The notes under the pieces were generated by a model. The model saw only the letters and a program-made list of their open reading frames with translations, had not been told where the DNA came from and did not search any database. A stretch of 64,000 nucleotides of DNA. Source: Gammaproteobacteria bacterium. Lineage in GTDB: Bacteria; Pseudomonadota; Gammaproteobacteria; Poriferisulfidales; GCA-002705445. A program made the translations under genes and the position numbers. Below are positions 1 through 64,000 of this stretch, piece after piece (within the stretch, counting starts at the first letter, position 1; each line of letters starts with the position of its first letter). The stretch spans positions 594,962-658,961 of the forward strand of contig JBJKYB010000002.1 in assembly GCA_045561235.1 (NCBI GenBank), given 5' to 3'.

Positions 1-20
1 ACATTTTAAACATAAGGTGA

Positions 21-1703
<1,683 letters not shown>

Positions 1704-1729
1704 CTCAATATTGTTATTTAGAAAATATA

Positions 1730-1762
1730 TAAAAAAGTCCTGCAAGTCGGGGCTTTTTTTTT
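1730..1762 (+). terminator. Putative intrinsic terminator after groEL: a weak short hairpin followed by a T9 run.
   Basis: The sequence aaaaaagtcctgcaagtcggggcttttttttt lies directly after the groEL stop. The stem is short (CCTG/CGGG), so the call is tentative. Confidence 0.35.
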
Positions 1763-2318
1763 GCATAATACAGATATGAAAATTAAGAATCATTTGCTAG
1801 AAGACATTAAATTTCTTAGCTCCCCAAATTACAATGAGAGATCGTCAGAAAATAATATATCTTTAATTGTCCTTCATAGCATAAGTTTGCCCCCTACTGT
1901 TTTTGGCAATAATTATGTGGAAGATTTCTTCACAAATAATTTACCTAAAACAAAGCATGATTATCTAAATAATATTAGAAAATTAAAAGTTTCTTCTCAT
2001 ATTTATATAAAAAGAACTGGAGAAATAGTACAGTTTGTTCCTTTTGATAAGAGATCATGGCATGCTGGTGAATCGTCATTTGAAAATTTAGCAGATTGTA
2101 ATGATTATTCTATAGGTATTGAATTAGAAGGTTGTGATGACATAGCATTTGAAGATATTCAGTATTTTAAGTTAGCAGAAGTTATCAATTGTTTGATAGG
2201 AAATTATAAAAGTTTAACCCCTGAGAGAATTGTATCGCACTCAGATATTGCCCCGAATCGGAAAACAGACCCAGGGCCATTATTTGACTGGAAAAGACTT
2301 AAAACCATGATAAAATAA
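1761..2318 (+). CDS. ampD: N-acetylmuramoyl-L-alanine amidase AmpD (anhydro-muropeptide amidase). The likely true start is the ATG at 1776 (MKIKNHL...).
   Basis: Conserved amidase_2 motifs (HxISLPP, GEIVQFVPFDKRSWHAG, IGIELEG, DIAPNRKTDPGP). Length about 180 aa matches E. coli AmpD. Confidence 0.85.
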   Translation: MHNTDMKIKNHLLEDIKFLSSPNYNERSSENNISLIVLHSISLPPTVFGNNYVEDFFTNNLPKTKHDYLNNIRKLKVSSHIYIKRTGEIVQFVPFDKRSWHAGESSFENLADCNDYSIGIELEGCDDIAFEDIQYFKLAEVINCLIGNYKSLTPERIVSHSDIAPNRKTDPGPLFDWKRLKTMIK

Positions 2319-2343
2319 ATTGTTTATTAAATGGAGTATGAAT

Positions 2344-2439
2344 ATGATAGGTTGGGCTTGGATCACAATAGGGGCAGTAGTTTTAGCTGTTGTAATTATG
2401 CAAATCGCCGCAAGATTTGCAGATTATGACGAGAAATAA
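2344..2439 (+). CDS. Unannotated small ORF encoding a 31-aa single-TM hydrophobic peptide (MIGWAWITIGAVVLAVVIMQIAARFADYDEK).
   Basis: ATG at 2344 lies 7 nt after a GGAG. The hydrophobic core is followed by a charged tail. It sits in an otherwise empty 190-bp spacer before gshA. Below the ORF-track length cutoff. Confidence 0.35.
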   Translation: MIGWAWITIGAVVLAVVIMQIAARFADYDEK

Positions 2440-2508
2440 TACATCAATTATTAAAAAAATTTAAAGTTGTATTAAGCTTTATATTTGCTCATTAGCTAGG
2501 TATTTTTT

Positions 2509-4071
2509 ATGAATGATAAGTTTTTGAAGAATTTATCTCAGCACGCTTGTTCATTATTTTTGGCGGACTCAAAAATCGGTTTAGAGAAAGAATCTCTAAG
2601 AGTTGATAAAAATGGAACAATTTCTCTTAAGATGCATCCAGAAATATTTGGATCTTCTTTGACCAATAAATATATAACCACAGATTATTCTGAAGCTTTA
2701 ATTGAAATCGTCTCACCTCCGTGTAGCTCACATCAAGAGGCATTAAACTATATAAAACATATCATTGGATATATATATAAAAACCTAGATGGTGAATATC
2801 TTTGGCCTGCAAGTATGCCATGCATTATTGCTGGTGATAAAAGTATCCCCATAGCATATTATGGCACATCTAATGCAGCTAGAATGAAAACAACTTATCG
2901 ACGGGGGCTAGGAAACAGGTATGGAAGAGTAATGCAGGTAATTTCTGGCATACATTTTAATTATTCTTTTTCTGATGAATTTTGGAATTCTTATATAAAA
3001 TTCAAAAATTCAAGACTTAACACTAAAGATTTTAAATCTGAGCAGTACTTTATAATATCAAGAAACCTATTAAGAAATGATTGGATGATAGCTTATTTAT
3101 TTGGCTGTTCACCTGCAGTTTGTAAATCTTATTTATCAGGTAAAAAAACACAGCTTGAGTCATTTGATCAACATACTTATTATGAAAAAAATGCAACATC
3201 TCTTCGTATGGGTGACATTGGTTATCAAAATAATTTAGAAGAGAATATGGGCGTTCATATTGATTATAATTCTTTAGAAAAATATACAGAAAGTCTTACA
3301 AGAGCTATAAAAGAGCCAAGCGACGAGTATAAAAAAATAGGAGTTTTTTCAGACGGATACTATAAACAAATTAATGAAAATATATTACAAATAGAAAATG
3401 AATATTACAGCTCAGTTAGGCCAAAACCTGATCCATCTTATACTTGCAGGCCCTCAAAAGGATTATTAAAAGGAGGTGTTAATTACATTGAACTGAGATC
3501 TATTGATAATAATATATACACAAATACTGGTATAGATCTAGAACAAATGTATTTTATCGAGCTTTTAATAATTCATAGCTTAATTCAAAAAAATGATGAA
3601 ATATCTGATAAAGAATATTTTGAAATAAAAAGTAATCTGACTACTGTAGCTCACAACGGCAGGGATAAAAATTGTACTATAAAAGTCAATGGAAAAAATA
3701 CATTACTTATATCGTCTTTAGAAAAAAACTTAGAGGAATTAAAAAAATTAGCAAGTTTAATGGATAAAATAACAGGCGATAAAAACTATAAAGAAACTAT
3801 TGAAAAACAGATAATGAAATTAAATGATAATACAAAACTCCCATCAAATATTGTGATAGATTACATGACTAAAAATAAATTAAGTTTTTATGAGTATTGC
3901 ATGAAAAATATTGAGCATCAAAAAAAATATTTTAGAGATTTAGATATTAATACGGATATAATGAATAAGCTAAAAGGAGAGATAGATAATTCTTTAAAGA
4001 AAAGACATGATCTTGAGATTGATTTAGATGAAAGTTATGAAACATATATTAAAAATTATTTTAAAGATTAA
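2509..4071 (+). CDS. gshA: Glutamate--cysteine ligase (gamma-glutamylcysteine synthetase), E. coli GshA type.
   Basis: 520 aa against 518 aa in E. coli GshA. Colinear motifs: ESLRVDKNGT, HPE.FGSSLTNKYITTDYSEALIE, MPC(I/Y)IAG, YGTSN, GIHFNYS, ATSLR, GGVNYIELRSID. Confidence 0.9.
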   Translation: MNDKFLKNLSQHACSLFLADSKIGLEKESLRVDKNGTISLKMHPEIFGSSLTNKYITTDYSEALIEIVSPPCSSHQEALNYIKHIIGYIYKNLDGEYLWPASMPCIIAGDKSIPIAYYGTSNAARMKTTYRRGLGNRYGRVMQVISGIHFNYSFSDEFWNSYIKFKNSRLNTKDFKSEQYFIISRNLLRNDWMIAYLFGCSPAVCKSYLSGKKTQLESFDQHTYYEKNATSLRMGDIGYQNNLEENMGVHIDYNSLEKYTESLTRAIKEPSDEYKKIGVFSDGYYKQINENILQIENEYYSSVRPKPDPSYTCRPSKGLLKGGVNYIELRSIDNNIYTNTGIDLEQMYFIELLIIHSLIQKNDEISDKEYFEIKSNLTTVAHNGRDKNCTIKVNGKNTLLISSLEKNLEELKKLASLMDKITGDKNYKETIEKQIMKLNDNTKLPSNIVIDYMTKNKLSFYEYCMKNIEHQKKYFRDLDINTDIMNKLKGEIDNSLKKRHDLEIDLDESYETYIKNYFKD

Positions 4072-4463
4072 TGAGTTTTAGAATCATACAATTTGAAGGT
4101 CTTGATGTTTTTTTAAAGAATGATGAAAATAACATCTCTATTTTTTTTGAAAATGCACATATAAAAAAAACGATGGATGATGCAGAAGAAAAAACTTTGT
4201 GGAAGCAAAGTGGTTCAATTGAATTAAGAGGTATTACCAAAAAAAATAATTCTATCCCCAGAAGACTAAAAATTCTATCAATAAATATAAGTTACGATTT
4301 TTATACTTATAAAAATATTTTAATGCTCCCTTTTCGTAAAAGAGGAGACATAGAATTGATATTAAATGAGAGTAAAGAAAATTTGGATATAAATTGTTGC
4401 GAGATAGAAATATTACTTTCTGATCAACCCAAATATATTAAACATATTAAGAAAAAGGAGTAA
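4071..4463 (+). CDS. Hypothetical protein (130 aa), translationally coupled to gshA by a TAATG overlap.
   Basis: ORF with a 1-nt overlap of the gshA stop. I recognise no family. Retained because of its operon context. Confidence 0.45.
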   Translation: MSFRIIQFEGLDVFLKNDENNISIFFENAHIKKTMDDAEEKTLWKQSGSIELRGITKKNNSIPRRLKILSINISYDFYTYKNILMLPFRKRGDIELILNESKENLDINCCEIEILLSDQPKYIKHIKKKE

Positions 4464-4466
4464 TAA

Positions 4467-5366
4467 ATGAAGCTATACATGATTAATTATAAAGATCAAG
4501 ATTTATTAGCTTTAGAAAAAGAAGAAGATATCTATATCATCCCAGGCACTTTAAAAAATTGCCCTGAATATTTTCGATCAATAGAAAATTTTTTAAATTA
4601 TGGTGACAAAAATTGCGAAAAACTACTTGATTTTATTAACTCCTCAAAATTAGAAGAGATAAAAATTAAAAAAAATAAGATTTTACCTCCGATTATAAAA
4701 ACCCCGCAAAATATAATGTGTATGGGTTTGAATTATGAGGATCATATCAAAGAATCAGAGAAGGTATTTTTAAAAGATATTAAAAGACCCAAGTATCCGA
4801 TAATATTTACTAAATCTACCTTCAGTATAAATGCACCTTTTGGAGATATTCCTCTCAGAAAAGATGTTTCTTCAGAGTTAGACTGGGAATCAGAGCTTGC
4901 TTTAGTTATTGGTAAACCAGGTATACATATTAAAAAGGAGGAGGCTTACAATCATATTTTTGGTTACATGGTATTGAATGATATATCCGCAAGAGACATA
5001 CAAAGAAATCATAAGCAATTTTTTTTAGGGAAAAGTTTGCCTGGAGCATGTCCAATAGGACCATGTATTGTTTCAAAAGACGAAATTAATAATCCACATG
5101 ACCTAAAAATATCTTGCAAAGTAAATGACGTTATAAAGCAGGAATCAAATACAAAGTATCAAATATTTGATATACCATCTCAAATAGAAGCAATTTCAAA
5201 AAGTACTTATCTTGCAGCAGGAGATATTATTGCAACTGGAACGCCAAGCGGAGTTGGATTTGCAAGAACTCCACCTGAATTTTTAAAACACGGTGATATT
5301 GTTGAATGTGAAATTGAAAATATTGGAAAAATTGTTAATAAAGTTGTTGAACAATTTTACCAGTAA
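4467..5366 (+). CDS. Fumarylacetoacetate hydrolase (FAH) family protein: 2-keto-4-pentenoate hydratase / oxaloacetate decarboxylase-like.
   Basis: C-terminal ~220 aa carry FAH-fold motifs (IMCMGLNYEDH, P(I)IFTKS, SELDWESELALVIGK, DISARD, K.FDIPSQIE, GDIIATGTP.GVG). Confidence 0.8.
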   Translation: MKLYMINYKDQDLLALEKEEDIYIIPGTLKNCPEYFRSIENFLNYGDKNCEKLLDFINSSKLEEIKIKKNKILPPIIKTPQNIMCMGLNYEDHIKESEKVFLKDIKRPKYPIIFTKSTFSINAPFGDIPLRKDVSSELDWESELALVIGKPGIHIKKEEAYNHIFGYMVLNDISARDIQRNHKQFFLGKSLPGACPIGPCIVSKDEINNPHDLKISCKVNDVIKQESNTKYQIFDIPSQIEAISKSTYLAAGDIIATGTPSGVGFARTPPEFLKHGDIVECEIENIGKIVNKVVEQFYQ

Positions 5367-6103
5367 TTTTCCGTTGTTATATGACCAGGGGAACTTCTTC
5401 TATGTTTTTTTAAGCCAATCTTTTTTAATTCCACTGTTGTGTCTTTTAACATTGCAGGATTACCACATATCATTACGTGAGTATTATTAGGATTCATTTG
5501 TATGTTGGCTTCTTTTTCGAGTACTCCATTACCAATATCTTTTGGTATTCTTCCTCTTAAAGAAGTACTTGTTTCTTCTCTACTAACATAACTAATGTAA
5601 ATAAATCTATCACCATACTGATCTTTAATATCTCTTATTGTGTCTTGATAGGTAAGTTCTTTTTCATATCTTACCGCATGAACAAGAACAACTTTTTTAA
5701 ACTTAGTCCACGAGTCTTTTGTTTTTAAAATAGATAAGTATGGCCCAATAGCAGTACCTGTAGCCAACATCCATATATTTTCTGTTATAGGAATTTCGTT
5801 AAGAATTAAGAAACCATTTCCTTTTGGACCAATATTGATATTATCACCTTCTTTTAACTTCTGCATTGCAGTAGATAAAGGTCCATTAGGAACAGAAACA
5901 GAATAAAATTCTAAAATATCTTCATTTGGTGAATTAACGAAAGAATAGGGCCTTGCTACTTCTTGGTCATTAATAGATAAAGATACTTTTGTATATTGTC
6001 CAGCAATAAATTCTACGTTTGGTGCGCTCACTTTTACAGAGTATAGAGTCTCAGTCCAATGCTTAACATCAACAACTTCACCTTGTACCCATTTTTCTGT
6101 CAT
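5357..6103 (-). CDS. fpr: Ferredoxin/flavodoxin--NADP+ reductase.
   Basis: 248 aa, identical length to E. coli Fpr. Motifs W..G.V..V..WT..L(Y/F)S, AGQ(Y/F)TK, R.YS, WMLATGTAIGPYLSIL, VSRE, MICGNP, HRR..GH(I/M)T.E.YW. Confidence 0.9.
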   Translation of the reverse strand: MTEKWVQGEVVDVKHWTETLYSVKVSAPNVEFIAGQYTKVSLSINDQEVARPYSFVNSPNEDILEFYSVSVPNGPLSTAMQKLKEGDNINIGPKGNGFLILNEIPITENIWMLATGTAIGPYLSILKTKDSWTKFKKVVLVHAVRYEKELTYQDTIRDIKDQYGDRFIYISYVSREETSTSLRGRIPKDIGNGVLEKEANIQMNPNNTHVMICGNPAMLKDTTVELKKIGLKKHRRSSPGHITTENYW

Positions 6104-6192
6104 AATATTATTAAATCTTTTATTAAAATGGTTATACTATACATAATAAAATTTAAGGCAATCAATAAATTAGCAAAAATCTAATAATACAT

Positions 6193-7707
6193 ATGAACAT
6201 AAATTATATAAAAGAAATTAATGAAAGTAGAGTTTACGATGTTTCCACAAAAACACCTATTTCATTACTAAATAAAATGTCTCTTCAATATAGTAATAAA
6301 ATTTATCTTAAGAGAGAAGATTTGCAGCCTATATTTTCTTTTAAATGTAGAGGTGCTTATAATAAAATTAGTAGTCTAAGTCATGAGGAAAAAGCCTCAG
6401 GAATTATTGCGGCTTCTGCTGGGAACCATGCCCAAGGAGTTGCATTATCAGCAAGTAAGTTAAATATTAAAGCAACTATTGTAATGCCAACAACAACACC
6501 ATCTATTAAAATTGAGTCAGTACGAAAATTTGGGGTGAAAGTTGAATTAATTGGAGACTCCTTTGATGAGGCTTATGAATATGCTTTGGAAGTTTCACGA
6601 AATGAAGGAATGGTCTTCATACACCCTTTTGACGACCCACTTGTTATTGCTGGACAAGGAACAGTTGCTAAAGAAATTGTAGAAGAGTTTAAAGATGAGC
6701 CCGATATATTTTTTATTCCAGTTGGTGGAGGTGGTTTAATATCTGGCATGTCACTGTATTTAAAGAAACATTATCCAAATTCAAAAGTTTATGGTGTTGA
6801 ATCAGAAGATGCCCCGACGCTTTTTAAATCTTTAGAGAATGGAAAGCCTACAAGTTTAGATCAAGTCGGTTTATTCGTTGATGGTTGTGCTGTTAAAAGA
6901 ATAGGTGAAGAAACATTCAAAATTTCCAAAAAATATGTCGATGGAGTAATACTTGTCTCTATTGATGAAATATGTGCTGCTATCAAAGATATCTACGAAG
7001 ACACAAGAGTTATGTCTGAACCAGCTGGTGCATTGGCAGTTGCTGGTATGGAAAAATTCTTATTATCAAATCACGTTAAGGATAAGAAAATAATAGCTGT
7101 CAATTCAGGAGCAAATTTAAATTTTGATCGGTTAAGGCATGTTACCGAGAGAGCTGAAATTGGTGAAGGTAAGGAAATATTATTATCTGTTAAAATACCG
7201 GAGAAACCAGGAAGTTTTAGATCATTTTGCGAGATTATTGGCAAAAGAAGTATTAGTGAATTTAATTATAGATTCGCGAATGAAAAATCTGCAAACGTTT
7301 TTGTAGGGGTAAAAACTGATGAAATCGAAGAAGATTCAAAATGTATATTTGAGGATTTAAGAAATAATAAATATAGCTATATTGATTTAACTCAAAATGA
7401 GGTAGCGAAGCTTCATTTAAGATATATGGTTGGAGGGAAACCAACCTCAATCATAAATGAGAAATTATTTAGGTTTGAGTTTCCGGAAAAGCCTGGAGCT
7501 TTATTAAACTTTTTAAATAAAATGAAAAAAGATTGGAGTATAACTTTATTTCATTATAGAAATCATGGTGCTGCTTTTGGAAGAGTCTTAGTTGGTATTG
7601 ATATCGGAAATGATAATGAAAATAGTCTTAAAGGGTTTTTACAGTATTTAGATTATAAATATACTGAAGAAACTCAAAACGAAGGATACAGCTCATTTCT
7701 TAAATAA
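6193..7707 (+). CDS. ilvA: Biosynthetic threonine dehydratase (threonine ammonia-lyase) with tandem C-terminal regulatory domains.
   Basis: 504 aa. PLP motif FSFKCRGAYNK, glycine-rich loop GGGGLISG. The long C-terminal region is typical of biosynthetic IlvA. Confidence 0.92.
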   Translation: MNINYIKEINESRVYDVSTKTPISLLNKMSLQYSNKIYLKREDLQPIFSFKCRGAYNKISSLSHEEKASGIIAASAGNHAQGVALSASKLNIKATIVMPTTTPSIKIESVRKFGVKVELIGDSFDEAYEYALEVSRNEGMVFIHPFDDPLVIAGQGTVAKEIVEEFKDEPDIFFIPVGGGGLISGMSLYLKKHYPNSKVYGVESEDAPTLFKSLENGKPTSLDQVGLFVDGCAVKRIGEETFKISKKYVDGVILVSIDEICAAIKDIYEDTRVMSEPAGALAVAGMEKFLLSNHVKDKKIIAVNSGANLNFDRLRHVTERAEIGEGKEILLSVKIPEKPGSFRSFCEIIGKRSISEFNYRFANEKSANVFVGVKTDEIEEDSKCIFEDLRNNKYSYIDLTQNEVAKLHLRYMVGGKPTSIINEKLFRFEFPEKPGALLNFLNKMKKDWSITLFHYRNHGAAFGRVLVGIDIGNDNENSLKGFLQYLDYKYTEETQNEGYSSFLK

Positions 7708-7735
7708 AAAAAAGGCCTCTTACGAGGCCTTAAAT
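7708..7735. terminator. Bidirectional intrinsic terminator between the convergent ilvA and H1-like genes.
   Basis: Perfect hairpin GGCCTC-ttac-GAGGCC (7714-7729), preceded by A8 and followed by a T-rich stretch, so it can terminate transcripts from both strands. Confidence 0.6.
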
Positions 7736-7754
7736 TTCTTACTAACGAAATTAA

Positions 7755-8093
7755 CTATTTCTTCTTACGTTTCGCTTTTTTCTTTGCTACTTTACGTTTC
7801 ACTTTCTTTTTAGTAGCTTTTTTCTTAGCCTTCTTTTTAGCTACTTTCTTTTTCACTTTCTTTTTAGTAGCTTTTTTCTTAGCTTTCTTTTTAACTACTT
7901 TCTTTTTCGCTACTTTACGTTTCACTTTCTTTTTAGTAGCTTTTTTCTTAGCTTTCTTTTTAACTTTCTTTTTAGCAACTTTCTTTTTAGCTGCTTTACG
8001 TTTTGTAACTTTCTTCTTAGCTGCCTTACGTACTACTTTCTTTTTAGCAGCTTTTTTTCTTACTACTTTTTTCTTCTTACGTTTAATGGCCAT
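7755..8093 (-). CDS. Histone H1-like lysine/alanine-rich nucleoid protein (AlgP/Hc1/BpH1-like), about 112 aa. The likely start is the ATG at 8093, 6 nt after a GGAGG. The ORF-track start at 8111 is a GTG.
   Basis: The protein is almost entirely K/A/V/T/R, with a repeated KKKAKKKATKKKVK(R/K)KVAKK unit. The underlying DNA contains about 69-bp near-perfect tandem repeats. A strong SD (GGAGGattcaaATG) precedes the start. Confidence 0.75.
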   Translation of the reverse strand: MAIKRKKKKVVRKKAAKKKVVRKAAKKKVTKRKAAKKKVAKKKVKKKAKKKATKKKVKRKVAKKKVVKKKAKKKATKKKVKKKVAKKKAKKKATKKKVKRKVAKKKAKRKKK

Positions 8094-8159
8094 TTGAATC
8101 CTCCAAAACACTTAAAGTTTGTTATCAGATAAAAGTTTAATGATATTAAAGTTAAATAC

Positions 8160-8560
8160 AATCTTTTTTTTCATAAAAAAATATTGATATGTTTTTTTTT
8201 GTTTATTTACATGTTTTTTTAATTTTTTTATTAACAAAAATAAAAAAATAAGTTTTTTTGATGTTTTTTTGATGTTTTTTTGATGTTTTTTGTAATTTTA
8301 TTAACAAAATAAAAAAAAATAAGTTTTTTTTGATGTTTTTTTGCTTTTTTTTAGTTAATTCACATAAAATTTTTTTTATTAACACTTTTTTTCTTTTTTT
8401 TTACTTTTTTTTTACTTTTTTTTTACTTTTTTAATATTTTTTTAGCTTTTTTATGCTTTTTTTATGTTTTTTTAACTTTTTAATGTTTTTTTACTTTTTT
8501 TTCCGTTTTTTTTACATTTTTTTTATTTACATGACAATAAATTTTTTTTAAAACTCTTTT
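8160..8560. repeat. Array of about 30 homopolymeric T tracts (A tracts on the minus strand), each 5-10 nt, phased at 9-11 bp. Predicted to be strongly intrinsically curved DNA. It also holds three copies of TTATTAACA(A) at 8228, 8298 and 8376.
   Basis: Read directly: (GTTTTTTTGAT)x3-4 at 8253-8295 with 11-bp spacing. Tract starts at 8394, 8405, 8416, 8427, 8437, 8447, 8457, 8467, 8477, 8486, 8495, 8506 and 8517 give spacings of 11,11,11,10,10,10,10,10,9,9,11,11. No ORF is plausible here. The track ORF 8203..8385 is an artefact of the A-richness. Confidence 0.85.
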
Positions 8561-8617
8561 TGAGCATATTATTTTTTTTAGATTAAATGTTTAGAAAAAA
8601 ATTATATTCTTATTGAA

Positions 8618-8798
8618 GGTAAAACCGATGTACCGTTATTGTATATTTTCCTTGAACCGATAAGTTCAGGTGGGTTTAAGTTTTATACATTAGGCTACCT
8701 AAAATATTATAGGTTTGCTCACCTGTAATAATTTACTTAATCCCTATTTTAAAATTAGGAACAAAGATATAACTACTATATCGCGTACATCAGTTATT
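8618..8798 (-). ncRNA. ssrS: 6S RNA (SsrS) candidate, about 180 nt, directly downstream of zapA as in E. coli.
   Basis: On the minus strand the 5' end ...CTGATGTACGCG... can pair with the 3' end ...CGGTACATCGG (closing stem). The 3'-proximal element CACCTGAAC-ttatcg-GTTCAAGG matches the E. coli 6S element CACCTTGAACC-aag-GGTTCAAGG as I recall it from memory. It lies in a 290-bp noncoding gap after zapA. Confidence 0.6.
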
Positions 8799-8848
8799 TT
8801 TAAAATATATCAAATAAAAATAGAATAAACCAGTTTAAAATATCTTTT

Positions 8849-9151
8849 TTAGTTTTCTAGAACGGCGTTTATTTTTTGATGGAGTTCTAAAATTCTTTCT
8901 CTTATTGAGAAATTCAATGTATTAGTAATATCTTTATGGTTCAGAGAATCATTTGCAAAATTTAAAGCTGAAATTACAGCTATTCTGTCCAGGCCAATAG
9001 TCTTTCCTTCCGATTTTGTTTTCATCATCTTATCATTAAGTAACTCAGCAGATTTATATAGATCATCTTTTTCATTCTCTTGGCAAAAAATATCATAATT
9101 CTGATTAAGAATTTTAACTGTTACAGGAATTTTTTTATTTTGATCGTTCAT
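8849..9151 (-). CDS. zapA: Cell division protein ZapA (Z-ring-associated protein).
   Basis: 100 aa. The layout is ZapA-like, with an N-terminal beta region (VTVKILNQNYDI), a GLDRIAVISALN core and a coiled-coil tail. Its position upstream of ssrS and pepP matches the E. coli order ygfB-zapA-ssrS. Confidence 0.7.
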   Translation of the reverse strand: MNDQNKKIPVTVKILNQNYDIFCQENEKDDLYKSAELLNDKMMKTKSEGKTIGLDRIAVISALNFANDSLNHKDITNTLNFSIRERILELHQKINAVLEN

Positions 9152-9423
9152 TGTTGGGTATACTCCAAAGATCTTAATCTGTTTATTATACCTTCAACTT
9201 TATTTTGTACTTTTTGGTTTTTTTCTTTAATTTTAAATTTTTCAGCTACTTCCTGTTCTTGTCTTTCTTTTAATAGTTGATTTTCTTTTTTAAGATCTAA
9301 ATATTTATTAGACAATTCCTCTATTTTGACCTCGAGATCGTCTAACTCTTTATTTAGTGTAGATATTATGTGATCATTATTCATATATAATGTCATACTA
9401 TTATTGCCAGCATTATAGGTCAA
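9148..9423 (-). CDS. zapB: ZapB-like coiled-coil cell division protein (about 90 aa).
   Basis: Heptad-rich sequence (LNKELDDLEVKIEELSNKYLDLKKENQLLKERQEQ) similar to E. coli ZapB. Its stop overlaps the zapA start by 4 nt. Confidence 0.55.
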   Translation of the reverse strand: MTYNAGNNSMTLYMNNDHIISTLNKELDDLEVKIEELSNKYLDLKKENQLLKERQEQEVAEKFKIKEKNQKVQNKVEGIINRLRSLEYTQQ

Positions 9424-9469
9424 TAGATAAATACAAAATAAATAAATATTAATTTTTTGGGCTTCAAAT

Positions 9470-10741
9470 ATGGATTTAAAAGAATTAAAAAGAAGGAGAA
9501 TAGCATTAGCGAATGAGATGCAGAGAAATTCTATAGCTATATTATCATCTGCAAGTAAAAACTTTAGAACAAAAGATGTCGAAAATCCTTATCGGCAGCA
9601 TAGTGACTTCTTATATTTGACAGGACTAAGTGAGCCTAACCTTATCAATATAGTTTTTGTAGAAAATGATGAAGTTATCTCAATTCTATTCAGGGATAAT
9701 ACATCAGATCATGAAAAAGTGTGGGAAGGCAAAAGATTAGATAATTCTGAGATAAAAGAAAAATATGGTTTTTCAGAAATTCATAATATGAGTAATTATG
9801 AGGATAAAATTATAGATTACATAAGAAAAAAAGAAACTATTTATATAGAACAAGGTTTGAATATTAAATTAGATCATATCATTCTCCAAAAATTAAAAAA
9901 ATCCTCAGAAAATTGCCAAAAAGCCATTATTCCTTTAAATTCTATTACTCAAAAGCTTAGACTAATTAAATCCGACTATGAAATTAATATGATTAAAGGC
10001 GCTGCAAAAGTTTCTATTCAAGCACATAAGGAAGCTATGAAAAAATCCAAGCCAGGTATTTACGAATATGAACTAGATGCTGAAATTAAATACGTTTTTA
10101 ATAAAAATAATATGCATTTTGCGTATATGTCGATAGTTGGAGGAGGAAATAATGCTTGTACTCTTCACTATATAAAAAATGATAGCTTGTTAAAAGATAA
10201 AGATTTAGTTTTGATTGATGCGGCTGCAGAAAATAATGGCTACGCATCTGACATTACAAGAACTTTTCCAGTAAATGGAAAATTCACAAAAGAGCAATCT
10301 TTGATTTATGATATTGTTCTAAAGGCGCAAGAGAAAACGATTGAATTTATTCGACCTGGGATTACTTGGAATGATGTTCATCAGACAACAGTTAATGAAA
10401 TATCAAAAGGTTTAATTGAGTTAGATTTATTGAAAGATAACTTTGAAAACGTAATTAAAAAAGAATCATATAAAGAATTTTTTATGCATAGAACTGGACA
10501 TTGGTTAGGTCTAGATGTGCACGACGTAGGAGAATATGAAAATATTCTATTTGAACCAGGAATGGTGATTACTGTTGAGCCAGGAATATATATAAATGAA
10601 TCCAATGAAAGTATTCCCAAAAAATGGAGAGGAATTGGGGTCAGAATCGAAGACGATGTTTTGATAACAAAAGATGGTAATGAAGTAATTACGAAAGATC
10701 TTGCTAAGGAGCGAAATGAAATTGAGGCTCTGTGTAGTTAA
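9470..10741 (+). CDS. pepP: Xaa-Pro aminopeptidase (aminopeptidase P II), M24B family.
   Basis: 423 aa. Metal-ligand motifs of M24: D..(L)IDAA, HRTGHWLGLDVHD, VEPGIY, IRIEDD. It is followed by ubiH/ubiI as in E. coli. Confidence 0.9.
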   Translation: MDLKELKRRRIALANEMQRNSIAILSSASKNFRTKDVENPYRQHSDFLYLTGLSEPNLINIVFVENDEVISILFRDNTSDHEKVWEGKRLDNSEIKEKYGFSEIHNMSNYEDKIIDYIRKKETIYIEQGLNIKLDHIILQKLKKSSENCQKAIIPLNSITQKLRLIKSDYEINMIKGAAKVSIQAHKEAMKKSKPGIYEYELDAEIKYVFNKNNMHFAYMSIVGGGNNACTLHYIKNDSLLKDKDLVLIDAAAENNGYASDITRTFPVNGKFTKEQSLIYDIVLKAQEKTIEFIRPGITWNDVHQTTVNEISKGLIELDLLKDNFENVIKKESYKEFFMHRTGHWLGLDVHDVGEYENILFEPGMVITVEPGIYINESNESIPKKWRGIGVRIEDDVLITKDGNEVITKDLAKERNEIEALCS

Positions 10742-10745
10742 TAAA

Positions 10746-11954
10746 ATGCAAAAAAAAAATCATAATATCACTATAATTGGAGCAGGTTTAACAGGACTAG
10801 CGTTTTGTAACTTATTAAAAGAATCAGATACTAATATTCAATTAATAGATAATAATCCAAAAAGTTTCTATAAAAATATTAATATTGATAAACATATAGT
10901 ATTGTCTAACACAAGTAAATTAATCTTAGAGAGCATCAATCTCTGGAACCAGATAAGTCAACATTGCACAAAAATCAAAAATATCCATATATCAAAAAAA
11001 AATATATTTGGTTCAACATTAGTAAAATCGCAAGACGAGAATCTAGAATCGCTTGGATATCAAATACCCATCCGAGAACTCCTTAAGATTTTTCATGAAA
11101 ATATCAAAAATGAATCTAATATTGAAATATTATACGGATCAGAAGTAACTGTTGTAGAACCTGGCGAAGAAGTGAAAATTTCCTTTAAGCATAAATCTGT
11201 TATGAAAGAAATTACAACAAGTTCAGTTATATTTGCTACAGGAGCAACAGACAATTTAGTTGATTCAATATTTACTGAAAAAATACAAAAAATTTATCAA
11301 CAAAAGGCTTTAACTTGCGAGGTAGTATCAGATAAATATAATTGTGAAACAGCATTTGAAAGGTTTACAAATTTAGGAATTTTAGGAGTTATACCAAGAA
11401 AAGAAGGTAATTGGACCTTAATTTATTCAACAAATGAAGATGAATCAGAATTTATTTGTAATTTAGATAATAAAGAAGTAGCTAATTACTTTCAAAAACT
11501 TTTAGGTGAAAAATGTGGAGAAATTGAAGCAGTAAAAAGTATAAATGTCTATTCTCTTAAAATGAAATATCATAAATCTTTCACAAAAGATAACATATGC
11601 TTATTGGGTGATGCAGCACATACGCTTCATCCTATTGCCGCTCAAAGCTTTAATTTATCATTAAGGGATTGTGCATATCTTGCAAGCATGATTAGAAAAA
11701 AAATTATTAATAATGGTAGTTTGTCGAAAATATTTAAAGAATATCACTATAAAAGAGTCAATGAAGTTGAAAGACTTGTCAAATTCACAGATACTCTTGC
11801 CTCTTTTATTCACGGGGGCGGTTTACTTAAAAATAATTTTATTGGTTTATCTTTTTTAATTTTGGATACAAATAAAAAATTAAGAGTAAATATTATTAGA
11901 TATCTATTGGGTGTAAATTTTTCACAATCATTAATCTCAACCTTAAAAGAGTAA
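10746..11954 (+). CDS. ubiH: UbiH/UbiI/Coq6-family FAD-dependent ubiquinone biosynthesis monooxygenase (2-octaprenyl-6-methoxyphenol hydroxylase-like). The track start at 10701 overlaps pepP, so the start at 10746 is preferred.
   Basis: N-terminal Rossmann motif ITIIGAGLTGLA, the DG motif near position 180, and GDAAHTLHPIAAQ(S)FNL (FAD/NAD motif 2 of the UbiH family). Position after pepP matches E. coli. Confidence 0.75.
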   Translation: MQKKNHNITIIGAGLTGLAFCNLLKESDTNIQLIDNNPKSFYKNINIDKHIVLSNTSKLILESINLWNQISQHCTKIKNIHISKKNIFGSTLVKSQDENLESLGYQIPIRELLKIFHENIKNESNIEILYGSEVTVVEPGEEVKISFKHKSVMKEITTSSVIFATGATDNLVDSIFTEKIQKIYQQKALTCEVVSDKYNCETAFERFTNLGILGVIPRKEGNWTLIYSTNEDESEFICNLDNKEVANYFQKLLGEKCGEIEAVKSINVYSLKMKYHKSFTKDNICLLGDAAHTLHPIAAQSFNLSLRDCAYLASMIRKKIINNGSLSKIFKEYHYKRVNEVERLVKFTDTLASFIHGGGLLKNNFIGLSFLILDTNKKLRVNIIRYLLGVNFSQSLISTLKE

Positions 11955-11956
11955 TT

Positions 11957-13114
11957 ATGAAAACCGATGCAATAATAGTTGGATCTGGAATAATAGGAAT
12001 GTCTTTAGCAATTATTTTAAGTAAAAATAATAAGAAAACTATAATTATAGAAAAAAACTTATCAAATAATTTGAACAATAGAAGAGTTTATGCACTTTCA
12101 GAAAAAACAAAATCTTTTTTTGAGAGTATCTCTATATGGGAGAATATTTCAAACATTAATCAACTAGATGAAATGAGTCTTCACTATAGAAATTATATCA
12201 CTGATGATGCACTTAGTTTTAAAAGAATAGATTCTCAAAAAAATATTGGTTATATAGGTGAAAGTAATAATATTATGAAAGCTTTAATTGAGAAAATTGA
12301 ACATGATAAAAATATTAAACTGTACGATAATTGTTCGGTTGATGAAATAAGTAATCACTTAAATAACCTTGAAATCACCACAACAAATAAAAATACTATC
12401 AAATCTAAGTATTTGTTCAGCTGTGATGGTTCAAAATCAGGTATAAAGAAACATTTAGGGCTTAATAATCAATATGATTATTATGATTCAAAGGCAAAAG
12501 TTTTTAATATAAAACATGAAAAATCAAATAAGAAAACAGCTACACAAATATTTTTACAAAGTGGTCCAGTTGCGTTTCTTCCTCTAACATTAAATGAATC
12601 ATCAATGGTTGTAAGTATAAAAAATAAATTTAATTCTGAAGAATTTAGTGAGGATAATATTTGCGGCTTTTTAGAAAAAATTACCAATAACTCTTTTGGA
12701 AAAATTGAGTTAAACTCAAAAATTCTTTCCTTTGATCTAGTCGGATTTGACTCAGAATCTTATATAAGCGGAAATACTGTATTTGTTGGAGATTCTGCAC
12801 ATTCTGTTCATCCTTTAGCTGGAATGGGTTTAAATTTAGGTATCTCTGATGTTATTGAGATTGATAAAGCTATCAAAGGAAGCCATCAAATATTTGGAGA
12901 TAAAAATTTTTTCTCAGGATATGCTCGTAAACAGAAAATTGTCAATAAAAAGGCTAGGCAACAGCTTAAAATTATAGAGAAAGTCTACTCTTTGGAGAAC
13001 AATGCTATTATGCAAATTATAAAATTTGGTATGAAAAATATACAAAAATCTACTTTTTTAAAAGAAAAAATAATAAAACATGCTAATAACAATTTGAGTA
13101 TTTTTCAAAATTAG
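11957..13114 (+). CDS. ubiI: Second UbiH/UbiI(VisC)-family FAD-dependent monooxygenase.
   Basis: DAIIVGSGIIGMSLA Rossmann motif and GDSAHSVHPLAGMGLNLG motif. Tandem with ubiH as E. coli ubiH-visC. Confidence 0.75.
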   Translation: MKTDAIIVGSGIIGMSLAIILSKNNKKTIIIEKNLSNNLNNRRVYALSEKTKSFFESISIWENISNINQLDEMSLHYRNYITDDALSFKRIDSQKNIGYIGESNNIMKALIEKIEHDKNIKLYDNCSVDEISNHLNNLEITTTNKNTIKSKYLFSCDGSKSGIKKHLGLNNQYDYYDSKAKVFNIKHEKSNKKTATQIFLQSGPVAFLPLTLNESSMVVSIKNKFNSEEFSEDNICGFLEKITNNSFGKIELNSKILSFDLVGFDSESYISGNTVFVGDSAHSVHPLAGMGLNLGISDVIEIDKAIKGSHQIFGDKNFFSGYARKQKIVNKKARQQLKIIEKVYSLENNAIMQIIKFGMKNIQKSTFLKEKIIKHANNNLSIFQN

Positions 13115-13806
13115 CCAAAGTTGATATAATTTTCAATCAAATCACAATGTTTTTGTATAAAGAATTTTTCAGTAGAATTTTGATATAAAATTTTTCCCTT
13201 ATCCAGAAATATAATTTCCTTACCTATTCTTTTAATTTGTGAAATATCATGGGAAGTCATAAATATTTTTGTTGTAGATGAAGCAAGATTATTTATTATA
13301 TTTTCGATTTCATTTTTATAAACAGGGTCAAGTTGAGATGTTGGTTCATCCAAAAAAATAATTTTTGGGTCTCCTATAATAGACATAGCAATAGCGACTT
13401 TTTGTCTCTCACCACCAGATATATATTTTGTATTAATATTCATAATACTTTCTAAATTTAGTTTTTTAATAATTTTATCAACATAATATTTATCTTTTAT
13501 ATTTTTTTGTTTAATTACATAAAGTAAATTTTCATATATTGTTCTATTTAAAAGTATTGGTGTTTGGAATACCATCGATTGATTTTTCTTTATTTCAGAA
13601 GTTGTAAACTCCCCCCATTTTATTGTACTTTCTGGCATTTTTATGAGTCCGTGAAGTGCTTTGAGCAAAGTACTCTTTCCTGATCCATTATTGCCAGCAA
13701 TAATAGTTATTTTTTTTTCTGTTGTATTTATATTTATATCTTTGAGAATAAAATTATTATTTATTTCATAGTTTAAATTCTTAACTATTAAGGGAAGAAT
13801 TCTCAT
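13111..13806 (-). CDS. ABC transporter ATP-binding protein (231 aa, no extra domain). Substrate unknown.
   Basis: Walker A GNNGSGKST, signature ISGGERQKVAIA, Walker B IIFLDEP, H-loop TSHD. Confidence 0.85.
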   Translation of the reverse strand: MRILPLIVKNLNYEINNNFILKDININTTEKKITIIAGNNGSGKSTLLKALHGLIKMPESTIKWGEFTTSEIKKNQSMVFQTPILLNRTIYENLLYVIKQKNIKDKYYVDKIIKKLNLESIMNINTKYISGGERQKVAIAMSIIGDPKIIFLDEPTSQLDPVYKNEIENIINNLASSTTKIFMTSHDISQIKRIGKEIIFLDKGKILYQNSTEKFFIQKHCDLIENYINFG

Positions 13807-14490
13807 TCAGCTTATTTTCCTAAGTGATTTAATTAGTATAGTTATAATAAAGGATATTAGTAATAGAATCAGCCCAAGTGCTACAGCAAGTTCTATACTA
13901 CCTTTACTTGTTTCAAACGCTATAGCTGTTGTCATTACTCTTGTGAAATGGTTAATATTTCCACCAACTATCATAACAGCGCCAACTTCGGCACTAGCTC
14001 TTCCAAATCCAGTTAGAGCAACTGTAATGAGAGCGTATCTTGATTCATAAATTAATGTTTTAAGTTTTTTGAACTTATTTAAATTTAAAGAGTTTAGTAA
14101 TAAATTTAACTCTTTATTTTTTTTGTAAATTTCCTCGTAAGTAAGCGAGATAACAATTGGTATAATTAATAGTGTTTGTGCAAGTACCATCACCGTCGGA
14201 GTATAAAGTATATCAAGAAAACCGAAAATACCCTGCTTCGAAACAAGAGTATATATTATCAAGCCTAGAACAACCGGAGGCATACCCATTAAAGTATTGG
14301 AAATAAGCATTATGAAAGACTGAAATTTATTTTTATAGAATACTAAAAAAGCTCCAAATGGAATACTTATCGATACAGCAATTATTAATGCTGACAGAGT
14401 TACTTTTAGTGATAATGCTATAATCTCAAATAAATCTTTATTAAGGGATATAATTAGATTAAATGCTGTTTCTAATATGTTAATTAACAT
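13807..14490 (-). CDS. ABC transporter permease (importer-type TMD with EAA loop; ModB/TupB/CysTW-like). Substrate unknown, and no binding-protein gene is adjacent.
   Basis: 227 aa, about 6 TM segments. EAA-like loop ...YESRYALITVALTGFGRASAEVGAVMIVGGNI. Zero-nt gap to the ATPase gene. Confidence 0.75.
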   Translation of the reverse strand: MLINILETAFNLIISLNKDLFEIIALSLKVTLSALIIAVSISIPFGAFLVFYKNKFQSFIMLISNTLMGMPPVVLGLIIYTLVSKQGIFGFLDILYTPTVMVLAQTLLIIPIVISLTYEEIYKKNKELNLLLNSLNLNKFKKLKTLIYESRYALITVALTGFGRASAEVGAVMIVGGNINHFTRVMTTAIAFETSKGSIELAVALGLILLLISFIITILIKSLRKIS

Positions 14491-15226
14491 TTGATTCTAA
14501 AATATTTTTTACAGTTTGGTAACATTCATTTGAAATTGATTTTCTATCTTTACCTTTTGTTTCAATCAGTTTTGTAATAGTAATTTCAGCGGTGATATCT
14601 TTGTGAAATAGAACTTTAAGAATATTTAAAAATAAAGAATTCCCTCTTACAAAAGGGACACTAGGATGGATATTTTTATTTTTATATGGATATTTTATTA
14701 CTACACATTGAACTGGACAGCTAGAGTCTATGCAGCTAGCAAATAGCCTGGGTTTAAAACTTAATAGTTTTTTTCCTCCAGAAGAAGTTCCCTCTGGAAA
14801 TATTGCTACATTTCTGTTGCGAGATAGGAATTCAGATATACCAGATACCGCTAATGAGGCTGCATTTTTTTCACCTCTATTTATAAAAAGCATATCAACA
14901 GCAGTGGTGATTTTGCCAATGACTGGCCATTTACTTACCTCAATTTTTGATAAAAAGGTGGTTTTAAACGTGCTTCCTAAAATTATGATATCCAGCCATG
15001 AGGAATGATTGGAAATAATTAAGTAATTCCCTTGTTTTATATCACCTTTTATAATTGTTTTTACTTCAATAATATCTAGTATCTTTTTAAACCACAGTCT
15101 TATTTTTTCAGATTGTTTATCGTTAGCACATATATCAAAATCCCCGATTTCAGCAATTATTGCTTTTGTATTTGTTATATGAACAACAAACTTAAGTAGC
15201 TTTTTAAAAAAATTTATTATTCTCAT
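14480..15226 (-). CDS. Lysophospholipid acyltransferase family (PlsC-like 1-acyl-sn-glycerol-3-phosphate acyltransferase).
   Basis: HX4D motif NHSSWLD, FPEGT motif (IFPEGTSS). 248 aa. Overlaps the neighbouring genes at both ends. Confidence 0.75.
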
Positions 15227-17271
15227 AATAGATTGACCCTATTTGAAAATTCATTTATATCATTAATTGGTTTTTCACATGTAAAGCCTTTACATATATA
15301 TGCTGTCACATCTCCCAGAGCTTTCTTGTCATCAATACTTTTATATCCTGTATTATTGTTACTTATATAAAAGTAACTAATATAAGGTTTGTTAAGAGCA
15401 ATCAACTTGTCAATCCATGTGTAAATATTATTTGATTTTACATTTGTTTTCAAAATAATGGTAACAATTGGCTTTTTCATTAAGAGATAATTATCAAGAA
15501 GAGAACTATGAGAATTAGGAGAGTCATTTAATTGTTTCGATGCATAGGAGAAAACAGATTCTGCAGCATCAATATATTTTGTATTATTCATGAGAAAACC
15601 TAATTTTATAAATATTTTTGATGCCAAACTATTTCCAGATGGAAAGGCTTCATCAGCAGTCGGTTTTGGTTTTTGTATGAGGATCTCGTGCTCTTTGGAG
15701 GTAAAGTAAAATCCCCCATCAGAGAAATCTAAAAACTTTTCAATTAACACATCTGCCAGAACAATTACTTTTTCAAATAATTTATCATTCCATTTTATAG
15801 ATAAGAAATTTAAGATAGCATTTATTAAAAAAACATAATCGTCTAGATATGCATCTATGTGAGACTTTCCATTTTTATATGTCGCGTTTAACTTAGTTTT
15901 ATCTAGCATATTACTAATTAAAAAAAGTATAGATTTTTCAGCGCTTTCTAAATAAAGAGTATTTCTTGAGATTTTATAGTATTCAATTAAAGAATTTGCA
16001 GTTAACGAGTTCCAAGATGTCAGTATTTTTTCATCTGTGAAAGGTTTTTTTCTTTTATTTCTGATATCAAGAAGTATGTTTATGCTTTCATCTAATAGTT
16101 TATAGTCGACATTTTTTATTCTTGATTTAAATTCTACTTTTGTATTATAAGAAATATATAAATGATATTTATTTTCAAAATTACTTTTTTTACTCAAGCC
16201 GAAGTGATCTGAAAACACGTCAAATTGATTTTTGCTAAGATTTTTCTCTACTTCTAATTTATCCCAAACATAATACTGTCCTTCGCCATCATCAGAATCA
16301 GCATCTATACTTGAAAAAAAACCTCCTTCGCTCGATTGCATTTCATTGATGATCCAGTCAGCTATTCTCTTTGCTGTTTTGAAGAAACTTTGGTCTTTAG
16401 TAATGAAGTAGGCTTTAGAATAACATTCTAACAAGCAAGAATTATCATATAACATTTTTTCAAAGTGAGGGATCATCCAAACGTCATCAACTGAATATCT
16501 GAAAAATCCACCACCGAGTTGATCATTGATTCCACCTTCTTGCATTGAAATGAGACTATAAAGCGCCATATTTAAATCATCTTGATCATCTTTTTTATTG
16601 TTATATTGGTGCGAATTCAATATATACATTATAACGCTTGGTTGAGGGAATTTTGGAGCAGAACCAAAACCGCCCATGGTTATGTCAAAAGCACTTCTTG
16701 CATTTTTCATGTATTTCTCTTGTATTTTTCTATCAATATCTTCTTCGTTTGTATTATTTCTATCTATTTGATCTAAAGCTCGAATAATTGACTTGTTATG
16801 ATTTAAAATTTCATCATAATTATTATTATAGTAATCATAAATTTTCATTAATAATTCTTTAAAGCTTGGTAAATTATATTTATTTGTATTTGGGAAATAA
16901 GTACCTCCAAAAAACGGTGCTTGATTATCATGAGATAAGAACATTGTTAGAGGCCAGCCTCCAGATCTTTGGTTTAGAAGAATTTGTGAAGTTTGATAAA
17001 TTTTATCCAAATCTGGTCGTTCCTCTCTATCCACTTTTATGTTTATAAAATATTTATTCATAATCTCTGCAGTTTTATCATCCTCAAATGATTCATGAGC
17101 CATCACATGACACCAATGGCATGCAGAATATCCAATAGATAACAAAATAGGTTTTTTCTCTATTTTTGCTTTATTTAAAGCCTCTTTTCCCCAAGGATAC
17201 CAATCAACAGGATTTTTTGCATGCTGAAGTAAATAAGGGCTTGTTTCTTTTGAGAGACGATTTATTTTCAT
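15223..17271 (-). CDS. yyaL: YyaL/COG1331 thioredoxin-domain protein (DUF255 N-terminus plus six-hairpin glycosidase-like/N-acylglucosamine-2-epimerase-like C-terminus). Probable start is MKINRL at 17271. The track start at 17337 would overlap the divergent lgt.
   Basis: N-terminus [28 protein letters not shown]..., thioredoxin-like CHWCHVM motif. About 680 aa, typical of the family. Confidence 0.8.
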
Positions 17272-17311
17272 ACCTCTGCTATTATATACATTTATAATAA
17301 AATTATTAGTA

Positions 17312-18082
17312 ATGATACATAATTTAAATCCGATCATTATTTCTTTTGGTAGTTTCCATATTTACTGGTATGGATTTATGTACCTAATTGCTTTTTTAGC
17401 AGCTTGGCTACTAGGAAATCTATATATAAAAAAAAATATTATTAAAATTGATAATAATAAATTTTCTGATTTGTTATTTCTTTGTTTTTTGGGCATTTTG
17501 ATTGGAGGAAGAATTGGCTATTCGTTTTTTTATAATTTATCTTCAACAATAGAAAACCCATTAACTATATTTTTTTTATGGGATGGCGGCATGAGCTTTC
17601 ACGGTGGATTTCTTGGTGTAATTATTAGCATTGTTTATTTTTGCAAAAAAAATAAGATTTCTTTTTTTATAATATCTGATTTTATAGTCAAATTGGTACC
17701 TATTGGATTATTTACTGGCAGAATTGGAAATTTTATTAATGGGGAACTAATCGGTAAACCAACAGATCTTCCTTGGGGGGTAGTATTTTTAAAAATTGAT
17801 GATTTGTATAGACATCCGTCGCAATTATATGAAGCTTTTTTGGAAGGTGTGGTCTTGTTTATAGTTTTAAATTTTATAGTTTCAAAAAATGCAAAAACTG
17901 CAACTGCAACAGCTTATTTTTTAATATTATATTCTTTATTTAGATTTCTAGTAGAATTTTTAAGATTACCAGATTCCCATATTGGATATCTTATGTTTAG
18001 TTGGGTTACAATGGGACAAATTCTCTGTATACCAATGTTTTTTTTAGGTTTGTATATTTTAAGAATAAGAAATGGTGACTAA
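17312..18082 (+). CDS. lgt: Phosphatidylglycerol--prolipoprotein diacylglyceryl transferase.
   Basis: Lgt signature blocks HWYG(F)[38 protein letters not shown](F)LEG, GQIL(S/C)IPM. lgt-thyA adjacency as in E. coli. Confidence 0.9.
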
Positions 18083-18087
18083 TATTT

Positions 18088-18882
18088 ATGAAGCAATATC
18101 TGGATCTACTTAATCACATTATAAATGAAGGTGTTGAAAAAAATGATAGGACTGGTGTAGGAACCCTATCAGCTTTTGGGTACCAAACACGATTTGACTT
18201 ATCAAAAGGTTTTCCTCTAGTAACAACGAAAAAAATTCATTTAAAATCAGTAATATATGAGCTTCTATGGTTTATCAATGGTGATAGTAACATAAATTAT
18301 TTAAATAGTAATGGTGTGACAATTTGGGATGAATGGGCTGACGAAAATGGAAATTTAGGAAAAATTTATGGAGTTCAGTGGAGAAGCTGGGGAACAAGTA
18401 AAGGTATACATATAGATCAATTAAATAATTTAATGAAAAATTTGGAAAAAAATCCAGATTCAAGAAGACATATTATATCGGCTTGGAATGTTGGAGAATT
18501 AGATGATATGGCTTTACCACCATGTCATTGTTTATTCCAATTTTATGTGGCAAATAATAAGCTTTCATGTCAGCTATATCAAAGAAGTGCAGATGCTTTC
18601 CTTGGAGTTCCTTTCAATATTGCTTCTTATTCATTATTGATTCATATGATTGCGCATGTTTTAGATTTTAAAGTCGGAGAACTTATATATACAATTGGTG
18701 ATGTGCATTTATATAATAACCATATTGAACAAGCAAAAATACAAATTAGTCGAGATCCATATAAACTTCCTATTTTAAAAATAAATAAAGAGGTTAAAGA
18801 TATTTTCTCATTTAATTATGAAGATTTTGAAATTATTAATTATAAAGCGCATCCTCATATAAGTGGAAAAATAGCAATATGA
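18088..18882 (+). CDS. thyA: Thymidylate synthase (ThyA type).
   Basis: 264 aa, same as E. coli. Motifs DRTGVGT, catalytic LPPCH, YQRS(A/C)D.FLG.PFNIASY, GD(V/A)H(L/I)Y.NH. Confidence 0.95.
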
Positions 18883-19361
18883 ACTTATCTATAATAGTCG
18901 CTATGTCAAAAAATAGGGTTATAGGAAAGGACAATAAAATGCCTTGGCATTTATCAAATGATCTAAAAAACTTTAAAAAAATCACAATTGGAAAAACTAT
19001 TGTAATGGGAAGGTTAACCTATGATTCTATCGGCAGACCGCTTCCTGAAAGAAAAAATATTGTCTTATCTAGAAATCTTATAGACTCAGATGTATTTATT
19101 TTTGATAATTTTGAAGAAGTTTTAAATTTTACCAAAGATGAAGACGAAGTATTTATTATAGGAGGTCAAGATATATACTCTCAAACAATTGATAAAGTAA
19201 ATAAATTATATTTAACTACAATAGACGCTAATATAGAGGGAGATAAATATTTTCCGGAAATTGATATTTCTAAATGGAAAAAAATTCGCTCAGAGAATTT
19301 TAGCAAAGATCAAAATAATACACATGATTTTGTATCAGAACTTTATATAAAAAACATTTAA
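18879..19361 (+). CDS. folA: Dihydrofolate reductase.
   Basis: 160 aa. N-terminal (I)[26 protein letters not shown]..(V)MGR.T(Y/F).S. and FIIGGQ motifs. Start overlaps the thyA stop (ATGA). Confidence 0.9.
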
Positions 19362-20176
19362 CACTGCACTTGAAATTTTTTTACTTTTTTATTTTTGAAA
19401 ATTTCAATACCAGTAAGTTTGTTACCCCAAACACAACCAGTGTCAATGGATACAATTTTTTTTGTTTCTCTAAATCCTAAAGTAGACCAATGACCAATGA
19501 TTACTTTATATTTATTGTATATTTTGTTATCAAACTCAAACCATGGAGTAAGAGTACTTAATGTATTTTCCTCTGGATTTTCTTTTATTTCAAAATCTAG
19601 AGACATGTCTTCTTTTAAATAGCGCATTCTCGTAAAAGCATTAGTAGAAAATATTAGCTTCTCTTTGTTGCTTAATTTTTTATGCCATGAATTTGGAATA
19701 TTACTCCATAGCGTTTCAACAAATGCTTTGCAGTTTTTACTTTTCAATAATTTTTCAATATTTGAAGCCATTAAAAATGTATCTTTTAGATCCCATTTTG
19801 GATAAATTCCGGCATGCACTAAAATGTATTCAAGTTCGGGGTCTTTGTAGACTAATTTTTGCTGTCTTAACCATTTTATTATTTCATTACTATCTTTGTC
19901 GGAAAGAATCTCTTCAAAATTTTTATTTTTGTTAGGCCAAGTCTTAGCTTGAAAATATGATGCAATTAAATAAAAATCATGATTGCCTAAAACAGAAATC
20001 GCTTTTGTATCCAAGTCCATAATATACTTTATTACATCAAGTGAATTTGGTCCTTTGTTTACTAAATCTCCAGCTAACCATAAAGTATCTTTCTTTTTAT
20101 TGAAATTCATTTGCTTTAATAGCTTTTTAAAATCTCGGTAGCAACCTTGAATGTCACCAATAGCATATGTAGACAT
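19358..20176 (-). CDS. apaH: Bis(5'-nucleosyl)-tetraphosphatase, symmetrical (diadenosine tetraphosphatase).
   Basis: Metallophosphatase motifs MSTYAIGDIQGC, GDLVN(K/R)GP, GNHD, and a histidine-containing C-terminal block. Follows apaG as in E. coli. Confidence 0.9.
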   Translation of the reverse strand: MSTYAIGDIQGCYRDFKKLLKQMNFNKKKDTLWLAGDLVNKGPNSLDVIKYIMDLDTKAISVLGNHDFYLIASYFQAKTWPNKNKNFEEILSDKDSNEIIKWLRQQKLVYKDPELEYILVHAGIYPKWDLKDTFLMASNIEKLLKSKNCKAFVETLWSNIPNSWHKKLSNKEKLIFSTNAFTRMRYLKEDMSLDFEIKENPEENTLSTLTPWFEFDNKIYNKYKVIIGHWSTLGFRETKKIVSIDTGCVWGNKLTGIEIFKNKKVKKFQVQC

Positions 20177-20177
20177 G

Positions 20178-20558
20178 TTAATTTAAAATTTTTGGTACAT
20201 TCAATGAGAATAAAGGAATAGGTGCATCAAACTCATAACCATTGTCTGCAACCATTGAGTATTTTCCATGCATAGTTCCTATTGGTGTGTTTAATATAGT
20301 TCCGCTTGTGTATTCAAAATATTCGTTTTTTAGTAATCTTGGTTGCTCACCTATAACTCCCAAACCTTTAACTTCTTCAGTTTTACCATTAGCATCTGTA
20401 ATTATCCAATGTCTGCTTATAAGTTTTGCAGGAATTTTTCCAGCATTTTTTATATTTACTGTGTAAGAAAAAACAAATCTATTTTCATTTGGGAGAGATT
20501 GAAACTCTATATATTGAGTTTTTACTTTAATATCTATTTTATACAAATTTTCTGTCAT
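20178..20558 (-). CDS. apaG: ApaG (DUF525) protein.
   Basis: 126 aa. ApaG family signature (R)HW.ITD.NG...V.G.GV.G.QP.L. Located between ksgA and apaH. Confidence 0.9.
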   Translation of the reverse strand: MTENLYKIDIKVKTQYIEFQSLPNENRFVFSYTVNIKNAGKIPAKLISRHWIITDANGKTEEVKGLGVIGEQPRLLKNEYFEYTSGTILNTPIGTMHGKYSMVADNGYEFDAPIPLFSLNVPKILN

Positions 20559-21324
20559 AACTCATCTCTCTATATAACTTAATCATATCATCTATACTCA
20601 ACTCTTCAGCTCTTTTATTAATGTTAACATATTTATCTACATCATTAATATCTAGACAGTTTCTAATTTTTTTTCTTCTTTTACTAAATATAATTTTTGT
20701 AAACAATAAAAAATCTTCAATTTCTTCTTTATCAAGTAAAACTTTATTTAATGGAGTAAGCTTAAGAAAAGAAGAATACACTTTTGGCTGAGGTGAAAAA
20801 TCAGAAGGTCTAATATCAATAAATTTTTCACACCTAAAAAATAACTGCATTAGAACTGTTAATCTGCCATAAGACTTACTATTACATTCTGAGATGATTC
20901 GATCAACAAATTCTTTTTGCATCATGAAATATATATTTAAAATATTTCTCTTATTTTCAATACATTTCAGTAAAATTTTTGTAGATATATTATAAGGAAT
21001 ATTCCCAATAATCTTATACTTGTCTTTATATATTTTATTTAAATCAGTTTTTAGTATATCTTCATTCTTTATTTTTATATTTTTATACTTTTTCTCTAAA
21101 AATTCACATAATTTTTTGTCTTTTTCAATACCAATATAATGTTTAGTTTTTCCAATTATATTTTTAGTTAAAGCCCCTTGCCCTGGACCAACTTCTAAAA
21201 CAAAATCTTTCTCGGATAGATTAATGATTTCTAATATGGTATTTATAGTATATTCGTTTACAAGAAAATTTTGGCCTAAGCTTTTCTTTGGTTTAATTTT
21301 TTCTGTCATTTTTATTATTAACAA
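20539..21324 (-). CDS. rsmA: 16S rRNA (adenine1518-N6/adenine1519-N6)-dimethyltransferase.
   Basis: SAM motif (V)LE(V/I)GPG.GALT, KSLGQNFL near the N-terminus, NIPYNIST block. Follows pdxA with an overlap. Confidence 0.9.
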   Translation of the reverse strand: MLIIKMTEKIKPKKSLGQNFLVNEYTINTILEIINLSEKDFVLEVGPGQGALTKNIIGKTKHYIGIEKDKKLCEFLEKKYKNIKIKNEDILKTDLNKIYKDKYKIIGNIPYNISTKILLKCIENKRNILNIYFMMQKEFVDRIISECNSKSYGRLTVLMQLFFRCEKFIDIRPSDFSPQPKVYSSFLKLTPLNKVLLDKEEIEDFLLFTKIIFSKRRKKIRNCLDINDVDKYVNINKRAEELSIDDMIKLYREMSYDRKFV

Positions 21325-22303
21325 TATTTAGTGACGCACTTATTGCTGCTATTAAGCTCTCTGGACTTGCTTTATTTGTTCCAGCTATGTCTAAAGCAGT
21401 ACCATGATCTACCGAGGTTCTAATTATTGGTAGACCTAATGTTGTATTAACTATATTTCCAAATCCTAAAGACTTGATAACAGGTAATGCTTGATCATGG
21501 AACATAGACAAAATAACATCATGATCATCCCTTGTAAAAATTGTATCAGCAGAAAATGGTCCATTAACATTATATCCCTCATTTTGCATATGCTTTATTG
21601 CTGGAATTATAATATTTTTTTCTTCGTTTCCAATGAAGCCATTTTCTCCAGCATGAGGGTTTAGTCCGCATATATTGATTTTTGGATTTTCAATTGAAAA
21701 TTTTTCTTTTAACTCTTGACTGATAATTTTTATATACTTTTCCAATCTATTTTTTGTAATAAGTTTGGTTACATCCTGTAATGGCACATGTGTAGTTAAT
21801 AGTGCAATCTTTAAATTTTCAGTATGCAACATCATTATTGGTTCACTCTCTGTTTTATGCGCAATATATTCTGTGTGTCCAGAAAAATTTTCGCCATATT
21901 TCATTATTATACTTTTCTGTACTGGACCTGTAACAATCGCATCTGCATTATTATCTAGACATGCTTTTATTCCTATATCAAGTGACTGTAATATCAAAGG
22001 AACATGTTTGATATTAGGGCTTCCAATCTTAACTTTTGTAGTATTTTTTATGTCATGTACTAAAATGTCATTTTCGCCTATTTTTGGAAGATCAGTATCA
22101 TTTATATCTACCTTAATAAAATTTACTTTTTTCTTTAGTATATCCCTCCTTTCTTTTAAAAGTTCAATACTTGCAATAGATATTAAATCTGCTGCAAAGC
22201 TTTTTTTTGAAATATCTAATATAATGTCATAACCTATACCTGCTGGTTCCCCTGGAGTTATTACGATTTTAGGAATACTTTTCATTAAAGGAATGGGTCC
22301 CAA
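21293..22303 (-). CDS. pdxA: 4-hydroxythreonine-4-phosphate dehydrogenase.
   Basis: 336 aa. Motifs ITPGEPAGIG, TGPV.K, GHTEY(I/L)A, LT.H(V/I)PL, MFHDQ(A/G)L, VDHGTA.DIAG. Confidence 0.9.
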   Translation of the reverse strand: MGPIPLMKSIPKIVITPGEPAGIGYDIILDISKKSFAADLISIASIELLKERRDILKKKVNFIKVDINDTDLPKIGENDILVHDIKNTTKVKIGSPNIKHVPLILQSLDIGIKACLDNNADAIVTGPVQKSIIMKYGENFSGHTEYIAHKTESEPIMMLHTENLKIALLTTHVPLQDVTKLITKNRLEKYIKIISQELKEKFSIENPKINICGLNPHAGENGFIGNEEKNIIIPAIKHMQNEGYNVNGPFSADTIFTRDDHDVILSMFHDQALPVIKSLGFGNIVNTTLGLPIIRTSVDHGTALDIAGTNKASPESLIAAISASLNIVNNKNDRKN

Positions 22304-23634
22304 GATTTATCATCGATTTTATTTACTCCTTTTTTAGAATTTATATAAGCTTCTGGTGCTGTCTCTGAAACGTATTTAATATAGTTTTTCCCTTTTAACT
22401 CGATTATCCAAGCATCAACCACTTCTTGAGCTCTGCTAGATGTTATATATCTCTTGGCAAGATTCATTTTAATTGCTTCTGTATTATCTTGATTTCTCTT
22501 CCCCAATACTTCTAAAATATGCCACCCAAATTGACTAGAAAAGGGGTCACTAATTTTATTAATAGGAAGAGTATCAATTACATCTTCGAATTCTGGTACA
22601 AAAGTTCCTGGTGCTGCCCACTCTAATTCTCCTCCTAATGATGCAGAAATTGTATCTTCTGAATAGGCTCTAGCTATGTCAGAAAAGGATTCCCCGCTTT
22701 CTATTCTTTTTTTAAGTTCAATCAATGAGCTTTTTGCTCTATCATCAGTTACAATTGCATTTCTTTTAATTAATATGTGCCTAACTTTTCTCTCTTCTAT
22801 TTTAATTTTTTCCATTTCTTTTTTATCTTCTAAATAAAAAATATAATAGCCATTATTATTTTCAATTAGATTACTAATTTCTCCAATGCCCATATTTTCT
22901 AATTGATCTAAAAACATTTGAGGAACTTCTGTAATTTTTCTCCATCCAAGATCACCACCAGATAAAGCATTACCACTATCAGAATAATTTTTTGCTAAGC
23001 TTGTAAATTTTTCACCATTTAAAAATTTTCTTTTAATCATTTTAATTTTGTCTTTTGCAGAGGACTTTTCTTCCACAGATGGTTCTTCAGAAATAGCAAT
23101 AAGAATCATGGATATCTTATATTGATTATTTTCTTTGAAAATATGGCCCTGATGTTTTATAAACTCTTGGATCTCTTTTTTACTAACTTTTACCTTTTGG
23201 GAAACAATTCTTCTCTTAACTTCTCGAATGATAAGATCTTCTTTTAATAAATTTCTATATACGTTGTAGTCAACACCTTGACTTATTATTTTTTCTCTAA
23301 ATTCACTTAGGGAAACCCCTGATTTATTTGCCATATCTTCCATAGCTTTATCTATCATCCACTCCTGGACATTCATTCCAGAGTTTTTTGCATAGTTTAG
23401 CTGTAATCTAGTATTTATCATACTTTCTAGAACTTGTTTTCTAAAATCACTTTGATCAGCTGGAAGAGGATTGCCGCTAATTCGGTACTGATTAATAATA
23501 AAGTTTAACTTTTTTTGATATTCTGATTGTGTAATTACGTCATTCTCAATAATTACAATCGCTTGATCTAAAATTTTTGCAAATGAATTTGCACAAAATA
23601 ATAATGACATTATTAAAAAAATAGAGAATTTCAT
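22285..23634 (-). CDS. surA: Periplasmic chaperone / peptidyl-prolyl isomerase SurA (two parvulin domains).
   Basis: 449 aa with a signal peptide. Two rotamase-like blocks (GGDLGW..., GGELEWA...). Position between lptD and pdxA. Confidence 0.9.
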   Translation of the reverse strand: MKFSIFLIMSLLFCANSFAKILDQAIVIIENDVITQSEYQKKLNFIINQYRISGNPLPADQSDFRKQVLESMINTRLQLNYAKNSGMNVQEWMIDKAMEDMANKSGVSLSEFREKIISQGVDYNVYRNLLKEDLIIREVKRRIVSQKVKVSKKEIQEFIKHQGHIFKENNQYKISMILIAISEEPSVEEKSSAKDKIKMIKRKFLNGEKFTSLAKNYSDSGNALSGGDLGWRKITEVPQMFLDQLENMGIGEISNLIENNNGYYIFYLEDKKEMEKIKIEERKVRHILIKRNAIVTDDRAKSSLIELKKRIESGESFSDIARAYSEDTISASLGGELEWAAPGTFVPEFEDVIDTLPINKISDPFSSQFGWHILEVLGKRNQDNTEAIKMNLAKRYITSSRAQEVVDAWIIELKGKNYIKYVSETAPEAYINSKKGVNKIDDKSWDPFL

Positions 23635-23636
23635 AT

Positions 23637-26066
23637 TTAATATTCTTTATCAATATATCCCTTTATACTTGATTCTATTGTATCACCTAATGGGGTTCCA
23701 ACGTCTGTAAAACCTTTTAACATGATCTGGAATTGAATTTCTTTTTCATAAACCTCTATATCTGTTTTATATCTTCTCTGAATTAATCTGGCTTTCCAGC
23801 AGCAACTCTCGTATTCTAGCCCAGCTAAGGTCTCTATGTCATCTCCTGTGTCTGTATTATTTTCGTTATTTTTGAAGTCATAATTCCACCTTCCAAGCAA
23901 ACTTAAATTATTTGCAACCTCCCAGGCAAAACTCATGTCACCTTGAGCGATATCATTTTTTGAATATCTATAACTTGCATTAAAAATATTATTTCCCTTG
24001 CCTCTATATTGAAATGTATGATTGTTAAATACAGTTTTTTGATCATCAGCATTTGAGTCGTAAAGAAAAGTCGAAATTAGACTTATATTTTCTTTTGGCC
24101 TATATTCCATTTCTGCAATGTAATTTGAATTTGATCTCGTATATAAAGTTTCATTATCAACAGAAATATTTCTATCTTCAAAATAAATTATTTTACCAAT
24201 ACTAAAGTTAAAAATATTTCTGTAATTTTCTAGATCATAAAAGTTATTTGAAATAGAAATAGATAATTGATTTGCATCACTTGTTCTATCTAAGCCAGAA
24301 AATCTATTATCCCTAAATAGCTGCGCAAAAGAAAAAGTATTTAAACCTGTGTCAAATATTGGTATATCATCTTGATTTTCTTCTTGCGCATATAAGTAAA
24401 ATAATCTCGGTTTAATCTGGTGCACTAAGTTTGAATCTTTTAATTGCTTTGATAGTACCATTTCACTATTGATACTAAATATCGGAATAGTCTTACTTGG
24501 GCTTGACGAATATCCTGAAACTTGATTATCCAGATTATATTGAGTATGTTGTATTTTAATTCTTGGTGTGATTTCTAATCCTTTCATAAAGAATGTCCTG
24601 TCTATGCCAAACTGAATATCAGATCTTGTACCATCAACTTTTGTCTCATAATCATGGTCCCATTCTGTTATTGACGTCAAAATATCTAAATTCGCAAGAT
24701 CTCTATCCCATCTTTTGCTGATTTCAATCTTTGGTAGAAGATCATAAGGTTCTGATTCATTTGTTAATGATTTATCAAATGTTTGATAGCCTGAGAATTC
24801 ACTATAAACTCTCCAGTCATTTTTTTGGTATGTAGCTTTAATATATCTTGAGCCATACGTTGTGCTTACTCCAGCAATTCCACTTCCAAAATCGTCATAA
24901 AAGTCTTTATCAGAAATTTTCTCGTAGTGCGTATCGATAAATAAATTTGGATTCACTTGATGTTTATGATCAACTAATATCTTATATCTATCGTCAACAT
25001 ATTCTGAATCATCACCTAGGTACGAAACATAAATTGCACCATCAAAATTATTTTCTAAATATCTAAAAGTCGTTTCTATTTGACTTCCTCTGTCTTGCAA
25101 ATATGATGGCTGAATTAGCATGTCCATATTTGGTGCGATATTCCAATAAAAAGGTGTAAAAATATCTGGGCCTTTTGTCCAACTTCCCGACCAGTCTGGC
25201 ACAAGAAAACCAGTTTTCCTTTGTTCATCTAGAGAAAATCTCATATACGGAGAATAAAAAACGGGCACACCTTTTACCGATACAAAAACATTCCTACCAG
25301 TACCTACTCCTTTTTCAAAATCTAATTCGGTACTTTTACTAATTAGATTCCAATCAGGATTTATTAAATCACATGTTGTGTAAGTAGAATTTTTTAAAAA
25401 CATTTTTTTATTTTTTAATCTAACACCATACCTAGCTTTTCCCGATATATCTAAAGAAGGATATTTATATTTTGGAGATATAAAATCTGTTCTTCCTTCT
25501 TTAGTATTATATTCAGCGTAGGGTGCTTTAACTTCGATACCATCAGCATCATATTGAACACTCCCACTTAATCTCGCTCTATCCTCAGCTTGTAAGAAAT
25601 TAGCTAATTCACTTTTAATAGTTTCGCTGCCCCTTATTATTTTGGTGTCTCCTTGAAGAATTGTAATTCGTTTATTTTCATCCCAATAAGATTCGTCAGC
25701 CTCAACTTTAATTAAATCTTTATTCTCAGTAACATCTTTGGATTTTTGATCTTTAGTAATTTTCTTTTGATTATCTTCATCTTTATAGGCTCTAATTTTA
25801 TCTTCATTGAATTCAATTTCTGTTTCTGAGACCTTAATATTTTCAACAAATTTTAAAAGGCTTTCTAATGATGAAACTTTATTTGTTGAGATTTTGCTAT
25901 TTTCCTCAAAAGAATGAGTTTTGTATAAGTCATATATAGAACAACAGAAGAAATTTTTATCTTCTATATTTCCAGTATTTTCAGCATATAAACTACTATT
26001 TATTAGCATAAAAACACAAATTATTATTTTGCTAGAATTTTTCATATAACATATATTATATAACAA
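23637..26066 (-). CDS. lptD: LPS-assembly outer membrane protein LptD (Imp/OstA).
   Basis: 809 aa, signal peptide, OstA-like N-terminal domain and a large beta-barrel. Immediately upstream of surA (lptD-surA-pdxA-ksgA-apaG-apaH block). Confidence 0.92.
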   Translation of the reverse strand: MLYNICYMKNSSKIIICVFMLINSSLYAENTGNIEDKNFFCCSIYDLYKTHSFEENSKISTNKVSSLESLLKFVENIKVSETEIEFNEDKIRAYKDEDNQKKITKDQKSKDVTENKDLIKVEADESYWDENKRITILQGDTKIIRGSETIKSELANFLQAEDRARLSGSVQYDADGIEVKAPYAEYNTKEGRTDFISPKYKYPSLDISGKARYGVRLKNKKMFLKNSTYTTCDLINPDWNLISKSTELDFEKGVGTGRNVFVSVKGVPVFYSPYMRFSLDEQRKTGFLVPDWSGSWTKGPDIFTPFYWNIAPNMDMLIQPSYLQDRGSQIETTFRYLENNFDGAIYVSYLGDDSEYVDDRYKILVDHKHQVNPNLFIDTHYEKISDKDFYDDFGSGIAGVSTTYGSRYIKATYQKNDWRVYSEFSGYQTFDKSLTNESEPYDLLPKIEISKRWDRDLANLDILTSITEWDHDYETKVDGTRSDIQFGIDRTFFMKGLEITPRIKIQHTQYNLDNQVSGYSSSPSKTIPIFSINSEMVLSKQLKDSNLVHQIKPRLFYLYAQEENQDDIPIFDTGLNTFSFAQLFRDNRFSGLDRTSDANQLSISISNNFYDLENYRNIFNFSIGKIIYFEDRNISVDNETLYTRSNSNYIAEMEYRPKENISLISTFLYDSNADDQKTVFNNHTFQYRGKGNNIFNASYRYSKNDIAQGDMSFAWEVANNLSLLGRWNYDFKNNENNTDTGDDIETLAGLEYESCCWKARLIQRRYKTDIEVYEKEIQFQIMLKGFTDVGTPLGDTIESSIKGYIDKEY

Positions 26067-26111
26067 AAATTTGAGATAATTACCGTAATATACTTTTTAA
26101 AAGAGGTTATT

Positions 26112-27176
26112 TTGAAGAGGTTCAAAAATATAAAGATCTTTAAAAATCAACGCCAATTAAGCTTAATTGCCCTTTTGGGATTTATTTCTATTTCTGTATT
26201 AATGGTTATTTTTCAGCCAGAGCCCGAAGCTAACGTGAATCAGCCTATACCTGTTGTAGTTGACGCTATGAAATTGAAGGTTCAAAATATTTCTCCAGTT
26301 GTTGATTATACTGGGAGATTGGAACCATCAAAAAAAGCAGAGTTAAAATTTGAAATTAATGGAAAATTGGCAAAAAAATTAGTGCAGCCTGGAGAGCATG
26401 TAAAGTCGGGTGATATAATTTTAAAATTAGAAGAGTTCGAAATATATAAAAAGTTATACGAACTATCAAAAAGAAATTTTAACTTACAAACTAAAGAAGT
26501 TGAAAGAATGGCAATTTTAGATAAAAAATCTTTATTATCAAAATCACAATATGATAAAACCGTTCAAAAACAGATCGAACTAGAATCTGCAATGTATAGA
26601 AGTAAACAAGATTTTCAAAAAACTTTTATAAAGGCTAAGTTTTCCGGAATAATAAACGAAATTAATATTGATGAAGGTGATACAGTTAGTCCAAATAGTA
26701 TAGTGGCAAATTTGATTGATACTTCAAGTTTAGATTTGTATGTAGAAGTAAGGGGAGACGTTATTGAAGGGTTAAAGCTCAATATGGATATTGAAGTTTC
26801 GTCGAATCAAATTACTTCCAGTGGAAAATTAATTTCTTTTCAAACAAGTCCAAATTTAGAGACATATACCCATCTTTTAAGAATAAGAATTAAGGATGAA
26901 AGGCTCAGATCAGGCATGCTTGCCAACGCAAAATTTATATTACCTGCAATTAATAAAAGTTTTGGAGTTCCAGTATCGTCTGTACTTAGTGATAATGGAC
27001 AAAAATTTGTTTTTGTAATCGATGAGAAAAAATTACAAAAAAGACAGATAAATGTAATCACGAGATTTGATGAGATTTATGTTATTGATGGTAACATAAA
27101 ACCAAATGACCTTATTGTAACCAAAGATGTTTCTTCGCTTTCAGAAGGCCAAGATATATTAATATCTAGTCAGTAA
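26112..27176 (+). CDS. RND efflux membrane fusion (periplasmic adaptor) protein.
   Basis: 354 aa. N-terminal TM/signal, biotinyl/lipoyl-like hairpin, coiled-coil region and beta-barrel (GDI(I)LKLE...G.L....K..I....A). Directly precedes an AcrB-family pump. Confidence 0.8.
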   Translation: MKRFKNIKIFKNQRQLSLIALLGFISISVLMVIFQPEPEANVNQPIPVVVDAMKLKVQNISPVVDYTGRLEPSKKAELKFEINGKLAKKLVQPGEHVKSGDIILKLEEFEIYKKLYELSKRNFNLQTKEVERMAILDKKSLLSKSQYDKTVQKQIELESAMYRSKQDFQKTFIKAKFSGIINEINIDEGDTVSPNSIVANLIDTSSLDLYVEVRGDVIEGLKLNMDIEVSSNQITSSGKLISFQTSPNLETYTHLLRIRIKDERLRSGMLANAKFILPAINKSFGVPVSSVLSDNGQKFVFVIDEKKLQKRQINVITRFDEIYVIDGNIKPNDLIVTKDVSSLSEGQDILISSQ

Positions 27177-27183
27177 AAAAACT

Positions 27184-30100
27184 ATGATAGATTATTCGAT
27201 TAAAAACCCATTGGTTGTAAATTTATTTTTATTGTTAATTGTAATAATAGGAATAATTTCTTGGCAATCCATGCCTGAAGAAATGTTTCCGGTTGTTGAA
27301 AAAGATGCTATCAAGATAATTACAAAATACGATGGAGCATCCCCGGAAGAGGTTGAAAAACAAGTAACTATTTCAATTGAGGATACTTTAGATAACCTTC
27401 AAGATGTAGACTTCTACTATTCAAAAAGTTCTGAGAGTGTATCAGCTATAACTTTAAGATTAAAACCAGAAGCTGATGTTGACGAATTATTAAGAACTGT
27501 TAGAGACTTAGTTGATGCAATTGATGGTTTTCCTGAAGAAGCAGACGATCCAGAGATTTCAAGGGTTAAAACTAGGTTTCCGGTCATTAGTGTAAGTATA
27601 TTTGGAGAAACAAGACAAAGTTTATTATTCGCAAACGCAAAAAAAATGAAGCAAAAGATAATGCAACTTGATGGAGTTGCTGGTGTTGGTATTGCAGGAA
27701 ATAGAGATGATGAAATTTGGGTCATAATTAATCCTTCAGTAATATCCGCAAAACAAGTATCAACAAAAGAAATTATTAGTGCTCTAAAAAATAATATTCG
27801 AGATTTACCCGGTGGTTCTGTTAAAGCAACAGAAGGAGATATTCTCTTAAGAGGTTTAGGCTCATCATCTATAAAAGCGATTGAAAATATAACTTTAAAA
27901 AACAATAGTATAGGCGGTCAATTATTACTAAAAGAAATCGCATCAGTTGAACAAAGATTAGAAGAAGAGGATTCTGTTGGACGATTTAACGGCAAAAAAG
28001 CAGTGAATATGTCTGTAACCAAAACAGCTGAGGCCTCTGTATTTGATGTTTCAAATAATGTAAGGAAAATTGTGAAAGAATATTCATTACCTCAAGGCCT
28101 TCAGGTATCTGTTTTTAGCGACTTTTCAAAAAATGTCAAAACTAGATTAGATACAGTTAAATCGTCTGGCTTAATTGGCTTATTTTTATTACTTCTCTCT
28201 TTGTATTTGTTTTTAAATTCACGGGTTGCTTTTATTACAGCTTTTGGAATACCAGTCTCATTTTTAGTTGCAGCTTTTGGCATGTACGCATTTGGATATA
28301 CAATAAATATGGTTTCTCTATTTGCCTTCTTAGTTGCGTTAGGTATGGTTGTTGATGATGCAATTATTGTTACAGAAAATACTTACAGACATATCGAGTC
28401 AGGAATGGATCCTGTTTCAGCATCAAAAATTGGAGCGAAGGAAGTTTTTTGGCCAATTGTAGCTTCAACATTAACAACGATAGCTGCGTTTCTTCCAATG
28501 TTGAGCATATCTGGTACTTTAGGAAAATTTATCGAGGTGATTCCATTGGTAGTTACAGTTGCACTCCTAGGATCTCTAATGGAGGCTTTTATCGTATTGC
28601 CTTCACATTGCGCAAGTTTTCTTAAAAAACCAGAAAAAAATAATCCTAAAAAAGAAAGGTGGAAAAATATTTTATTAAAATACAATAAATACTTAAGCGT
28701 ATGTATAAAAAATAGGTACTTGGTTTCTAGTGTAACTGTTGGAATTTTATGTGTAATTATTACTTTTGCAGTTACGAGAATTCCTTATTATCAATTTGGT
28801 AAAGTTGATAGTGGCCAATTTTTTATAAATGCTGAAGCATCTATTACTAGTAGCGTTAGAGATACTGAACGACTTGCCATGAAACTAGAAAAGGTCGTAC
28901 TGTCAGAGTTAAACGAAAATGAGCTAGAATCACTATACACAAATGTCGGTGTAAGTTTTAAAGACTTTAGTAGGTTTGATTTGGGAAGCCAGTACATTCA
29001 GATTGTTGTGAGCTTGAAAAAAAGTAGCCCTCAAGGATTTGTAGATTATGTTGTAACTCCTTTATTTAATTTATCTTTTGATAGTTATGGTAAAAGAGAT
29101 AGAAGTGAAAAAGAGATAATAAATTCGTTAAGACAGAAAATTTCGTCAGTCTCTGGACTTCAGAAAGTTTCTATAAAAAAAGCTGAAGGAGGACCAGGTG
29201 GTTCAGATATTGTAATAGGGGTTGTAGGTCAAAATCAAAAAGTTTTAACAAAGTATGCAAAAGAAATAGAAGATTTTTTATCACGTATTGATGGGGTCAA
29301 AGATGTTGAGCAGGATCAGGATCCTGGAAAAGTTGAATTTAAATATAAAATAAATAATAGAGGTAAAGAATTAGGTTTAACTCAAGCAGATATTGCTGAG
29401 TCTGTTAGAACAGGTTTTTTAGGTCTTGAAACTGCTCATTTCAATTTGGAAGGGGAGCGTGTTCCAGTAAGATTAATATATTCTGAAAAATATAGATATG
29501 ATAGTAGTAAGCTTTATCAACTACCAATTATTTTAAAATCTGGAAAAACCATATACTTAGCTGAAGTAGCAGATATTGAAGTCTCTAGAGGAATGAACAC
29601 AGTTAGAAGAAGAGATGGTCAAAGGCTAGCAAAAATAAGTGCTGATGTCGATCCAAGTATAATAACACCGCTTGAAGTAACGGATATTTTTGACAAAAAA
29701 TATAAAAAAGTTTTTAAGAATGATCCCTCATATGATTATATGTATCTAGGTAGTAAAAAAAGGAGTAGAGAAAATTTTGCAGATATGAAAAAAACTGCAT
29801 TTATATCTCTTGGAATAATATTTTTTATTTTAGCAGTATTATTTAAAACGATAATAGATCCTCTTGTTGTACTATTTTCTATTCCATTTGCCGTCGTAGG
29901 AGTAATATTAGGACATATATTATTTGGATATAATTTACAATTTTTGTCCGTTATAGGCTTATTGGCCCTGATTGGAATCGTTGTCAACGATTCACTTATT
30001 TTAATTGATTTTTTAAAAAAACTTAGAAAAGAGGGAAAAAATAAAATAGATGCGACAATTCAGGCGTGTACTGTAAGAGCAAGGCCTATCATTCTTACGT

Positions 30101-30300
30101 CAGTAACTACATTCTTAGGAATATCGCCTTTAATCTTTTTTGCAACAGGACAAACAAAATTCCTTTCACCAATGGCAGTAAGCTTAGGTTTTGGCTTATT
30201 ATTTGCTACTATACTAATACTAATTGTTTTACCATGTTTTTACTTAATTATGGATGACCTGAAAGAACTCATTGCAAAAAAAGTAAAAATTAATTTTTAA
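27184..30300 (+). CDS. RND (AcrB/AcrD/AcrF family, HAE1-like) inner-membrane efflux transporter.
   Basis: 1038 aa, 12-TM pseudo-repeat architecture. N-terminal SIKNP..V..L(L)..I...G motif, conserved TM4/TM10 regions (VDDAI(I)V.EN, GIVVNDS(L/I)(I)L(I)DF). No outer-membrane factor gene adjacent. Confidence 0.9.
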   Translation: MIDYSIKNPLVVNLFLLLIVIIGIISWQSMPEEMFPVVEKDAIKIITKYDGASPEEVEKQVTISIEDTLDNLQDVDFYYSKSSESVSAITLRLKPEADVDELLRTVRDLVDAIDGFPEEADDPEISRVKTRFPVISVSIFGETRQSLLFANAKKMKQKIMQLDGVAGVGIAGNRDDEIWVIINPSVISAKQVSTKEIISALKNNIRDLPGGSVKATEGDILLRGLGSSSIKAIENITLKNNSIGGQLLLKEIASVEQRLEEEDSVGRFNGKKAVNMSVTKTAEASVFDVSNNVRKIVKEYSLPQGLQVSVFSDFSKNVKTRLDTVKSSGLIGLFLLLLSLYLFLNSRVAFITAFGIPVSFLVAAFGMYAFGYTINMVSLFAFLVALGMVVDDAIIVTENTYRHIESGMDPVSASKIGAKEVFWPIVASTLTTIAAFLPMLSISGTLGKFIEVIPLVVTVALLGSLMEAFIVLPSHCASFLKKPEKNNPKKERWKNILLKYNKYLSVCIKNRYLVSSVTVGILCVIITFAVTRIPYYQFGKVDSGQFFINAEASITSSVRDTERLAMKLEKVVLSELNENELESLYTNVGVSFKDFSRFDLGSQYIQIVVSLKKSSPQGFVDYVVTPLFNLSFDSYGKRDRSEKEIINSLRQKISSVSGLQKVSIKKAEGGPGGSDIVIGVVGQNQKVLTKYAKEIEDFLSRIDGVKDVEQDQDPGKVEFKYKINNRGKELGLTQADIAESVRTGFLGLETAHFNLEGERVPVRLIYSEKYRYDSSKLYQLPIILKSGKTIYLAEVADIEVSRGMNTVRRRDGQRLAKISADVDPSIITPLEVTDIFDKKYKKVFKNDPSYDYMYLGSKKRSRENFADMKKTAFISLGIIFFILAVLFKTIIDPLVVLFSIPFAVVGVILGHILFGYNLQFLSVIGLLALIGIVVNDSLILIDFLKKLRKEGKNKIDATIQACTVRARPIILTSVTTFLGISPLIFFATGQTKFLSPMAVSLGFGLLFATILILIVLPCFYLIMDDLKELIAKKVKINF

Positions 30301-30330
30301 TAATTATTTATAAATTAATGAGGTAATATT

Positions 30331-32175
30331 TTGAGGAAATCGTTTTTAGATTTTAGTAGAGCAAATGCTGAAAAAAATCTACATTCAAGACTAAATATCT
30401 TGATTCTTATTCTTCTAATATTAATAATATTATTGATTAGTCGATTATACTTTTTGCAAGTAGTCAGTTTTGAGCACTTTGATACCCTCTCAGAAACTAA
30501 TAGGATTAAATATATCCAAACGCCGCCTAGAAGAGGAATTATTTATGATAGAAATAATATGGTCTTAGCAGACAACTCTTCTCAGTACTCTATAGAAATA
30601 AATATTAAAGAAGCAAATAATATAAAAAAAATTATCAGTGGAATAAAAAAAGAAATTAATCTAACCCAAGAAGAAATTAATAGTTTTTATAAAAAAAAAT
30701 CAAAGTATTCTCATCGTAACTCAATAATTTTAAAAACAAATTTAACTGATTCTGAAATCGCAAAAGTATTATCTATTCGATATAAATTTGATGGTTTAGA
30801 TGTAACTGCAAGTCTTATGAGGAAATATCCATACAAAGAGATTACAAGCCATGTTTTAGGAAATGTTGGTTACATTGATAAAAGCGATTTATCAAGAATA
30901 GATAGACAAAATTATAAAAGTATAAAATATATTGGTAAAACTGGAATAGAAAAATCGTACGAAAATATCCTCTTTGGAGTTCCAGGTTATAAACAAGTAG
31001 AAGTTAATGCAAGAGGCCGGCAAATAAGAAATATTGATGAAAAGCCTTCTGTCCCAGGTAAAGATATACATCTTACAATAGATATAAATTTACAAAAATA
31101 TATGTATTCCAAAATGTTAGGTTTTTCGGGTTCATCTATAGCAATGAATCCAAAAAATGGAGAAATATTAGGAATGATTAGTGCCCCAGCATTTGATCCG
31201 AATAATAATTTATGGGGGTCTTTTGGTAATTATGATGAAATAAAGGAGCTTAATAGTCCTATGTTCAATAGATCAATTAATGGTTTGTATTCTCCAGGTT
31301 CGACAATTAAGCCATTAGTGGCAATAAATGCAGTTAAAAATAAGGTTATTGACTTAGAAACAAGTTACTTTGCAGGTCCGTTTTTTCAACTGCCAACAAG
31401 TTCAAGAAGATATAGAGATTGGAAGCCTGAAGGTCATGGGGAAGTAAATTTACAAAAAGCTATTGAGCAATCATGCGATGTTTATTTCTATATGCTTGCT
31501 GACAACCTTGGTATTAAAAAGCTTTCATCATTTTTTAAATATTTTTCTTTTGGAGAAAAAACAGGAATAGATTTACCTTATGAATCGTCGGGTGTATTAC
31601 CGTCCAAAGATTGGAAATTAAAGAATATAGGATACAAATGGACTGATGGCGATACTATAATCACAGGAATTGGGCAAGGATACTTTCTATCAACTCCTTT
31701 ACAACTTGTATATGCTGCAAGCATAATTGCTAATAAAGGATTAATTGTTACTCCTAAGTTAAATAGAGATATAGAGATTGAAAAAGATAAGAAAACACTT
31801 GAAAAAGAAAATTTTTTAACAAATGAGATTAAAGATGAGTTGTGGGAAGCAATTAGACAAGCAATGTTTAATGTAGTAAACCAAGAAAACGGTACAGCTT
31901 ATTGGACTACAAAGAATAAAAAAAATAATATTTCAGGAAAAACTGGTACTGTGCAGGTTTATTCATTATCACAAGAATCAGATGAAAGAGAAAAAGAGAA
32001 TTTACCTAAACATTTAAAAGATCATTCTTTATATATTGGATATGCTCCAAAAGAAGATCCTCAAATTGTTGTTGCTACGATAGTTGAAAACGTAGGTAGC
32101 GGAAGTAAATATGCAGCTCCCATTAGTAACGAAATTATTAACTATTATTTAAATAAAATAAGAGAGAGAAATTGA
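30331..32175 (+). CDS. mrdA: Peptidoglycan D,D-transpeptidase PBP2 (elongasome).
   Basis: 614 aa. Active-site motifs S(T)IK (STIKP), SCD near position 380 (SxN analogue), KTGT. Followed by rodA as in E. coli. Confidence 0.92.
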   Translation: MRKSFLDFSRANAEKNLHSRLNILILILLILIILLISRLYFLQVVSFEHFDTLSETNRIKYIQTPPRRGIIYDRNNMVLADNSSQYSIEINIKEANNIKKIISGIKKEINLTQEEINSFYKKKSKYSHRNSIILKTNLTDSEIAKVLSIRYKFDGLDVTASLMRKYPYKEITSHVLGNVGYIDKSDLSRIDRQNYKSIKYIGKTGIEKSYENILFGVPGYKQVEVNARGRQIRNIDEKPSVPGKDIHLTIDINLQKYMYSKMLGFSGSSIAMNPKNGEILGMISAPAFDPNNNLWGSFGNYDEIKELNSPMFNRSINGLYSPGSTIKPLVAINAVKNKVIDLETSYFAGPFFQLPTSSRRYRDWKPEGHGEVNLQKAIEQSCDVYFYMLADNLGIKKLSSFFKYFSFGEKTGIDLPYESSGVLPSKDWKLKNIGYKWTDGDTIITGIGQGYFLSTPLQLVYAASIIANKGLIVTPKLNRDIEIEKDKKTLEKENFLTNEIKDELWEAIRQAMFNVVNQENGTAYWTTKNKKNNISGKTGTVQVYSLSQESDEREKENLPKHLKDHSLYIGYAPKEDPQIVVATIVENVGSGSKYAAPISNEIINYYLNKIRERN

Positions 32176-33248
32176 ATAACAGTAAATTTTTTGGTATATC
32201 AGATAATACATTATTTATTTGTATAATATTTTTATCTTTTTTTGGCTTGATCTTACTATATAGTGCAACAAATCAAAATATCGATATTGTATTTAGACAA
32301 GGAACAAGACTAATTTTTTGTTTTATTTTAATGTTTATAATTAGTTTGATTGATATTAATAAGTTAAAAAATATGTCTCCTTATATTTACATATTATGTT
32401 TAATAATGTTGATGATAACTTTATTTTGGGGGCATGATGTAAAAGGTGCAAAAAGATGGATCGTAATTATGGGCTTTTCTTTTCAGGTATCCGAAATTAT
32501 CAAATTTTTTGTACCTATGACATTAGCTTGGTACTTATCTCTTTCAGATGATAAAGATATTGATATAAAAAAATTAATTATATGCTTTGCAATAATACTA
32601 GCTCCAATCTTCTTTATTATTAAACAGCCAGATTTAGGTACATCTTTAATTATTCTTCTTTGTGGTTTAATAACAATATTTCTTGGTGGTATAAAGAAAA
32701 AACAAATGATTATTCTTTTTGGTTTATTCTCAATCGCTATACCAATTATGTGGAAATTTATTTTACTTCCATACCAAAAGAAAAGAATTATGACTCTTTT
32801 TGATCCAACTTTAGACCCATTAGGCTCAGGATATCATATCATGCAATCAAAAATTGCTGTGGGTTCTGGAGGTTTTCTTGGTAAAGGATTCTTAAATGGC
32901 ACACAATCTCAACTTGAGTTTCTTCCTGAAAGAGGAACAGATTTTATCTTTGCTGTTTTTGCAGAAGAATTTGGTTTTGTTGGTGTCTTAATTTTATTTT
33001 TAGTTTATTTAATTATAATTGCTAGATGTTTACAAATCACATTTAAAGCAAAGAGTTATTTTGCAAAAATATTTTCAGGAAGTATTTCCTCAATTTTAAT
33101 ATTATTAGTAGTAACAAATGTTTCAATGGCTGTTGGCTTATTACCTGTTGTAGGCGTCACCCTACCACTTATAAGTTTAGGAGGCAGTTCGTTGTTATCA
33201 ATTTTTGTAGCTTTTGGTATAATGTTTTCTATTAATAGGAGAGCCTAA
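32172..33248 (+). CDS. mrdB: Peptidoglycan glycosyltransferase RodA (SEDS family).
   Basis: 358 aa, 10 TM. SEDS motifs Q(P/V)SE..K, PE..TDFIFAV(F)AEE.GF.G, LP..G(V/L)(T/P)LP(L/F)(I/M)S.GGSS. Overlaps the mrdA stop. Confidence 0.92.
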   Translation: MNNSKFFGISDNTLFICIIFLSFFGLILLYSATNQNIDIVFRQGTRLIFCFILMFIISLIDINKLKNMSPYIYILCLIMLMITLFWGHDVKGAKRWIVIMGFSFQVSEIIKFFVPMTLAWYLSLSDDKDIDIKKLIICFAIILAPIFFIIKQPDLGTSLIILLCGLITIFLGGIKKKQMIILFGLFSIAIPIMWKFILLPYQKKRIMTLFDPTLDPLGSGYHIMQSKIAVGSGGFLGKGFLNGTQSQLEFLPERGTDFIFAVFAEEFGFVGVLILFLVYLIIIARCLQITFKAKSYFAKIFSGSISSILILLVVTNVSMAVGLLPVVGVTLPLISLGGSSLLSIFVAFGIMFSINRRA

Positions 33249-34241
33249 ATGATTTTTAGAAAGACTAAAAATTTTATTACAATCCTTTTTATATTCTTAT
33301 TTTCATTTCCCGTCTCATCAGGAAATAATTTGGAATTAAAAAAATATTCTAACGAAATAGAAGAAATTGAATCCACTTTAATTCATAAATATAAAGTTGA
33401 CAAAAATTATGCAAAAAAGGTTTTATATTCAATAAAATTTCGCCAAGAAACCTTAGATTCAATGTCAAACGCTGTTGAAAGAAAAGCCACGTGGCAAAGA
33501 TACAAAAATATATTTATTACAAATCAAAGAGTAAATGCAGGAATCAAATATCATCAAGAAAATTATAGAATATTAAAAGAAATCGAAAAAAAATATGGAA
33601 TACCATCAGAAGTAATAGTTTCATTTTTAGGAGTGGAAACAAATTATGGAAAAGGAACTGGAAAAGTGAAAGTACTTGATTCGCTTGGAACCTTAGCATT
33701 GAAACACCCAAGGAGATCTAAATTTTTTAAAGCACAATTAATTTACTTTATTGTTTTAACACACAATAATAATCTTGATTATGATAAATTATTTGGTTCT
33801 TATGCAGGCGCTATGGGAGCTCCACAATTTATGCCAGAGAGCTATATTAAATTGGGTGTTGATTATAATAATGATGGTAAAGTTGATTTATGGAATAACA
33901 AATATGACATTTATGCAAGTATTGCAAATTATTTGACAAAAAAAGGATGGGTGAAAAGTAAAAATATTTATACAAATATAAAAATAAAAGATAATTATCT
34001 AAACGATGTTTTTAAAAATGGAGATGTAAGAACAGTTTTTATAACTGATGCTGAATTGAAAAAAATAATGATAAAAAATGATTTACAACCTGGAGAAAAA
34101 TATTTAATTCTTCTTAGTAAAAAAAATAAAGAGTATAAACTCGGGTATAAAAATTTTAAAGTAATTATGTCTTATAATCCTAGTACGTTCTATGCAATGG
34201 TTGTTTCAGAATTAAGTGAAAGAATAGCATTAGGAAAATGA
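33249..34241 (+). CDS. mltB: Lytic murein transglycosylase (MltB/Slt35-like family 3).
   Basis: 330 aa, signal peptide. Motifs GVETNYG, AGAMG.(P/A)QFMP.SY, DYN.DG.(V/I)D(L/I)W, EF-hand-like calcium loop. Within the mrdAB-rlpA-dacA block. Confidence 0.8.
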
Positions 34242-34738
34242 AGTTTTTTCATTTAATTATAATATTCTCAGTTTCGTTTTCTAGCTGTACTGTTATTAAG
34301 AGAGATAGTGGTAACATTTCTTATAAGAAGCAACATGTTAAAGAGGTTATACCAAAACGAGAAAAATACAGTAAGTATGGTAATCCTGAAACATATAATG
34401 TATTTGGTAAAAGGTATAAAACATTAAAAACTCATGTGGGTTACGTTGAAGAGGGTATAGCTTCTTGGTATGGTAAAAAATTTCATGGTCGATTAACATC
34501 AACAAGAGAAGTTTATGATATGTACGAGCTTTCAGCTGCGCACAAAAGTTTGCCCATACCATGTTATGTGAAAGTTACAAATTTAAGTAATGGTAAGTCA
34601 TTGATAGTTAGAGTAAATGATAGAGGTCCATTTAAAAAAGGCCGAATAATTGATCTATCATATGCTGCAGCAAAAAGGCTCGACATCATAGAGAAGGGAA
34701 CTGCAAGAGTATTTGTTGAAGCTATAGAAGTGAAATAG
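34238..34738 (+). CDS. rlpA: Septal ring lytic transglycosylase RlpA-family lipoprotein (DPBB domain only; no SPOR domain).
   Basis: Lipobox FSSC. DPBB motifs G.ASWYG..FHG..T..GE.YDM...(T/S)AAH..LP.P(S/C)Y(V/A).VTNL.NG(K/R)S..VR(V/I)NDRGPF. 166 aa against 362 aa in E. coli. Confidence 0.8.
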
Positions 34739-34820
34739 AGTTAGTATTAATTATTAATTTCATAATTAATATTCAAAATGATATAATGTTAAAAATTAAA
34801 ATTCTCACCAAGGACATACA

Positions 34821-35966
34821 ATGCGAAAAATTATAGTAATTCTTATTATTACGTTTTTTACATTTAATAAATTTACGTACGCAGAAAACTTATATTCTTT
34901 TTCAGCACCAAATATAGATGCATCTAGCTATATTTTAATGGATGCAAAAACTGGATCAATTGTTACTGGGAAAAATCTCGATAAGATTGTCGAGCCAGCA
35001 AGTCTTACTAAAATTGCATTATTATATTTAGTATTTAAATCGTTAGATTCAAAATATATTAGCGAAGAGGACTATACTGTTATAAGCGAAAAAGCATGGA
35101 AGATGGTTGGTTCTCGAATGTTTATAGAGGTTGGCAAAAAAGTACAAATTAAAGACTTAATACAGGGAGTTATTGTTCAATCAGGTAATGACGCAAGTGT
35201 TGCTTTAGCAGAACACATTGCTGGAGGAGAAGAATTTTTTGTTACAATGCTTAATAAAATGGCAAAAGATATGGGGTTAAAAAATACTAATTTTACGAAT
35301 GTAACAGGAATGCCAAACAAAAATCATTATACAACTGCAAGGGATATTGCGGTTTTATCAAAAAATCTTATTGCAGACTACCCAAAACAATATTTAAGAT
35401 TTTCTCAAAAAAAATATACTTATAATAATATTTCCCAATTAAATAGGAATAGGTTATTAACAACCTATGATTTTGCAGACGGCATAAAAACTGGACATAC
35501 AAGCTCTGCAGGCTACTGTCTAGCTGCATCTGCTTCAATTAATGAAACAAGATTTATATCTGTAATCTTTGGAGCTAATAGTTCAAAAGCAAGATTTAAA
35601 GATACGAAAACATTATTTAAATTTGGATTTAGAAATTTTATAACAGAAAAATATTTTAATAAAAATAAAGTGATTGCTAAAGAAAGAATCTGGAATGGTG
35701 AGAAAAAATATATTGACATCGGATTTAACAGGAATATTTATATCACTCAGATGAAACATGATGATAGTAAAATTATTCCAAAAATTAATTTACTTTCAAA
35801 AATTCAGGCACCTATTAGAATAAATCAGTATTTAGGTACAATTGACTTTGTTAAGGACAATAAAATTATATCAACAGAAAAAATATATGCTCTCAAAAGA
35901 ATTGAGGAGGGTAATTTATATAGAAAAACGTATGATTTCATTGCTAATTTTTTTATAGAAGAATAA
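34821..35966 (+). CDS. dacA: D-alanyl-D-alanine carboxypeptidase (PBP5/6 family).
   Basis: 381 aa with a signal peptide. SxxK (PASLTK), SGN (QSGND) and KTG (KTGHT) active-site motifs. C-terminal domain present. Confidence 0.88.
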   Translation: MRKIIVILIITFFTFNKFTYAENLYSFSAPNIDASSYILMDAKTGSIVTGKNLDKIVEPASLTKIALLYLVFKSLDSKYISEEDYTVISEKAWKMVGSRMFIEVGKKVQIKDLIQGVIVQSGNDASVALAEHIAGGEEFFVTMLNKMAKDMGLKNTNFTNVTGMPNKNHYTTARDIAVLSKNLIADYPKQYLRFSQKKYTYNNISQLNRNRLLTTYDFADGIKTGHTSSAGYCLAASASINETRFISVIFGANSSKARFKDTKTLFKFGFRNFITEKYFNKNKVIAKERIWNGEKKYIDIGFNRNIYITQMKHDDSKIIPKINLLSKIQAPIRINQYLGTIDFVKDNKIISTEKIYALKRIEEGNLYRKTYDFIANFFIEE

Positions 35967-35967
35967 A

Positions 35968-36828
35968 TTGATTAATAAAGTATATATTAATGGAGATATT
36001 TATGATGCAAATGATGCAAAAGTATCAATTTTTGATAGAGGATATTTGTTTTCTGACGGTGTGTACGAGCTAATACCATATTTTGATTCAAAGCCCTTTC
36101 TTATGGAGGAGCACTATTTAAGACTTCAAAGAAGTCTAGAAATGATTGAATTAGAAAATCCATATAATAAAGATAAGTGGTTTGCAAATATCGAAAAACT
36201 TTTGAAAAGTTGCCATTTCGAAAACTATTATTTATATATCCAAGTAACAAGAGGTATGCCAAGAAATTTTGATGATAATATTTTAAGAGAGCACGCGGCT
36301 ACAAAAGATTATCAAACATGTATTTCAATGTTCTATTCAAAAATAAACAGCTTAAAAAATAAAAAGACTCTAAGCACAAAAGCGATTACTATGGAAGATA
36401 AAAGGTGGATGCAATGCGATATTAAGTCAGTATCTTTACTTTATAATTCATATGCAAAAACAATCGCACATAAAAAGGGTGCATATGAAGCAATTTTAGT
36501 GAGAGATGGATATGTCACTGAAGGCTGTTCTAGTAATGTTTTTGTTATAAAGGATAATATTATATATACATCGCCTGAGAGTAATCTTATACTTCCTGGG
36601 GTAACTAGGCTGTTTGTTATTAATGATGTTATTAAAGATAACGGATACAATATAAGGTTTGAAAGCTTTAGCGAAGATGAGATGCTAAATGCAGATGAAA
36701 TTTTTATTACTAATTCAACTCAGGGAATACTACCTATCACACATGTTAATGATAAATTAGTAAAGAATAATAATAATTCAAAAATTTCGCAAAAGCTTCA
36801 AGAAATTTTTATTTCAAAAATTAGTTAA
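35968..36828 (+). CDS. PLP fold-type IV aminotransferase (D-amino-acid aminotransferase / aminodeoxychorismate lyase / BCAT family). Exact activity is unresolved.
   Basis: 286 aa. Fold-type IV motifs: (F)DRGYLFSDGV(Y)E, catalytic Lys region, E..(S/C)(S/N)N(V)F(V), (L)PG(V/I)TR. Starts 1 nt after the dacA stop. Confidence 0.75.
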   Translation: MINKVYINGDIYDANDAKVSIFDRGYLFSDGVYELIPYFDSKPFLMEEHYLRLQRSLEMIELENPYNKDKWFANIEKLLKSCHFENYYLYIQVTRGMPRNFDDNILREHAATKDYQTCISMFYSKINSLKNKKTLSTKAITMEDKRWMQCDIKSVSLLYNSYAKTIAHKKGAYEAILVRDGYVTEGCSSNVFVIKDNIIYTSPESNLILPGVTRLFVINDVIKDNGYNIRFESFSEDEMLNADEIFITNSTQGILPITHVNDKLVKNNNNSKISQKLQEIFISKIS

Positions 36829-37434
36829 GTGATCGATTTAGTTCAACATCAAAAAGAACTTTTGAAATGTAATAAGTGTGAAGATATGATCGGAAGTCCT
36901 ATAGTTGGAAACCCAGTAAAATCTAAAATAATCTTAATAGGACAAGCGCCAGGAATTAAAGAAGGCGATCTTAAAAAACCCTTTGCTTGGACAGCTGGAA
37001 AAAATATGTTTAAGTGGTTTTTATCAATAGGTTTAAATGAGCAAAAATTTAGAGAAAATGTTTATATGGCTGCAGTATGCAGATGTTATCCAGGAAAAAA
37101 TATCTCAGGCTCTGGAGATAGAGTTCCATCAGAAATTGAAATAAAAAAGTGTTCTAGTTGGTTGAATCAAGAAATTGACTTTCTTAAGCCAAATTTAATA
37201 ATACCAGTTGGAAAACTTGCCATATCACAATTTTTAAGTTTTGAAAAATTAAATGATGTTGTTGGAAAAAAAATAAAATTTAGAAGAAATAATTCTTTGA
37301 TTGATATAGTCGCCTTGCCTCATCCTTCTGGATTATCGACATGGTATAAAAAAGATCCTGGTAAAAAACTTTTAATAAATGCATTAAATATTATAAAAAA
37401 AAGCAAAAGCTGGCAATTAATCCTTAAAAAATAA
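36829..37434 (+). CDS. Uracil-DNA glycosylase superfamily protein, family 4-like, with an Fe-S cluster and a variant GQAPG motif A.
   Basis: 201 aa. C14/C17/C84/C86 cysteines, (I)L(I)GQAPG...G.PF.(W)(T)AG..(M), HPSGLS motif B. Confidence 0.7.
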   Translation: MIDLVQHQKELLKCNKCEDMIGSPIVGNPVKSKIILIGQAPGIKEGDLKKPFAWTAGKNMFKWFLSIGLNEQKFRENVYMAAVCRCYPGKNISGSGDRVPSEIEIKKCSSWLNQEIDFLKPNLIIPVGKLAISQFLSFEKLNDVVGKKIKFRRNNSLIDIVALPHPSGLSTWYKKDPGKKLLINALNIIKKSKSWQLILKK

Positions 37435-38082
37435 ATTTTTAACCTCTGTAAGTCTCTCCTCGTTACCAACATCATGCCAAATCCCTTTAAAATGGAAACC
37501 TGAAACTCTATCATTTTTTATATGCTTAATTAATAAATCAATTAATTTATATTTTTTTACGATACTATTTTGAAAAAACTCCGGTTTGTAAATCCCAATT
37601 CCGGAATATGTTGCATCATTTCTTTTTTTTAAAATTATTCTATTTTTTAAAATTGAAAAGTCACCGTGTATATTATGAGATGGATTTTTAACCATAACTA
37701 ATGAAGCAAGATCACTTGAGTTAATTCTAATTTTTGATAAATTACAGTCAGTAAAAATATCAGAGTTTATTACAAGAAATGGTTTATCCCCAAGAAGACG
37801 TAATGCGTTTTGTACTCCTCCACCTGTTTCAAGAGGTTCAGGATGCTCTATAGAATAATTTATTTTCACATTATATTTTTCTCCATTTCCTAAAGAGTTA
37901 ATAATTAAATCTGATAAATGTGAGACATTAATGATAATTTCTTTAAATCCATATTTCTTTAACAAAATAATATTATGTTCAATTAGGGAAAACTCCCCAA
38001 GTTTTATTAATGGCTTTGGAACTATTTTAGTTATATCACCAAAACGTTTTCCTTTACCTGCTGCGAGAATGATTGCTTTCAT
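37417..38082 (-). CDS. murU: N-acetylmuramate alpha-1-phosphate uridylyltransferase MurU-like sugar-phosphate nucleotidyltransferase.
   Basis: 221 aa. N-terminal MKAIILAAGKGKR(F) nucleotide-binding loop, (L)(I)NSD(I)(F)TD block. Overlaps and follows an AmgK-like kinase gene, as in the Pseudomonas amgK-murU pair. Confidence 0.7.
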   Translation of the reverse strand: MKAIILAAGKGKRFGDITKIVPKPLIKLGEFSLIEHNIILLKKYGFKEIIINVSHLSDLIINSLGNGEKYNVKINYSIEHPEPLETGGGVQNALRLLGDKPFLVINSDIFTDCNLSKIRINSSDLASLVMVKNPSHNIHGDFSILKNRIILKKRNDATYSGIGIYKPEFFQNSIVKKYKLIDLLIKHIKNDRVSGFHFKGIWHDVGNEERLTEVKNLFFKD

Positions 38083-39046
38083 TTAAAAATTTTAATGCTT
38101 CATTTGCGTAAGAATTAATTATTTTAAGATTATCATAATAAGATGTTGCATTTACTATATAATTTATGGTTCTATTTAAATAAGGTAAGTAATTATGCCT
38201 ACCATTTCTAACACTTAGTCGACAGAATATGCCAGCAGCTTTTAGATGCCTTTGTGCAGTTATTAAATAGAAATTATGTAAGAATTCATCTATAGAAAGA
38301 TTTGAAACATTATTCTCATTAAATCCTTCTAAAAAGATTTTTATAAGTTTATTTCTTTGCATTTTTCCCATATCTCTATAACAGTCGTTAACTAGTGAAA
38401 CAAAGTCATATAAAGGAGAACCATATAAACTATCTTGATAATCGATAATAATAATTCTTTTATTTTTATAAAATATATTTTTTGAATGATAATCTCTATG
38501 CACCAATTTATTTATGTCATGATTAATATTATTTATCATTATTTTTAATGATCTAGATAGATTATCACTATCTTTTTTTGATATTCTTATATTCATAAAT
38601 TTTTTTAATACCCAATCTATAAATAAATAACTCTCTCTAAAATAATATTCTTTCGTATATTTATATATGTTTTTTGAATTGATATTTTGTATATTTAGTA
38701 TGTTTAAAATAGCTTTCTCATATATTATTTTTTTATTTATTTCATTAACTTTATCGAATATTAAATTTTTCCCCAAGTCTTCCATTATAAGAATCTTTTT
38801 CTTATTATTTATGTTAAAAATTTCTGGGACAAAAATTTTATTATTTGAATAAATTTTAGTGAATTTTAGAAAATTATTAAAATTTCTTTTTTCTAAACTA
38901 CTGTCCATGATTATATATTTTACATTTTTTGTCTCTGCCCTGTAATATTTTCTATTACTCGCATCTCCTTTTATTTCATTGATGATAAATTTTTGTTTTT
39001 TATTAAATTTATTATCAATATAATTTTTTATTTTTTTTGTATTCAT
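38054..39046 (-). CDS. amgK: Anomeric MurNAc/GlcNAc kinase AmgK-like (aminoglycoside phosphotransferase / choline kinase fold).
   Basis: 330 aa. APH-fold catalytic H(R)D(Y)H..N(I)F and D(Y/F)QD motifs (LVHRDYHSKNIF, IIDYQDS). Co-operonic with murU. Confidence 0.7.
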   Translation of the reverse strand: MNTKKIKNYIDNKFNKKQKFIINEIKGDASNRKYYRAETKNVKYIIMDSSLEKRNFNNFLKFTKIYSNNKIFVPEIFNINNKKKILIMEDLGKNLIFDKVNEINKKIIYEKAILNILNIQNINSKNIYKYTKEYYFRESYLFIDWVLKKFMNIRISKKDSDNLSRSLKIMINNINHDINKLVHRDYHSKNIFYKNKRIIIIDYQDSLYGSPLYDFVSLVNDCYRDMGKMQRNKLIKIFLEGFNENNVSNLSIDEFLHNFYLITAQRHLKAAGIFCRLSVRNGRHNYLPYLNRTINYIVNATSYYDNLKIINSYANEALKFLNESNHSRSR

Positions 39047-39169
39047 TATTGGTTTCCTTCAGATGTTGAGTTTTCTTCTATGTTTCTTCTACCAACATTT
39101 TGATCGCAGGATGTAATTAGAGATGTACATAATATTATAATGAATATAATGCTAACTTTTAGGTTCATA
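39047..39169 (-). CDS. Unannotated 41-aa lipoprotein ORF (MNLKVSIIFIIILCTSLITSC|DQNVGRRNIEENSTSEGNQ), translationally coupled to amgK by TAATG.
   Basis: Hand translation of the minus strand. Signal peptide with lipobox L-I-T-S-C, then a 21-aa polar mature peptide. The stop TAA shares its last A with the amgK ATG. Weak SD. An alternative in-frame start MIN- lies at 39178. Confidence 0.4.
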
Positions 39170-39215
39170 TTAATCATAAATTCATTATACTATATAAAGA
39201 CCCTATATATTATGG

Positions 39216-40880
39216 ATGAATATGAAGACTTCTGACCTATTTGTTAAGTGTCTTGAAAATGAAGGAATTGAATACATCTTTGGTGTTCCAGGCGAGGAAA
39301 ATGCAGATTTTTTGATGTCTTTGCACGAGTCTAAGAAAATTGAATTCATTTTAACAAGACATGAACAAGGCGCAGCTTTTATGGCTGAGTCATACGGAAA
39401 ATTAACAGGAAAGCTATCTTGTTGTTTAAGTACACTAGGACCAGGCGCTACAAATCTGCTTACTGGTGTTGCAGATGCAAATATGGACCATTCTCCAGTT
39501 TTAGTTATTACAGGACAAGGCTCTTCAGATAGGCTTCATAAAGAGTCGCACCAAATAATGGATGTCTGTCACATGTTTAAATCAGTAACCAAATGGACAA
39601 CCTCGGTAAGAAATCCAGCCACAATCCCTGAAATTATTAGAAAAGCTGTAAGATTGGCAACATTAGAAAAACCTGGTGCAGTACATATTGAATTACCAGA
39701 GGATATTGCAAGATTAGATGTGAAAGCAAAACCTTTAAAATCTTTTCCTTATAGAAGGTCTATTGCCGAGGATAATATTATATATAAAGCATTTAAGTTA
39801 ATGTCTGAAGCAGAATCACCAATACTTATTGCAGGAAATGGAGCTATAAGAAAAAGATCATCAAGACAACTCAGGGAATTTTGTGAACGAACAAATATTC
39901 CTGTTGTAACCACATTTATGGGTAAGGGTGCAGTTAATTGTGAGTCGGATTATTGTTTATCAACAGTTGGATTAGGCGCAATTGATTTTGGAGATATCGC
40001 AATAAAGAATTCAGATCTTGTTATAACGTTAGGATACGATATGGTAGAATACCATCCAAAACTTTGGCGCACTAATTCTTCAGCCAAGATTATTCATATA
40101 GATTTTGAGGCAGCCGAAATAGACGAATATTATATTCCAGAAGTTGAAATTATTGGAGATTTAGCTCACTCCTTATCTGTGTTGAATAAAATAATAGATA
40201 CAGAGGGTATAAAATCCTATGATAATACAAACGTAAAAAAATTAAGAGCTAGTTTAAAAAAAGATAATGAGAATTATAAAGATGATAAATCTATAGGTTT
40301 AATAAAACCACAAAAGTTTTTATATGACTTGAGAAACTTTTTAGGTAAAGATGACATATTAATATCTGACGTTGGTGCACACAAAATGTGGATTGCCAGA
40401 AATTATCCCTGTTATGAGCCAAATACATGCATAATTCCGAATGGGTTTTGCTCGATGGGATATGCATTACCAGCAATAATTTCGGCATCACTAATAAATG
40501 AGAACAGAAAAATTTTTTCAATTTGCGGAGATGCAGGTTTCTTAATGAATCTCCAAGAGATGGAAACCGCTAAAAGGCTTAGCGCAAATTTTGTATTGAT
40601 TGTTTGGGAAGATAAATCCTATGGTTTAATTAAATGGAAGCAGCAAGCACAATTTGGGAAATCAACAGATCTTGATTTTAATAATCCAAATTGGGAAAAA
40701 TTAGCTAAATCTTTTGATTGGAATTATATATTTGAAGATGATAGTTCTAAGATTACAAAAAGCTTAGAAAAAACCAATAATCTTAAAGGTCCAACTTTAT
40801 TTGTTATACCAATAGATTATTCTGAAAATGGGAAGTTAACTAAATTTTTAGATGATTTAGAAAAAAAATATGACACTTAA
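39216..40880 (+). CDS. Thiamine-diphosphate-dependent enzyme of the acetolactate synthase family (catabolic AlsS/AruI-like 2-oxoacid decarboxylase/carboligase).
   Basis: 554 aa. Motifs (I)FGVPGEEN, RHEQGAAFMAESYGKLTGK, LGPGATNL(L)TG, TPP-binding GDAGF...N. Architecture PYR-middle-PP. Confidence 0.8.
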   Translation: MNMKTSDLFVKCLENEGIEYIFGVPGEENADFLMSLHESKKIEFILTRHEQGAAFMAESYGKLTGKLSCCLSTLGPGATNLLTGVADANMDHSPVLVITGQGSSDRLHKESHQIMDVCHMFKSVTKWTTSVRNPATIPEIIRKAVRLATLEKPGAVHIELPEDIARLDVKAKPLKSFPYRRSIAEDNIIYKAFKLMSEAESPILIAGNGAIRKRSSRQLREFCERTNIPVVTTFMGKGAVNCESDYCLSTVGLGAIDFGDIAIKNSDLVITLGYDMVEYHPKLWRTNSSAKIIHIDFEAAEIDEYYIPEVEIIGDLAHSLSVLNKIIDTEGIKSYDNTNVKKLRASLKKDNENYKDDKSIGLIKPQKFLYDLRNFLGKDDILISDVGAHKMWIARNYPCYEPNTCIIPNGFCSMGYALPAIISASLINENRKIFSICGDAGFLMNLQEMETAKRLSANFVLIVWEDKSYGLIKWKQQAQFGKSTDLDFNNPNWEKLAKSFDWNYIFEDDSSKITKSLEKTNNLKGPTLFVIPIDYSENGKLTKFLDDLEKKYDT

Positions 40881-42318
40881 AAAAATTAAAAATATTACCC
40901 CTGTTCAAATTAAAAATCCAAAAACTGTTGATTTAAATTCACCCTGGGATTTAAAAATCGTCGGGCATATAGAGTGCATAGAAAAAAAGCATGTTGATGA
41001 AATACTAAATATAGCGTCAAAAGCTTTTCATAATAAAGCAAAACCTTTAAATAAAATAGAAAGAATAAAGATACTCAAGAAATGTAAAAGTAAGTTAGAA
41101 AAGAATTCACAAAAGTTCTCAAAAATTATTGCGTTAGAGGGTGGAAAACCATTAAAAGATGCAAAAATAGAAGTTGAAAGAGCTATTAATGGAGTTGATC
41201 TTTGTGTCGAAGCATTAAATAAATGCTCTGGGTCAGAAATACCAATGAATATTAGTAATTCATCATTAAACAAGATAGCATTTACAAAAAAATTTCCAAT
41301 TGGGCCAGTATTTGCGGTCAGTGCATTTAATCATCCATTAAATTTGATAGTTCACCAAGTCGGTCCAGCTATAGCTGCAGGATGTCCAGTAATCATAAAA
41401 CCTTCTTTGGATACTCCATTATCTTGTTATGAGTTGATTAAGATATTAATAGAAAGTGGCTTACCCACCGAATTTTGCCAAATGATAAATACTAACGATC
41501 ACATGATTACACAAAAATTTGTGAGTGATCCAAGAATATCCTTTTTTTCTTTTATTGGAAGTGCTGAAGTTGGCTGGAAATTAAAATCTTTATTACCACC
41601 TGGAGCAAAGTGCGCGATGGAACATGGAGGTGTTGGTTCTGTGATATTAGATAAGGATACAAACTTAAAAAATATTTTACCTTCGATTTTGAGGGGTGCA
41701 TTTTATCATGCTGGACAGGTATGTGTTTCAATTCAAAAAGTAATTGTTCACGAAGATTTAGTAGATGAATTTTTAGATTTATTAAAAAAATCAATTAAAA
41801 AATTAAAAGTTGGAAATCCTTCGAATATTAAAACGGATGTTGGGCCATTAATTCGCCCATCGGAGGTTAAAAGAATTGATAGTATTGTAAAAAAATCAAT
41901 AAAAGAGGGAGCTGAAATAATTTGTGGAGGATTTTCTAATAAAGAAACAACTTACGAATGTACAGTTATTAAAAATCCAAAAGATAAGTCGGAAATTAGT
42001 CAAAACGAAATATTTGGGCCAGTATTATGTTTATACGAATTTCGCACTATGGAAGATGCAATAAAAAAAGCAAATAACGAAAAATATGCCTTTCAATCTT
42101 CAGTATATACGCAAAATATTGATACAGCGATGCTTTGTTATGAAAAACTTGACGCAAAAAGCGTCTTTATTAACGAACAAACTGCGTTCAGAGTTGATTG
42201 GATGCCATTTGGAGGAATTAAAAACTCTGGTGAAGGCGTGGGCGGTATAGAATACTCTTTTTCTGATCTATTGTATGATAAACTAATTATTATTAACTCA
42301 AAAAACATAATTTCTTAG
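40870..42318 (+). CDS. NAD(P)+-dependent aldehyde dehydrogenase. Start overlaps the TPP-enzyme stop.
   Basis: 482 aa. Catalytic Cys block (F)YHAGQVCVS, glutamate block (M)EHGG, FGPV(L), (P)FGG(I/V)K.SG.G. Overlaps the previous gene by 11 nt. Confidence 0.85.
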   Translation: MTLKKIKNITPVQIKNPKTVDLNSPWDLKIVGHIECIEKKHVDEILNIASKAFHNKAKPLNKIERIKILKKCKSKLEKNSQKFSKIIALEGGKPLKDAKIEVERAINGVDLCVEALNKCSGSEIPMNISNSSLNKIAFTKKFPIGPVFAVSAFNHPLNLIVHQVGPAIAAGCPVIIKPSLDTPLSCYELIKILIESGLPTEFCQMINTNDHMITQKFVSDPRISFFSFIGSAEVGWKLKSLLPPGAKCAMEHGGVGSVILDKDTNLKNILPSILRGAFYHAGQVCVSIQKVIVHEDLVDEFLDLLKKSIKKLKVGNPSNIKTDVGPLIRPSEVKRIDSIVKKSIKEGAEIICGGFSNKETTYECTVIKNPKDKSEISQNEIFGPVLCLYEFRTMEDAIKKANNEKYAFQSSVYTQNIDTAMLCYEKLDAKSVFINEQTAFRVDWMPFGGIKNSGEGVGGIEYSFSDLLYDKLIIINSKNIIS

Positions 42319-42332
42319 ACTAAAAGGAAAAT

Positions 42333-42998
42333 ATGAAGTATTTATTATTATTTATATATTTTTTGTCATTTAATTTATTCTCAGCGGCTGACGAACCTCA
42401 TCCAATCATAGACTCTAATTACATTTCAAAATATTCATATGATTTAGAGACTATGAATATCGAGGAATTAGAAGAAACAAAATTAACCTTAAAAAATTAT
42501 CTTAAAAATAATAATCATAAAGATACATATTCGGACAATACTGCTAAAGAGGAATTACTTGTTGCCTTATTAGAATATGATGATGTAAGAATACAAATTA
42601 CAGATGTTATCGACGAAGTAATAAACGAATATAAAGTTGAAGAAGATGTTAAAAATATATTACTTAGTTTCAAGAGCACTTTTGAAAATATCATTAAAGA
42701 TAATAGGCATCTTGTAAAAAATTTAAGAGATTATAAGGCATATGATTTTCGTTTAGGTTCAGCATATTTAGCAATGATGAGTGCTTTTCATGAAACTGAA
42801 GAAAGTAGAAAGTTTTATTCAAGGTTAGTACAAGATAAAAAAGATGACAAAACAAGCATTGGGCGATACAACAAAAAATTAAAATTATCTCAAGAAAATA
42901 TTAATTTAGTTAAAAAAGAAATAGAAAAACATTCAGAAATATCAGATGTAAAAAAAGTACTAGCAAAAATTGAAAAAGAAATTCTGTCAAGGGAATGA
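42333..42998 (+). CDS. Hypothetical secreted protein (signal peptide, then an acidic helical region).
   Basis: N-terminal MKYLLLFIYFLSFNLFSAAD signal. 14-nt gap after the ALDH gene. I recognise no family. Confidence 0.5.
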   Translation: MKYLLLFIYFLSFNLFSAADEPHPIIDSNYISKYSYDLETMNIEELEETKLTLKNYLKNNNHKDTYSDNTAKEELLVALLEYDDVRIQITDVIDEVINEYKVEEDVKNILLSFKSTFENIIKDNRHLVKNLRDYKAYDFRLGSAYLAMMSAFHETEESRKFYSRLVQDKKDDKTSIGRYNKKLKLSQENINLVKKEIEKHSEISDVKKVLAKIEKEILSRE

Positions 42999-43048
42999 AA
43001 AAAGCTAGAAAAATCTAACTTCTAATTATTTTGATATATGAAATATAT

Positions 43049-44020
43049 TTATACTACTCTATCACCTGGTTCTTTATTGTTATAAAAAGCTTCCATATTT
43101 TCCAATACCCTCATTCCCATAGCGATTCTTGTCTCTATAGAGGCACTACCTAAATGCGGAAGTAATACAGCATTTTCACAATCTAAAAAACCTGGATTAA
43201 GTTCTGGCTCACCTTCGAATACGTCAAGGCCTGCTCCAGCAATTGTTTTATTTTTCAAAGCTTCGATCAATGCATCATTATCTATAACATCTCCTCTGGC
43301 AGAATTTATTAGATAAGCTCCTTTTTTCATCATTCCAATTCTTTCTTTATTCATTAAATGATATGTGCTTTCTCCACCAGGACAGTGAATAGAAACAAAA
43401 TCAGCTTTCTCTAGCACTTCTTCTACACTTGAGCATGGTGTTGCATCATATTTTTTAATTACCTCATCTGATGGCATGTATGGGTCGGAGAATATAATTT
43501 TCATCCCAAATCCAAAATGTGCTCTATCAGCAGTTGCTTGAGCTATTCTTCCAAAGCCAATACAACCCAATGTTTTTCCAGTTACTTGTGTGCCCCTAAG
43601 ATGTGTTGGTCTCCATCCAGCCCATTTACCAGCTCTTAACTCTCTCTCACCTTCACTTGTTCTTCTAGCTGCGGCTAATAATAACGTCATGGCTATGTCC
43701 GCCGTACAATCCGTTAAAACTTCAGGAGTATTTGTAACAACTAAATTTTCTTTTTTTGCAGCATTTAAGTCTATATGATTAAAACCCACTCCAAAACTAG
43801 CAATAATTTTTGCTTTTTTATTTTCTACTGATAGAACTTCCTCATTTATAGGATCTGTAACAGTAGGACAAACGCAATCATAGTTTTGAAAAGCTGATTG
43901 AAGTTCAGCAATACTCATAGGGACGTCTTTTTCATTTAGTGTTACGTCATATTTTTCTTTTAATTCTGCTTCAACTTCAGCAGGCCATTTTCTTGTTACT
44001 AATACTGTTGGTTTACTCAT
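43049..44020 (-). CDS. hprA: Hydroxypyruvate reductase / glycerate dehydrogenase (D-isomer-specific 2-hydroxyacid dehydrogenase), serine-cycle HprA-like.
   Basis: 323 aa. N-terminal (V)LVTRKWP, NAD-binding G.GRIG, catalytic R/E/H blocks (N.ARG..(I/V)D, HLGSA). Last gene of the sga-mcl-mtkAB cluster. Confidence 0.8.
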   Translation of the reverse strand: MSKPTVLVTRKWPAEVEAELKEKYDVTLNEKDVPMSIAELQSAFQNYDCVCPTVTDPINEEVLSVENKKAKIIASFGVGFNHIDLNAAKKENLVVTNTPEVLTDCTADIAMTLLLAAARRTSEGERELRAGKWAGWRPTHLRGTQVTGKTLGCIGFGRIAQATADRAHFGFGMKIIFSDPYMPSDEVIKKYDATPCSSVEEVLEKADFVSIHCPGGESTYHLMNKERIGMMKKGAYLINSARGDVIDNDALIEALKNKTIAGAGLDVFEGEPELNPGFLDCENAVLLPHLGSASIETRIAMGMRVLENMEAFYNNKEPGDRVV

Positions 44021-44038
44021 CTCTTTCCTCGACTATAT

Positions 44039-44929
44039 TTATAAATTTTTATTTATTACTTCTTTCATTGTGCTACCCATCTCAGAAGGATTTGGAATTA
44101 TATGAATTCCAGCTTCTTTTAGTAACTCAACTTTTTCTGCTGCACTTTCACCTTTGCCTGAAACAATTGCACCAGCATGACCCATTCTTCTTCCTTTTGG
44201 TGCCGTTAAACCAGCTATATATGCAGCAACCGGCTTTTTCATATATTTTTCAACATATTCAGCAGCCTCAGCTTCTTGTGGACCGCCAATTTCTCCAATT
44301 ATCATTACAGCTTTTGTTTTTTCATCTTCATTAAATAACTCAAGTATATCTTTATGAGAGCTTCCATTAATAGGATCTCCACCAATACCTACACTCGTAG
44401 AAATACCAATACCCTCTGATTTCATTTGTGAGGCCGCTTCATAACCTAGCGTTCCTGATCTGCCAATAACACCTACCTCCCCAGGCATATATATGTGGCC
44501 TGGCATGATGCCAATCATCGCTTCCCCTGGTGTTATAGTTCCAGCACAATTTGGACCAGTCAGAATCATTCTGTCTTCTTTTTTATATCTAAGCATATAT
44601 CTTTTAACTTTTATCATATCATGTGCAGGGATTCCGTCAGTAATTGAGACAGCATATTTAATTCCTGCATCTGCAGCTTCCATAATACCATCAGCCGCAG
44701 CCGCAGCAGGAACAAAAACTATAGTTGCTTCAGCGCCAGTGGCATCTACAGCCTCTTTAACAGTATTGAATACGGGTTTATTTAAATGAGTTGTACCACC
44801 TTTTCCTGGTGTTACTCCTGCAACAACATTAGTCCCATATGCAATCATTTCTTCAGCATGGAAATTACCTATTCTTCCAGTAATTCCCTGAACTAAAACT
44901 TTTGTATTTTTATTTAATAAAACTGACAT
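44039..44929 (-). CDS. mtkB: Malate--CoA ligase (malate thiokinase) alpha subunit, SucD-like.
   Basis: 296 aa. CoA-binding VLVQGITG, phosphohistidine loop (M)GHAGAI. Assigned as MtkB rather than SucD because it sits between mcl/sga and hprA with no sucAB nearby. Confidence 0.75.
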   Translation of the reverse strand: MSVLLNKNTKVLVQGITGRIGNFHAEEMIAYGTNVVAGVTPGKGGTTHLNKPVFNTVKEAVDATGAEATIVFVPAAAAADGIMEAADAGIKYAVSITDGIPAHDMIKVKRYMLRYKKEDRMILTGPNCAGTITPGEAMIGIMPGHIYMPGEVGVIGRSGTLGYEAASQMKSEGIGISTSVGIGGDPINGSSHKDILELFNEDEKTKAVMIIGEIGGPQEAEAAEYVEKYMKKPVAAYIAGLTAPKGRRMGHAGAIVSGKGESAAEKVELLKEAGIHIIPNPSEMGSTMKEVINKNL

Positions 44930-44943
44930 TATCTTCCCCTTAA

Positions 44944-46107
44944 TTATTGTTTAGCAGCATCAACAGCCTTTTGTGCTGCATCTTTTAAAGTGTCGGCTAG
45001 AATTATGGGAAGCCCACTTTCTTTTACAATTTTTATACCTTCTTCTACATTTGTTCCTGATAATCGAACTATTAAAGGAATTTTTAAATCTACTTTAGGA
45101 ATAACTTGAACTAGACCCTCAGCAATCCAATCGCATCTGTTAATACCTGCATAAACATTTACAAGCATTGCTTTTACTTTTTTATCAGCTAGGACCAATT
45201 CAAATGCTTTACCAACTCTTTCTGGAGAAGCCCCACCTCCTATGTCCAAAAAGTTTGCAGGTTCGCCACCACAATATTTTATCATGTCCATTGAAGCCAT
45301 TGCCAAACCAGCACCGTTAATAATACAGCCAATGTCACCATCCAAACCAACATAACTGAGATCATGCTCTTTAGCCGCTACTTCTCTTGGATCTTTTTGA
45401 GAATTATCATTAAGAGAATCAATTTCAGGATGTTTAAATAAAGCGTTGTCATCAAAGCTAACTTTTGCATCAAGTGCAATAAGATTATTATCTTTTGTCA
45501 AAACTAATGGATTTATTTCTAGCATATTCATATCTAAATTAGTCATAGCTTTATAGCAACCCATTAATAATTTAACCGCTTTTCCAAGTGCTTCTTTAGG
45601 AAGATTAAGTGCAAAACTTAATTCTCTTGCTTGAAAACCTGTAAGTCCTACTACGGGGTCAATTTCAATTTTTTTAATAGAATCAGGTTTTTCTACTGCA
45701 AGTTCTTCTATTGACATACCACCTTCGGCTGAAGCGACAATAACAATTCTTTGTGATGCTCGGTCCATTACAAATGCTAAATAAATCTCCCTGTCGATAT
45801 CACAACCGGATTCAATATAGAGTTTTTCAATTAACTTCCCTTCGTCACCAGTTTGAATAGTTTTTAAATAAGTGCCAAAAAGTTTCTCAGATGCAGCTTT
45901 AACTTCCTCATCAGATTTACAGAGAACTATACCTCCAGCTTTACCTCTTGCACCAGAATGAACTTGTGCTTTTACAACACATAAATCTGTTCTTAATTTT
46001 TTAAATGCATCGACAGCTTCTGTGGAGTTGTGTGCTAGCTCACCTGCTAAAATTTGAACTCCATAATTTGATAATATTTCTTTCGCTTGATATTCGTGTA
46101 TATCCAA
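44944..46107 (-). CDS. mtkA: Malate--CoA ligase beta subunit, SucC-like (ATP-grasp).
   Basis: 387 aa. N-terminal MDIHEYQAKE(I)L, ATP-grasp and ligase-CoA domains. Context as for mtkB. Confidence 0.75.
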   Translation of the reverse strand: MDIHEYQAKEILSNYGVQILAGELAHNSTEAVDAFKKLRTDLCVVKAQVHSGARGKAGGIVLCKSDEEVKAASEKLFGTYLKTIQTGDEGKLIEKLYIESGCDIDREIYLAFVMDRASQRIVIVASAEGGMSIEELAVEKPDSIKKIEIDPVVGLTGFQARELSFALNLPKEALGKAVKLLMGCYKAMTNLDMNMLEINPLVLTKDNNLIALDAKVSFDDNALFKHPEIDSLNDNSQKDPREVAAKEHDLSYVGLDGDIGCIINGAGLAMASMDMIKYCGGEPANFLDIGGGASPERVGKAFELVLADKKVKAMLVNVYAGINRCDWIAEGLVQVIPKVDLKIPLIVRLSGTNVEEGIKIVKESGLPIILADTLKDAAQKAVDAAKQ

Positions 46108-46122
46108 AACAGTTCCCCTATA

Positions 46123-47070
46123 TTATTTTTTTGCATTAATTGCTTTATCGGTTTCAACAATGTTTTCAGCCATCTTTGCTGATGCTGCATCTATTAGTCT
46201 TCCATCTAATGAGGCGGCTCCTTGGCCAGCTTTTGCAGCTTCGTCTAAAGCTATTAAAATTCTTTTCGCTTTATCGACCTCCGCTGGTGGAGGTGTAAAT
46301 ACTTCATTCGCAAGCTCGATTTGTGAAGGGTGAATAGCCCATTTCCCCTCATATCCGAGAGCAGCAGCTCTTTTAGCAGCCAGCGTATAACTTTCTGGAT
46401 CTTTAAAATCTCCAAATGGCCCATCTATTGCTCTTAGACCATATGCTCTACACGCTACTAACATTTGTGATAAACCAGCATGCCATTGGTCTCCAGGATA
46501 ATCTGGATTTAGACCACCTATCACTGTGGTTCTTGCTCTACAGCTTGCTGCATAATCAGCAACCCCAAAATGCATAGCTTCTAATCTCTCTTCACGTCCA
46601 GATTTGGCTATGTCCATAACATTAGCCATACCAAGAGTTGTTTCAATTAAAATTTCTATTCCAATACGTTTTTTTAAGCCTTTAGAAGTTTCAATTTGAT
46701 TAAGGAGTGCTGACAACATATAAATATCGGAGGGTGTTCCAGCTTTTGGAAGCAATATAGTGTCAAGATGCTCACCAGCCTGCTCGACTACCTCGATTAC
46801 GTCTCGATACATATAATGTGTGTCAATACTATTAATTCGAACGGAAATAGTTTTTCCATTTCCTTGCCAATCAAGATCTTGAAGAGCTTCAATAACATTT
46901 TTTCTTGCAGTTACTTTATCATCTGGCGCTACTGCATCTTCTAAATCTAAAAAAACAAAATCAACATCACTGTTTAATGCTTTTTCAAACATTTTTGGGT
47001 TTGACCCAGGAACTGCAAGTTCGCTTCTCTGAACTCTTCTAGAAGTTTGTTCATAAATTTTATGGCTCAT
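46123..47070 (-). CDS. mcl: L-malyl-CoA/beta-methylmalyl-CoA lyase (HpcH/HpaI / CitE-like aldolase family).
   Basis: 315 aa. Family motifs RSELAVPG, DLEDAV, GIEILIET. Adjacent to mtkAB and sga as in methylotroph serine-cycle clusters. Confidence 0.8.
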   Translation of the reverse strand: MSHKIYEQTSRRVQRSELAVPGSNPKMFEKALNSDVDFVFLDLEDAVAPDDKVTARKNVIEALQDLDWQGNGKTISVRINSIDTHYMYRDVIEVVEQAGEHLDTILLPKAGTPSDIYMLSALLNQIETSKGLKKRIGIEILIETTLGMANVMDIAKSGREERLEAMHFGVADYAASCRARTTVIGGLNPDYPGDQWHAGLSQMLVACRAYGLRAIDGPFGDFKDPESYTLAAKRAAALGYEGKWAIHPSQIELANEVFTPPPAEVDKAKRILIALDEAAKAGQGAASLDGRLIDAASAKMAENIVETDKAINAKK

Positions 47071-47092
47071 TTTTTATCCTTTTTTAATTTTT

Positions 47093-48331
47093 TTATTTTT
47101 TCTTTTTCTTTTTCTTTGTTTTATCAGGATTACTTGTCCAATATTTTGCTGCAGCACCTGTACCACTTCCTGGTGTGAATTTAATGCCAGCATCAATCAT
47201 TGCCATTTCTACTCCACCAAGAGCAGCCATCATCCTTGCCTCGTTATTATCACCAAGATGCCCAATTCTAAAAACTTTACCAGCTACTTGAGTAAGCCCA
47301 GCACCCAAAGAAATATTATATCTATGATATGCAATGTTAATTACCTCGATAGCTTTTTTCCCGTCTGGGTTATTTTTAGATCCTGGTTCAAGCCAGATTG
47401 CGCTAACCGTATCTGATTGCCACTTTGGAGATGAAGCTGCCAGTTTTAATCCCCAAGCTTTTATTGCAGCGCGGACTCCACTAGCCAGTCTTTTGTGTCG
47501 ATAAAATACGTTCTCCATTCCTTCCTCAAGTAAAAGATCTATTGCTACTCTTAATCCTCTAAGTAAGTTAACTGGTGGTGTATATGGAAAAAAACCATCT
47601 TTATTTGTGTTTAAATGATCTTGTATATCTAGGAAACACCTCTTACATTTAGCCGTCTTTCTCATTGCAAGAGCTTTCTTACTAAAACACAGAATTGCTA
47701 AACCCGCCGGCAGCATAAAACCCTTTTGAGATCCACTTACTGCTATATCAACTTTCCACTTATCAAATCTAAATTCAACACTTGCAATCGAACTTACACC
47801 ATCAACCATTAATAAAGCTGGATGTTTAACTTGATCCATTGCTTTTCTTAATCCGGCAATATCACTTGTCACGCCTGTAGCAGTTTCATTGTGACAAACC
47901 ACAACTGCTTTAATTTTTTTATCTTTATCTTTTGCTAAAGCCTTTTTGAATTTTTCAATTTCTATACCATTACCCCATTTTGTATCAATTAGTTCTACAT
48001 CAAGACCAATTCGTTTGGCCAAGTCATACCAAAGATGACTAAATTGACCAAATCTTGAAGTAAGAATTTTATCGCCCGGTGATAGAGTATTTGCTAGTGC
48101 AACTTCCCAGCCTGCTGTTCCAGTTGCGGGAAAAATGAAAGGTGTTCCAGTTTTTGTCAGAAGTACTTTTTTTAAGTCTCTTAAAATTGGTTTTACAAGC
48201 TCAGGGAAGTCAGGAGCTCTATGATCTTCCATCGGGACGTTCATTGCATTTTGAACTACTGTTGGAATATGTGTTGGTCCAGGAGCAAATAAATAGTTTC
48301 TTCCAGGGAATGATAATTTTTGGCCAGGCAT
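47093..48331 (-). CDS. sga: Serine--glyoxylate aminotransferase (class V aminotransferase) with an unusual C-terminal poly-lysine tail (...PDKTKKKKKKK).
   Basis: 412 aa. N-terminus LFAPGPT.IP, PLP-Lys block SGSQKG(F)M.P(A)GL. The K-tail is encoded by the A-rich tract at 47096-47120. Confidence 0.85.
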   Translation of the reverse strand: MPGQKLSFPGRNYLFAPGPTHIPTVVQNAMNVPMEDHRAPDFPELVKPILRDLKKVLLTKTGTPFIFPATGTAGWEVALANTLSPGDKILTSRFGQFSHLWYDLAKRIGLDVELIDTKWGNGIEIEKFKKALAKDKDKKIKAVVVCHNETATGVTSDIAGLRKAMDQVKHPALLMVDGVSSIASVEFRFDKWKVDIAVSGSQKGFMLPAGLAILCFSKKALAMRKTAKCKRCFLDIQDHLNTNKDGFFPYTPPVNLLRGLRVAIDLLLEEGMENVFYRHKRLASGVRAAIKAWGLKLAASSPKWQSDTVSAIWLEPGSKNNPDGKKAIEVINIAYHRYNISLGAGLTQVAGKVFRIGHLGDNNEARMMAALGGVEMAMIDAGIKFTPGSGTGAAAKYWTSNPDKTKKKKKKK

Positions 48332-48464
48332 AATATTTTCCTATAAGTTGTTAAATTCGTTGTATTTTAATTAAATCCATATTTTATTAAAATGAATAAG
48401 GCGTAAATAATGCCATAGCATCTTGTGAGGCTCAACCTTTAATTATTGCTAATATAGATTCTAC

Positions 48465-49334
48465 TTAATTAGAGATTATACCTTGAAGTTCCGCAGCTTT
48501 CATAGTGTTTTCAAGGAGGCATGCAACTGTCATGGGTCCAGTTCCACCTGGCATTGGAGTTACTGCTTTAGCAATTCCATCAACAGAATCGAAATCAACA
48601 TCACCATGGATGCCTTTATCGTCACTACTTATTCCAACATCAAGTAAAATAGCGCCTTTCTTTACATTTTTCGAATTAATTATGCCTGGAACACCAATAG
48701 CAGGCACGACAATTTCAGATTCTGAAATTAAATCATCTAGATTTTTTGTTCTAGAGTGAGCTAGGGTAACAGTACAATCAATACCTTTAGATCCAAACAT
48801 TATAACTTGTGGCATACCGACAAGTCTTGATCTTCCAATTACTAATGCTTTTTTTCCAGATGTTTCCAAATCATAATATTCTATAAGTCTCATAACCCCA
48901 AGTGGAGTGCATGGCCTTAAAACATCATTTCCAACAATTAATTTACCAAGATTTTGTTCTTTAAGACCATCAACATCTTTATTTGTTGGAATCATTTCAA
49001 TTACGCTGTCTTCATTTAATCCCTTTGGCAAAGGCATTTGTATAAGAATTCCATTAATAGTAGGGTCATTTCCAAGCTCAGATATCTTTTGTTCTAATTC
49101 AGATTGAGATATATTCCCAGGAAGATTTACATGCATTGATTTAATTGATGATGCTGTTGCCTGTTTATGCTTATTATTTACATAAAGTTGACTTGGTTTA
49201 TCATCTCCAACTAAAACCGTTGCAAGGGTTATTTCTGAGCCTGAATCTTCTATTTTTTTCTTTATTGAACTTTGAATTTCTTGCGCAACAAATCTTCCAT
49301 CCAATATCAAAGTTCCTTTTTCTGTATATTTCAT
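48465..49334 (-). CDS. folD: Bifunctional 5,10-methylene-THF dehydrogenase / 5,10-methenyl-THF cyclohydrolase.
   Basis: 289 aa. Motifs (K)DVDG, TPLG, VIGRS..VG.P, TV..HS.T, (P)VPGGVGPMTVA.L(L)ENT. Confidence 0.9.
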   Translation of the reverse strand: MKYTEKGTLILDGRFVAQEIQSSIKKKIEDSGSEITLATVLVGDDKPSQLYVNNKHKQATASSIKSMHVNLPGNISQSELEQKISELGNDPTINGILIQMPLPKGLNEDSVIEMIPTNKDVDGLKEQNLGKLIVGNDVLRPCTPLGVMRLIEYYDLETSGKKALVIGRSRLVGMPQVIMFGSKGIDCTVTLAHSRTKNLDDLISESEIVVPAIGVPGIINSKNVKKGAILLDVGISSDDKGIHGDVDFDSVDGIAKAVTPMPGGTGPMTVACLLENTMKAAELQGIISN

Positions 49335-49360
49335 ATTTATTTAATAATTATTTATTTTTT

Positions 49361-50284
49361 CTAAACTTTTGGTTGTTTGTCAGGGTGAAGATAAATAAAG
49401 CTTTTACCGAGTTTTCCATTGTAGTTGCCAGCAGAAATCATTAATAAATCATCGGTATCTTTTGATGCTGCAATTGCTGCTTGAGTTGCTGTTATTATAG
49501 ATTCCATATCCTTACCATTCATAATTATTTCCATTACAGAATTAACTCCTTCAGGTAAAGCGCCTTCTACACCAGGATTATCCTGAAGCAAAGGGCAAAA
49601 TTTTTCATATGTGCTAGCAATAGTAAAATCATAATCACTTCCAGCTTTAGAACCACTTCCAGCTATTCCGCCAGGAAATGTAGTAATAACATTTGGTATT
49701 GGTAAAATAGCTTCAACACCTTTTTCAGCGGCCTCTAATGCAGACTCTGTATTTTTCCCAAAATACCAGAGGTTTCCACCCATAAGACCATCTGAGTAAC
49801 CAAGTCTTCTGTCAATAACAAACTCGCCCCCTAATATAGGTATCCACCACATTTTTCTTCCATACCTTTCGATTCTTTTTTGATACTTATTCCCAAAAAA
49901 AGCAACTTTTTTTCCTAATTTGAAATATGATTCGCTATCTTCCATTAGGTTGAAGCACGATGCAGTAGGACATGTAAGTATATTTTGACTTATTCTTACT
50001 AGAGCAGCCTTTTCTAATTTTTTTGGATCTTTCCAAAATTTTGGAATATGCAATTGTATAATTGCTCCCGGTCTATTATCAGGTGTTGAAACACTTTCGT
50101 CGCCACCAGGACCAACGTATCTGTCTAAACCAGCTTCGCAGTCACATAATATACTGCTTGAAGCATTACCTGTCGCTGCGTTAATTGCATGGTCAAGCCA
50201 CTTTTTATTAATTGCTGTAATTAAAACCTCAGAATACATACTTTTAAAAGCTTCTGCATATGTATCATCTATAATTGCACTCAT
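49361..50284 (-). CDS. Ftr/FhcD-like formyltransferase (formylmethanofuran--tetrahydromethanopterin N-formyltransferase family homologue) with no neighbouring Fhc/H4MPT genes.
   Basis: 307 aa. Blocks that match my memory of archaeal Ftr: N-terminal IDDTYAEAF...VLITA, ITTFPGGIAGSGSKAGS, YEKFCP, ISAGNYNGKLGKSFIYLH (Ftr: ITSFPGGIVASGSKVG..., EKFC, ISAGNYGGKLGK.KFYLH). Recalled from memory, not searched. Confidence 0.6.
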   Translation of the reverse strand: MSAIIDDTYAEAFKSMYSEVLITAINKKWLDHAINAATGNASSSILCDCEAGLDRYVGPGGDESVSTPDNRPGAIIQLHIPKFWKDPKKLEKAALVRISQNILTCPTASCFNLMEDSESYFKLGKKVAFFGNKYQKRIERYGRKMWWIPILGGEFVIDRRLGYSDGLMGGNLWYFGKNTESALEAAEKGVEAILPIPNVITTFPGGIAGSGSKAGSDYDFTIASTYEKFCPLLQDNPGVEGALPEGVNSVMEIIMNGKDMESIITATQAAIAASKDTDDLLMISAGNYNGKLGKSFIYLHPDKQPKV

Positions 50285-50286
50285 GT

Positions 50287-50919
50287 TTAACCTCTTCCTT
50301 TTCCTTCATAAACATTTGATTCAGTGACTACTTTATCCATATATACATCATGAGGAGCAACTAAAATTTCGTCGAATAGTTGTGATTCATAACATAAGGC
50401 TATCAAAGAACAGTCCGGTCTTACTTGTTCCATTGTTCTATCATAATAACCCTGGCCATTTCCCATTCTCCCACCACTTCTATCAAAACCAGTACCTGGA
50501 ACCATTATCATGTCTAGTTCTTGAGGTGTGACTTCTTTATCTGGATTACCCCATAGCTCTTTTGGTGGTTCTAAAATATTCCATTTTCCTACCACCATCT
50601 CCTCTAAGCTAGACATATGCCACAGCCCAAGCTTATTTTCTCCGTTTTCATCTTCAGTACAGTACGGGACGATAATTTTCTTTTCGCCTTTCTCAACTTC
50701 TTTAATTAAATGTGGTTTTGTTCTTGTTTCAGATCTGCAGTCTATGTACCACATTATTACTTGCGCCTCTTTATATTCTTGAAGTGACATAAATCTTTCA
50801 CAAGCACTAGCGCTAACCTCATCTTTATTTTCTTGAGCGGCTCTTCTGTCATATGCTTCTCTTCGCATACCAGACTTTTTCTCCATAATTTTTTCTAATT
50901 CTTCTTTAGATATTGACAT
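50287..50919 (-). CDS. ygfA: 5-formyltetrahydrofolate cyclo-ligase (MTHFS; YgfA-like).
   Basis: 210 aa. C-terminal GxGxGYYDR signature (GNGQGYYDRT) and (M)(V)PG.GFD..G.R(M/L)G motif. First gene of the minus-strand C1 operon. Confidence 0.8.
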   Translation of the reverse strand: MSISKEELEKIMEKKSGMRREAYDRRAAQENKDEVSASACERFMSLQEYKEAQVIMWYIDCRSETRTKPHLIKEVEKGEKKIIVPYCTEDENGENKLGLWHMSSLEEMVVGKWNILEPPKELWGNPDKEVTPQELDMIMVPGTGFDRSGGRMGNGQGYYDRTMEQVRPDCSLIALCYESQLFDEILVAPHDVYMDKVVTESNVYEGKGRG

Positions 50920-51061
50920 CTTTTGTTCTCCTGGCTTAATCTTTTAATTCTGAATAAACATTTATTATTCTATAGTTTTAAGTAAACAGCTATCTATTTT
51001 TTATTTGATTTCAAAAATAATGTAGAAAAACCAAAAAAATTACTCATTCTAAGCAAATAAA

Positions 51062-51101
51062 ACACCTACTTTGCAATATATCTTTTATTATAAGTAGGTG
51101 T
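51062..51101. promoter_or_regulatory. 10-bp perfect inverted repeat ACACCTACTT-N20-AAGTAGGTGT in the divergent ygfA/cysG intergenic region. Candidate operator or RNA hairpin.
   Basis: Arms at 51062-51071 and 51092-51101 with an AT-only 20-nt spacer. Located about 145 nt upstream of ygfA and about 55 nt upstream of cysG. Confidence 0.4.
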
Positions 51102-51156
51102 AAAAATAATCTATCATAGTATATAAAATTTCTATGAAAGTGGGGGGGGATTAAAT

Positions 51157-52575
51157 ATGAATTATTTGCCATTATTTGTAGATACATCTGGCAAAAAATG
51201 TTTGGTCGTTGGCGGCGGTAACGTTGCCAGTAGAAAGTTAATTCCAATTCTCAAATCAGATATGGATGTTAATTTAGTTGCCCCAGAAATTAACGAAGAT
51301 ATCTGCGAATTAGCTGAAAATTATAAAAATCTCATTCTTGAGAAAAGAAAATTTGAAAAAAAAGATATTGATAATCAGTTTCTTGTTTTAGCAACTACGA
51401 ATGATACGAATATAAACTCTTTAATAGCAAAATTAGCTAAGGAAAAAAATATATTAGTTAATATGGCCGAAGACGCATTGACTGGAGATACTTTGATACC
51501 TTCTGTAGTAGACAGAAATCCAATAAAAATAGCCATATCTTCAGGTGCAGCATCACCAATTTTAACAAGATTAGTCAAAACAAAATTAGAAACTGTTATA
51601 CCTTATTCATTTAGCAAATTAGCTGAGGTGATGATGGATTATAGGAGTAAGGTTAAGGAACGTTTTATAAATATAAAAGACAGAAGAGCTTTTTGGGAAA
51701 TATTCCTAGATGGCCCTTTATCTGAAATGGTCTTATCGGGGCATTTGGATAAAGCAAAAAAAGCATTAGATAAATCCTTAGAAGAAAAAGTAGCTTTTCA
51801 GAGCCAAGGCGAAGTGTACCTTGTTGGAGCAGGTCCAGGAGATCCAGAATTATTAAGCTTTAAAGCACTTAGACTAATGCAGAGAGCGGATGTTGTTATT
51901 TATGACAGATTAGTTTCAGAACCTATTATGAATTTATTGCGCCAAGATGCTGAAAAAATATATGTAGGAAAACAAAGAGCTGATCATGCTATGCCTCAGG
52001 AAAATATTAATGAGCTTCTTGCTCGTCTAGCATTAGAAGGGAAAAAAGTATTAAGATTAAAAGGAGGAGACCCTTTTATCTTTGGAAGAGGTGGTGAGGA
52101 AATTGAAAGTTTAATAAATGACGATATACCATTTCAAATAGTCCCTGGAATAACTGCTGCATCAGGATGCGCAAGCTATGCTGGTATTCCATTAACCCAT
52201 AGAGATTATTCGCAAGCATGTATTTTTGTTACAGGACATTTAAGAGATGGAACTGTAAATCTAAATTGGGAGATGTTGGCTCACGAAAAGCAGACTTTAG
52301 TTTTTTATATGGGAATGCATGGTTCGAAAATTATATGCGAAGAATTAATAAAACATGGGTTAAAAAAAACCACGCCGGCAGCTCTTATTGTAAAAGGCAC
52401 AACGACTGATCAGGAGGTAATAATTGGAGACTTATCAAATATGCCAAAAATAATTCAAGAAAATAAAATTATTCCACCAACATTACTAATAATTGGAGAT
52501 GTGGTAAAACTTCATAACAAGTTAAAATGGTTTGATCCTTTTAAAATGCATGGTAAGAAAAATTTACTTTTTTAG
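51157..52575 (+). CDS. cysG: Siroheme synthase (precorrin-2 dehydrogenase / sirohydrochlorin ferrochelatase / uroporphyrinogen-III C-methyltransferase).
   Basis: 472 aa. N-terminal MNYLPLFVD...[12 protein letters not shown] (E. coli MDHLPIFCQL...CLIVGGGDVAERK) and C-terminal SUMT motifs (V)YLVGAGPGD, (L)[14 protein letters not shown]. Confidence 0.9.
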
Positions 52576-52895
52576 TTTTCTAATAACTTGTCAAGCTGTT
52601 TGCTAATATTATCTGCGTACTCTTTTTGTAAATTTTTCTTTCTAATTTCTCTTCTAGTAAAATTAAATTTAACTTTTTCTTTAATATCATCTTTATTTTG
52701 ACTTACCTTTATCATTTTTATGCAGTCGGTAGGACATTTTTTTATACATATTTTACAACCAGGGCATTCATTAAAATTTATTCTATGTGAGAAATTTTGC
52801 GCGCCAATAATTGCATCAAACGGACATACTTCTATACAAATTGCACACCCAATACAATTGTCTTCATTTATATATGCTACTTGCCTTTCAATCAT
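52572..52895 (-). CDS. Free-standing 2x[4Fe-4S] ferredoxin homologous to the C-terminal domain of RnfB. Translationally coupled to metG (ATGA overlap).
   Basis: 107 aa. [19 protein letters not shown] and [16 protein letters not shown] match the RnfB C-terminus (CIGCTKCIQACPVDAIVGA...C.GC.LC...CP(T).CI) as recalled. The RnfB N-terminal membrane anchor and Fe-S domain are absent. Confidence 0.7.
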
Positions 52896-54883
52896 TTTAC
52901 TTTAGAGCCGTTTTTTATATTTTCATTTAAATCTAACACAATAACTTCGCCATTTGAGTCGGCCGCAAGAACCATTCCAGAGGAAGTACCAAACTTCATT
53001 ACTTTAGGTTTTAAATTTTCAACAACCAAGGTCTTTTTGCCAATTAAGTCTTCGGTCTTATAGAATTTTTTTATACCTGAAAAAACTTCTTTGGTACCTA
53101 AGTCACCAAGATCTAAACTAAGCTTCAGGAGTTTATCAGCCCCCTCGACATTTTCAGCTTTTACAATTTCACCAACTATTAAATTTATCTTTGAAAAATC
53201 CTCATAATCAATTTCTGTATTCATTTTTTCTTCCTGTGGTTTCTTTTTCTCATCTTTATTCAATAATTCGTCTTTTAATTTTTGCACATCTTCTTTTTGA
53301 ATTCTATTTTTTAAAGCTTTAAATTTTTCAATTTTTTTATCGAGAAGAGGCGTATAGCTATCCTCCCATATTAAATCTTTTTCATTAAGCATACTTTCGC
53401 TGTGTTTTAAAAGATTTGGCATAACTGGGGACAATAAAATTACTAATGTTCTGTAATAATTTAACCCCTGTGTTGAAATTTTTTGAACATGATCTAAATC
53501 GTCAATGGACCATGGTTTTTTTTCGTTAATGTATTGATTGGCTTTGTCAGTCATACTCATTATTTTACTGATAGCATTACTAAACTTTCTGTGGGAATAA
53601 AATTCTTTTACTTCGTCAATATTATTAACAAAATCTTGAAATCTATCTTTATCTTCTAATACTTCTGATAACATTAGGTTAGAGTTTTTGTCTAAAAAAG
53701 CAGAGCATCTGCTAGCAAGATTAATCAGTTTTCCTATTAAATCACTATTAACTTTTTTAATTAAATCGTCAAAATTAAGATCAATATCTTCGATACTTTC
53801 ATTAAGCTTACTTGCAAAGTAGTATCTTAAAAACTCTGGGTCGAGATACTTTAGATAGTCAGACGCTTTAATAAATGTTCCTCTCGATTTTGACATCTTT
53901 TTTCCATCAACAGTTAAAAAACCATGACAAAAAATTCCATTTGGTGTTCTGTACCCAGAACCCTTTAAAATTGACGGCCAGAAGAGAGCATGGAAATATG
54001 CTATATCTTTTCCAATAAAATGATATATTTCTCCATCTTTTTCATCACTCCAAATATTCTCAAATTTATTATTTTTTTCTGAAAATTCTTTTAAAGCTGA
54101 AATATAACCAATTGGAGCATCCATCCAAACATAAAAATATTTATCTTTTTCTTTTGGGATTTTAAATCCAAAGTAGGGAGCGTCTCTTGTGATATCCCAG
54201 TCATTCAAATTATCATTCAGCCATTCATTTAATTTATTTTTGATTGCAGGCTGTAAATCGTTACATGTAGTCCATTCAGTTAAATAATCTTTGAAAGATT
54301 TTAGATTAAAAAAGTAATGATTTGTATCTTTTGTTTCTGGTTTTGTATTTGAAAGAATAGATAACGGATTTTTTAAATCTGTTGGTGCATATGTTGCGCC
54401 ACAATTTTCGCAGGAGTCGCCATATTGATCGTGTGCTCCACATTTAGGACATTCCCCTTTAATGTATCTATCTGGTAGAAATATTTTTTCTTTTTCATCA
54501 TAAAATTGAGATATCACTTTTTGAGAAATATAATTATTTTTTTGTAATTCAAGAAATATTTCTTTGCATAGTATTTCATTTCCTTTTGAGTTAGTTGAAG
54601 AGTAATGGTCAAAATCTACAAAAAAACTTTTAAAGTCTTTTTCGTGTTCTTTCTTGATTTTTGATATTAGATTTTCAGGTGATATACCCTGTTCTTTTGC
54701 TTTTAACATTATTGGAGTACCATGTGCATCATCTGCACAAATATACGCGACATCATGCCCAATGGACTTTTTAAATCTTACCCATATGTCAGTTTGTACA
54801 TACTCTACAAGGTGTCCCAAATGAATCGGACCGTTTGCGTAAGGTAAAGCGCTTGTTACCAATATTTTATTTTTTACTTCCAT
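52892..54883 (-). CDS. metG: Methionine--tRNA ligase with a C-terminal EMAP/Trbp111 tRNA-binding domain.
   Basis: 663 aa. HLGH ([12 protein letters not shown]), KMSKS, Zn-knuckle CP.CG...C..CG. Divergent from apbC as in E. coli. Confidence 0.95.
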
Positions 54884-54965
54884 TATTTCTCCAAACTATT
54901 TTAACTAGTATATAATATTGTTAAAGTTAAGTATTGAAAGTATTTAAAAACAAAGGAGAAAAGTA

Positions 54966-56051
54966 ATGTCGTTGACTGAAAGTACAGTGAATGAATCACT
55001 AAAAAAATTGATTGATCCAAATACGGAAAAAAGTCTAATTGACACAAAATCAGTAGAATCAATAGATATAGTTGATGATAAGCCAAATTTAAAAATATGT
55101 TTGGGATACCCGGCAAAAAACTTTGCCGAAACATTAAATCATATGATTATTGATAGGTTATTATCTGATGGAATTACCTGTGGAACCGTAGAAATTACAT
55201 GGAAAATAGAAAGCCATTCTGTTCAAAAAAGTCTTCAACCAATGAAAAACATTAAAAATGTCATTGCAGTTGCATCAGGTAAGGGTGGTGTAGGTAAATC
55301 AACAACAGCTGTAAATATTGCTTTAGCTCTGGCTGGCGAAGGATCAAACGTAGGAATCTTAGATGCTGATATATATGGTCCAAGTATACCTAGAATGATG
55401 GGATTGTCTGGCCAACCAGACTCTCAAGATGGTAAGTCACTCGAACCAATGGAAAATCATGGCTTGCAAGCAATGTCTATAGGCTTTCTAATTGATGAAG
55501 AAACACCAATGATATGGAGAGGTCCAATGGTGACTCAGGCATTAGAACAGCTTTTGACTGATACTCAGTGGCGAGAGCTAGATTACCTAATTATAGATCT
55601 TCCTCCAGGTACAGGAGATGTTCAATTAACCTTGGCGCAAAAAATTCCAGTAAGCGGTTCAATTATTGTCACAACGCCCCAAAATATTGCTCTTTTAGAT
55701 GCTAGAAAAGGATTAAAAATGTTTGAAAAAGTTGAGGTTCCCGTTTTAGGGATTGTTGAAAATATGAGCTTACATATTTGTAGCCAATGTGGAAATGAAG
55801 AATCAATATTTGGAGAAGGTGGAGGAACCTCTTTAGCAGAGGAAAGTAAAGTTGATTTGTTAGGCCAGCTACCTCTTGATAAATCAATAAGAGAGCAAAC
55901 TGATACTGGTAAGCCAAGTGTTGTATTTGATCCTAGTAGTAGGATAGCAGAAATTTATTCAGAGATAGCGAGAAAAGCGGCTGGCAAACTTGCGGCTCAG
56001 TCCAAAGACTACAGTGCAAAATTCCCGAAAATTGTAATAGATAATAATTAA
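54966..56051 (+). CDS. apbC: Fe-S cluster carrier ATPase ApbC/Mrp.
   Basis: 361 aa. Deviant Walker A ([12 protein letters not shown]), CxxC (CSQC), N-terminal DUF59-like domain. Divergent from metG. Confidence 0.9.
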
Positions 56052-56055
56052 GATT

Positions 56056-56619
56056 ATGACAATAAAGTCTGACTCATGGATTAAAAAGATGGCCAAAGAA
56101 GAAAATATGATTTCTCCTTTTGAAACTGATCAAATAAAGTCATTATCGGGAAGTAAAGTTATTTCTTATGGAACATCCAGTTATGGATACGATGTTAGAT
56201 GCTCAAGCATGTTTAAGGTGTTTACAAATATAAACTCAGCGGTTGTAGATCCTAAAAAATTTGATAAAAATAGCTTTGTAGATTTTCAGGGAGATACATG
56301 TATCATCCCTCCAAACTCTTTTGCTTTAGCATCTACGGTTGAATACTTTAAAATTCCAAGATCAGTGCTAACAATTTGTTTAGGAAAATCAACATACGCA
56401 AGATGTGGCATAATAGTTAATGTGACTCCTTTAGAACCTGAATGGGAAGGACATGTAACTTTAGAATTTTCAAATACCACCCCTTTGCCAGCAAAAATAT
56501 ATGCAAACGAAGGAGTAGCGCAAATGTTATTTTTTGAATCAGATGATATTTGCGAAATTTCATATAAAGATAGAGGTGGTAAATATCAAAAACAAACCGG
56601 GGTAACATTGCCAAAATAA
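56056..56619 (+). CDS. dcd: dCTP deaminase.
   Basis: 187 aa. dUTPase-like fold motifs (Y)GYD(V/L)R, catalytic (L)EF.N.(T/S). Follows apbC/metG as in the E. coli region. Confidence 0.9.
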
Positions 56620-56620
56620 T

Positions 56621-56863
56621 ATGACACCAGATCTTTTGTATAAACAGTTTAAAAAATTAGTAATATTTTTAATAGGAATTTCTGTACTATTGATCGGGTG
56701 CGTTTTATTCTTTACACCTGGTCCTGCAATCGTTGTGATTCCTATTGGTTTAGGAATATTGGCTACCGAATTTATCTGGGCTAAAAAACTTTTAAAAAAA
56801 TTCAAAGAAAAAGTAGATTCATTTTCCGAATCAGCAAAGAATGTTAAAAAAAAATTATTTTAG
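56621..56863 (+). CDS. Small two-TM membrane protein (PGPGW-like motif).
   Basis: 80 aa. Hydrophobic (L)VIFLIGISVLLIGCVLFFTPGPAIVVIPIGLGILATEF segment with a lysine-rich tail. Starts 2 nt after dcd. Confidence 0.5.
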   Translation: MTPDLLYKQFKKLVIFLIGISVLLIGCVLFFTPGPAIVVIPIGLGILATEFIWAKKLLKKFKEKVDSFSESAKNVKKKLF

Positions 56864-56867
56864 TATT

Positions 56868-58214
56868 TTATAATAGAAAAATAGTTCCTAATGTTAAAAA
56901 CGAAAAAAATCCTATAACATCAGTTATTGTTGTAAGAATAACCCCGCCACCAAGTGCTGGATCAACTCCCAGTTTTTTAAGTACAATTGGAATAAGAACG
57001 CCTGACAATGCTGCAAATGCAAGATTTGCAACCATCGCAACTCCTATTACTACGCCTATTAGATAATTATTAAACCAGTAAGATGATAGCACGCCAATTA
57101 CACTTGCCCACAACAAACTGTTAAGAAGGCCAACAGAAACCTCTTTTATTAATAAAGATTTTGAATTAGCTGAACTTATATTTCCTAATGCAATGCCCCT
57201 AATAACTAATGTTAAAGTTTGGGATCCTGCAATGCCACCCATGCTTGCAACAATTGGCATAAGAACAGCTAAAGCTACAACTTTTTCAATCGTGTCTTGA
57301 AATAAACTAATTACTCCAGAAGCTATTAATGCTGTAATCAAGTTTAATCCTAGCCATATGGCACGTCTTCTTGTGGATGATAATATGGGCGCAAACAAAT
57401 CCTCTTCATCAGTTAAGCCTGCCATATTCAAAACAGTATGTTCACTTTCCTCACGAATTACATCTACAACATCATCAATTGTAATTCTTCCAAGTAATAT
57501 ATTATTTTTGTCTACTACAGGTGCAGATACTAGATCTCTATCTTCAAATATATTTACTACATCGCCTGCTAGGGCATCAGCAGCAATAGAAATATAATTT
57601 TTATTCATTGATTCTGAAACAGTTTTTTCAGTATCAGTACAAACAAGTGTTGTCATTGGCAACGTTCCAAGATAATGATTATATCTATCGACAACAATAA
57701 TATTATCTGTATTCTGTGGAATTACTTTTCTAAGTCTTAAATACTTTAAAACCACATCTAGTGTGACATCAGGTCTAATTGTAATTGTATCGATATTCAT
57801 TAGTCCGCCAGCAGTATCTTCATCATAATTCATTACTGCTTCTAAACGTGTTCTGTACTGATAATCCATTCCTTGAAGGGCTTCTTTTACAACTGTATCT
57901 GGTAATTCGTCCAGAAGATCAGCTAAATCGTCAACATCTAATCCTTTGGTTGCAGCTAATAAAGAGCTGTCATCCATTGATTCCATTAAATTATTTCGAA
58001 CTTCTTCACCAACTTCAAGAAGCACTTCCCCATCATTTGAATGATCTAACATTTCCCAAATTAATCTTCTTTGCCTACTAGGAGAACTTTCTAACAATCT
58101 TGCGATTTCAGCAGGATGCAGGCCATTCAAAATTAACTTTGCTTTGAGCATTGCTCCAGAATTAAGAGATTCAATAATGGCATCAAGTTTTATAGTTTTA
58201 ATTTCTTTAGACAT
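56868..58214 (-). CDS. mgtE: Magnesium transporter MgtE.
   Basis: 448 aa. MgtE N-domain, tandem CBS domains and a C-terminal 5-TM domain. Conserved TM region with (G)(V/I)(L/V)(L/I)P(I)(V)(A/L)(S)(M)GG.(A/S)G.Q. Confidence 0.9.
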   Translation of the reverse strand: MSKEIKTIKLDAIIESLNSGAMLKAKLILNGLHPAEIARLLESSPSRQRRLIWEMLDHSNDGEVLLEVGEEVRNNLMESMDDSSLLAATKGLDVDDLADLLDELPDTVVKEALQGMDYQYRTRLEAVMNYDEDTAGGLMNIDTITIRPDVTLDVVLKYLRLRKVIPQNTDNIIVVDRYNHYLGTLPMTTLVCTDTEKTVSESMNKNYISIAADALAGDVVNIFEDRDLVSAPVVDKNNILLGRITIDDVVDVIREESEHTVLNMAGLTDEEDLFAPILSSTRRRAIWLGLNLITALIASGVISLFQDTIEKVVALAVLMPIVASMGGIAGSQTLTLVIRGIALGNISSANSKSLLIKEVSVGLLNSLLWASVIGVLSSYWFNNYLIGVVIGVAMVANLAFAALSGVLIPIVLKKLGVDPALGGGVILTTITDVIGFFSFLTLGTIFLL

Positions 58215-58290
58215 AGCAAGTATTTAATTTAGTTATTTATCTTACTTTATTATATATAGAAAATTATATTAAATATAAAAAAATTTATTA

Positions 58291-59652
58291 TTATATTTTT
58301 CTTTTTGAAGAGGATTCTATATTAAGGGATTCTCTGTATTTAGAAACTGTTCGTCTTGCTAAATCAATGCCTTCACTTTTTAAAATATCTTTAATTTTAT
58401 TATCACTGAAAGGACTCTTTTTATTTTCAGAACTTACAATTTTTTTTATTTTCTCTTTGATAGATTTTGATGAGAAGTTTTTTCCATCTTTATTTTTAAT
58501 CGAGCTTGAAAAAAAGAATTTTAATTCAAATATCCCATAAGGTGTTTCTACATACTTTCCATTAGTTAACCGAGACACTGTTGATTCATGAACTCCTAAA
58601 TCGGCAGCTATTTCTTTTAAATTCATTGGAATTAAATTTTCAATACCGTGATCAAAAAATTTTCTTTGTTTTTCAAAAATACGTTTAGACAATGATAATA
58701 GGGTATCATTTCGATAACCAATATTTTTTATAAATAATTTTGCTTCTTGCAATTTTTCTTTTACATACTTTTTGTCAGCATCTGACAAGTTTTTCTCATC
58801 GATATCAGTATAATTTTTATTGATTTTTATGTCTGGAGACACAACCTTATTATTTTTTATAATCCAATCTGAATCATCTTTAGTTATTTGTATATCTGGT
58901 ATTATATAATCATGATTTTTTGTATTATTTAATATATTACCTGGTCTTGGATTTTGCTTTTTAATAATCTTATCGATTGCAACAAAATTTTCTTCAGATA
59001 TACCCAAACCATTTCGAATAATTTTGATCTTATTCTCTGAATATTCTTGAAAGAACTCATTTAATAATATACATGCTTTATCTTTTAAAAAAGAGTCTTC
59101 ATTTTTATTTTGAACTTGAACTAATAAACATTCTTGGATATCTTTTGAGCAAGTACCGATAGGGTCTAGACTTTGAATAAAATGTTGAACTGCAATTACT
59201 TCGTCAATAGTTGTTTCAGTATTTAAGTATAAATCGTCAAAAATATCTAAAATGTCTTTAATTAAATACCCATCATTATTTAAATAATCTGTTATTGATT
59301 CTGCTATCGATTTGTCATTGTCGCTTAAATTTGACAGGTGAATTTGCCAAAGTAAATGTTTTTGCAGAGTATCTTCTTCATATGAAGTTCTTTCAATCAC
59401 TTCAGTTGGAGAAATTGTGCTTGTATTTATATGAGAAAAATCTTTATCGTAATGCAAATAATGTTCCGTACAATTATCTTCTTGAAAATCTTCGCATGCA
59501 TCTTCTTTTTCTATTAGTGGATTTGACTCAAATATATTTTGTATTTCTTGATTGATTTCAACAGCTGTATATTGCAGAAGCTTAATAGCATTCTGCAACT
59601 GGGGTGTAATAGAAACTTTTGCTGTATTTTTTATAGAAAGATTTAATTTCAT
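58291..59652 (-). CDS. rpoN: RNA polymerase sigma-54 factor.
   Basis: 453 aa. N-terminal region I (L.L.I.....AIKLLQY), HTH and the RpoN box ARRTVSKYRE near the C-terminus. Follows lptB as in E. coli. Confidence 0.92.
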   Translation of the reverse strand: MKLNLSIKNTAKVSITPQLQNAIKLLQYTAVEINQEIQNIFESNPLIEKEDACEDFQEDNCTEHYLHYDKDFSHINTSTISPTEVIERTSYEEDTLQKHLLWQIHLSNLSDNDKSIAESITDYLNNDGYLIKDILDIFDDLYLNTETTIDEVIAVQHFIQSLDPIGTCSKDIQECLLVQVQNKNEDSFLKDKACILLNEFFQEYSENKIKIIRNGLGISEENFVAIDKIIKKQNPRPGNILNNTKNHDYIIPDIQITKDDSDWIIKNNKVVSPDIKINKNYTDIDEKNLSDADKKYVKEKLQEAKLFIKNIGYRNDTLLSLSKRIFEKQRKFFDHGIENLIPMNLKEIAADLGVHESTVSRLTNGKYVETPYGIFELKFFFSSSIKNKDGKNFSSKSIKEKIKKIVSSENKKSPFSDNKIKDILKSEGIDLARRTVSKYRESLNIESSSKRKI

Positions 59653-59668
59653 AAGTTTTTAATTTTTT

Positions 59669-60412
59669 TTACATTTTGAAATTTTCGCCTAAATATACTT
59701 TTTGTACTTGTTCATTATCGAGAATTTTTTTAGATTCTCCTTCGGCTATTATTTTACTATTATTTAAAATATAAGATCTATCACATACATCTAGTGTCTC
59801 TCTGACATTATGATCAGTAATTAAAATGCCTATTTTATTATTTTTTAATTTTTTTATAATTTCTTTAATATCAATAACGGATATAGGATCTATTCCTGCA
59901 AATGGTTCATCTAGTAATATAAATTTCGGATCTGACGCTAGGGCTCTTGCAATTTCTGCTCTTCTTCTCTCACCACCTGATAGACTAATACCTAATGTAT
60001 TTCTAATATGTTCAATATTAAATGTTTTTAACAAATTTGATAATTTTTCTTTTTTTTCTTTATCATTGATATCTTCTCTTTGTTCCAAAATCGAAAAAAT
60101 ATTGTCATTAACACTCAATCCCCTAAAAATTGAAGGTTCTTGGGCAAGATAACCGATACCTAAATTAGCTCTTTCATCAATACTTAGATCTGTAATATTT
60201 TTCTTATTAATATATATTTTTCCAGATTCGGGAGATATTAATCCAGTAATCATATAAAAACAGGTTGTTTTCCCTGCCCCATTTGGCCCGAGTAAACCAA
60301 TTACCTCTCCGGTATTTACTTCTATACTAACATTTGAAACTATTTTTTTAGAATCATATGCTTTTGAAATTTTTATTACATCTAGTTTATTCATTGTCCT
60401 TTTTAGGTTCAA
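59669..60412 (-). CDS. lptB: LPS export ABC transporter ATP-binding protein LptB.
   Basis: 247 aa. Walker [10 protein letters not shown], signature LSGGERRR(A)EIARAL, Walker [10 protein letters not shown](I/V)DP. Context lptC-lptA-lptB-rpoN. Confidence 0.9.
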
Positions 60413-60914
60413 GAGTCATTTTTACTCTTGATTTGCCTTTTTTGTCCCCGGCTGAAATATTCTCAGTGTCTGTTTTATAAATTATCTTATCACTTCTAAC
60501 AATATTATTTGACTGCGTAAGAACTGCTTTTTTTATAAAGATCACTTTAGCTTGATCAACAAAATGCTCAATTTTTTTTGCTTCTCCATTAATAATTTTT
60601 CCACTTTTTGTTTTTTGTTTATAAGTCGCTTTATTTCCAGTGATTTCCATCTTATTAATTTGATCATTTTTTGAAGTTACGATTAGTAAGTCGCCAGTTA
60701 GCAGCATGCTTCCTTGAGTAACTACAACATTACCGCGATATGTGCTTTTCTGTGATTCCTCGTCCCATTTAGCAGAATCAGACTCTAAAAAAATTGGTTT
60801 ATCTGAGTCCGATTCATATGCAAGTGAATAAGAACAACTTATTATTATCCAATAAAAAAAAATGAAAGCATAAGATAAAAATTTATTTAACATATTTTCC
60901 TCTAGTTTGTTCAA
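60387..60914 (-). CDS. lptA: LPS transport periplasmic protein LptA.
   Basis: 175 aa with a signal peptide. OstA-like beta-jellyroll (...[12 protein letters not shown]...[12 protein letters not shown](T)GD.L(I)V(T)) resembles E. coli LptA (...DQPIHIESDQ...GNVIVTQGTIKI.ADKVVVT). Confidence 0.75.
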
Positions 60915-61449
60915 AAATTATAAATTCACCTTTCATTAAACTACTTTTCATTCCTGTGCCATTTAGGAAAGAATTATTTTTATTAATAAAAACTTCAGAA
61001 TCAGTCACAGCTAGTTGCTGATCAAGGTATATATATATTTCATCTGTTTTTAATTTAAGTAAAGAATCATTTTCTGCTTCTTTAAAATACATATTAACAT
61101 TCCCATAAAGCTTTATATTGTGTCTTTTATATGCAATGGAACCAAAATTTGAAACTATTTTTGTTGGAGGCTTATTTTTTCTAAAAAGCAAAATTTTTGG
61201 TTTAGAAGTTTCAATCATCTCGTTCTCAAAAAATTGCTTCATATTTGGACTTGAAACTGTATATAGAGGTACGCCCTGATAATCCATTGCAATATATTTT
61301 ACCTGACTAAAAGTATTATCAGGTCTTGTTTTAATATTATTCGAATTAATATCTAAAATATCTTCAGCTTTATTATTAATAATTAAAACTAAAAAGCAGC
61401 CAAAAATAATTATTACTAAAGTGAAAAAGTTTTTTTTTATATAGCTCAC
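60883..61449 (-). CDS. lptC: LPS export anchor protein LptC.
   Basis: 188 aa. N-terminal TM anchor plus periplasmic beta-jellyroll. Position between kdsD and lptA. Assignment is mainly positional. Confidence 0.65.
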   Translation of the reverse strand: MSYIKKNFFTLVIIIFGCFLVLIINNKAEDILDINSNNIKTRPDNTFSQVKYIAMDYQGVPLYTVSSPNMKQFFENEMIETSKPKILLFRKNKPPTKIVSNFGSIAYKRHNIKLYGNVNMYFKEAENDSLLKLKTDEIYIYLDQQLAVTDSEVFINKNNSFLNGTGMKSSLMKGEFIIFEQTRGKYVK

Positions 61450-61452
61450 AAC

Positions 61453-62433
61453 TTAACTTATTCCTGAGTCCATCAAAATATGCATATTTATAGCACCTAT
61501 AGCTTTTTTTTGATTATCTAAAACAGGCAAAGAATTAATTTTTTTTTCTTTCATAATATTTAATATATCTAATGCATAATCATTTCCCGCGCAAGAAATA
61601 AATTTTTTTGTCATTATTTCTTCAATCGAAGTATGATGGATGTCGAGCAATTTATTAATAGATCTTCTTAAATCTCCGTCGGTAAAAAATCCAATTGCTT
61701 TTTTCTTTTCATCATTGATTATCACACAGCCTAAATTTTTTTTTGTCATTTCTATTAGAGCGTCTTTAAGTTTCTTTTTTTTTAGGATAATTGGAATATC
61801 CTTACCTTTTCTCATAATATCTTTTACTTTTAAATTTAGATTTTTTCCAAGACGTCCTCCAGGATGGTTTTTTCCAAAATCATCAGATTTAAAGTTTCTC
61901 ATTTTCATTAATATAACCGCAATAACATCACCAGCTACTAAAGCTGAAGTTGTGCTGGAAGTTGGAGCAAGATTTAGAGGACATGCTTCTTTATTAACTG
62001 AAATATTTATCGATATATCAGAATCTTCATAAATTTTAGAATTTTTATTTCCACAGAGACTTAGAATTTTACAACCAATTTTTTTTAGATTAGGCAATAA
62101 GGGAATAATTTCTGCAGTACATCCAGAATTAGATATTATTAGAACAGTATCTTTTTTTGATACAGAACCAATATCTCCATGCATAGCCTCACTAGGATGA
62201 ATGAAAAAGGAAGGTGTCCCTGTGCTAGATAAAGTAGCTGATAGCTTATTTGCTATATGGCCAGATTTCCCAACTCCTAAGATTATTAATTTACCTTTGC
62301 AATCGTGTATTTCTTTACATAAAAGATACAATTCTTTTCCTAAATTTTTTTTAAGAAAATTTATAGCAGAAACTTCTGAAGCTATCACTTTTTTTGCGAT
62401 AGTTAGAGCATCAATTTGATTAAAATTAGCCAT
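61453..62433 (-). CDS. kdsD: Arabinose-5-phosphate isomerase (SIS domain plus tandem CBS).
   Basis: 326 aa. SIS motifs G(V)GKSGHI..K...T..STGTPS.F(I/L)HP.EA.HGD.G, and two CBS domains at the C-terminus. Confidence 0.9.
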   Translation of the reverse strand: MANFNQIDALTIAKKVIASEVSAINFLKKNLGKELYLLCKEIHDCKGKLIILGVGKSGHIANKLSATLSSTGTPSFFIHPSEAMHGDIGSVSKKDTVLIISNSGCTAEIIPLLPNLKKIGCKILSLCGNKNSKIYEDSDISINISVNKEACPLNLAPTSSTTSALVAGDVIAVILMKMRNFKSDDFGKNHPGGRLGKNLNLKVKDIMRKGKDIPIILKKKKLKDALIEMTKKNLGCVIINDEKKKAIGFFTDGDLRRSINKLLDIHHTSIEEIMTKKFISCAGNDYALDILNIMKEKKINSLPVLDNQKKAIGAINMHILMDSGIS

Positions 62434-62567
62434 ATTTTTTAAAATTAAATTTTATTAAATTATATAAGATAATAATATTTATATCTCTTAAATTCCATAA
62501 GAATGCTGATATAAAAACGATATAATGATAATATTACTGAATTATATAGCAATTCAGCATTTAATTT

Positions 62568-64000
62568 ATGAAAATCATTACTAAAATCACGAGCTTTTAT
62601 GATGAGGCAATTATAGAGAGACCATTCTTTTCTCTTTTTTTTATATTATCTTTAATATTCTTTTTTTCTCTTAGTATTCCAAATTTTAAAATGGATGCTT
62701 CCGCCGACTCTTTAGTTTTAGAGAATGATCAAGCATTAAAATATTATAGAGCGACAAGTGCTAGATATGGTACAGAAGATTTTGTTGTGATTACATTTAA
62801 ACCTTTCAAGGGTATTTATAACACTGATTCTCTTTTTATTTTAGACAACCTTTCAAAAGAAATAAAATCTAATATTGATAATGTAAGTGAGGTTTTAACA
62901 ATATTGGATGTTCCTTTGCTAAACAGTCCACAAATTGGATTTTCAGACCTGGGAAATGAACAAAGAACATTGAGAAGTGAAGGTGTAGATTTAGATCTTG
63001 TTAAACAAGAATTTTTAACAAGCCCGCTATATAAAAATTTACTCATGAGTAATGATTCTAGTACAACAGTCCTTGTTGTATATTTCTCAAAAGATCCCAA
63101 GTACTTTGATCTTTTAAATAAAAGAAATAATCTTAGAGAAATTAGATTACAAAGAGAATTAAGTTTAAATGAAAAAAATTTATTGAAAACTGCAGAATTG
63201 GACTTTAAAAACTATAGTTCAAAGTATGCGTTAAAAGAAAAAGAAAATATTAAAAAAATTAGGGAAGTAACTGCCAAATATAAAAAAGATGCCTCTATGT
63301 TTTTAGGAGGAGTTCCAATGATTACTTCCGATATGACAGACTTTATTGCTCAAGATATAAAAAAGTTTGGCGCAGGAGTTTTTTTATTTTTAGTATTGAT
63401 TCTATTCTTAATTTTTAAGAGTATTAGGTGGATAATTATTCCTTTATTTGGATGTATCGCCTCGGTAGTTTTTGTTAGTGGACTCTCTGGTTTCATTGAT
63501 TGGAGAATCACAGTTATATCTTCAAATTTTGCAGCAATATTGTTAATTATTACAATGTCAATGACAATTCATCTAGCTGTTAGATATCGTGAGCTTAAAT
63601 CAAAAAATAAAGAAAATGATAATAAAAGTATTGTTAAAGAGACTATACATTATATGTTTATTCCATGTGTATATACATCATTAACAACAATAGTTGCTTT
63701 TGCTTCTTTAGTAGTGAGCGGTATTAGACCAGTAATTGATTTTGGTCACATGATGACTCTTGGAATTACCTCAGCTTTTATCATAACTTTTATTGTGTTC
63801 CCAACAATTTTAATAATATTACCAAATGAAGATGTGAAAGAAAAAAATGACTTAACAAGAAACATTACAAATAGTTTTGCATCTTTTTCAATAAAAAATT
63901 ATATAAAAATAATTGTAGTTGCTTTATTAGTTTTCATAGTTAGTGCTTTTGGCATTTCAAAAATCAAAGTAGAAAATAGATTTATTGATTATTTCCACTC
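62568..64000 (+). CDS. RND-superfamily exporter of the MMPL/COG1033 type. Partial, continues past the window end.
   Basis: ATG at 62568. N-terminal TM helix, then a large periplasmic loop (IPNFKMDASADSLVLENDQALKYY..., (S)(T)TVLVVYF), then the membrane domain (GGVPMITSDMTDFIAQDIKKFGAGV(F)LFL..., SSNFAAILLIITMSMTIHL). No stop before position 64000. The antisense track ORF 62816..63100 is spurious. Confidence 0.7.
   Translation, partial: MKIITKITSFYDEAIIERPFFSLFFILSLIFFFSLSIPNFKMDASADSLVLENDQALKYYRATSARYGTEDFVVITFKPFKGIYNTDSLFILDNLSKEIKSNIDNVSEVLTILDVPLLNSPQIGFSDLGNEQRTLRSEGVDLDLVKQEFLTSPLYKNLLMSNDSSTTVLVVYFSKDPKYFDLLNKRNNLREIRLQRELSLNEKNLLKTAELDFKNYSSKYALKEKENIKKIREVTAKYKKDASMFLGGVPMITSDMTDFIAQDIKKFGAGVFLFLVLILFLIFKSIRWIIIPLFGCIASVVFVSGLSGFIDWRITVISSNFAAILLIITMSMTIHLAVRYRELKSKNKENDNKSIVKETIHYMFIPCVYTSLTTIVAFASLVVSGIRPVIDFGHMMTLGITSAFIITFIVFPTILIILPNEDVKEKNDLTRNITNSFASFSIKNYIKIIVVALLVFIVSAFGISKIKVENRFIDYFH

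Follow-up and report, generated by a model that had tools for sequence, protein, structure and literature searches.

Phased A-tracts upstream of promoters are already known: natural examples include phage SP82 Alu156 in Bacillus subtilis and plc of Clostridium perfringens, and A-tract inserts upstream of lac provide a synthetic one. The natural curved-DNA promoters known to us carry about 3-6 tracts within about 100 bp, and the upstream A-tract and alpha-CTD effects that we know of reach only to about -100, with none shown for -100 to -450; the alpha-CTD itself reaches to about -60, and with activators to about -90. The debate over whether far-upstream curvature matters, or proximal alpha-CTD contacts alone, is long-standing and unsettled. 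A review (PMC9825172) covers bacterial promoters with helically phased A-tracts upstream and their dependence on tract phase relative to the -35, and a T-tract rheostat in Helicobacter pylori works via the axial alignment of UP-like elements (PMC4081817). The array that we describe here, found in a 64-kb gammaproteobacterial window (the whole stretch of DNA that was analysed, 64,000 nucleotides), is an extreme and evolutionarily informative variant of this arrangement: about 30 A-tracts on the minus (gene-sense) strand, spread over about 440 bp at intervals of about one helical turn, lie upstream of the predicted promoter of a lysine-rich “H1-like” gene, in fixed rotational phase to its predicted -35. 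In our partial coverage of the literature, we found no prior description of the array or of the protein in marine Gammaproteobacteria.

The array nominally spans -38 to about -475 relative to the predicted -35 (Table 1). The first-pass annotation of this DNA had placed it at 8160-8560, where it is indeed present; its far end lies slightly further, at about 8601. That annotation had also claimed about 30 homopolymeric runs at exceptional density, with a spacing near 10-11 bp, and all three estimates agree with our counts. There are 34 A or T runs of at least 5 nt (lengths 5-9 nt) in the array, 29 of them T-runs and five A-runs on the plus strand; 400-bp frames starting at 8151 or 8201 hold 31 runs each, compared with a median of 6 and a 99th percentile of 17 in the window. 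Block A repeats the 11-bp unit ATCAAAAAAAC on the sense strand (GTTTTTTTGAT on the plus strand) with spacings of 11, 11, and 11 bp (3.6 copies at 100% identity by TRF), start-to-start spacings in Block B range from 8 to 11 bp with a mean of about 10.1 bp, and over the whole spacer the spectrum peaks at 10.1 bp, a peak reached by none of 300 shuffles in which the tracts and spacers were kept and their order randomised. The claimed regularity holds for these two blocks, which together contribute 18 of the approximately 30 runs; the remaining runs are less evenly spaced. The sense strand is locally 61% A, and we estimate that composition alone would give about half of the runs; the non-random feature of the array is its periodic order.

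The array stretch is 88% A+T, and the lowest GC content of the window (0.206) is found at 8001-9000. As had been proposed, the array has no coding potential (it contains only spurious ORFs of at most 60 aa); the 6S RNA is the only Rfam match at gathering score in the window, and the array itself matches no known ncRNA family. No second array of a similar kind was found in the 64-kb window or in the 13-kb related loci. We rejected a replication origin or DNA unwinding element, since the DnaA box TTATNCACA has no match in the whole window; the composition profile, in which a GC-skew switch is absent at 8 kb, also opposes it.

Table 1. Features of the array and its surroundings (positions in the window).
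Feature	Position	Strand	Basis or remark
Bidirectional intrinsic terminator, common to ilvA (+) and H1-like gene (-)	7712..7731		Terminator prediction
Lysine-rich “H1-like” gene, 112 aa, 59% K	7755..8093	-	ORF
Predicted 5' UTR, ~34 nt	8094..8127	-	Highly conserved
Predicted sigma-70-type core promoter	8134..8161	-	Conservation in 34 distinct sequences
UP-element-like pair directly upstream of -35	8164..8181	-	Conserved in 34 distinct orthologous sequences
Whole phased A-tract array	8164..8601	-	Run density, spectral peak, curvature peak, compaction
72-bp higher-order repeat, 2.3 copies	8189..8352	-	TRF; specific to the window's own lineage
Block A: four exact 11-bp units	8253..8291	-	TRF, run spacing
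Block B: 14 consecutive tracts, 5-9 nt	8386..8524	-	Most regular and most curved part
6S RNA gene (ssrS)	8618..8799	-	Rfam RF00013

The array fills the spacer between ssrS and the conserved H1-like promoter. It thus forms the 5' region of the H1-like gene and adjoins the 3' side of the 6S gene, as the first-pass annotation had it, and the 6S RNA, at that stage a candidate, is borne out by a score of 72.4 bits against a gathering score of 46.4. Only 17 bp separate the 3' end of ssrS from the last array tract, and a 6S RNA gene occupies the equivalent position in 11 related loci. The genome is 92% coding with a median gap of 5 bp, and the 524-bp array spacer is the largest non-coding stretch in the 64 kb. 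A terminator for ssrS was rejected, as terminator prediction on the minus strand gave no GC-rich hairpin with a T-run from 8618 to 8094; among the relatives, too, no conserved T-run or terminator was found 3' of the 6S gene. In the distant relative L010, a gene directly follows ssrS, as in E. coli.

The H1-like protein has a conserved N-terminus (MAIKRKKKKVV) and internal tandem repeats that vary in copy number; beside its lysines it contains R, A, V, and T repeats (K+R roughly 60%), and its 41 orthologues are 80-138 aa long. Pfam and NCBIfam searches returned no family, and a comparison with 5.8 billion proteins gave three low-complexity matches (the genomic context of match P0003 is unrelated); the “H1-like” label and the putative DNA binding are assumed from composition.

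We predicted the promoter of this gene from conservation. The minus strand carries a -35 (TTGTAT, 8156-8161) and a -10 (TAAACT, 8134-8139) separated by a 16-bp spacer. Among the distinct sequences both hexamers are invariant but for one base, the third of the -10, which may be A, C, or G and is where a -10 is least constrained. The -35 is weak, matching the consensus at three of six positions, which is why a consensus scan missed the promoter. The 5' UTR includes a Shine-Dalgarno sequence (GGAGG, 8100-8104), and in some lineages an 11-nt insertion. Directly upstream of the -35, the UP-like pair consists, on the sense strand, of A8 at 8164-8171 (-38 to -45; A7 to A10 among the relatives) and T7 at 8175-8181 (-49 to -55); by our count it agrees with the full E. 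coli UP consensus at 11 of 14 specified positions and with that of the proximal subsite at 7 of 8. Judged by sequence, only these proximal 18 bp qualify as a UP element, being A/T-rich, placed within -38 to -59 and in fit with the consensus; the array as a whole is not one, because at about -475 it extends past the reach of the alpha-CTD.

We modelled the curvature of the window with three wedge-type parameter sets (Bolshoy/Trifonov, AA-wedge, and De Santis-like). All three place the largest predicted bend of the 64 kb at 8294-8309, with 163-180 degrees per 105 bp there, compared with a window median of 30-38 and a 99th percentile of 84-107. The models thus agree with the extreme curvature claimed for the array, and they predict a bend far stronger than that of the flanking DNA. 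Over about 400 bp the predicted curvature amounts to about 1.5 turns, of which Block B accounts for about 200-230 degrees over 145 bp. The predicted end-to-end/contour ratio of 8165-8565 is 0.18-0.27, compared with 0.30-0.44 for an ideal (A6N4)x40 control, so that in these models the array is at least as compact as the synthetic A6N4 sequence. The curvature result is unchanged across the three wedge sets and follows from textbook A-tract phasing.

We compared 20 complete orthologous spacers (that of the window, 9 from genome loci, and 10 from complete metagenome loci) drawn from marine gammaproteobacterial MAGs, SAGs, and metagenomes. An array lies between ssrS and the H1-like gene at every locus that keeps the gene there (20/20), and two distant relatives without the H1-like gene have no array; a check on relatives that the first-pass annotation had proposed thus found the phased array in all those keeping the gene. 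In these lineages the arrays are 310-450 bp long, and their unit sequences differ from lineage to lineage. The spectral peaks of all ten genome spacers fall at 9.9-10.2 bp, and the wedge model predicts each of the 20 complete spacers to be far more compact than shuffles of its own tracts. Strand bias is strong and universal (17-29 A-runs vs. 2-7 T-runs per spacer on the sense strand); an A-strand bias is not required for curvature. A search of the arrays for conserved non-homopolymer 7- or 8-mers found only unit junctions of the AAAGTTA type.

The tracts also keep a common register with the predicted -35. In 11 lineage representatives, Rayleigh tests of tract position gave p-values of 0.0002-0.0006 for -60 to -160 and 0.003-0.015 for -160 to -260 and -260 to -360, values that overstate the case because the lineages are not phylogenetically independent and whole-unit slippage retains phase on its own; when tract occupancy is averaged, a 10.2-bp periodicity extends to about -330. 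The same phase was found in a second set of 9-13 arrays (V-test p at most 0.002). Spacers of different lineages are just as identical when shifted by +/-10 or +/-20 bp as at a shift of 0, which rules out tract-by-tract orthology as the source of the shared register: it is the phase that is shared. The phase of the array is offset by 1.3-2.4 bp from the A-tract of the UP-like pair (P = 10.2 bp), so the two lie on the same face only approximately.

Array length varies even between close strains. Among spacers at least 93% identical, all from metagenome assemblies, near-identical strains differ by indels of 1, 10, 32, and 70-80 bp, in keeping with the earlier suggestion of a hypervariable, slippage-prone region; by sequence, then, this is repeat-length polymorphism at a predicted promoter between close strains, as in simple-sequence-repeat rheostats. 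Tract indels of 1 bp are the commonest difference and recur at about -45, although some of them may be homopolymer assembly errors. Such indels would destroy phase, and the persistence of the phase in spite of them argues for selection. By our count, 24 of 36 metagenome contigs (about two thirds) break inside the array. The three copies of TTATTAACA that had been noted are present at 8228, 8298, and 8376. We rejected TTATTAACA as a clade-wide regulator site, since it is found only in the window and, once, in the closest relative (L009); its three copies result from a local 72-bp duplication, the 72-bp repeat carrying two of the three together with A-tract/T-tract junction modules. Enrichment of TTATTAACA over the window is weak (7 matches vs. 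3.3 expected; 6 of 100 shuffles reach 7).

Our preferred reading, to which we give a probability of about 0.5, is that the array is a cis-acting DNA-shape element, a long curved upstream extension of the H1-like gene promoter. Sequence and length vary freely while the predicted bend and the register with the -35 are kept, which suggests that selection acts on DNA shape; A-tract-rich DNA has a helical repeat close to the period of 10.1-10.2 bp seen here. Transcription of the H1-like gene would be set from far upstream by a module of curved DNA whose copy number varies. To within about a quarter turn, the tracts would present their narrow minor grooves on the helix face that also carries the UP A-tract at -42, and with the grooves on a shared face the upstream DNA would curl toward the RNA polymerase side. 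This curl may raise or tune initiation through wrapping around RNA polymerase; serial contacts of the alpha-CTD type, or a promoter held fixed at the apex of a supercoiled loop, are alternative routes. Unit gain and loss, together with 1-bp tract slippage, may serve as a slow rheostat on output, and a nucleoid protein, possibly the H1-like product itself, may read the shape. The greater part of the array, however, sits between -100 and -450, beyond the reach of the upstream effects known to us. A bolder version, which we hold to be unlikely, makes the array and the lysine-rich protein a self-specifying nucleoprotein particle on the gene's own promoter that senses the free pool of the cell's main chromatin protein: the protein would wrap or coat the curved A-tract superhelix of about 1.5 turns, much as a positioned histone-like particle does, and the array and the protein repeats would vary together in copy number and thereby determine each strain's chromatin dosage. 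If true, a streamlined genome would here be using a regulator encoded in DNA shape in place of transcription factors.

Other readings share much of this evidence. The array may be a nucleoid-protein platform, one face of which is coated by the H1-like product or by an H-NS- or Fis-type protein, a reading we regard as somewhat unlikely; the protein would spread to the promoter or occlude it, giving negative autoregulation with a set-point fixed by array length, or the array would be a site of nucleoid nucleation or anchoring. The array is always found with the H1-like gene, both vary in copy number, and a one-face register of 10.2 bp that runs into the UP/-35 region fits a filament reaching the promoter. 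The preference of H-NS-type silencers for AT-rich curved DNA, often upstream of promoters (PMC7601328), speaks for it as well, as do the autoregulation of hns, for which the same article lists references (its numbers 56 and 57), and the stronger A-tract periodicity of genomes with DNA-bridging nucleoid proteins (PMC3940949). It is weakened by the protein, which has no recognisable domain or family and whose DNA binding is assumed from its K+R content; basic low-complexity proteins may also partner RNA, or bind other partners such as polyphosphate in the case of AlgP (PMC9239181). The platform is compatible with the DNA-shape element.

A quite improbable role at the RNA level would make the array an A-rich spacer of an ssrS-H1 co-transcript, comparable to E. 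coli ssrS-ygfA, that serves as an unstructured leader, a processing zone, a protein-binding RNA, or an insulator between two strongly transcribed units. With no terminator after ssrS the array would be transcribed, and both the window, where none is predicted on the minus strand, and the relatives, which have no conserved T-run 3' of the 6S gene, agree with this, as does the gene order of L010; the universal A bias of the transcribed-sense strand, superfluous for curvature, hints at a directional process. A transcript predicts neither a helical-repeat period nor a register locked to the downstream -35, however, and the conserved UP-like/-35/-10 block argues for an independent promoter; nor does the array offer an Rfam match, a conserved primary sequence, or a conserved spacer motif. 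We give similarly little credence to a neutral minisatellite, that is, a slippage-expanded A-rich unit of about 10 bp tolerated in a spacer of a very AT-rich genome, its period and phase coming from the founding unit and kept by whole-unit slippage. The unit-multiple indels (10, 32, and 70-80 bp), the breaking of contigs in the array, which is typical of simple repeats, and the lineage-specific unit families, as turnover predicts, all suit this account, but the mixture of 9-, 10-, and 11-bp units, together with common 1-bp indels, should scramble long-range phase, which is nonetheless held to about -330 in two independent sets of arrays; moreover, every gene-keeping lineage retains 310-450 bp of array despite the 5-bp median gap, and nothing comparable occurs in the 64 kb or the 13-kb related loci. 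Very unlikely, finally, is a supercoil-responsive element, either a duplex-destabilisation region in the A+T-rich stretch or a site pinning plectoneme tips, that couples the H1-like promoter to global superhelicity or buffers supercoils from ssrS transcription. The GC minimum of the window and the position directly downstream of a presumably highly transcribed ssrS fit it. Duplex destabilisation depends on AT-richness and not on helical phasing, however, and a homopolymeric A-tract is stiffer than alternating AT and less prone to melt. A-tracts or curvature have been proposed to pin plectonemes, with polymerase reported at apical loops (PMC9825172), in favour of such an element; plectoneme pinning is really a sub-mechanism of the DNA-shape reading.

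The locus amounts to a natural experiment on far-upstream curvature: a genome with almost nothing to spare keeps the array, its sequence is free, and many lineages conserve its period, predicted bend, and register. Natural alleles, which vary by single bases as well as by whole units, therefore form a directly testable series. Since short-read assembly broke at the array in about two thirds of our metagenome contigs, the array also leaves a systematic gap beside ssrS in the MAGs of this abundant marine group.

Among known systems, the bent helix of kinetoplast minicircles (PMC7810991) shares the A-tracts phased at about 10 bp, the extreme curvature, and the company of lysine-rich H1-like proteins (the KAP proteins); that DNA is a eukaryotic organelle minicircle without a promoter context, and the resemblance is one of form only. 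As at E. coli hns, curved AT-rich DNA precedes the gene of a putative abundant DNA-binding protein, but the protein here is unrelated to H-NS (low-complexity, K-rich, and without a family) and the curved region is several times longer. The T-tract of H. pylori sabA (PMC4081817) likewise places slippage-prone A/T tracts of strain-variable length beside a -35, and, like H. pylori, the bacteria studied here probably have few classical regulators; a single tract shifts axial alignment at sabA, whereas here a whole array of tracts undergoes whole-unit indels, and the variation comes from metagenome assemblies rather than from tracked clones. With the rrnB P1 UP element (-38 to -59) the locus shares its proximal 18 bp, a T-tract followed by an A-tract in all orthologues, while the remaining ~400 bp or so lie outside the known alpha-CTD contact region. 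The closest likeness is to the curved-DNA promoter activators, whose A-tracts recur with the helical period ahead of a sigma-70-type promoter and stand in fixed register to its -35, and whose curvature is predicted by the same sequence rule. The present array differs from them in its extent, about 30 tracts reaching to about -475, and in being a variable-number tandem repeat, in which the units turn over and the phase is kept.

The window has a coding fraction of 92% and a median intergenic gap of 5 bp, and its largest non-coding stretch is the 524-bp spacer between ssrS (the 6S RNA gene) and the ATG of a gene that we call H1-like for the lysine-rich composition of its product (see the table for coordinates). 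The second-largest gap, 354 bp between two minus-strand ORFs (45769-46122), has no Rfam match; tRNA and Rfam searches of the window gave no tRNAs and no Rfam match besides 6S RNA. The spacer carries 34 homopolymer runs of 5-9 nt in 8164-8601 (threshold 5 nt; 29 T-runs and 5 A-runs on the plus strand), which read as A-tracts on the minus strand; 400-bp frames starting at 8151 and 8201 hold 31 runs, versus a window median of 6 and a 99th percentile of 17. Taken as a whole, the spacer has its spectral peak at 10.1 bp, and 0 of 300 shuffles in which tracts and spacers were unchanged and their order was randomised reached it; this confirms the phased A/T-tract array proposed by the first-pass annotation. 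An exact 12-nt direct repeat, TTTATTTACATG (plus strand; 8202-8213 and 8522-8533, copies 320 bp apart), flanks most of the array. Elsewhere, ORF 27-1703 contains a 9-bp tandem repeat (ATGGGCGGC x4.3, 96% identity, 1659-1697) that is GC-rich in an AT-rich genome.

Features of the array and of its flanking genes
Feature	Position	Strand	Remarks
Lysine-rich H1-like ORF	7755-8093	minus	112 aa, 59% lysine; downstream of array on same strand
Predicted 5' UTR	8094-8127
UP-like A-tract	8164-8171	gene-sense	beside predicted -35
72-bp higher-order repeat	8189-8352		source of two of the three TTATTAACA copies flagged in the first-pass annotation
Exact 11-bp units x4	8253-8291		very regular block
Block B	8386-8524		very regular block; 14 runs, mean spacing ~10.1 bp
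6S RNA gene (ssrS), full-length	8618-8799	minus	Rfam, 72.4 bits
zapA	8849-9151		upstream of 6S RNA gene
zapB-like ORF	9148-9423	minus	91 aa, coiled-coil; upstream of zapA, 4-bp overlap with zapA start

The match of the zapB-like ORF to ZapB is below threshold (20 bits versus a cut-off of 31.5). This ORF, zapA and ssrS form a group from which pepP is divergent, and a bidirectional terminator at the end of the H1-like ORF is common to the convergent ilvA. The lysine-rich gene is a variable-number repeat: in 41 complete orthologues (from the window and loci L002-L048), the protein has 80-138 aa, ~52% lysine and a conserved N-terminus (MAIKRKKKKVV..AAKKKVVRKAAKKKVTKRK); among metagenome contigs of one lineage, for example, its size is 94 aa (L022), 118 (L023), 128 (L019) or 138 (L028). 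The array units (AAAAAAGTT/A) are similar to Lys-Lys-Val codons of this gene.

The extreme curvature claimed earlier holds as a prediction: wedge-model trajectories with three parameter sets all put the maximum bend of the 64 kb at 8294-8309 (163-180 degrees/105 bp, where the window as a whole has a median of 30-38 and its 99th percentile is 84-107). Under these models the end-to-end/contour ratio is 0.18-0.27 for 8165-8565, 0.30-0.44 for an ideal (A6N4)x40 control and ~0.8-0.9 for coding DNA, and Block B (145 bp) is predicted to turn ~200-230 degrees. No curvature is predicted for the H1-like coding region, though it is A-rich and repetitive, because its repeat periods are multiples of 3 nt. 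For all 20 complete arrays the models predict strong compaction, with ratios of 0.13-0.57 (De Santis-like set) and 0.29-0.67 (Bolshoy set) versus ~0.75-0.85 for shuffles of each array's own tracts.

A pepP-based scan (one genome per species) gave 12 loci from marine gammaproteobacterial MAGs and SAGs, including ten close relatives (GC 26-29%, pepP identity 66-84%). Nine of the loci are arranged as pepP / zapB-zapA-ssrS / array / H1-like gene / terminator / ilvA, and in each of them the ssrS-to-H1-like spacer is the densest A/T-run cluster. Two distant relatives (GC 42% and 35%) have no array; in one of these (L010), a gene directly follows 6S. In another relative's locus (L004, 1-1311; pepP 67% identical), only ~190 bp of array follow the 6S gene, then unrelated DNA to the contig end, with small ORFs and an accA-like gene identified by eye and no H1-like gene; the array may have been rearranged or interrupted by an insertion, or the contig may be a chimera joined at low-complexity DNA. 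We found 36 further metagenome contigs using the conserved 5'-UTR/SD pattern as query. Ten cover the spacer completely and include 6S upstream of it (6S end to SD pattern, 381-517 bp), and 24 by hand count from tables terminate within it, many 250-370 bp upstream of the SD; short-read assemblies thus break systematically at the array, beside ssrS.

The promoter context suggested for the array also holds, and a conserved block with a predicted promoter precedes the H1-like ATG. In 34 distinct sequences the final ~100 bp are near-invariant, in the order T-tract, A-tract, AGA, TTGTAT, 16 bp, TAnACT, 5' UTR and GGAGG; the two hexamers vary at one position only, base three of the putative -10, as expected of a real -10. 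By hand count, the T-tract/A-tract pair closely matches the E. coli UP-element consensus. The UP-like A-tract (nominally -38 to -46, counted by the predicted -35) ranges from A7 to A10, with 1-bp differences between otherwise near-identical strains and a recurrent gap at ~-45. Across lineages the predicted 5' UTR hardly varies, a sign that it may hold a translational operator; an 11-nt insertion in L005, L006, L007, L036 and others duplicates its ACTTTAA(A/C)C motif. Upstream of the block there is no sequence conservation and no non-homopolymer motif common to lineages, and TTATTAACA as a site common to the clade is not supported. Unit types differ by lineage (GTTAAAAAA, GATAAAAAAA, CTTAAAAA and others), and the spectral peak is at 9.9-10.2 bp in 10 of 10 genome spacers. 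A-tracts are nearly always on the gene-sense strand (counting runs of 5 nt or more, 17-29 A-runs versus 2-7 T-runs in every lineage), a bias that curvature alone does not require.

Measured from the predicted -35 in 11 lineage representatives, tract centres recur at about -42, -72, -82, -102, -112 ... -204, -214, -224, -234, -244 and -254. Rayleigh phase tests gave p = 0.0002-0.0006 for -60 to -160 (P = 10.0-10.3 bp), 0.006-0.015 for -160 to -260 and 0.003-0.010 for -260 to -360, and the averaged tract-occupancy profile has a sharp 10.2-bp spectral peak to ~-330. The mean phase is the same in a second set, comprising 9-13 other arrays (V-test p ≤0.002), and at P = 10.2 it lies 1.3-2.4 bp, or up to about a quarter turn, from the UP-like A-tract at -42. 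Beyond -160, ungapped cross-lineage identity is equal at shifts of 0, +/-10 and +/-20 bp; the lineages therefore have phase in common, not orthologous tracts.

The spacers are hypervariable, as had been proposed. Among near-identical spacers, those of L022, L023 and L028 are set apart by gains or losses of whole units (10 and 70-80 bp), and that of L007, from a relative's genome, differs from that of contig L031 by 32 bp; the less similar contigs L024 and L045 (~87% identity in aligned columns) differ by 51 bp. Changes of 1 bp in tract length recur between many pairs, the UP-like A-tract included, and are the commonest indels in pairs at least 93% identical (18 pair-occurrences versus 3 unit-sized indels). 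Such 1-bp indels should scramble long-range register; that register persists is our main argument for selection on shape, with the caveats that the lineages are related, that unit slippage alone keeps phase and that assemblies can misstate homopolymer lengths.

The helical-repeat period, the fixed register with a conserved promoter and the retention in a spacer-stripped genome point to the array as a DNA-shape element that acts on the promoter of the H1-like gene. A role at the RNA level through ssrS read-through is possible, as no terminator is predicted after ssrS, and so is a neutral minisatellite, but both leave the register without explanation. A shape element might be read through polymerase wrapping or alpha-CTD contacts, by the lysine-rich gene product itself or by another nucleoid protein; H-NS-type proteins bind preferentially to curved AT-rich DNA (PMC7601328), and DNA-bridging proteins correlate with A-tract periodicity (PMC3940949).

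In the literature searched, we found no match for the scale of the array (~30 tracts, ~440 bp, reaching ~-475), for unit turnover with phase conservation, or for an association with the gene of a variable K-rich protein beside ssrS. Its kind is already known: the array fits a class in which phased A-tracts or curved DNA precede promoters and have an effect that varies with their phasing to the -35 (PMC9825172). It also fits the SSR "rheostats" (PMC4081817), and the length variation of the UP-like A-tract resembles the promoter-proximal tract rheostat of H. pylori.

Follow-up and report, generated by a model that had tools for sequence, protein, structure and literature searches.

The serine-cycle (qsc) cluster of Methylobacterium/Methylorubrum extorquens AM1 reportedly has the gene order sga-hprA-mtdA-fch-mtkA-mtkB-ppc-mcl. 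The serine-cycle cluster of M. extorquens includes ppc. Among marine gammaproteobacteria (Arenicellales), the UBA868 isolate IMCC57338 was reported to have a complete serine pathway together with methylated-amine oxidation; KEGG counts its serine pathway (M00346) as 100% complete, and its sucCD genes are separate from mtkAB (bioRxiv 10.64898/2026.04.01.715867). In the sponge symbiont Ca. Taurinisymbion ianthellae, Mcl and Hpr proteins were detected (bioRxiv 10.1101/2022.09.23.509140). Both organisms belong to the wider clade that carries the cluster described here. TMED127/Methylaequorales, which are small-genome oligotrophic ocean bacteria, are also predicted to run the serine cycle (PMC12542740). 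This lineage is alphaproteobacterial and has a 45-kb island with xoxF, PQQ and a full H4MPT pathway (PMC12542740).

Layout and conservation of the cluster

We analysed a stretch of 64,000 nt (the window) on contig JBJKYB010000002.1 of assembly GCA_045561235.1, which comes from an uncultured AT-rich marine gammaproteobacterium. Positions 43049-50919 are filled by eight co-oriented genes on the minus strand. The features are listed from the upstream end.

50967..50996, minus strand: promoter-like site P1 (TAGATA-18 nt-TAGAAT), upstream of MTHFS; from a consensus scan, a consensus match only
50287..50919, minus strand: MTHFS/ygfA family, 5-formyltetrahydrofolate cyclo-ligase, 210 aa (TIGR02727 and PF01812)
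49361..50284, minus strand: Ftr/FhcD-like protein, formylmethanofuran:tetrahydromethanopterin formyltransferase family, 307 aa (PF01913 and PF02741, NF002554, TIGR03119)
48465..49334, minus strand: FolD, bifunctional methylene-THF dehydrogenase / methenyl-THF cyclohydrolase, 289 aa (PF00763 and PF02882)
48407..48435, minus strand: promoter-like element P_sga (TTGAGC-17 nt-TGGCATTAT, extended -10), in the 133-nt folD-sga spacer; from a spacer alignment
47093..48331, minus strand: class-V aminotransferase of serine-glyoxylate aminotransferase type (sga), 412 aa (PF00266)
46123..47070, minus strand: malyl-CoA lyase (Mcl), HpcH/CitE-family lyase, 315 aa (PF03328)
44944..46107, minus strand: MtkA, malate-CoA ligase (malate thiokinase) beta subunit, 387 aa, TTG start (NF010647)
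44039..44929, minus strand: putative MtkB, malate-CoA ligase alpha subunit (SucD family), 296 aa (CoA_binding and Ligase_CoA domains)
43049..44020, minus strand: HprA-like hydroxypyruvate/glyoxylate reductase (D-2-hydroxyacid dehydrogenase), 323 aa (PF00389 and PF02826)

A sequence-only reading had named these eight genes and their order; its coordinates and strand are exact, and profile searches matched the families. From MTHFS to hprA the intergenic gaps are 2, 26, 133, 22, 15, 14 and 18 nt.

Compared with AM1 qsc, the window likewise has SGAT, HPR, MtkAB and Mcl in one cluster with pterin-bound C1 interconversion genes, and in larger-genome relatives of the window lineage ppc is part of the cluster as well. 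However, the gene order differs, FolD stands in place of MtdA and Fch, the cluster is headed by MTHFS and an archaeal/planctomycete-type Ftr, and the window has neither ppc nor a LysR-type regulator adjacent to the cluster. The host also differs, being a gammaproteobacterium of ~30% GC. Unlike TMED127, the window has no such island, and its flanks are gammaproteobacterial (lptD-surA-pdxA-rsmA-apaG-apaH and zapA-ssrS). The window lineage, a possible member of Arenicellales, has a much lower GC content than IMCC57338 and Ca. Taurinisymbion (about 30 vs 49%). The papers on IMCC57338 and Ca. Taurinisymbion mention neither Ftr nor MTHFS, and both genomes list fhs; in Ca. Taurinisymbion, the aminotransferase gene is preceded by metY in place of ftr/folD.

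The full set of eight, identically ordered, was found in at least 27 loci of gammaproteobacteria, which come from Arenicellales-type MAGs and SAGs and span 31-63% GC; further loci are interrupted by contig ends. Thirteen of these are low in GC and share the cysG/metG flanks in synteny, and 14 more have 41-63% GC. In 17-18 of the loci with the cluster, the gene immediately after hprA is ppc (PF00311, 802 bits). The serine-cycle cluster is standard in this gammaproteobacterial clade and not an oddity of one genome. The exact Ftr protein was found in 76 blocks of marine metagenome assemblies.

The promoter-like elements are also conserved. Upstream of MTHFS, the AATAGATAGCTGTTT..AAACTATAGAATAATAAA block is kept in low-GC relatives, and Arenicellales-type loci have TTGGCA-17-TAGGAT at the position equivalent to P1. 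The core of P_sga is conserved across low-GC relatives in the spacer alignment, and ahead of the aminotransferase gene almost every gammaproteobacterial locus, from 31 to 63% GC, shows CTTGAG-N17/18-TGGCAnnAT. The spacer element gave zero matches to Rfam families. The region may consist of two adjacent transcription units, MTHFS-ftr-folD and then sga-mcl-mtkA-mtkB-hprA.

The Ftr-MTHFS opening

The serine cycle is a known kind of pathway, already reported in related lineages. What sets the cluster apart is its opening, a tightly coupled pair of an archaeal-type formyltransferase and a folate-repair enzyme. The Ftr-like gene, which the sequence-only reading listed without an explanation, is the unusual member. 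MTHFS scored 128 bits against TIGR02727 (cut-off 84.9), matched solved MTHFS structures at E=6e-18 and has the motif GxGxGYYDR as GNGQGYYDR. Its stop codon is only 2 nt ahead of the Ftr start. FolD scored at most 292 bits against the FolD NCBIfam models, each time under the lineage-specific cut-off.

The unit MTHFS-ftr-folD is predicted to service the pool of pterin-bound C1 units on which serine hydroxymethyltransferase draws. FolD would interconvert formyl-THF, methenyl-THF and methylene-THF, and MTHFS would return 5-formyl-THF, an SHMT inhibitor, to the active pool. The Ftr-like enzyme may load a formyl group onto N5 of a predicted pterin cofactor or remove one from it.

Alternatively, Ftr may be an ordinary FhcD/Ftr of H4MPT/methanofuran-linked formaldehyde oxidation, with fae, mtdB, mch, fhcABC and cofactor synthesis elsewhere in the genome, and its position beside MTHFS and FolD would then be mere co-regulation of C1 genes. 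We give this explanation slightly less than an even chance. The protein passed both curated cut-offs, with 318.8 bits against NF002554 (cut-off 297) and 298.8 bits against TIGR03119 (cut-off 292.6). Like FhcABCD of methylotrophs and the stand-alone Ftr of methanogens, it belongs to the two-lobe Ftr fold families, and each of the 16 residues invariant in the family is retained, among them the catalytic Glu (E252, equivalent to M. kandleri E245), which stabilises the oxyanion (PMC6926001). Its nearest non-gamma relatives are planctomycete Ftr proteins (56-72% identity), and planctomycetes hold the H4MPT pathway (PMC5020050). In one locus of genuine gammaproteobacterial context (L053), the gene after MTHFS-Ftr is mfnB, which serves methanofuran synthesis. 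Streamlined marine methylotrophs of ~1.5 Mb can keep a whole H4MPT island, as in TMED127 (PMC12542740).

The window Ftr also differs from the FhcABCD and stand-alone Ftr systems. It is nearer to archaeal Ftr structures, which score 215-220 bits, than to FhcD of proteobacteria (M. extorquens, 158 bits), and it has two clade-specific replacements at otherwise conserved positions, R to E at Mk22 and N to Y at Mk224. Its gene shows translational coupling to that of MTHFS, and folD comes next; both neighbours encode folate enzymes. No fhcABC or fwd genes are nearby. Other observations argue against an ordinary FhcD/Ftr: except in L053, no Fwd/Fhc, Mtd or MfnB homologue was found within 10 kb of Ftr in the gammaproteobacterial and planctomycete loci, and none was found in the 64-kb window. 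As weak evidence, none of the best 120 matches to MfnB lay on the chromosome-sized contigs that carry this Ftr. Ftr was always beside MTHFS in the loci examined, and in two of them (L014 and L031) MTHFS-Ftr-FolD stands alone as a trio. To our knowledge, MTHFS has no role with H4MPT; in H4MPT systems, Mch converts the 5-formyl form without ATP.

Probable serine-cycle function

We consider the cluster to be, with good probability, a native carbon-assimilation module for the serine cycle, arranged as two adjacent transcription units, in this uncultured low-GC marine gammaproteobacterium. This reading is well supported: the nearest relative of Mcl is the M. extorquens enzyme, and the beta subunit scores above the NCBI cut-off for malate-CoA ligase. 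Mcl scored 403 bits with M. extorquens malyl-CoA lyase 5UGR, 289 bits with R. sphaeroides Mcl and at most 114 bits with CitE-like proteins. MtkA scored 620.8 bits against the malate-CoA ligase equivalog NF010647 (cut-off 604) and 529.4 against the SucC model. The best solved relative of the aminotransferase is serine-glyoxylate aminotransferase 6PK1 (424 bits), compared with 148 bits for AGXT. The doubts raised earlier, that Mcl might be CitE-like and the aminotransferase agxt-like, are thus answered in favour of the serine-cycle enzymes. HprA is closest among solved structures to glyoxylate reductase 2DBQ (231 bits) and Hyphomicrobium D-glycerate dehydrogenase 1GDH (218 bits). None of HprA, the aminotransferase and MtkB reached an equivalog-level NCBIfam cut-off, and their substrate specificities are predicted from context.

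In the proposed cycle, the aminotransferase would convert serine and glyoxylate to hydroxypyruvate and glycine, and HprA would reduce hydroxypyruvate to glycerate. MtkAB would spend ATP to form malyl-CoA from malate, and Mcl would split malyl-CoA into glyoxylate and acetyl-CoA. GlyA, glycerate kinase, enolase, PEP carboxylase, malate dehydrogenase, glyoxylate regeneration and a primary C1 source would be encoded elsewhere in the genome. As noted before, glyA, glycerate kinase, ppc, eno, mdh and C1-oxidation genes are absent from the 64-kb window; so are demethylation genes and those for glyoxylate regeneration, with neither isocitrate lyase nor ethylmalonyl-CoA genes present. The signature set is present as the sequence-only reading described it, but "complete" was too strong a word for a module whose partner genes are absent from 64 kb. 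The flux direction and a role in net assimilation of C1 (plus CO2) are likewise predictions: the cluster suggests a capacity for C1 assimilation, and methylotrophy itself is a possibility.

The same enzymes could serve glyoxylate/glycolate or C2 metabolism without methylotrophy. In that case, which we think unlikely, there would be no growth on C1 substrates and glycine or serine would be the only C1 sources. Glyoxylate would be aminated to glycine, glycine cleavage and SHMT would yield serine, and the aminotransferase and HprA would take serine to glycerate in a photorespiration-like route, while MtkAB and Mcl would interconvert malate with acetyl-CoA and glyoxylate. The lack of a primary C1-oxidation gene in the window is consistent with this route, and so is HprA: enzymes of its type also reduce glyoxylate, and glyoxylate reductases are the solved proteins that it matches best. 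In the surface ocean, glycolate is among the main compounds that algae exude, and the related isolate IMCC57338 has part of the KEGG photorespiration module. Also in line with this route, the best NCBIfam match of the aminotransferase is BhcA of the beta-hydroxyaspartate cycle, which aminates glyoxylate as the window enzyme is predicted to do. However, the score of 560 bits is under the 650 cut-off, no bhcB, bhcC or bhcD gene is near, and the neighbours are mcl, mtkAB and hprA. A malate thiokinase that spends ATP beside Mcl, and the attachment of ppc to the cluster in 17-18 relatives, are easier to reconcile with a cyclic serine pathway than with a linear glyoxylate route. The cluster is also headed by the formyl/methenyl/methylene-pterin module MTHFS-Ftr-FolD, and relatives combine it with methylated-amine oxidation.

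Origin of the cluster and identity of its thiokinase genes

The GC content of the cluster is 36.1% (34.1-38.7% for single genes), compared with a mean of 28.9% (sd 3.3) for the remaining 50 ORFs and 29.9% for the whole window. The elevation had been noticed by eye, at 40-45% GC, which was too high. The excess is confined to codon positions 1 and 2: GC1, GC2 and GC3 are 50.6, 38.7 and 20.2% in the cluster and 37.8, 29.6 and 19.4% in the other ORFs. It tracks the GARP (Gly+Ala+Arg+Pro) content, which is 26.2 vs 16.5%, with FYMINK residues at 29.0 vs 38.5%. The folD-sga spacer (133 nt) has 24.8% GC, so the spacer and the third positions are AT-rich, as previously described.

Recent acquisition of the cluster as a genomic island from an alphaproteobacterial methylotroph or planctomycete would account for its higher GC, and a clear relationship links Ftr and MTHFS to genes of planctomycetes. 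The mean RSCU difference of the cluster (0.142) also lies above that of random 8-gene subsets (0.102 ± 0.014; exceeded in 0 of 500). However, this synonymous shift runs to T-ending codons, not to GC, and RSCU values of the cluster and the other genes correlate at r=0.97. Synteny of the flanks extends over 13 close relatives, dS against four relatives is similar in cluster and flanks, and tRNA genes, integrases and repeats are all absent at the cluster borders. Any transfer of Ftr-MTHFS is older than the divergence of the lineages concerned, whose GC content today spans 31-63%. A recent island is thus very improbable. The cluster is native and vertically inherited, and the earlier attribution of the GC rise to amino-acid composition rather than recent transfer holds.

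The cluster is under strong purifying selection. Against the four relatives, dN/dS is 0.006-0.08 in the cluster (0.009-0.027 for MTHFS, about 0.03 for Ftr) and 0.035-0.17 in the flanks, and cluster dN is 3-10 times below that of metG or cysG.

That mtkAB are the host's succinyl-CoA synthetase genes (sucCD) in a chance neighbourhood of central-metabolism genes, as the sequence-only reading had asked, is scarcely credible: SucD (NF004230, 420.9 bits) is the best model of the alpha subunit and the PDB relatives of the beta subunit are all SucC (best 406 bits), but the beta subunit is over its equivalog cut-off and 91 bits above the SucC model, mtkA keeps its place beside mcl in at least 27 loci, no sucAB or lpd was found near the cluster among the window genes, and IMCC57338 has K01902/K01903 as well as K14067/K08692. 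The assignment of the alpha subunit as MtkB is suggested by its partner gene and context.

Within the window, groEL has 39.9% GC. Because this exceeds every gene of the cluster, the rise in GC is not unique to the cluster region.

Gene content and serine-cycle identity

An ORF check confirmed the eight genes that the sequence-only reading had placed at 43049-50919, with exact coordinates and all on the minus strand. We assigned them by profile searches against curated family cut-offs and Pfam. The intergenic gaps in transcription order are 2, 26, 133, 22, 15, 14 and 18 nt. No paralogue of a cluster gene was found within the 64-kb window.

Genes of the cluster in transcription order, with family scores
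50919-50287 (-): gene 1, 5-formyl-THF cyclo-ligase (MTHFS); TIGR02727, 128 bits against a cut-off of 84.9
50284-49361 (-): gene 2, Ftr/FhcD; NF002554, 318.8 against 297, and TIGR03119, 298.8 against 292.6
49334-48465 (-): gene 3, FolD; both Pfam domains
48331-47093 (-): gene 4, class-V aminotransferase; BhcA model 560 bits, below its cut-off of 650
47070-46123 (-): gene 5, HpcH/CitE-family lyase; Pfam
46107-44944 (-): gene 6, malate-CoA ligase beta subunit; NF010647, 620.8 against 604, and SucC model 529.4
44929-44039 (-): gene 7, ligase alpha subunit (SucD family); NF004230, 420.9 bits
44020-43049 (-): gene 8, D-2-hydroxyacid dehydrogenase; no equivalog cut-off reached

The mcl and sga identities proposed earlier were borne out by comparison with characterized proteins. 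The lyase matches the malyl-CoA lyase of M. extorquens (5UGR) over its full length with 403 bits and Rhodobacter Mcl with 289 bits, compared with at most 114 bits for CitE-like proteins. It is thus a predicted malyl-CoA lyase of the serine cycle. The aminotransferase gives 424 bits with a solved serine-glyoxylate aminotransferase (6PK1) and 148 bits with AGXT, and is likewise the predicted aminotransferase of the cycle. Genes 6 and 7 had been called mtkAB and not sucCD. This call stands, as the beta subunit scores higher with the malate-CoA ligase model than with the SucC model and mtkA adjoins mcl in a conserved arrangement, which argues for a malate thiokinase distinct from SucCD. Gene 8, the candidate hydroxypyruvate reductase (hprA), resembles glyoxylate reductases about as strongly as it does the glycerate dehydrogenase of Hyphomicrobium, a serine-cycle methylotroph. 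The beta-hydroxyaspartate cycle does not fit: gene 4 falls short of the BhcA cut-off and the cluster has no bhcB, bhcC or bhcD. Judged by its sequence, the region is a serine-cycle cluster, and the earlier interpretation was essentially right.

A scan with the Ftr-like protein of the window, using one genome per species, gave 71 homologous loci (numbered L001 onwards). In 17-18 of these, ppc directly follows hprA (17 among the 19 loci that extend far enough downstream). The loci are L018, L020, L021, L023, L026, L027, L030, L035, L036, L039, L042-L046, L049 and L051. The encoded protein of ∼925 aa carries the motif GGDRDGNP and is a PEP carboxylase by Pfam (PF00311, 802 bits). PEP carboxylase catalyzes the carboxylating step of the serine cycle, and ppc is also part of the M. 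extorquens serine-cycle cluster. The higher-GC relatives therefore have a nine-gene cluster with ppc added, and in the lineage of the window ppc appears to have been lost or moved.

The module had been described as complete. This holds for the cycle-specific enzymes only, because the cycle partners glyA, glycerate kinase, ppc, enolase and mdh are absent from the 64 kb. The sequence-only reading had itself listed these partners and C1 oxidation as missing, which we confirmed: no C1-oxidation or demethylation system was found within the 64-kb window. Glyoxylate-regenerating genes (ethylmalonyl-CoA pathway, isocitrate lyase) were also not found there. The organism may be methylotrophic; a glyoxylate/C2 role for the cluster in place of methylotrophy is a live rival.

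The pathway is of a known kind and has already been noted in this part of the tree, in two reports on Arenicellales. For the first cultured UBA868 member (Arenicellales), IMCC57338, a complete serine pathway and methylated-amine oxidation were reported, and its KEGG table contains both sucCD and mtkAB (bioRxiv 10.64898/2026.04.01.715867). In a sponge symbiont of the same order, Ca. Taurinisymbion ianthellae, Mcl and Hpr are expressed (bioRxiv 10.1101/2022.09.23.509140). As far as we found, no earlier description covers the pathway in this AT-rich lineage or a cluster with the MTHFS-Ftr(-FolD) architecture.

The cluster thus represents a known pathway in a new and ecologically widespread host. 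The exact proteins of this organism recur in many ocean metagenome assemblies; the exact Ftr sequence was found in 76 metagenome-assembly blocks, TARA samples among them. If the serine-cycle module acts as such, a widespread AT-rich gammaproteobacterial lineage would join the few marine bacteria that make biomass from C1 units. Assimilation of C1 units, and not only burning them, bears on the fate of marine methylamines, methanol, formate and demethylation products.

The MTHFS-Ftr(-FolD) unit

The cluster differs from the textbook serine-cycle architecture by a conserved MTHFS-Ftr(-FolD) unit. In the M. extorquens cluster, mtdA-fch occupies the place held here by the MTHFS-Ftr-FolD trio. The first protein is a predicted MTHFS by its family score and by the motif GNGQGYYDR, which aligns with solved MTHFS structures. 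Its gene lies immediately upstream of ftr in every untruncated gammaproteobacterial locus, with a gap of 2 nt in the window. The same order is found in most planctomycete loci; L052, L054, L064 and L072 have no MTHFS. Identity between the gammaproteobacterial and planctomycete MTHFS is unusually high (43-70%). The shared adjacency and the similarity across phyla suggest that the MTHFS-Ftr pair travelled together.

When the lineage of the window is compared with the higher-GC loci, the highest identities in the cluster are those of MTHFS and Ftr (75-82%), with FolD at ∼53% and MtkA at ∼62%. The trio is self-contained in two loci, L014 (Ca. Oxydemutatoraceae, 9369-11822) and L031 (Ca. Porisulfidus, 9366-11807), where no serine-cycle gene was found within 10 kb. 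The L014 trio has ilvD on one side and an HTH gene, an AAA ATPase and a DNA methylase on the other. The L031 trio is flanked by ilvD and DUF4396 on one side and by ligA, zipA and a GmrSD nuclease on the other.

In E. coli, ygfA lies downstream of zapA-ssrS. The window has zapA at 8849-9151 (-) followed by 6S RNA at 8618-8799 (-), as in E. coli. After this pair we found neither a ygfA/MTHFS gene nor a remnant of one, but an AT-rich gap. A 118-aa ORF beyond the 6S RNA (7755-8111, -) has no family match. The cluster copy is the only MTHFS in the window and, because the E. coli-type position is empty, may be the sole MTHFS of the genome.

Two readings of the Ftr-like protein

Ftr/FhcD is formylmethanofuran:tetrahydromethanopterin (H4MPT) formyltransferase, and the family is thought to be tied to methanopterin. 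We tentatively give somewhat under half of our belief to the reading that gene 2 encodes an ordinary FhcD/Ftr, with the H4MPT/methanofuran pathway encoded elsewhere in the genome. The curated family scores favour this. The protein has both domains of the two-lobe fold (PF01913 and PF02741) and falls within the curated Ftr/FhcD family. It resembles archaeal Ftr (215-220 bits, ∼43% identity) more than M. extorquens FhcD (158 bits). None of the 16 family-invariant residues is altered; among them is the catalytic E252, which corresponds to E245 of the M. kandleri enzyme. Two substitutions run through all gammaproteobacterial and planctomycete members of the clade. Residue 19 is Glu in place of the Arg at M. 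kandleri position 22, and residue 226 is Tyr in place of the Asn at position 224; this Arg and this Asn are each present in no less than 85% of the remaining Ftr/FhcD sequences.

The planctomycete relatives of the protein also favour an ordinary FhcD/Ftr. They are the nearest ones beyond the gammaproteobacterial clade (56-72% identity), followed by archaeal Ftr encoded within Mtd-Ftr-FwdDBAC loci. A further point in favour is L053 (9374-11672), where mfnB follows the MTHFS-Ftr pair. This locus comes from a MAG labelled Methylococcaceae UBA2778 and has a gammaproteobacterial context (ppk/ppx ... era-rnc-lepB-lepA-rseB-rseA). MfnB is the 4-HFC-P synthase of methanofuran synthesis, and L053 is the only methanofuran link found.

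Except for that mfnB, the searches for the pathway, which covered the window, the Ftr loci and the matches listed, gave little. Neither in the window nor in the 10-kb surroundings of Ftr at 70 related loci did we find a gene for Mch, Mtd, Fae or FhcABC/Fwd or, apart from L053, one for H4MPT or methanofuran synthesis. When archaeal Mtd and FwdABCD and gammaproteobacterial MfnB were compared by tblastn with the window and 82 loci, only the source loci matched. A homologue search with the L053 MfnB led to Methylococcales-type proteins. Among the best 120 matches listed, none lay on a chromosome-sized Ftr-bearing contig, and the single candidate on a contig of ∼2 Mb was a different locus. An Mch query from a Phycisphaeraceae locus gave 11 close matches only, and a metagenome scan with an Mch alignment gave 2 loci. 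In the literature, no paper was found that ties MTHFS to methanopterin or Ftr.

The other reading, which we consider unlikely, is that Ftr is directed to folate and formylates N5 of tetrahydrofolate instead of serving H4MPT. Ftr chemistry yields an N5-formyl pterin. N5-formyl-H4MPT is converted by Mch without ATP. To our knowledge, 5-formyl-THF is a thermodynamic dead end that MTHFS alone reopens, so a folate-directed Ftr would need the ATP-dependent MTHFS as its obligatory partner. Such a dependence would explain both the translational coupling of MTHFS and ftr and their co-inheritance across phyla. An Ftr locked to MTHFS, and then FolD, is what would be required of a folate-directed N5-formyltransferase. 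MTHFS-Ftr-FolD would then form an entry route from a formyl donor through 5-formyl-THF and methenyl-THF to methylene-THF, with formyl-methanofuran or another N-formyl compound as the candidate donor. It would take the place of formate-THF ligase, Fch and MtdA in feeding the serine cycle, and may do so in genomes entirely without H4MPT. The remainder of our belief falls to other or unknown explanations of the protein.

An fhs gene is listed for IMCC57338 and for Ca. Taurinisymbion, the two described Arenicellales genomes, and ftr is reported in neither paper (bioRxiv 10.64898/2026.04.01.715867, 10.1101/2022.09.23.509140). Neither these papers nor their supplements list ftr, mch or methanofuran modules. 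Two fhs genomes without reported ftr fit the view of fhs and MTHFS-Ftr as alternative routes, which at n=2 is anecdotal.

The MTHFS-Ftr(-FolD) unit would mark either an overlooked H4MPT/methanofuran pathway or a folate-directed use of the Ftr family. If the latter is true, the reading of 'ftr' matches in metagenomes would change.

Conservation, composition and promoter-like elements

All eight genes occur in identical order in thirteen low-GC loci (31-34% GC), which come from marine MAGs and SAGs with 'Thiothrix sp.' or 'Gammaproteobacteria bacterium' as their label. Fourteen more loci of 41-63% GC, whose labels include Ca. Oxydemutatoraceae, Thiotrichales and Chromatiales, carry the same eight genes in the same order. 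Further loci are cut off by contig ends. The low-GC lineage includes the 1.1-Mb contig JAYQIN010000002.1, the SAGs AG-447-N20 and AH-287-I11 and HARO18-2 scaffold_96; OZ243040.1, OX638335.1, CP070821.1, OZ245760.1 and OY843752.1 are closed Arenicellales-type chromosomes with the cluster. In comparison with four low-GC relatives, dS was about equal for cluster and flanks at roughly 1-1.7, which is saturated. The dN of the cluster was 0.008-0.10, compared with 0.10-0.42 for cysG, metG and other flanks, and dN/dS in the cluster was 0.006-0.08, MTHFS and Ftr included. The pattern indicates that the cluster is native to its lineage and under constraint.

The flanks in the window are gammaproteobacterial: lptD-surA-pdxA-rsmA-apaG-apaH, lgt-thyA-folA, zapA-6S RNA, cysG, metG-apbC-dcd, and rpoN with lptC and the adjoining ABC-transporter ATPase gene. 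TMED127/Methylaequorales was rejected as a source because that group is alphaproteobacterial.

The cluster had been noted as a GC bump of 40-45% by eye. The rise is real, but the estimate was too high: the region has 36.1% GC, compared with a mean of 28.9% (sd 3.3) for the other 50 ORFs and 29.9% for the whole window. The excess is confined to codon positions 1 and 2 (GC1 50.6 vs 37.8%, GC2 38.7 vs 29.6%, GC3 20.2 vs 19.4%). Gly, Ala, Arg and Pro make up 26.2% of residues in the cluster and 16.5% in the rest of the window, and synonymous usage correlates with that of the remainder at r=0.97. These values agree with the earlier attribution of the bump to amino-acid composition and not to recent transfer. 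The groEL gene in the window (39.9% GC) shows the same compositional effect.

A small but significant synonymous shift to T-ending codons (CTT, GGT, GCT, TAT, ATT) was seen at unchanged GC3. The cluster differs by 0.142, compared with 0.102 ± 0.014 for random 8-gene subsets, and 0 of 500 subsets exceeded it. The shift correlates with groEL bias at only r=0.12, which leaves a link to high expression unsupported.

Two conserved promoter-like blocks were found on the coding strand.

Promoter-like blocks of the cluster
48435-48407 (-): P_sga element in the 133-nt folD-sga spacer; conserved core TTGAGC-17 nt-TGGCATTAT
50996-50967 (-): conserved block upstream of MTHFS; TAGATA-18-TAGAAT

In almost every related locus from 31 to 63% GC (L001-L051), the sequence CTTGAG-N17/18-TGGCAnnAT stands upstream of the aminotransferase gene. 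Its variants follow TTGAG(C/G)-17/18 nt-TGGCAnnAT, with both sequence and spacing kept, and such conservation is unusually deep for a non-coding site. We read the element as a putative sigma-70 promoter with an extended -10. The alternative of a sigma-54 promoter (GG-N10-GC) was rejected, given a poor -12 element and the conservation of both TTGAG at -35 and the 17-18 nt spacing. An ATGC-N4-GCAT dyad overlapping P_sga in the window may be a regulator-binding site; L011 has a 7-bp perfect dyad at the corresponding element. Since such blocks precede both MTHFS and the aminotransferase gene, the cluster probably comprises two transcription units, MTHFS-ftr-folD and sga-mcl-mtkAB-hprA, with predicted starts near 50960 and 48400, respectively. 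No intrinsic terminator was predicted on the coding strand of the cluster. The cluster gave no Rfam match at a threshold as loose as E≤1, and the 6S RNA outside it is the sole Rfam match in the window.

In most low-GC loci, cysG/metG flank the cluster on one side, and genes for a 221-aa protein, an aldehyde dehydrogenase and a TPP enzyme flank it on the other. In L013 this trio lies on the opposite side. In the window the trio is at 39216-42998 (+), convergent with hprA, in the order TPP enzyme, aldehyde dehydrogenase and 221-aa protein. The TPP enzyme passes PRK08322 'acetolactate synthase large subunit' with 688 bits (cut-off 509), the best model for the dehydrogenase is lactaldehyde dehydrogenase, below its cut-off, and the 221-aa protein has no family. 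Between metG and cysG lies a 107-aa ferredoxin-like ORF (52572-52895, -), with no other rnf genes near it. Its similarity is limited to the C-terminal Fe-S part of RnfB/RsxB, and it is kept in relatives.

Follow-up and report, generated by a model that had tools for sequence, protein, structure and literature searches.

The serine cycle requires methylene-THF, and 5-formyl-THF cyclo-ligase (MTHFS, encoded by ygfA) is the enzyme that converts N5-formyl-THF to methenyl-THF. The formiminotransferase domain of FTCD yields 5-formimino-THF or 5-formyl-THF from N-formimino- or N-formyl-glutamate. The chemistry of the formylmethanofuran-H4MPT formyltransferase Ftr (EC 2.3.1.101) gives an N5-formyl pterin (PMC3087415 section 10.2), and the protonated catalytic glutamate of the family is E245 in the Methanopyrus kandleri enzyme and E252 in the bacterial FhcD (PMC6926001). 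In Methylosinus trichosporium, formate is the entry point for assimilation, and the operon runs ftfL-sga-hprA-mtdA-fch-mtkA-mtkB-ppc-mcl (PMC3615186). H4MPT gene sets in bacteria are commonly partial and scattered, and small genomes of low GC content are a type known to lose the H4MPT pathway (PMC5020050). A preprint reports the serine cycle in marine Gammaproteobacteria of the UBA868/Arenicellales, which have 49% GC and carry fhs; the tables consulted make no mention of ftr.

Here we describe an Ftr-family gene in a 64,000-nucleotide window of a small, low-GC (30%) gammaproteobacterial genome. The gene (49361..50284, minus strand, ATG start) encodes a two-lobe Ftr-clade formyltransferase of 307 amino acids. 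The first-pass annotation had called the product Ftr-like from shared sequence blocks; the open reading frame exists, its translation contains all the quoted strings (ITTFPGGIAGSGSKAGS, STYEKFCP and ISAGNYNGKLGKSFIYLH), and Pfam, NCBIfam and PDB matches all confirm the call. Both lobes are present at full length (FTR, PF01913, residues 4-150, E 3e-42; FTR_C, PF02741, residues 153-300, E 2e-47), as is also seen on alignment to four solved structures. The solved Ftr structures 1M5H, 1FTR and 1M5S match the protein at 215-220 bits (E 1e-63 to 4e-64) and FhcD (6S6Y_D) at E 2e-45, scores that place its homology to Ftr far beyond chance. The catalytic glutamate is kept as E252, in the motif VMEII. 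Both curated cut-offs are passed, NF002554 with 318.8 bits against 297 and the fhcD model TIGR03119 more narrowly with 298.8 against 292.6; marginal passes of this kind are consistent with an outlying clade. A single-sequence AlphaFold model was uninformative (mean pLDDT 32); the Ftr fold is already fixed by the 43% identity to crystal structures. The identical protein occurs on at least 24 contigs, an index gives 76 blocks of public assemblies for it, and clusters at 93-94% identity hold 200 and 854 member sequences; automatic annotation labels all these proteins formylmethanofuran-H4MPT formyltransferase.

As the first-pass annotation had proposed checking by phylogeny, the protein falls in a distinct clade, linked to ygfA in other genomes, whose members are marine and sponge Gammaproteobacteria nested within Planctomycetes. 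A neighbour-joining tree sets this ygfA-linked clade apart from archaeal Ftr and from FhcD; the whole clade forms one cluster at 50% identity, and the full-length representatives nearest to it reach no more than 39-48%. Identity of the window protein is 43% with archaeal Ftr and 36-38% with FhcD types (36% with 6S6Y_D), whereas archaeal Ftr and FhcD types are 47-54% identical to one another (47% for archaeal Ftr against 6S6Y_D). Of 41 positions conserved in at least 80% of the family, among them residues presumed to bind the coenzymes, the window protein keeps 36. Two such sites are changed throughout the clade (Arg to E19, Met to L151), a third (Pro to T202) in 71% of its members, and positions 132-133 (Asp and Gly, here Asn and Lys) in some members only, the window protein included. 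Three further replacements are invariant in the clade at sites whose conservation among the remaining family members is 47-79%, namely Asn to Y226, Cys to N101 and Tyr to M251, the last adjoining the catalytic E252; the clade-specific residues of the window protein are E19, H79, N101, L151, Y226 and M251. By tree and identity, the gene is best placed in an Ftr-family lineage of its own, the third and one not set apart before, and its product is not an ordinary FhcD.

The gene lies in a run on the minus strand with the order ygfA-ftr-folD-sga-mcl-mtkB-mtkA-hprA, so that the folate neighbours, the gaps of 2 nt (ygfA to ftr) and 26 nt (ftr to folD) and the shared strand given in the first-pass annotation were all borne out by profiles and by reading of the sequence, as was its placing of ftr in a folate context, which is a folate/serine-cycle operon. 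The first gene, ygfA (50287..50919), encodes a 210-aa MTHFS (PF01812, E 1.6e-37) that reaches 128.1 bits (cut-off 84.9) with the bacterial model TIGR02727 (MTHFS_bact), matches the PDB entries 1SOU and 1YDM, and keeps the folate/nucleotide motif PGxxFDxxGxRxGxGxGYYDR, including GxGyYDR. Downstream of ftr, folD (48465..49334) encodes a 289-aa bifunctional methylene-THF dehydrogenase/methenyl-THF cyclohydrolase (PF00763 and PF02882). The co-linear serine-cycle genes begin with sga (47093..48331), whose 412-aa product is a class-V aminotransferase of the serine-glyoxylate type (PF00266) with a poly-Lys C-terminus; it reaches 559.8 bits with the NCBIfam BhcA model, under the cut-off of 650, and its synteny is kept in relatives. 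Then follow mcl (46123..47070), for a 315-aa HpcH/HpaI/CitE enzyme of the malyl-CoA lyase type, assigned by domain and family profiles and synteny; the gene in the mtkB position (44944..46107), for a 387-aa malate-CoA ligase beta subunit (NF010647, 620.8 bits; cut-off 604); and, by family profiles, mtkA (44039..44929), for the 296-aa alpha subunit of a malate/succinate-CoA ligase, and the last gene, hprA (43049..44020), for a 323-aa D-2-hydroxyacid dehydrogenase of the hydroxypyruvate/glyoxylate reductase type. The window holds neither glyA, gck and eno nor ppc and mtdA; the latter two are present in relatives of higher GC. It does hold folA and thyA, so the organism clearly uses folate. A putative operon promoter lies at 51075..51104 (minus strand) in the 237-bp region between cysG and ygfA, where TTTACA-18-TATATT (10 of 12 positions) is the best sigma-70-like match, a call by consensus only in a region whose total of such sites is not above shuffled expectation. 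No riboswitch or other RNA was found upstream of the operon at E <= 1. A 118-aa open reading frame downstream of 6S RNA was considered as a remnant of ygfA and showed no similarity to it.

The adjacency of ygfA, which the first-pass annotation had treated as that of a mere neighbour, is real, but ygfA turns out to be the key partner: of the 64 loci with sequence upstream of ftr, 60 have MTHFS directly before it in the same orientation, across two phyla. The gap is -4 to +6 nt in Gammaproteobacteria (one of 15) and -4 to 170 nt in Planctomycetes and in one locus of a Methylococcaceae-like lineage (L053), and three planctomycete loci (L052, L054 and L064) have no adjacent MTHFS. From locus to locus the identity of MTHFS follows that of Ftr, so the pair travels together. 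Two apparent MTHFS-Ftr fusions (P0404 and P0316), with fragments of both domains in one open reading frame, appear to be artefacts of a frameshift or of read-through between neighbouring genes.

In more than 40 gammaproteobacterial loci the pair heads the order ygfA-ftr-(folD)-sga-mcl-mtkB-mtkA-hprA, and wherever such a locus extends far enough hprA is followed by ppc and an orthologue of MtdA (307 bits against the Methylobacterium extorquens MtdA, 1LU9/6TGE). Most of them have folD downstream of ftr; in some it is absent and mtdA stands after ppc, and five loci (L039, L043, L046, L166 and L167) have mtdA only, with no folD or fch, so that MTHFS is the only route to methenyl-THF encoded there. 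Set beside the operon of M. trichosporium, this gene order puts ygfA-ftr in the place of ftfL and fch. In two loci of the Methylococcaceae-like lineage (L053 and L165), whose Ftr proteins are 70-75% identical to that of the window, the run is fae-like gene, MTHFS, Ftr, mfnB, flanks which make methanofuran the likeliest formyl donor. Taken with the folate-side contexts, these two loci mean that the predicted module would sit at the junction of two cofactor systems. The proposal in the first-pass annotation that the protein had been recruited to folate chemistry is thus much strengthened on its folate side, by the MTHFS linkage, the separate clade and the operon position, while the donor is most likely still methanofuran-bound.

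We therefore looked at what the surroundings hold of the H4MPT and methanofuran pathways. Pfam annotation of the window plus about 10 kb on each side (about 84 kb) found no fae, mch, mtd or fhcABC and no H4MPT- or methanofuran-biosynthesis family, the rest being housekeeping genes only; the claim that the 64 kb lack H4MPT-pathway genes holds and extends to these flanks. The description 'orphan, not H4MPT' claims more than these 84 kb allow, and in related loci the pair has a fae-like gene on one side and mfnB on the other. No homologue of fhcB was found by tblastn in the window or in 71 loci of the ygfA-linked clade, and searches of these first 71 loci (about 1.1 Mb) with FhcB, the DHPS-like H4MPT gene, DUF447, MfnB and Fae returned only mfnB and fae of L053. 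The window Ftr has no fhcA, fhcB or fhcC beside it, and it probably does not belong to an Fhc complex. The H4MPT/methanofuran genes were likewise not found in about 50 gammaproteobacterial ygfA-ftr loci, and MfnB was absent from 24 contigs of more than 1 Mb that bear the gammaproteobacterial Ftr, among the best 120 of 3,472 and the best 120 of 5,535 matches, a result that weighs little either way. A 2.05-Mb contig with DUF6513-DUF447-MfnB (L080) was considered as a carrier genome, and no link to any Ftr carrier was found. Another type of Ftr (P0324) adjoins fhcB and the DHPS-like H4MPT gene on a contig with planctomycete-type DUF1559/N_methyl genes; in 81 loci of this type (L082 and 80 from a scan) fhcB is nearby in 17 and an adjacent MTHFS occurs in none, and in one locus (L109) an MTHFS of the Ftr-linked type lies 4.7 kb from the P0324-type gene, cut by the contig end. 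By its neighbours, it is this different type that is predicted to do the canonical job.

We propose that the Ftr-clade enzyme and the MTHFS encoded upstream of it may form a two-enzyme module, a reading that we think could as easily prove wrong as right. The Ftr-clade enzyme would transfer a formyl group from a formamide donor, most likely formyl-methanofuran or formyl-methylofuran, to N5 of tetrahydrofolate; MTHFS would then convert the resulting 5-formyl-THF to 5,10-methenyl-THF in an ATP-using, irreversible step; and FolD in the window, or MtdA in relatives, would reduce this to methylene-THF for the serine cycle encoded by the remainder of the operon. Such a module would replace formate-THF ligase and methenyl-THF cyclohydrolase (FtfL and Fch) as the entry of C1 units, and would connect C1 oxidation on methanofuran/H4MPT directly with C1 assimilation on folate. 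We infer THF as the acceptor, the identity of the donor and the direction of flux; if the donor is formyl-methanofuran, the carrier genomes must provide both methanofuran and a way of formylating it. The suggestion in the first-pass annotation that the homologue might instead hydrolyse formyl-THF to formate found no support: Ftr is a transferase, and in the known system the hydrolase is FhcA (PMC6926001).

Against THF as acceptor, it must be said that because the equivalog cut-offs are passed and 36 of the 41 conserved positions and the catalytic glutamate are kept, the default expectation is an unchanged specificity for methanofuran and H4MPT. The protein might then be an ordinary formyl-methanofuran:H4MPT formyltransferase of a full H4MPT/methanofuran formaldehyde-oxidation pathway encoded elsewhere, with MTHFS serving housekeeping or clearing 5-formyl-THF formed as a side-product. 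The full-length identity of about 43% to solved archaeal Ftr agrees with this, the fae-like and mfnB neighbours of the relatives fit a fully canonical role equally well, and pathway genes scattered elsewhere would be nothing unusual in bacteria (PMC5020050). Yet it leaves unexplained the near-universal, translationally coupled linkage to MTHFS over two phyla, which is missing in the 81 loci of the fhcB-linked type, and the position of the pair at the head of serine-cycle operons, some with mtdA but without a cyclohydrolase; the almost empty tblastn searches and the standing of the ygfA-linked clade as the sequence outlier of the family also tell against it, and we consider it doubtful. It is very unlikely, in our view, that the whole module works on H4MPT, with the MTHFS homologue as an ATP-driven cyclo-ligase acting on N5-formyl-H4MPT and Ftr, the MTHFS-like protein and MtdA or a FolD-like enzyme making up a reductive H4MPT branch. 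Methanogens that lack THF do encode an MTHFS homologue, suggested to act on 5-formyl-H4MPT (PMC3087415), a fae-like gene adjoins the pair in L053 and L165, and H4MPT is accepted by MtdA. The molecule name of 6TGE describes MtdA as specific for H4MPT and THF alike, so its presence favours neither pterin. The partner here, however, scores as a bacterial THF-type MTHFS equivalog, the family of FolD, whose gene comes next in the majority of gammaproteobacterial loci, is THF-dependent, the serine cycle relies on methylene-THF, and with Mch present an ATP-dependent step would presumably amount to a futile cycle.

Alternatively, a streamlined marine lineage might have dispensed with both archaeal-type cofactors and pass the formyl group to THF from N-formylglutamate or another formamide, for which the formiminotransferase domain of FTCD is a chemical precedent. 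The empty surroundings of the window and of the gammaproteobacterial loci are in keeping with this, as are the large contigs without MfnB among those best 120 matches of each set and the small genome of 30% GC, genomes of this kind being known to lose the H4MPT pathway (PMC5020050). At 70-75% identity to proteins encoded next to mfnB, however, a changed donor is not the parsimonious assumption, and we hold this reading to be decidedly unlikely. Also unlikely is its fullest form, in which the lineage has neither H4MPT nor methanofuran, Ftr has become a folate-specific N5-formyltransferase with another donor, and together with MTHFS it provides a hitherto unknown, Fhs-independent entry into folate that would serve as the chief means of C1 assimilation in a serine-cycle bacterium abundant in both seawater and sponges.

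Should the module prove to load folate, it would add a third way into the C1-folate pool beside formate-THF ligase and serine/glycine cleavage, give a productive role to 5-formyl-THF and MTHFS, usually regarded as a dead-end side-product and the enzyme that repairs it, and provide a physical link between the methanofuran/H4MPT and folate branches of bacterial C1 metabolism. It could also account for a second copy of Ftr in Planctomycetes, a group in which the role of the H4MPT genes has long been obscure. Matches to 'ftr/fhcD' in ocean and sponge metagenomes would then need rereading, since what the gene marks in these abundant Gammaproteobacteria is an operon for serine-cycle assimilation, and ygfA-ftr is a compact two-gene candidate for engineering C1 assimilation without cyclohydrolase or formate.

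Compared with known systems, the two-step logic of the proposed module is that of FTCD-type routes, in which N5 of THF is likewise loaded from an N-acyl amine donor before ring closure to methenyl-THF; the families are unrelated in sequence, and closure is by deamination there whereas it would be ATP-dependent here. Archaeal Ftr (M. kandleri 1FTR/2FHJ, Archaeoglobus fulgidus 1M5H and Methanosarcina barkeri 1M5S), the best structural-sequence match, shares with the window protein the FTR/FTR_C lobes, the length and the catalytic glutamate, and both are stand-alone enzymes, neither fused nor linked to fhcABC. Unlike archaeal Ftr, the window protein belongs to a separate clade (with E19 for Arg, Y226 for Asn, N101 for Cys and L151 for Met) that is paired with MTHFS inside folate/serine-cycle operons of aerobic bacteria, and the acceptor proposed for it would be a different one. 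FhcD of the FhcABCD complex has in common with it the family, the catalytic glutamate (E252 in both numberings) and a place in bacterial C1 metabolism, but the identity is only 36%, and while the FhcD-like P0324 type occurs near fhcB in 17 of 81 loci, the ygfA-linked type does so in none of the 71 searched. The MTHFS homologues of THF-free methanogens (MTH204/MTBMA_c06530) are a further case of an MTHFS-family protein alongside Ftr chemistry, with an unexplained role; PMC3087415 reports no linkage to ftr for them, and the partner in the window is a bacterial-type MTHFS in an organism that uses folate. With FtfL, Fch and MtdA of M. trichosporium OB3b (PMC3615186), finally, ygfA-ftr shares the operon neighbourhood and the first-gene position, and the mtdA of that operon has an orthologue in many relatives; both routes would spend one ATP per C1 unit and lead through methenyl-THF to methylene-THF for the serine cycle. 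The ygfA-ftr enzymes are, however, not homologous to FtfL and Fch, and the module would draw on formyl groups bound to a carrier instead of on free formate, proceed through 5-formyl-THF rather than 10-formyl-THF and need no cyclohydrolase. An unusual Ftr and an MTHFS at the usual formate-to-folate site thus suggest a previously undescribed feed of C1 units into folate in marine and sponge-associated bacteria.

We confirmed that the open reading frame at 49361-50284 (minus strand, ATG start) is present and that its 307-aa translation carries the motifs quoted in the first-pass annotation. Both Pfam lobes are matched (FTR, residues 4-150, E 3e-42; FTR_C, residues 153-300, E 2e-47), and NCBIfam only just accepts the protein as Ftr/FhcD, with 318.8 bits against a cut-off of 297 for NF002554 and 298.8 against 292.6 for TIGR03119 (fhcD). 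The best matches among solved structures are the archaeal Ftr of A. fulgidus, M. kandleri and M. barkeri (215-220 bits); with 158 bits, FhcD from the Fhc complex of M. extorquens falls well behind. The gene is second in a minus-strand run, after ygfA (50287-50919), which encodes 5-formyl-THF cyclo-ligase (MTHFS), and before folD (48465-49334), with sga, mcl, mtkB, mtkA and hprA following in that order by Pfam and NCBIfam. Gaps read directly in the sequence are 2 nt (ygfA/ftr) and 26 nt (ftr/folD); the earlier claim of a real Ftr-like gene with these neighbours is borne out in full. The best promoter-like match of the region, a putative promoter, lies upstream of ygfA.

The window and about 10 kb past each end were annotated from pre-computed Pfam hits on public contigs with identical proteins; the region includes groEL/ES, folA, thyA, lptD, surA, pbp2, rodA, metG, cysG, rpoN and his genes, and Pfam revealed no fae, mch, mtd, fhcABC or cofactor-biosynthesis genes in it. 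H4MPT genes are therefore absent near ftr, as first noted; the accompanying picture of an orphan, H4MPT-free system is not established. G+C over 44001-50000, the serine-cycle/ftr operon, is 0.345-0.373 against 0.30 for the whole window, with strongly negative GC skew, which is compatible with strong conservation or high expression of these genes, or with a foreign origin. The sga product (47093-48331, minus) has an unusual low-complexity C-terminal tail with a lysine run (...NPDKTKKKKKKK). Back-to-back with hprA, at 39216-42998 (plus), are genes for a TPP enzyme resembling acetolactate synthase (688 bits on NF006187, cut-off 509), for an aldehyde dehydrogenase and for a product of 221 aa that matches no family; the set is syntenic throughout the low-GC clade (L001-L013). 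The 6S RNA gene ssrS (8618-8799, minus; Rfam, 72 bits) adjoins zapA. In E. coli, as in many relatives, ssrS is followed by ygfA; here the slot is taken by a 118-aa ORF (7755-8111, minus) that matches no family and does not resemble MTHFS, and the sole MTHFS seen is the copy in the ftr operon.

A one-genome-per-species scan for Ftr relatives yielded 71 loci. The nearest (85-94% identity) come from marine MAGs and SAGs of low GC, for which the label is Gammaproteobacteria or, implausibly, 'Thiothrix'. Identity is 76-82% in a larger set of higher-GC Gammaproteobacteria, many from sponges or other hosts, with labels including Oxydemutatoraceae, 'Porisulfidus' and Thiotrichales, and 56-73% in Planctomycetes (Pirellulaceae, Gemmataceae and others) together with a single Methylococcaceae MAG. 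The Ftr family is small, an exhaustive search of 50%-identity representatives giving 946 at E <= 1e-3, of which 98 reach E <= 1e-30, and the whole gammaproteobacterial-planctomycete group collapses into one representative from marine Planctomycetes (P0302), the next full-length ones being merely 39-48% identical. A neighbour-joining tree recovers the group as monophyletic, apart from both the archaeal Ftr clade and the clade with M. extorquens FhcD. Because the gammaproteobacterial sequences nest inside planctomycete diversity, this simple distance tree suggests that ftr was transferred from Planctomycetes into Gammaproteobacteria. Judged by identity the clade is the outlier of its family: the window protein is 43% identical to archaeal Ftr and 36-38% to FhcD-type proteins, while M. 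kandleri Ftr shares 47% with FhcD and 50% with a second, FhcD-like type of Ftr (P0324 type). The window protein keeps 36 of the 41 positions at which conservation in the rest of the family reaches at least 80%, among them the catalytic glutamate (E252; Glu245 of M. kandleri Ftr, Glu252 of FhcD; PMC6926001). Clade-invariant changes at conserved sites are Arg->Glu19, Cys->Asn101, Met->Leu151, Asn->Tyr226 in the ASTN motif and Tyr->Met251, which adjoins the catalytic residue.

MTHFS lies directly upstream of ftr on the same strand in 60 of the 64 loci with sequence upstream of ftr; in one of the others the two genes are divergent, and three planctomycete loci have no adjacent MTHFS. Spacing in Gammaproteobacteria is a stop/start overlap or at most 6 nt (15 nt in L042), and in planctomycete-labelled loci anything between a 4-nt overlap and a distance of 170 nt. 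The window partner is a bona fide MTHFS that passes its curated cut-off and keeps the conserved motif. MTHFS identity to the window copy drops in parallel with Ftr identity across loci, and the two genes therefore travel together; between low-GC and high-GC lineages they are the best-conserved genes of the operon (Ftr about 78-80% identical, MTHFS 75-78%, folD about 50-55%). Two representative ORFs of 410 and 316 aa (P0404, P0316) each hold fragments of both MTHFS and FTR domains, and are probably artefacts, caused by a frameshift or by read-through between the adjacent genes, rather than true fusions; other clades contain FhcA-Ftr (P0330) and Ftr-FhcC-like (P0353) fusions.

The pairing is specific to this clade. 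When metagenomes were scanned with FhcD-like representatives as seeds, 80 P0324-type loci resulted, 81 with L082, and MTHFS adjoined Ftr in none of the 81, while fhcB was nearby in 17 and a DHPS-like H4MPT-biosynthesis gene in five. L082 has fhcB-ftr beside a DHPS-like gene on a contig that also bears planctomycete-style DUF1559/N_methyl genes. On a metagenome contig (L109) a P0324-type Ftr (4241-5137) is followed 4.7 kb downstream by an MTHFS of the Ftr-linked type (9802-10284, truncated by the contig end), which hints that both systems coexist in one genome. From these contigs, planctomycete-like genomes probably carry both, and the MTHFS-linked Ftr is probably a paralogue rather than 'the' FhcD. 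Databases uniformly name the gene 'formylmethanofuran-H4MPT formyltransferase'; it falls in a separate clade, which has an obligatory partner and an operon role of its own, a finding that is real and reproducible over about 75 loci in two phyla.

In Gammaproteobacteria the pair heads ygfA-ftr-folD-sga-mcl-mtkB-mtkA-hprA. In higher-GC lineages ppc continues the operon, followed wherever the locus extends that far by a 288-aa MtdA orthologue (307 bits to M. extorquens MtdA, 1LU9/6TGE); five loci (L039, L043, L046, L166, L167) have mtdA only, folD and fch both being absent. One locus from a 4.68-Mb genome (L164) reads sga-hprA-ygfA-ftr. Its convergent neighbours (13135-18969, minus), a set seen at none of the other loci, comprise two Mer-like members of the luciferase family, the NADPH-dependent F420 reductase NpdG, which passes its cut-off, and ETF alpha/beta; the two Mer-like proteins come closest to 5,10-methylene-H4MPT reductase, with scores of 202 and 162 bits that do not reach its cut-off. 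Planctomycetes carry the pair on its own, surrounded by unrelated genes. Two Methylococcaceae-like loci (L053, 8624-11672; L165, 7669-10741) carry on one strand, in order, a fae-like gene (TIGR03126, 118.6 bits, barely passing the cut-off of 118.05), MTHFS, Ftr and the methanofuran-biosynthesis gene mfnB, with a conserved radical-SAM-like gene just upstream on the opposite strand. Two small genomes or contigs, L080 (8031-10702; 2.05 Mb) and L163 (6435-10690; 1.54 Mb), hold the classic DUF6513 (DHPS-like)-DUF447-MfnB cofactor-biosynthesis cluster, and 8.5 kb from that of L080 sits a TPP enzyme 60-65% identical to that of the window. MfnB of these two loci has few close relatives in databases; among the best 120 of 3,472 and of 5,535 MfnB matches, none was on a large Ftr-bearing contig.

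We put at about even the chance that the clade links methanofuran to folate. The Ftr-clade enzyme would transfer the formyl group of formyl-methanofuran (formyl-MFR) to THF, MTHFS would spend ATP to turn the resulting 5-formyl-THF into methenyl-THF, and from this MtdA or FolD would yield methylene-THF for the serine cycle. The chemistry agrees with such a route: N5-formyl-THF is not known to be usable without MTHFS, which with ATP gives methenyl-THF and, through MtdA or FolD, methylene-THF. Operons with mtdA and without a cyclohydrolase make sense only if methenyl-THF is made directly, as MTHFS does. Ftr chemistry yields an N5-formyl pterin (PMC3087415). The recruitment to folate chemistry proposed in the first pass is plausible and better grounded, through the MTHFS pairing and the operon role; the function itself we infer. 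Were the Ftr fully canonical, and MTHFS a bystander or a repair enzyme, the retained catalytic glutamate would fit and the clade-specific pairing would go unexplained; we consider this reading doubtful.

The mfnB and fae-like neighbours of L053 and L165 indicate formyl-methanofuran as donor; methanofuran is most likely the formyl carrier, and a methanofuran-independent folate formyltransferase seems improbable. An all-H4MPT module, with the MTHFS homologue acting on 5-formyl-H4MPT, recalls a role speculated for methanogen homologues (PMC3087415), and we hold it to be improbable beside operons that lead into the serine cycle. The ATP cost of the route from formyl-MFR to methylene-THF would be that of FtfL. 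Since formyl-MFR hydrolysis has a free energy of -22.9 kJ/mol (PMC6926001), formyl-MFR is not readily made from free formate, and this route would therefore need an upstream H4MPT branch in carrier genomes.

In the open-access literature we found neither an MTHFS-Ftr pair nor a serine-cycle operon with Ftr described, and the pairing, with ygfA-ftr in place of ftfL/fch, would be surprising from the viewpoint of C1 metabolism. In Methylosinus trichosporium, the standard serine-cycle operon is ftfL-sga-hprA-mtdA-fch-mtkA-mtkB-ppc-mcl, its three folate genes being co-transcribed with the serine cycle and formate being the entry to assimilation (PMC3615186). The gammaproteobacterial operon has the same gene set, but ygfA-ftr stands where M. 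trichosporium has ftfL and fch.
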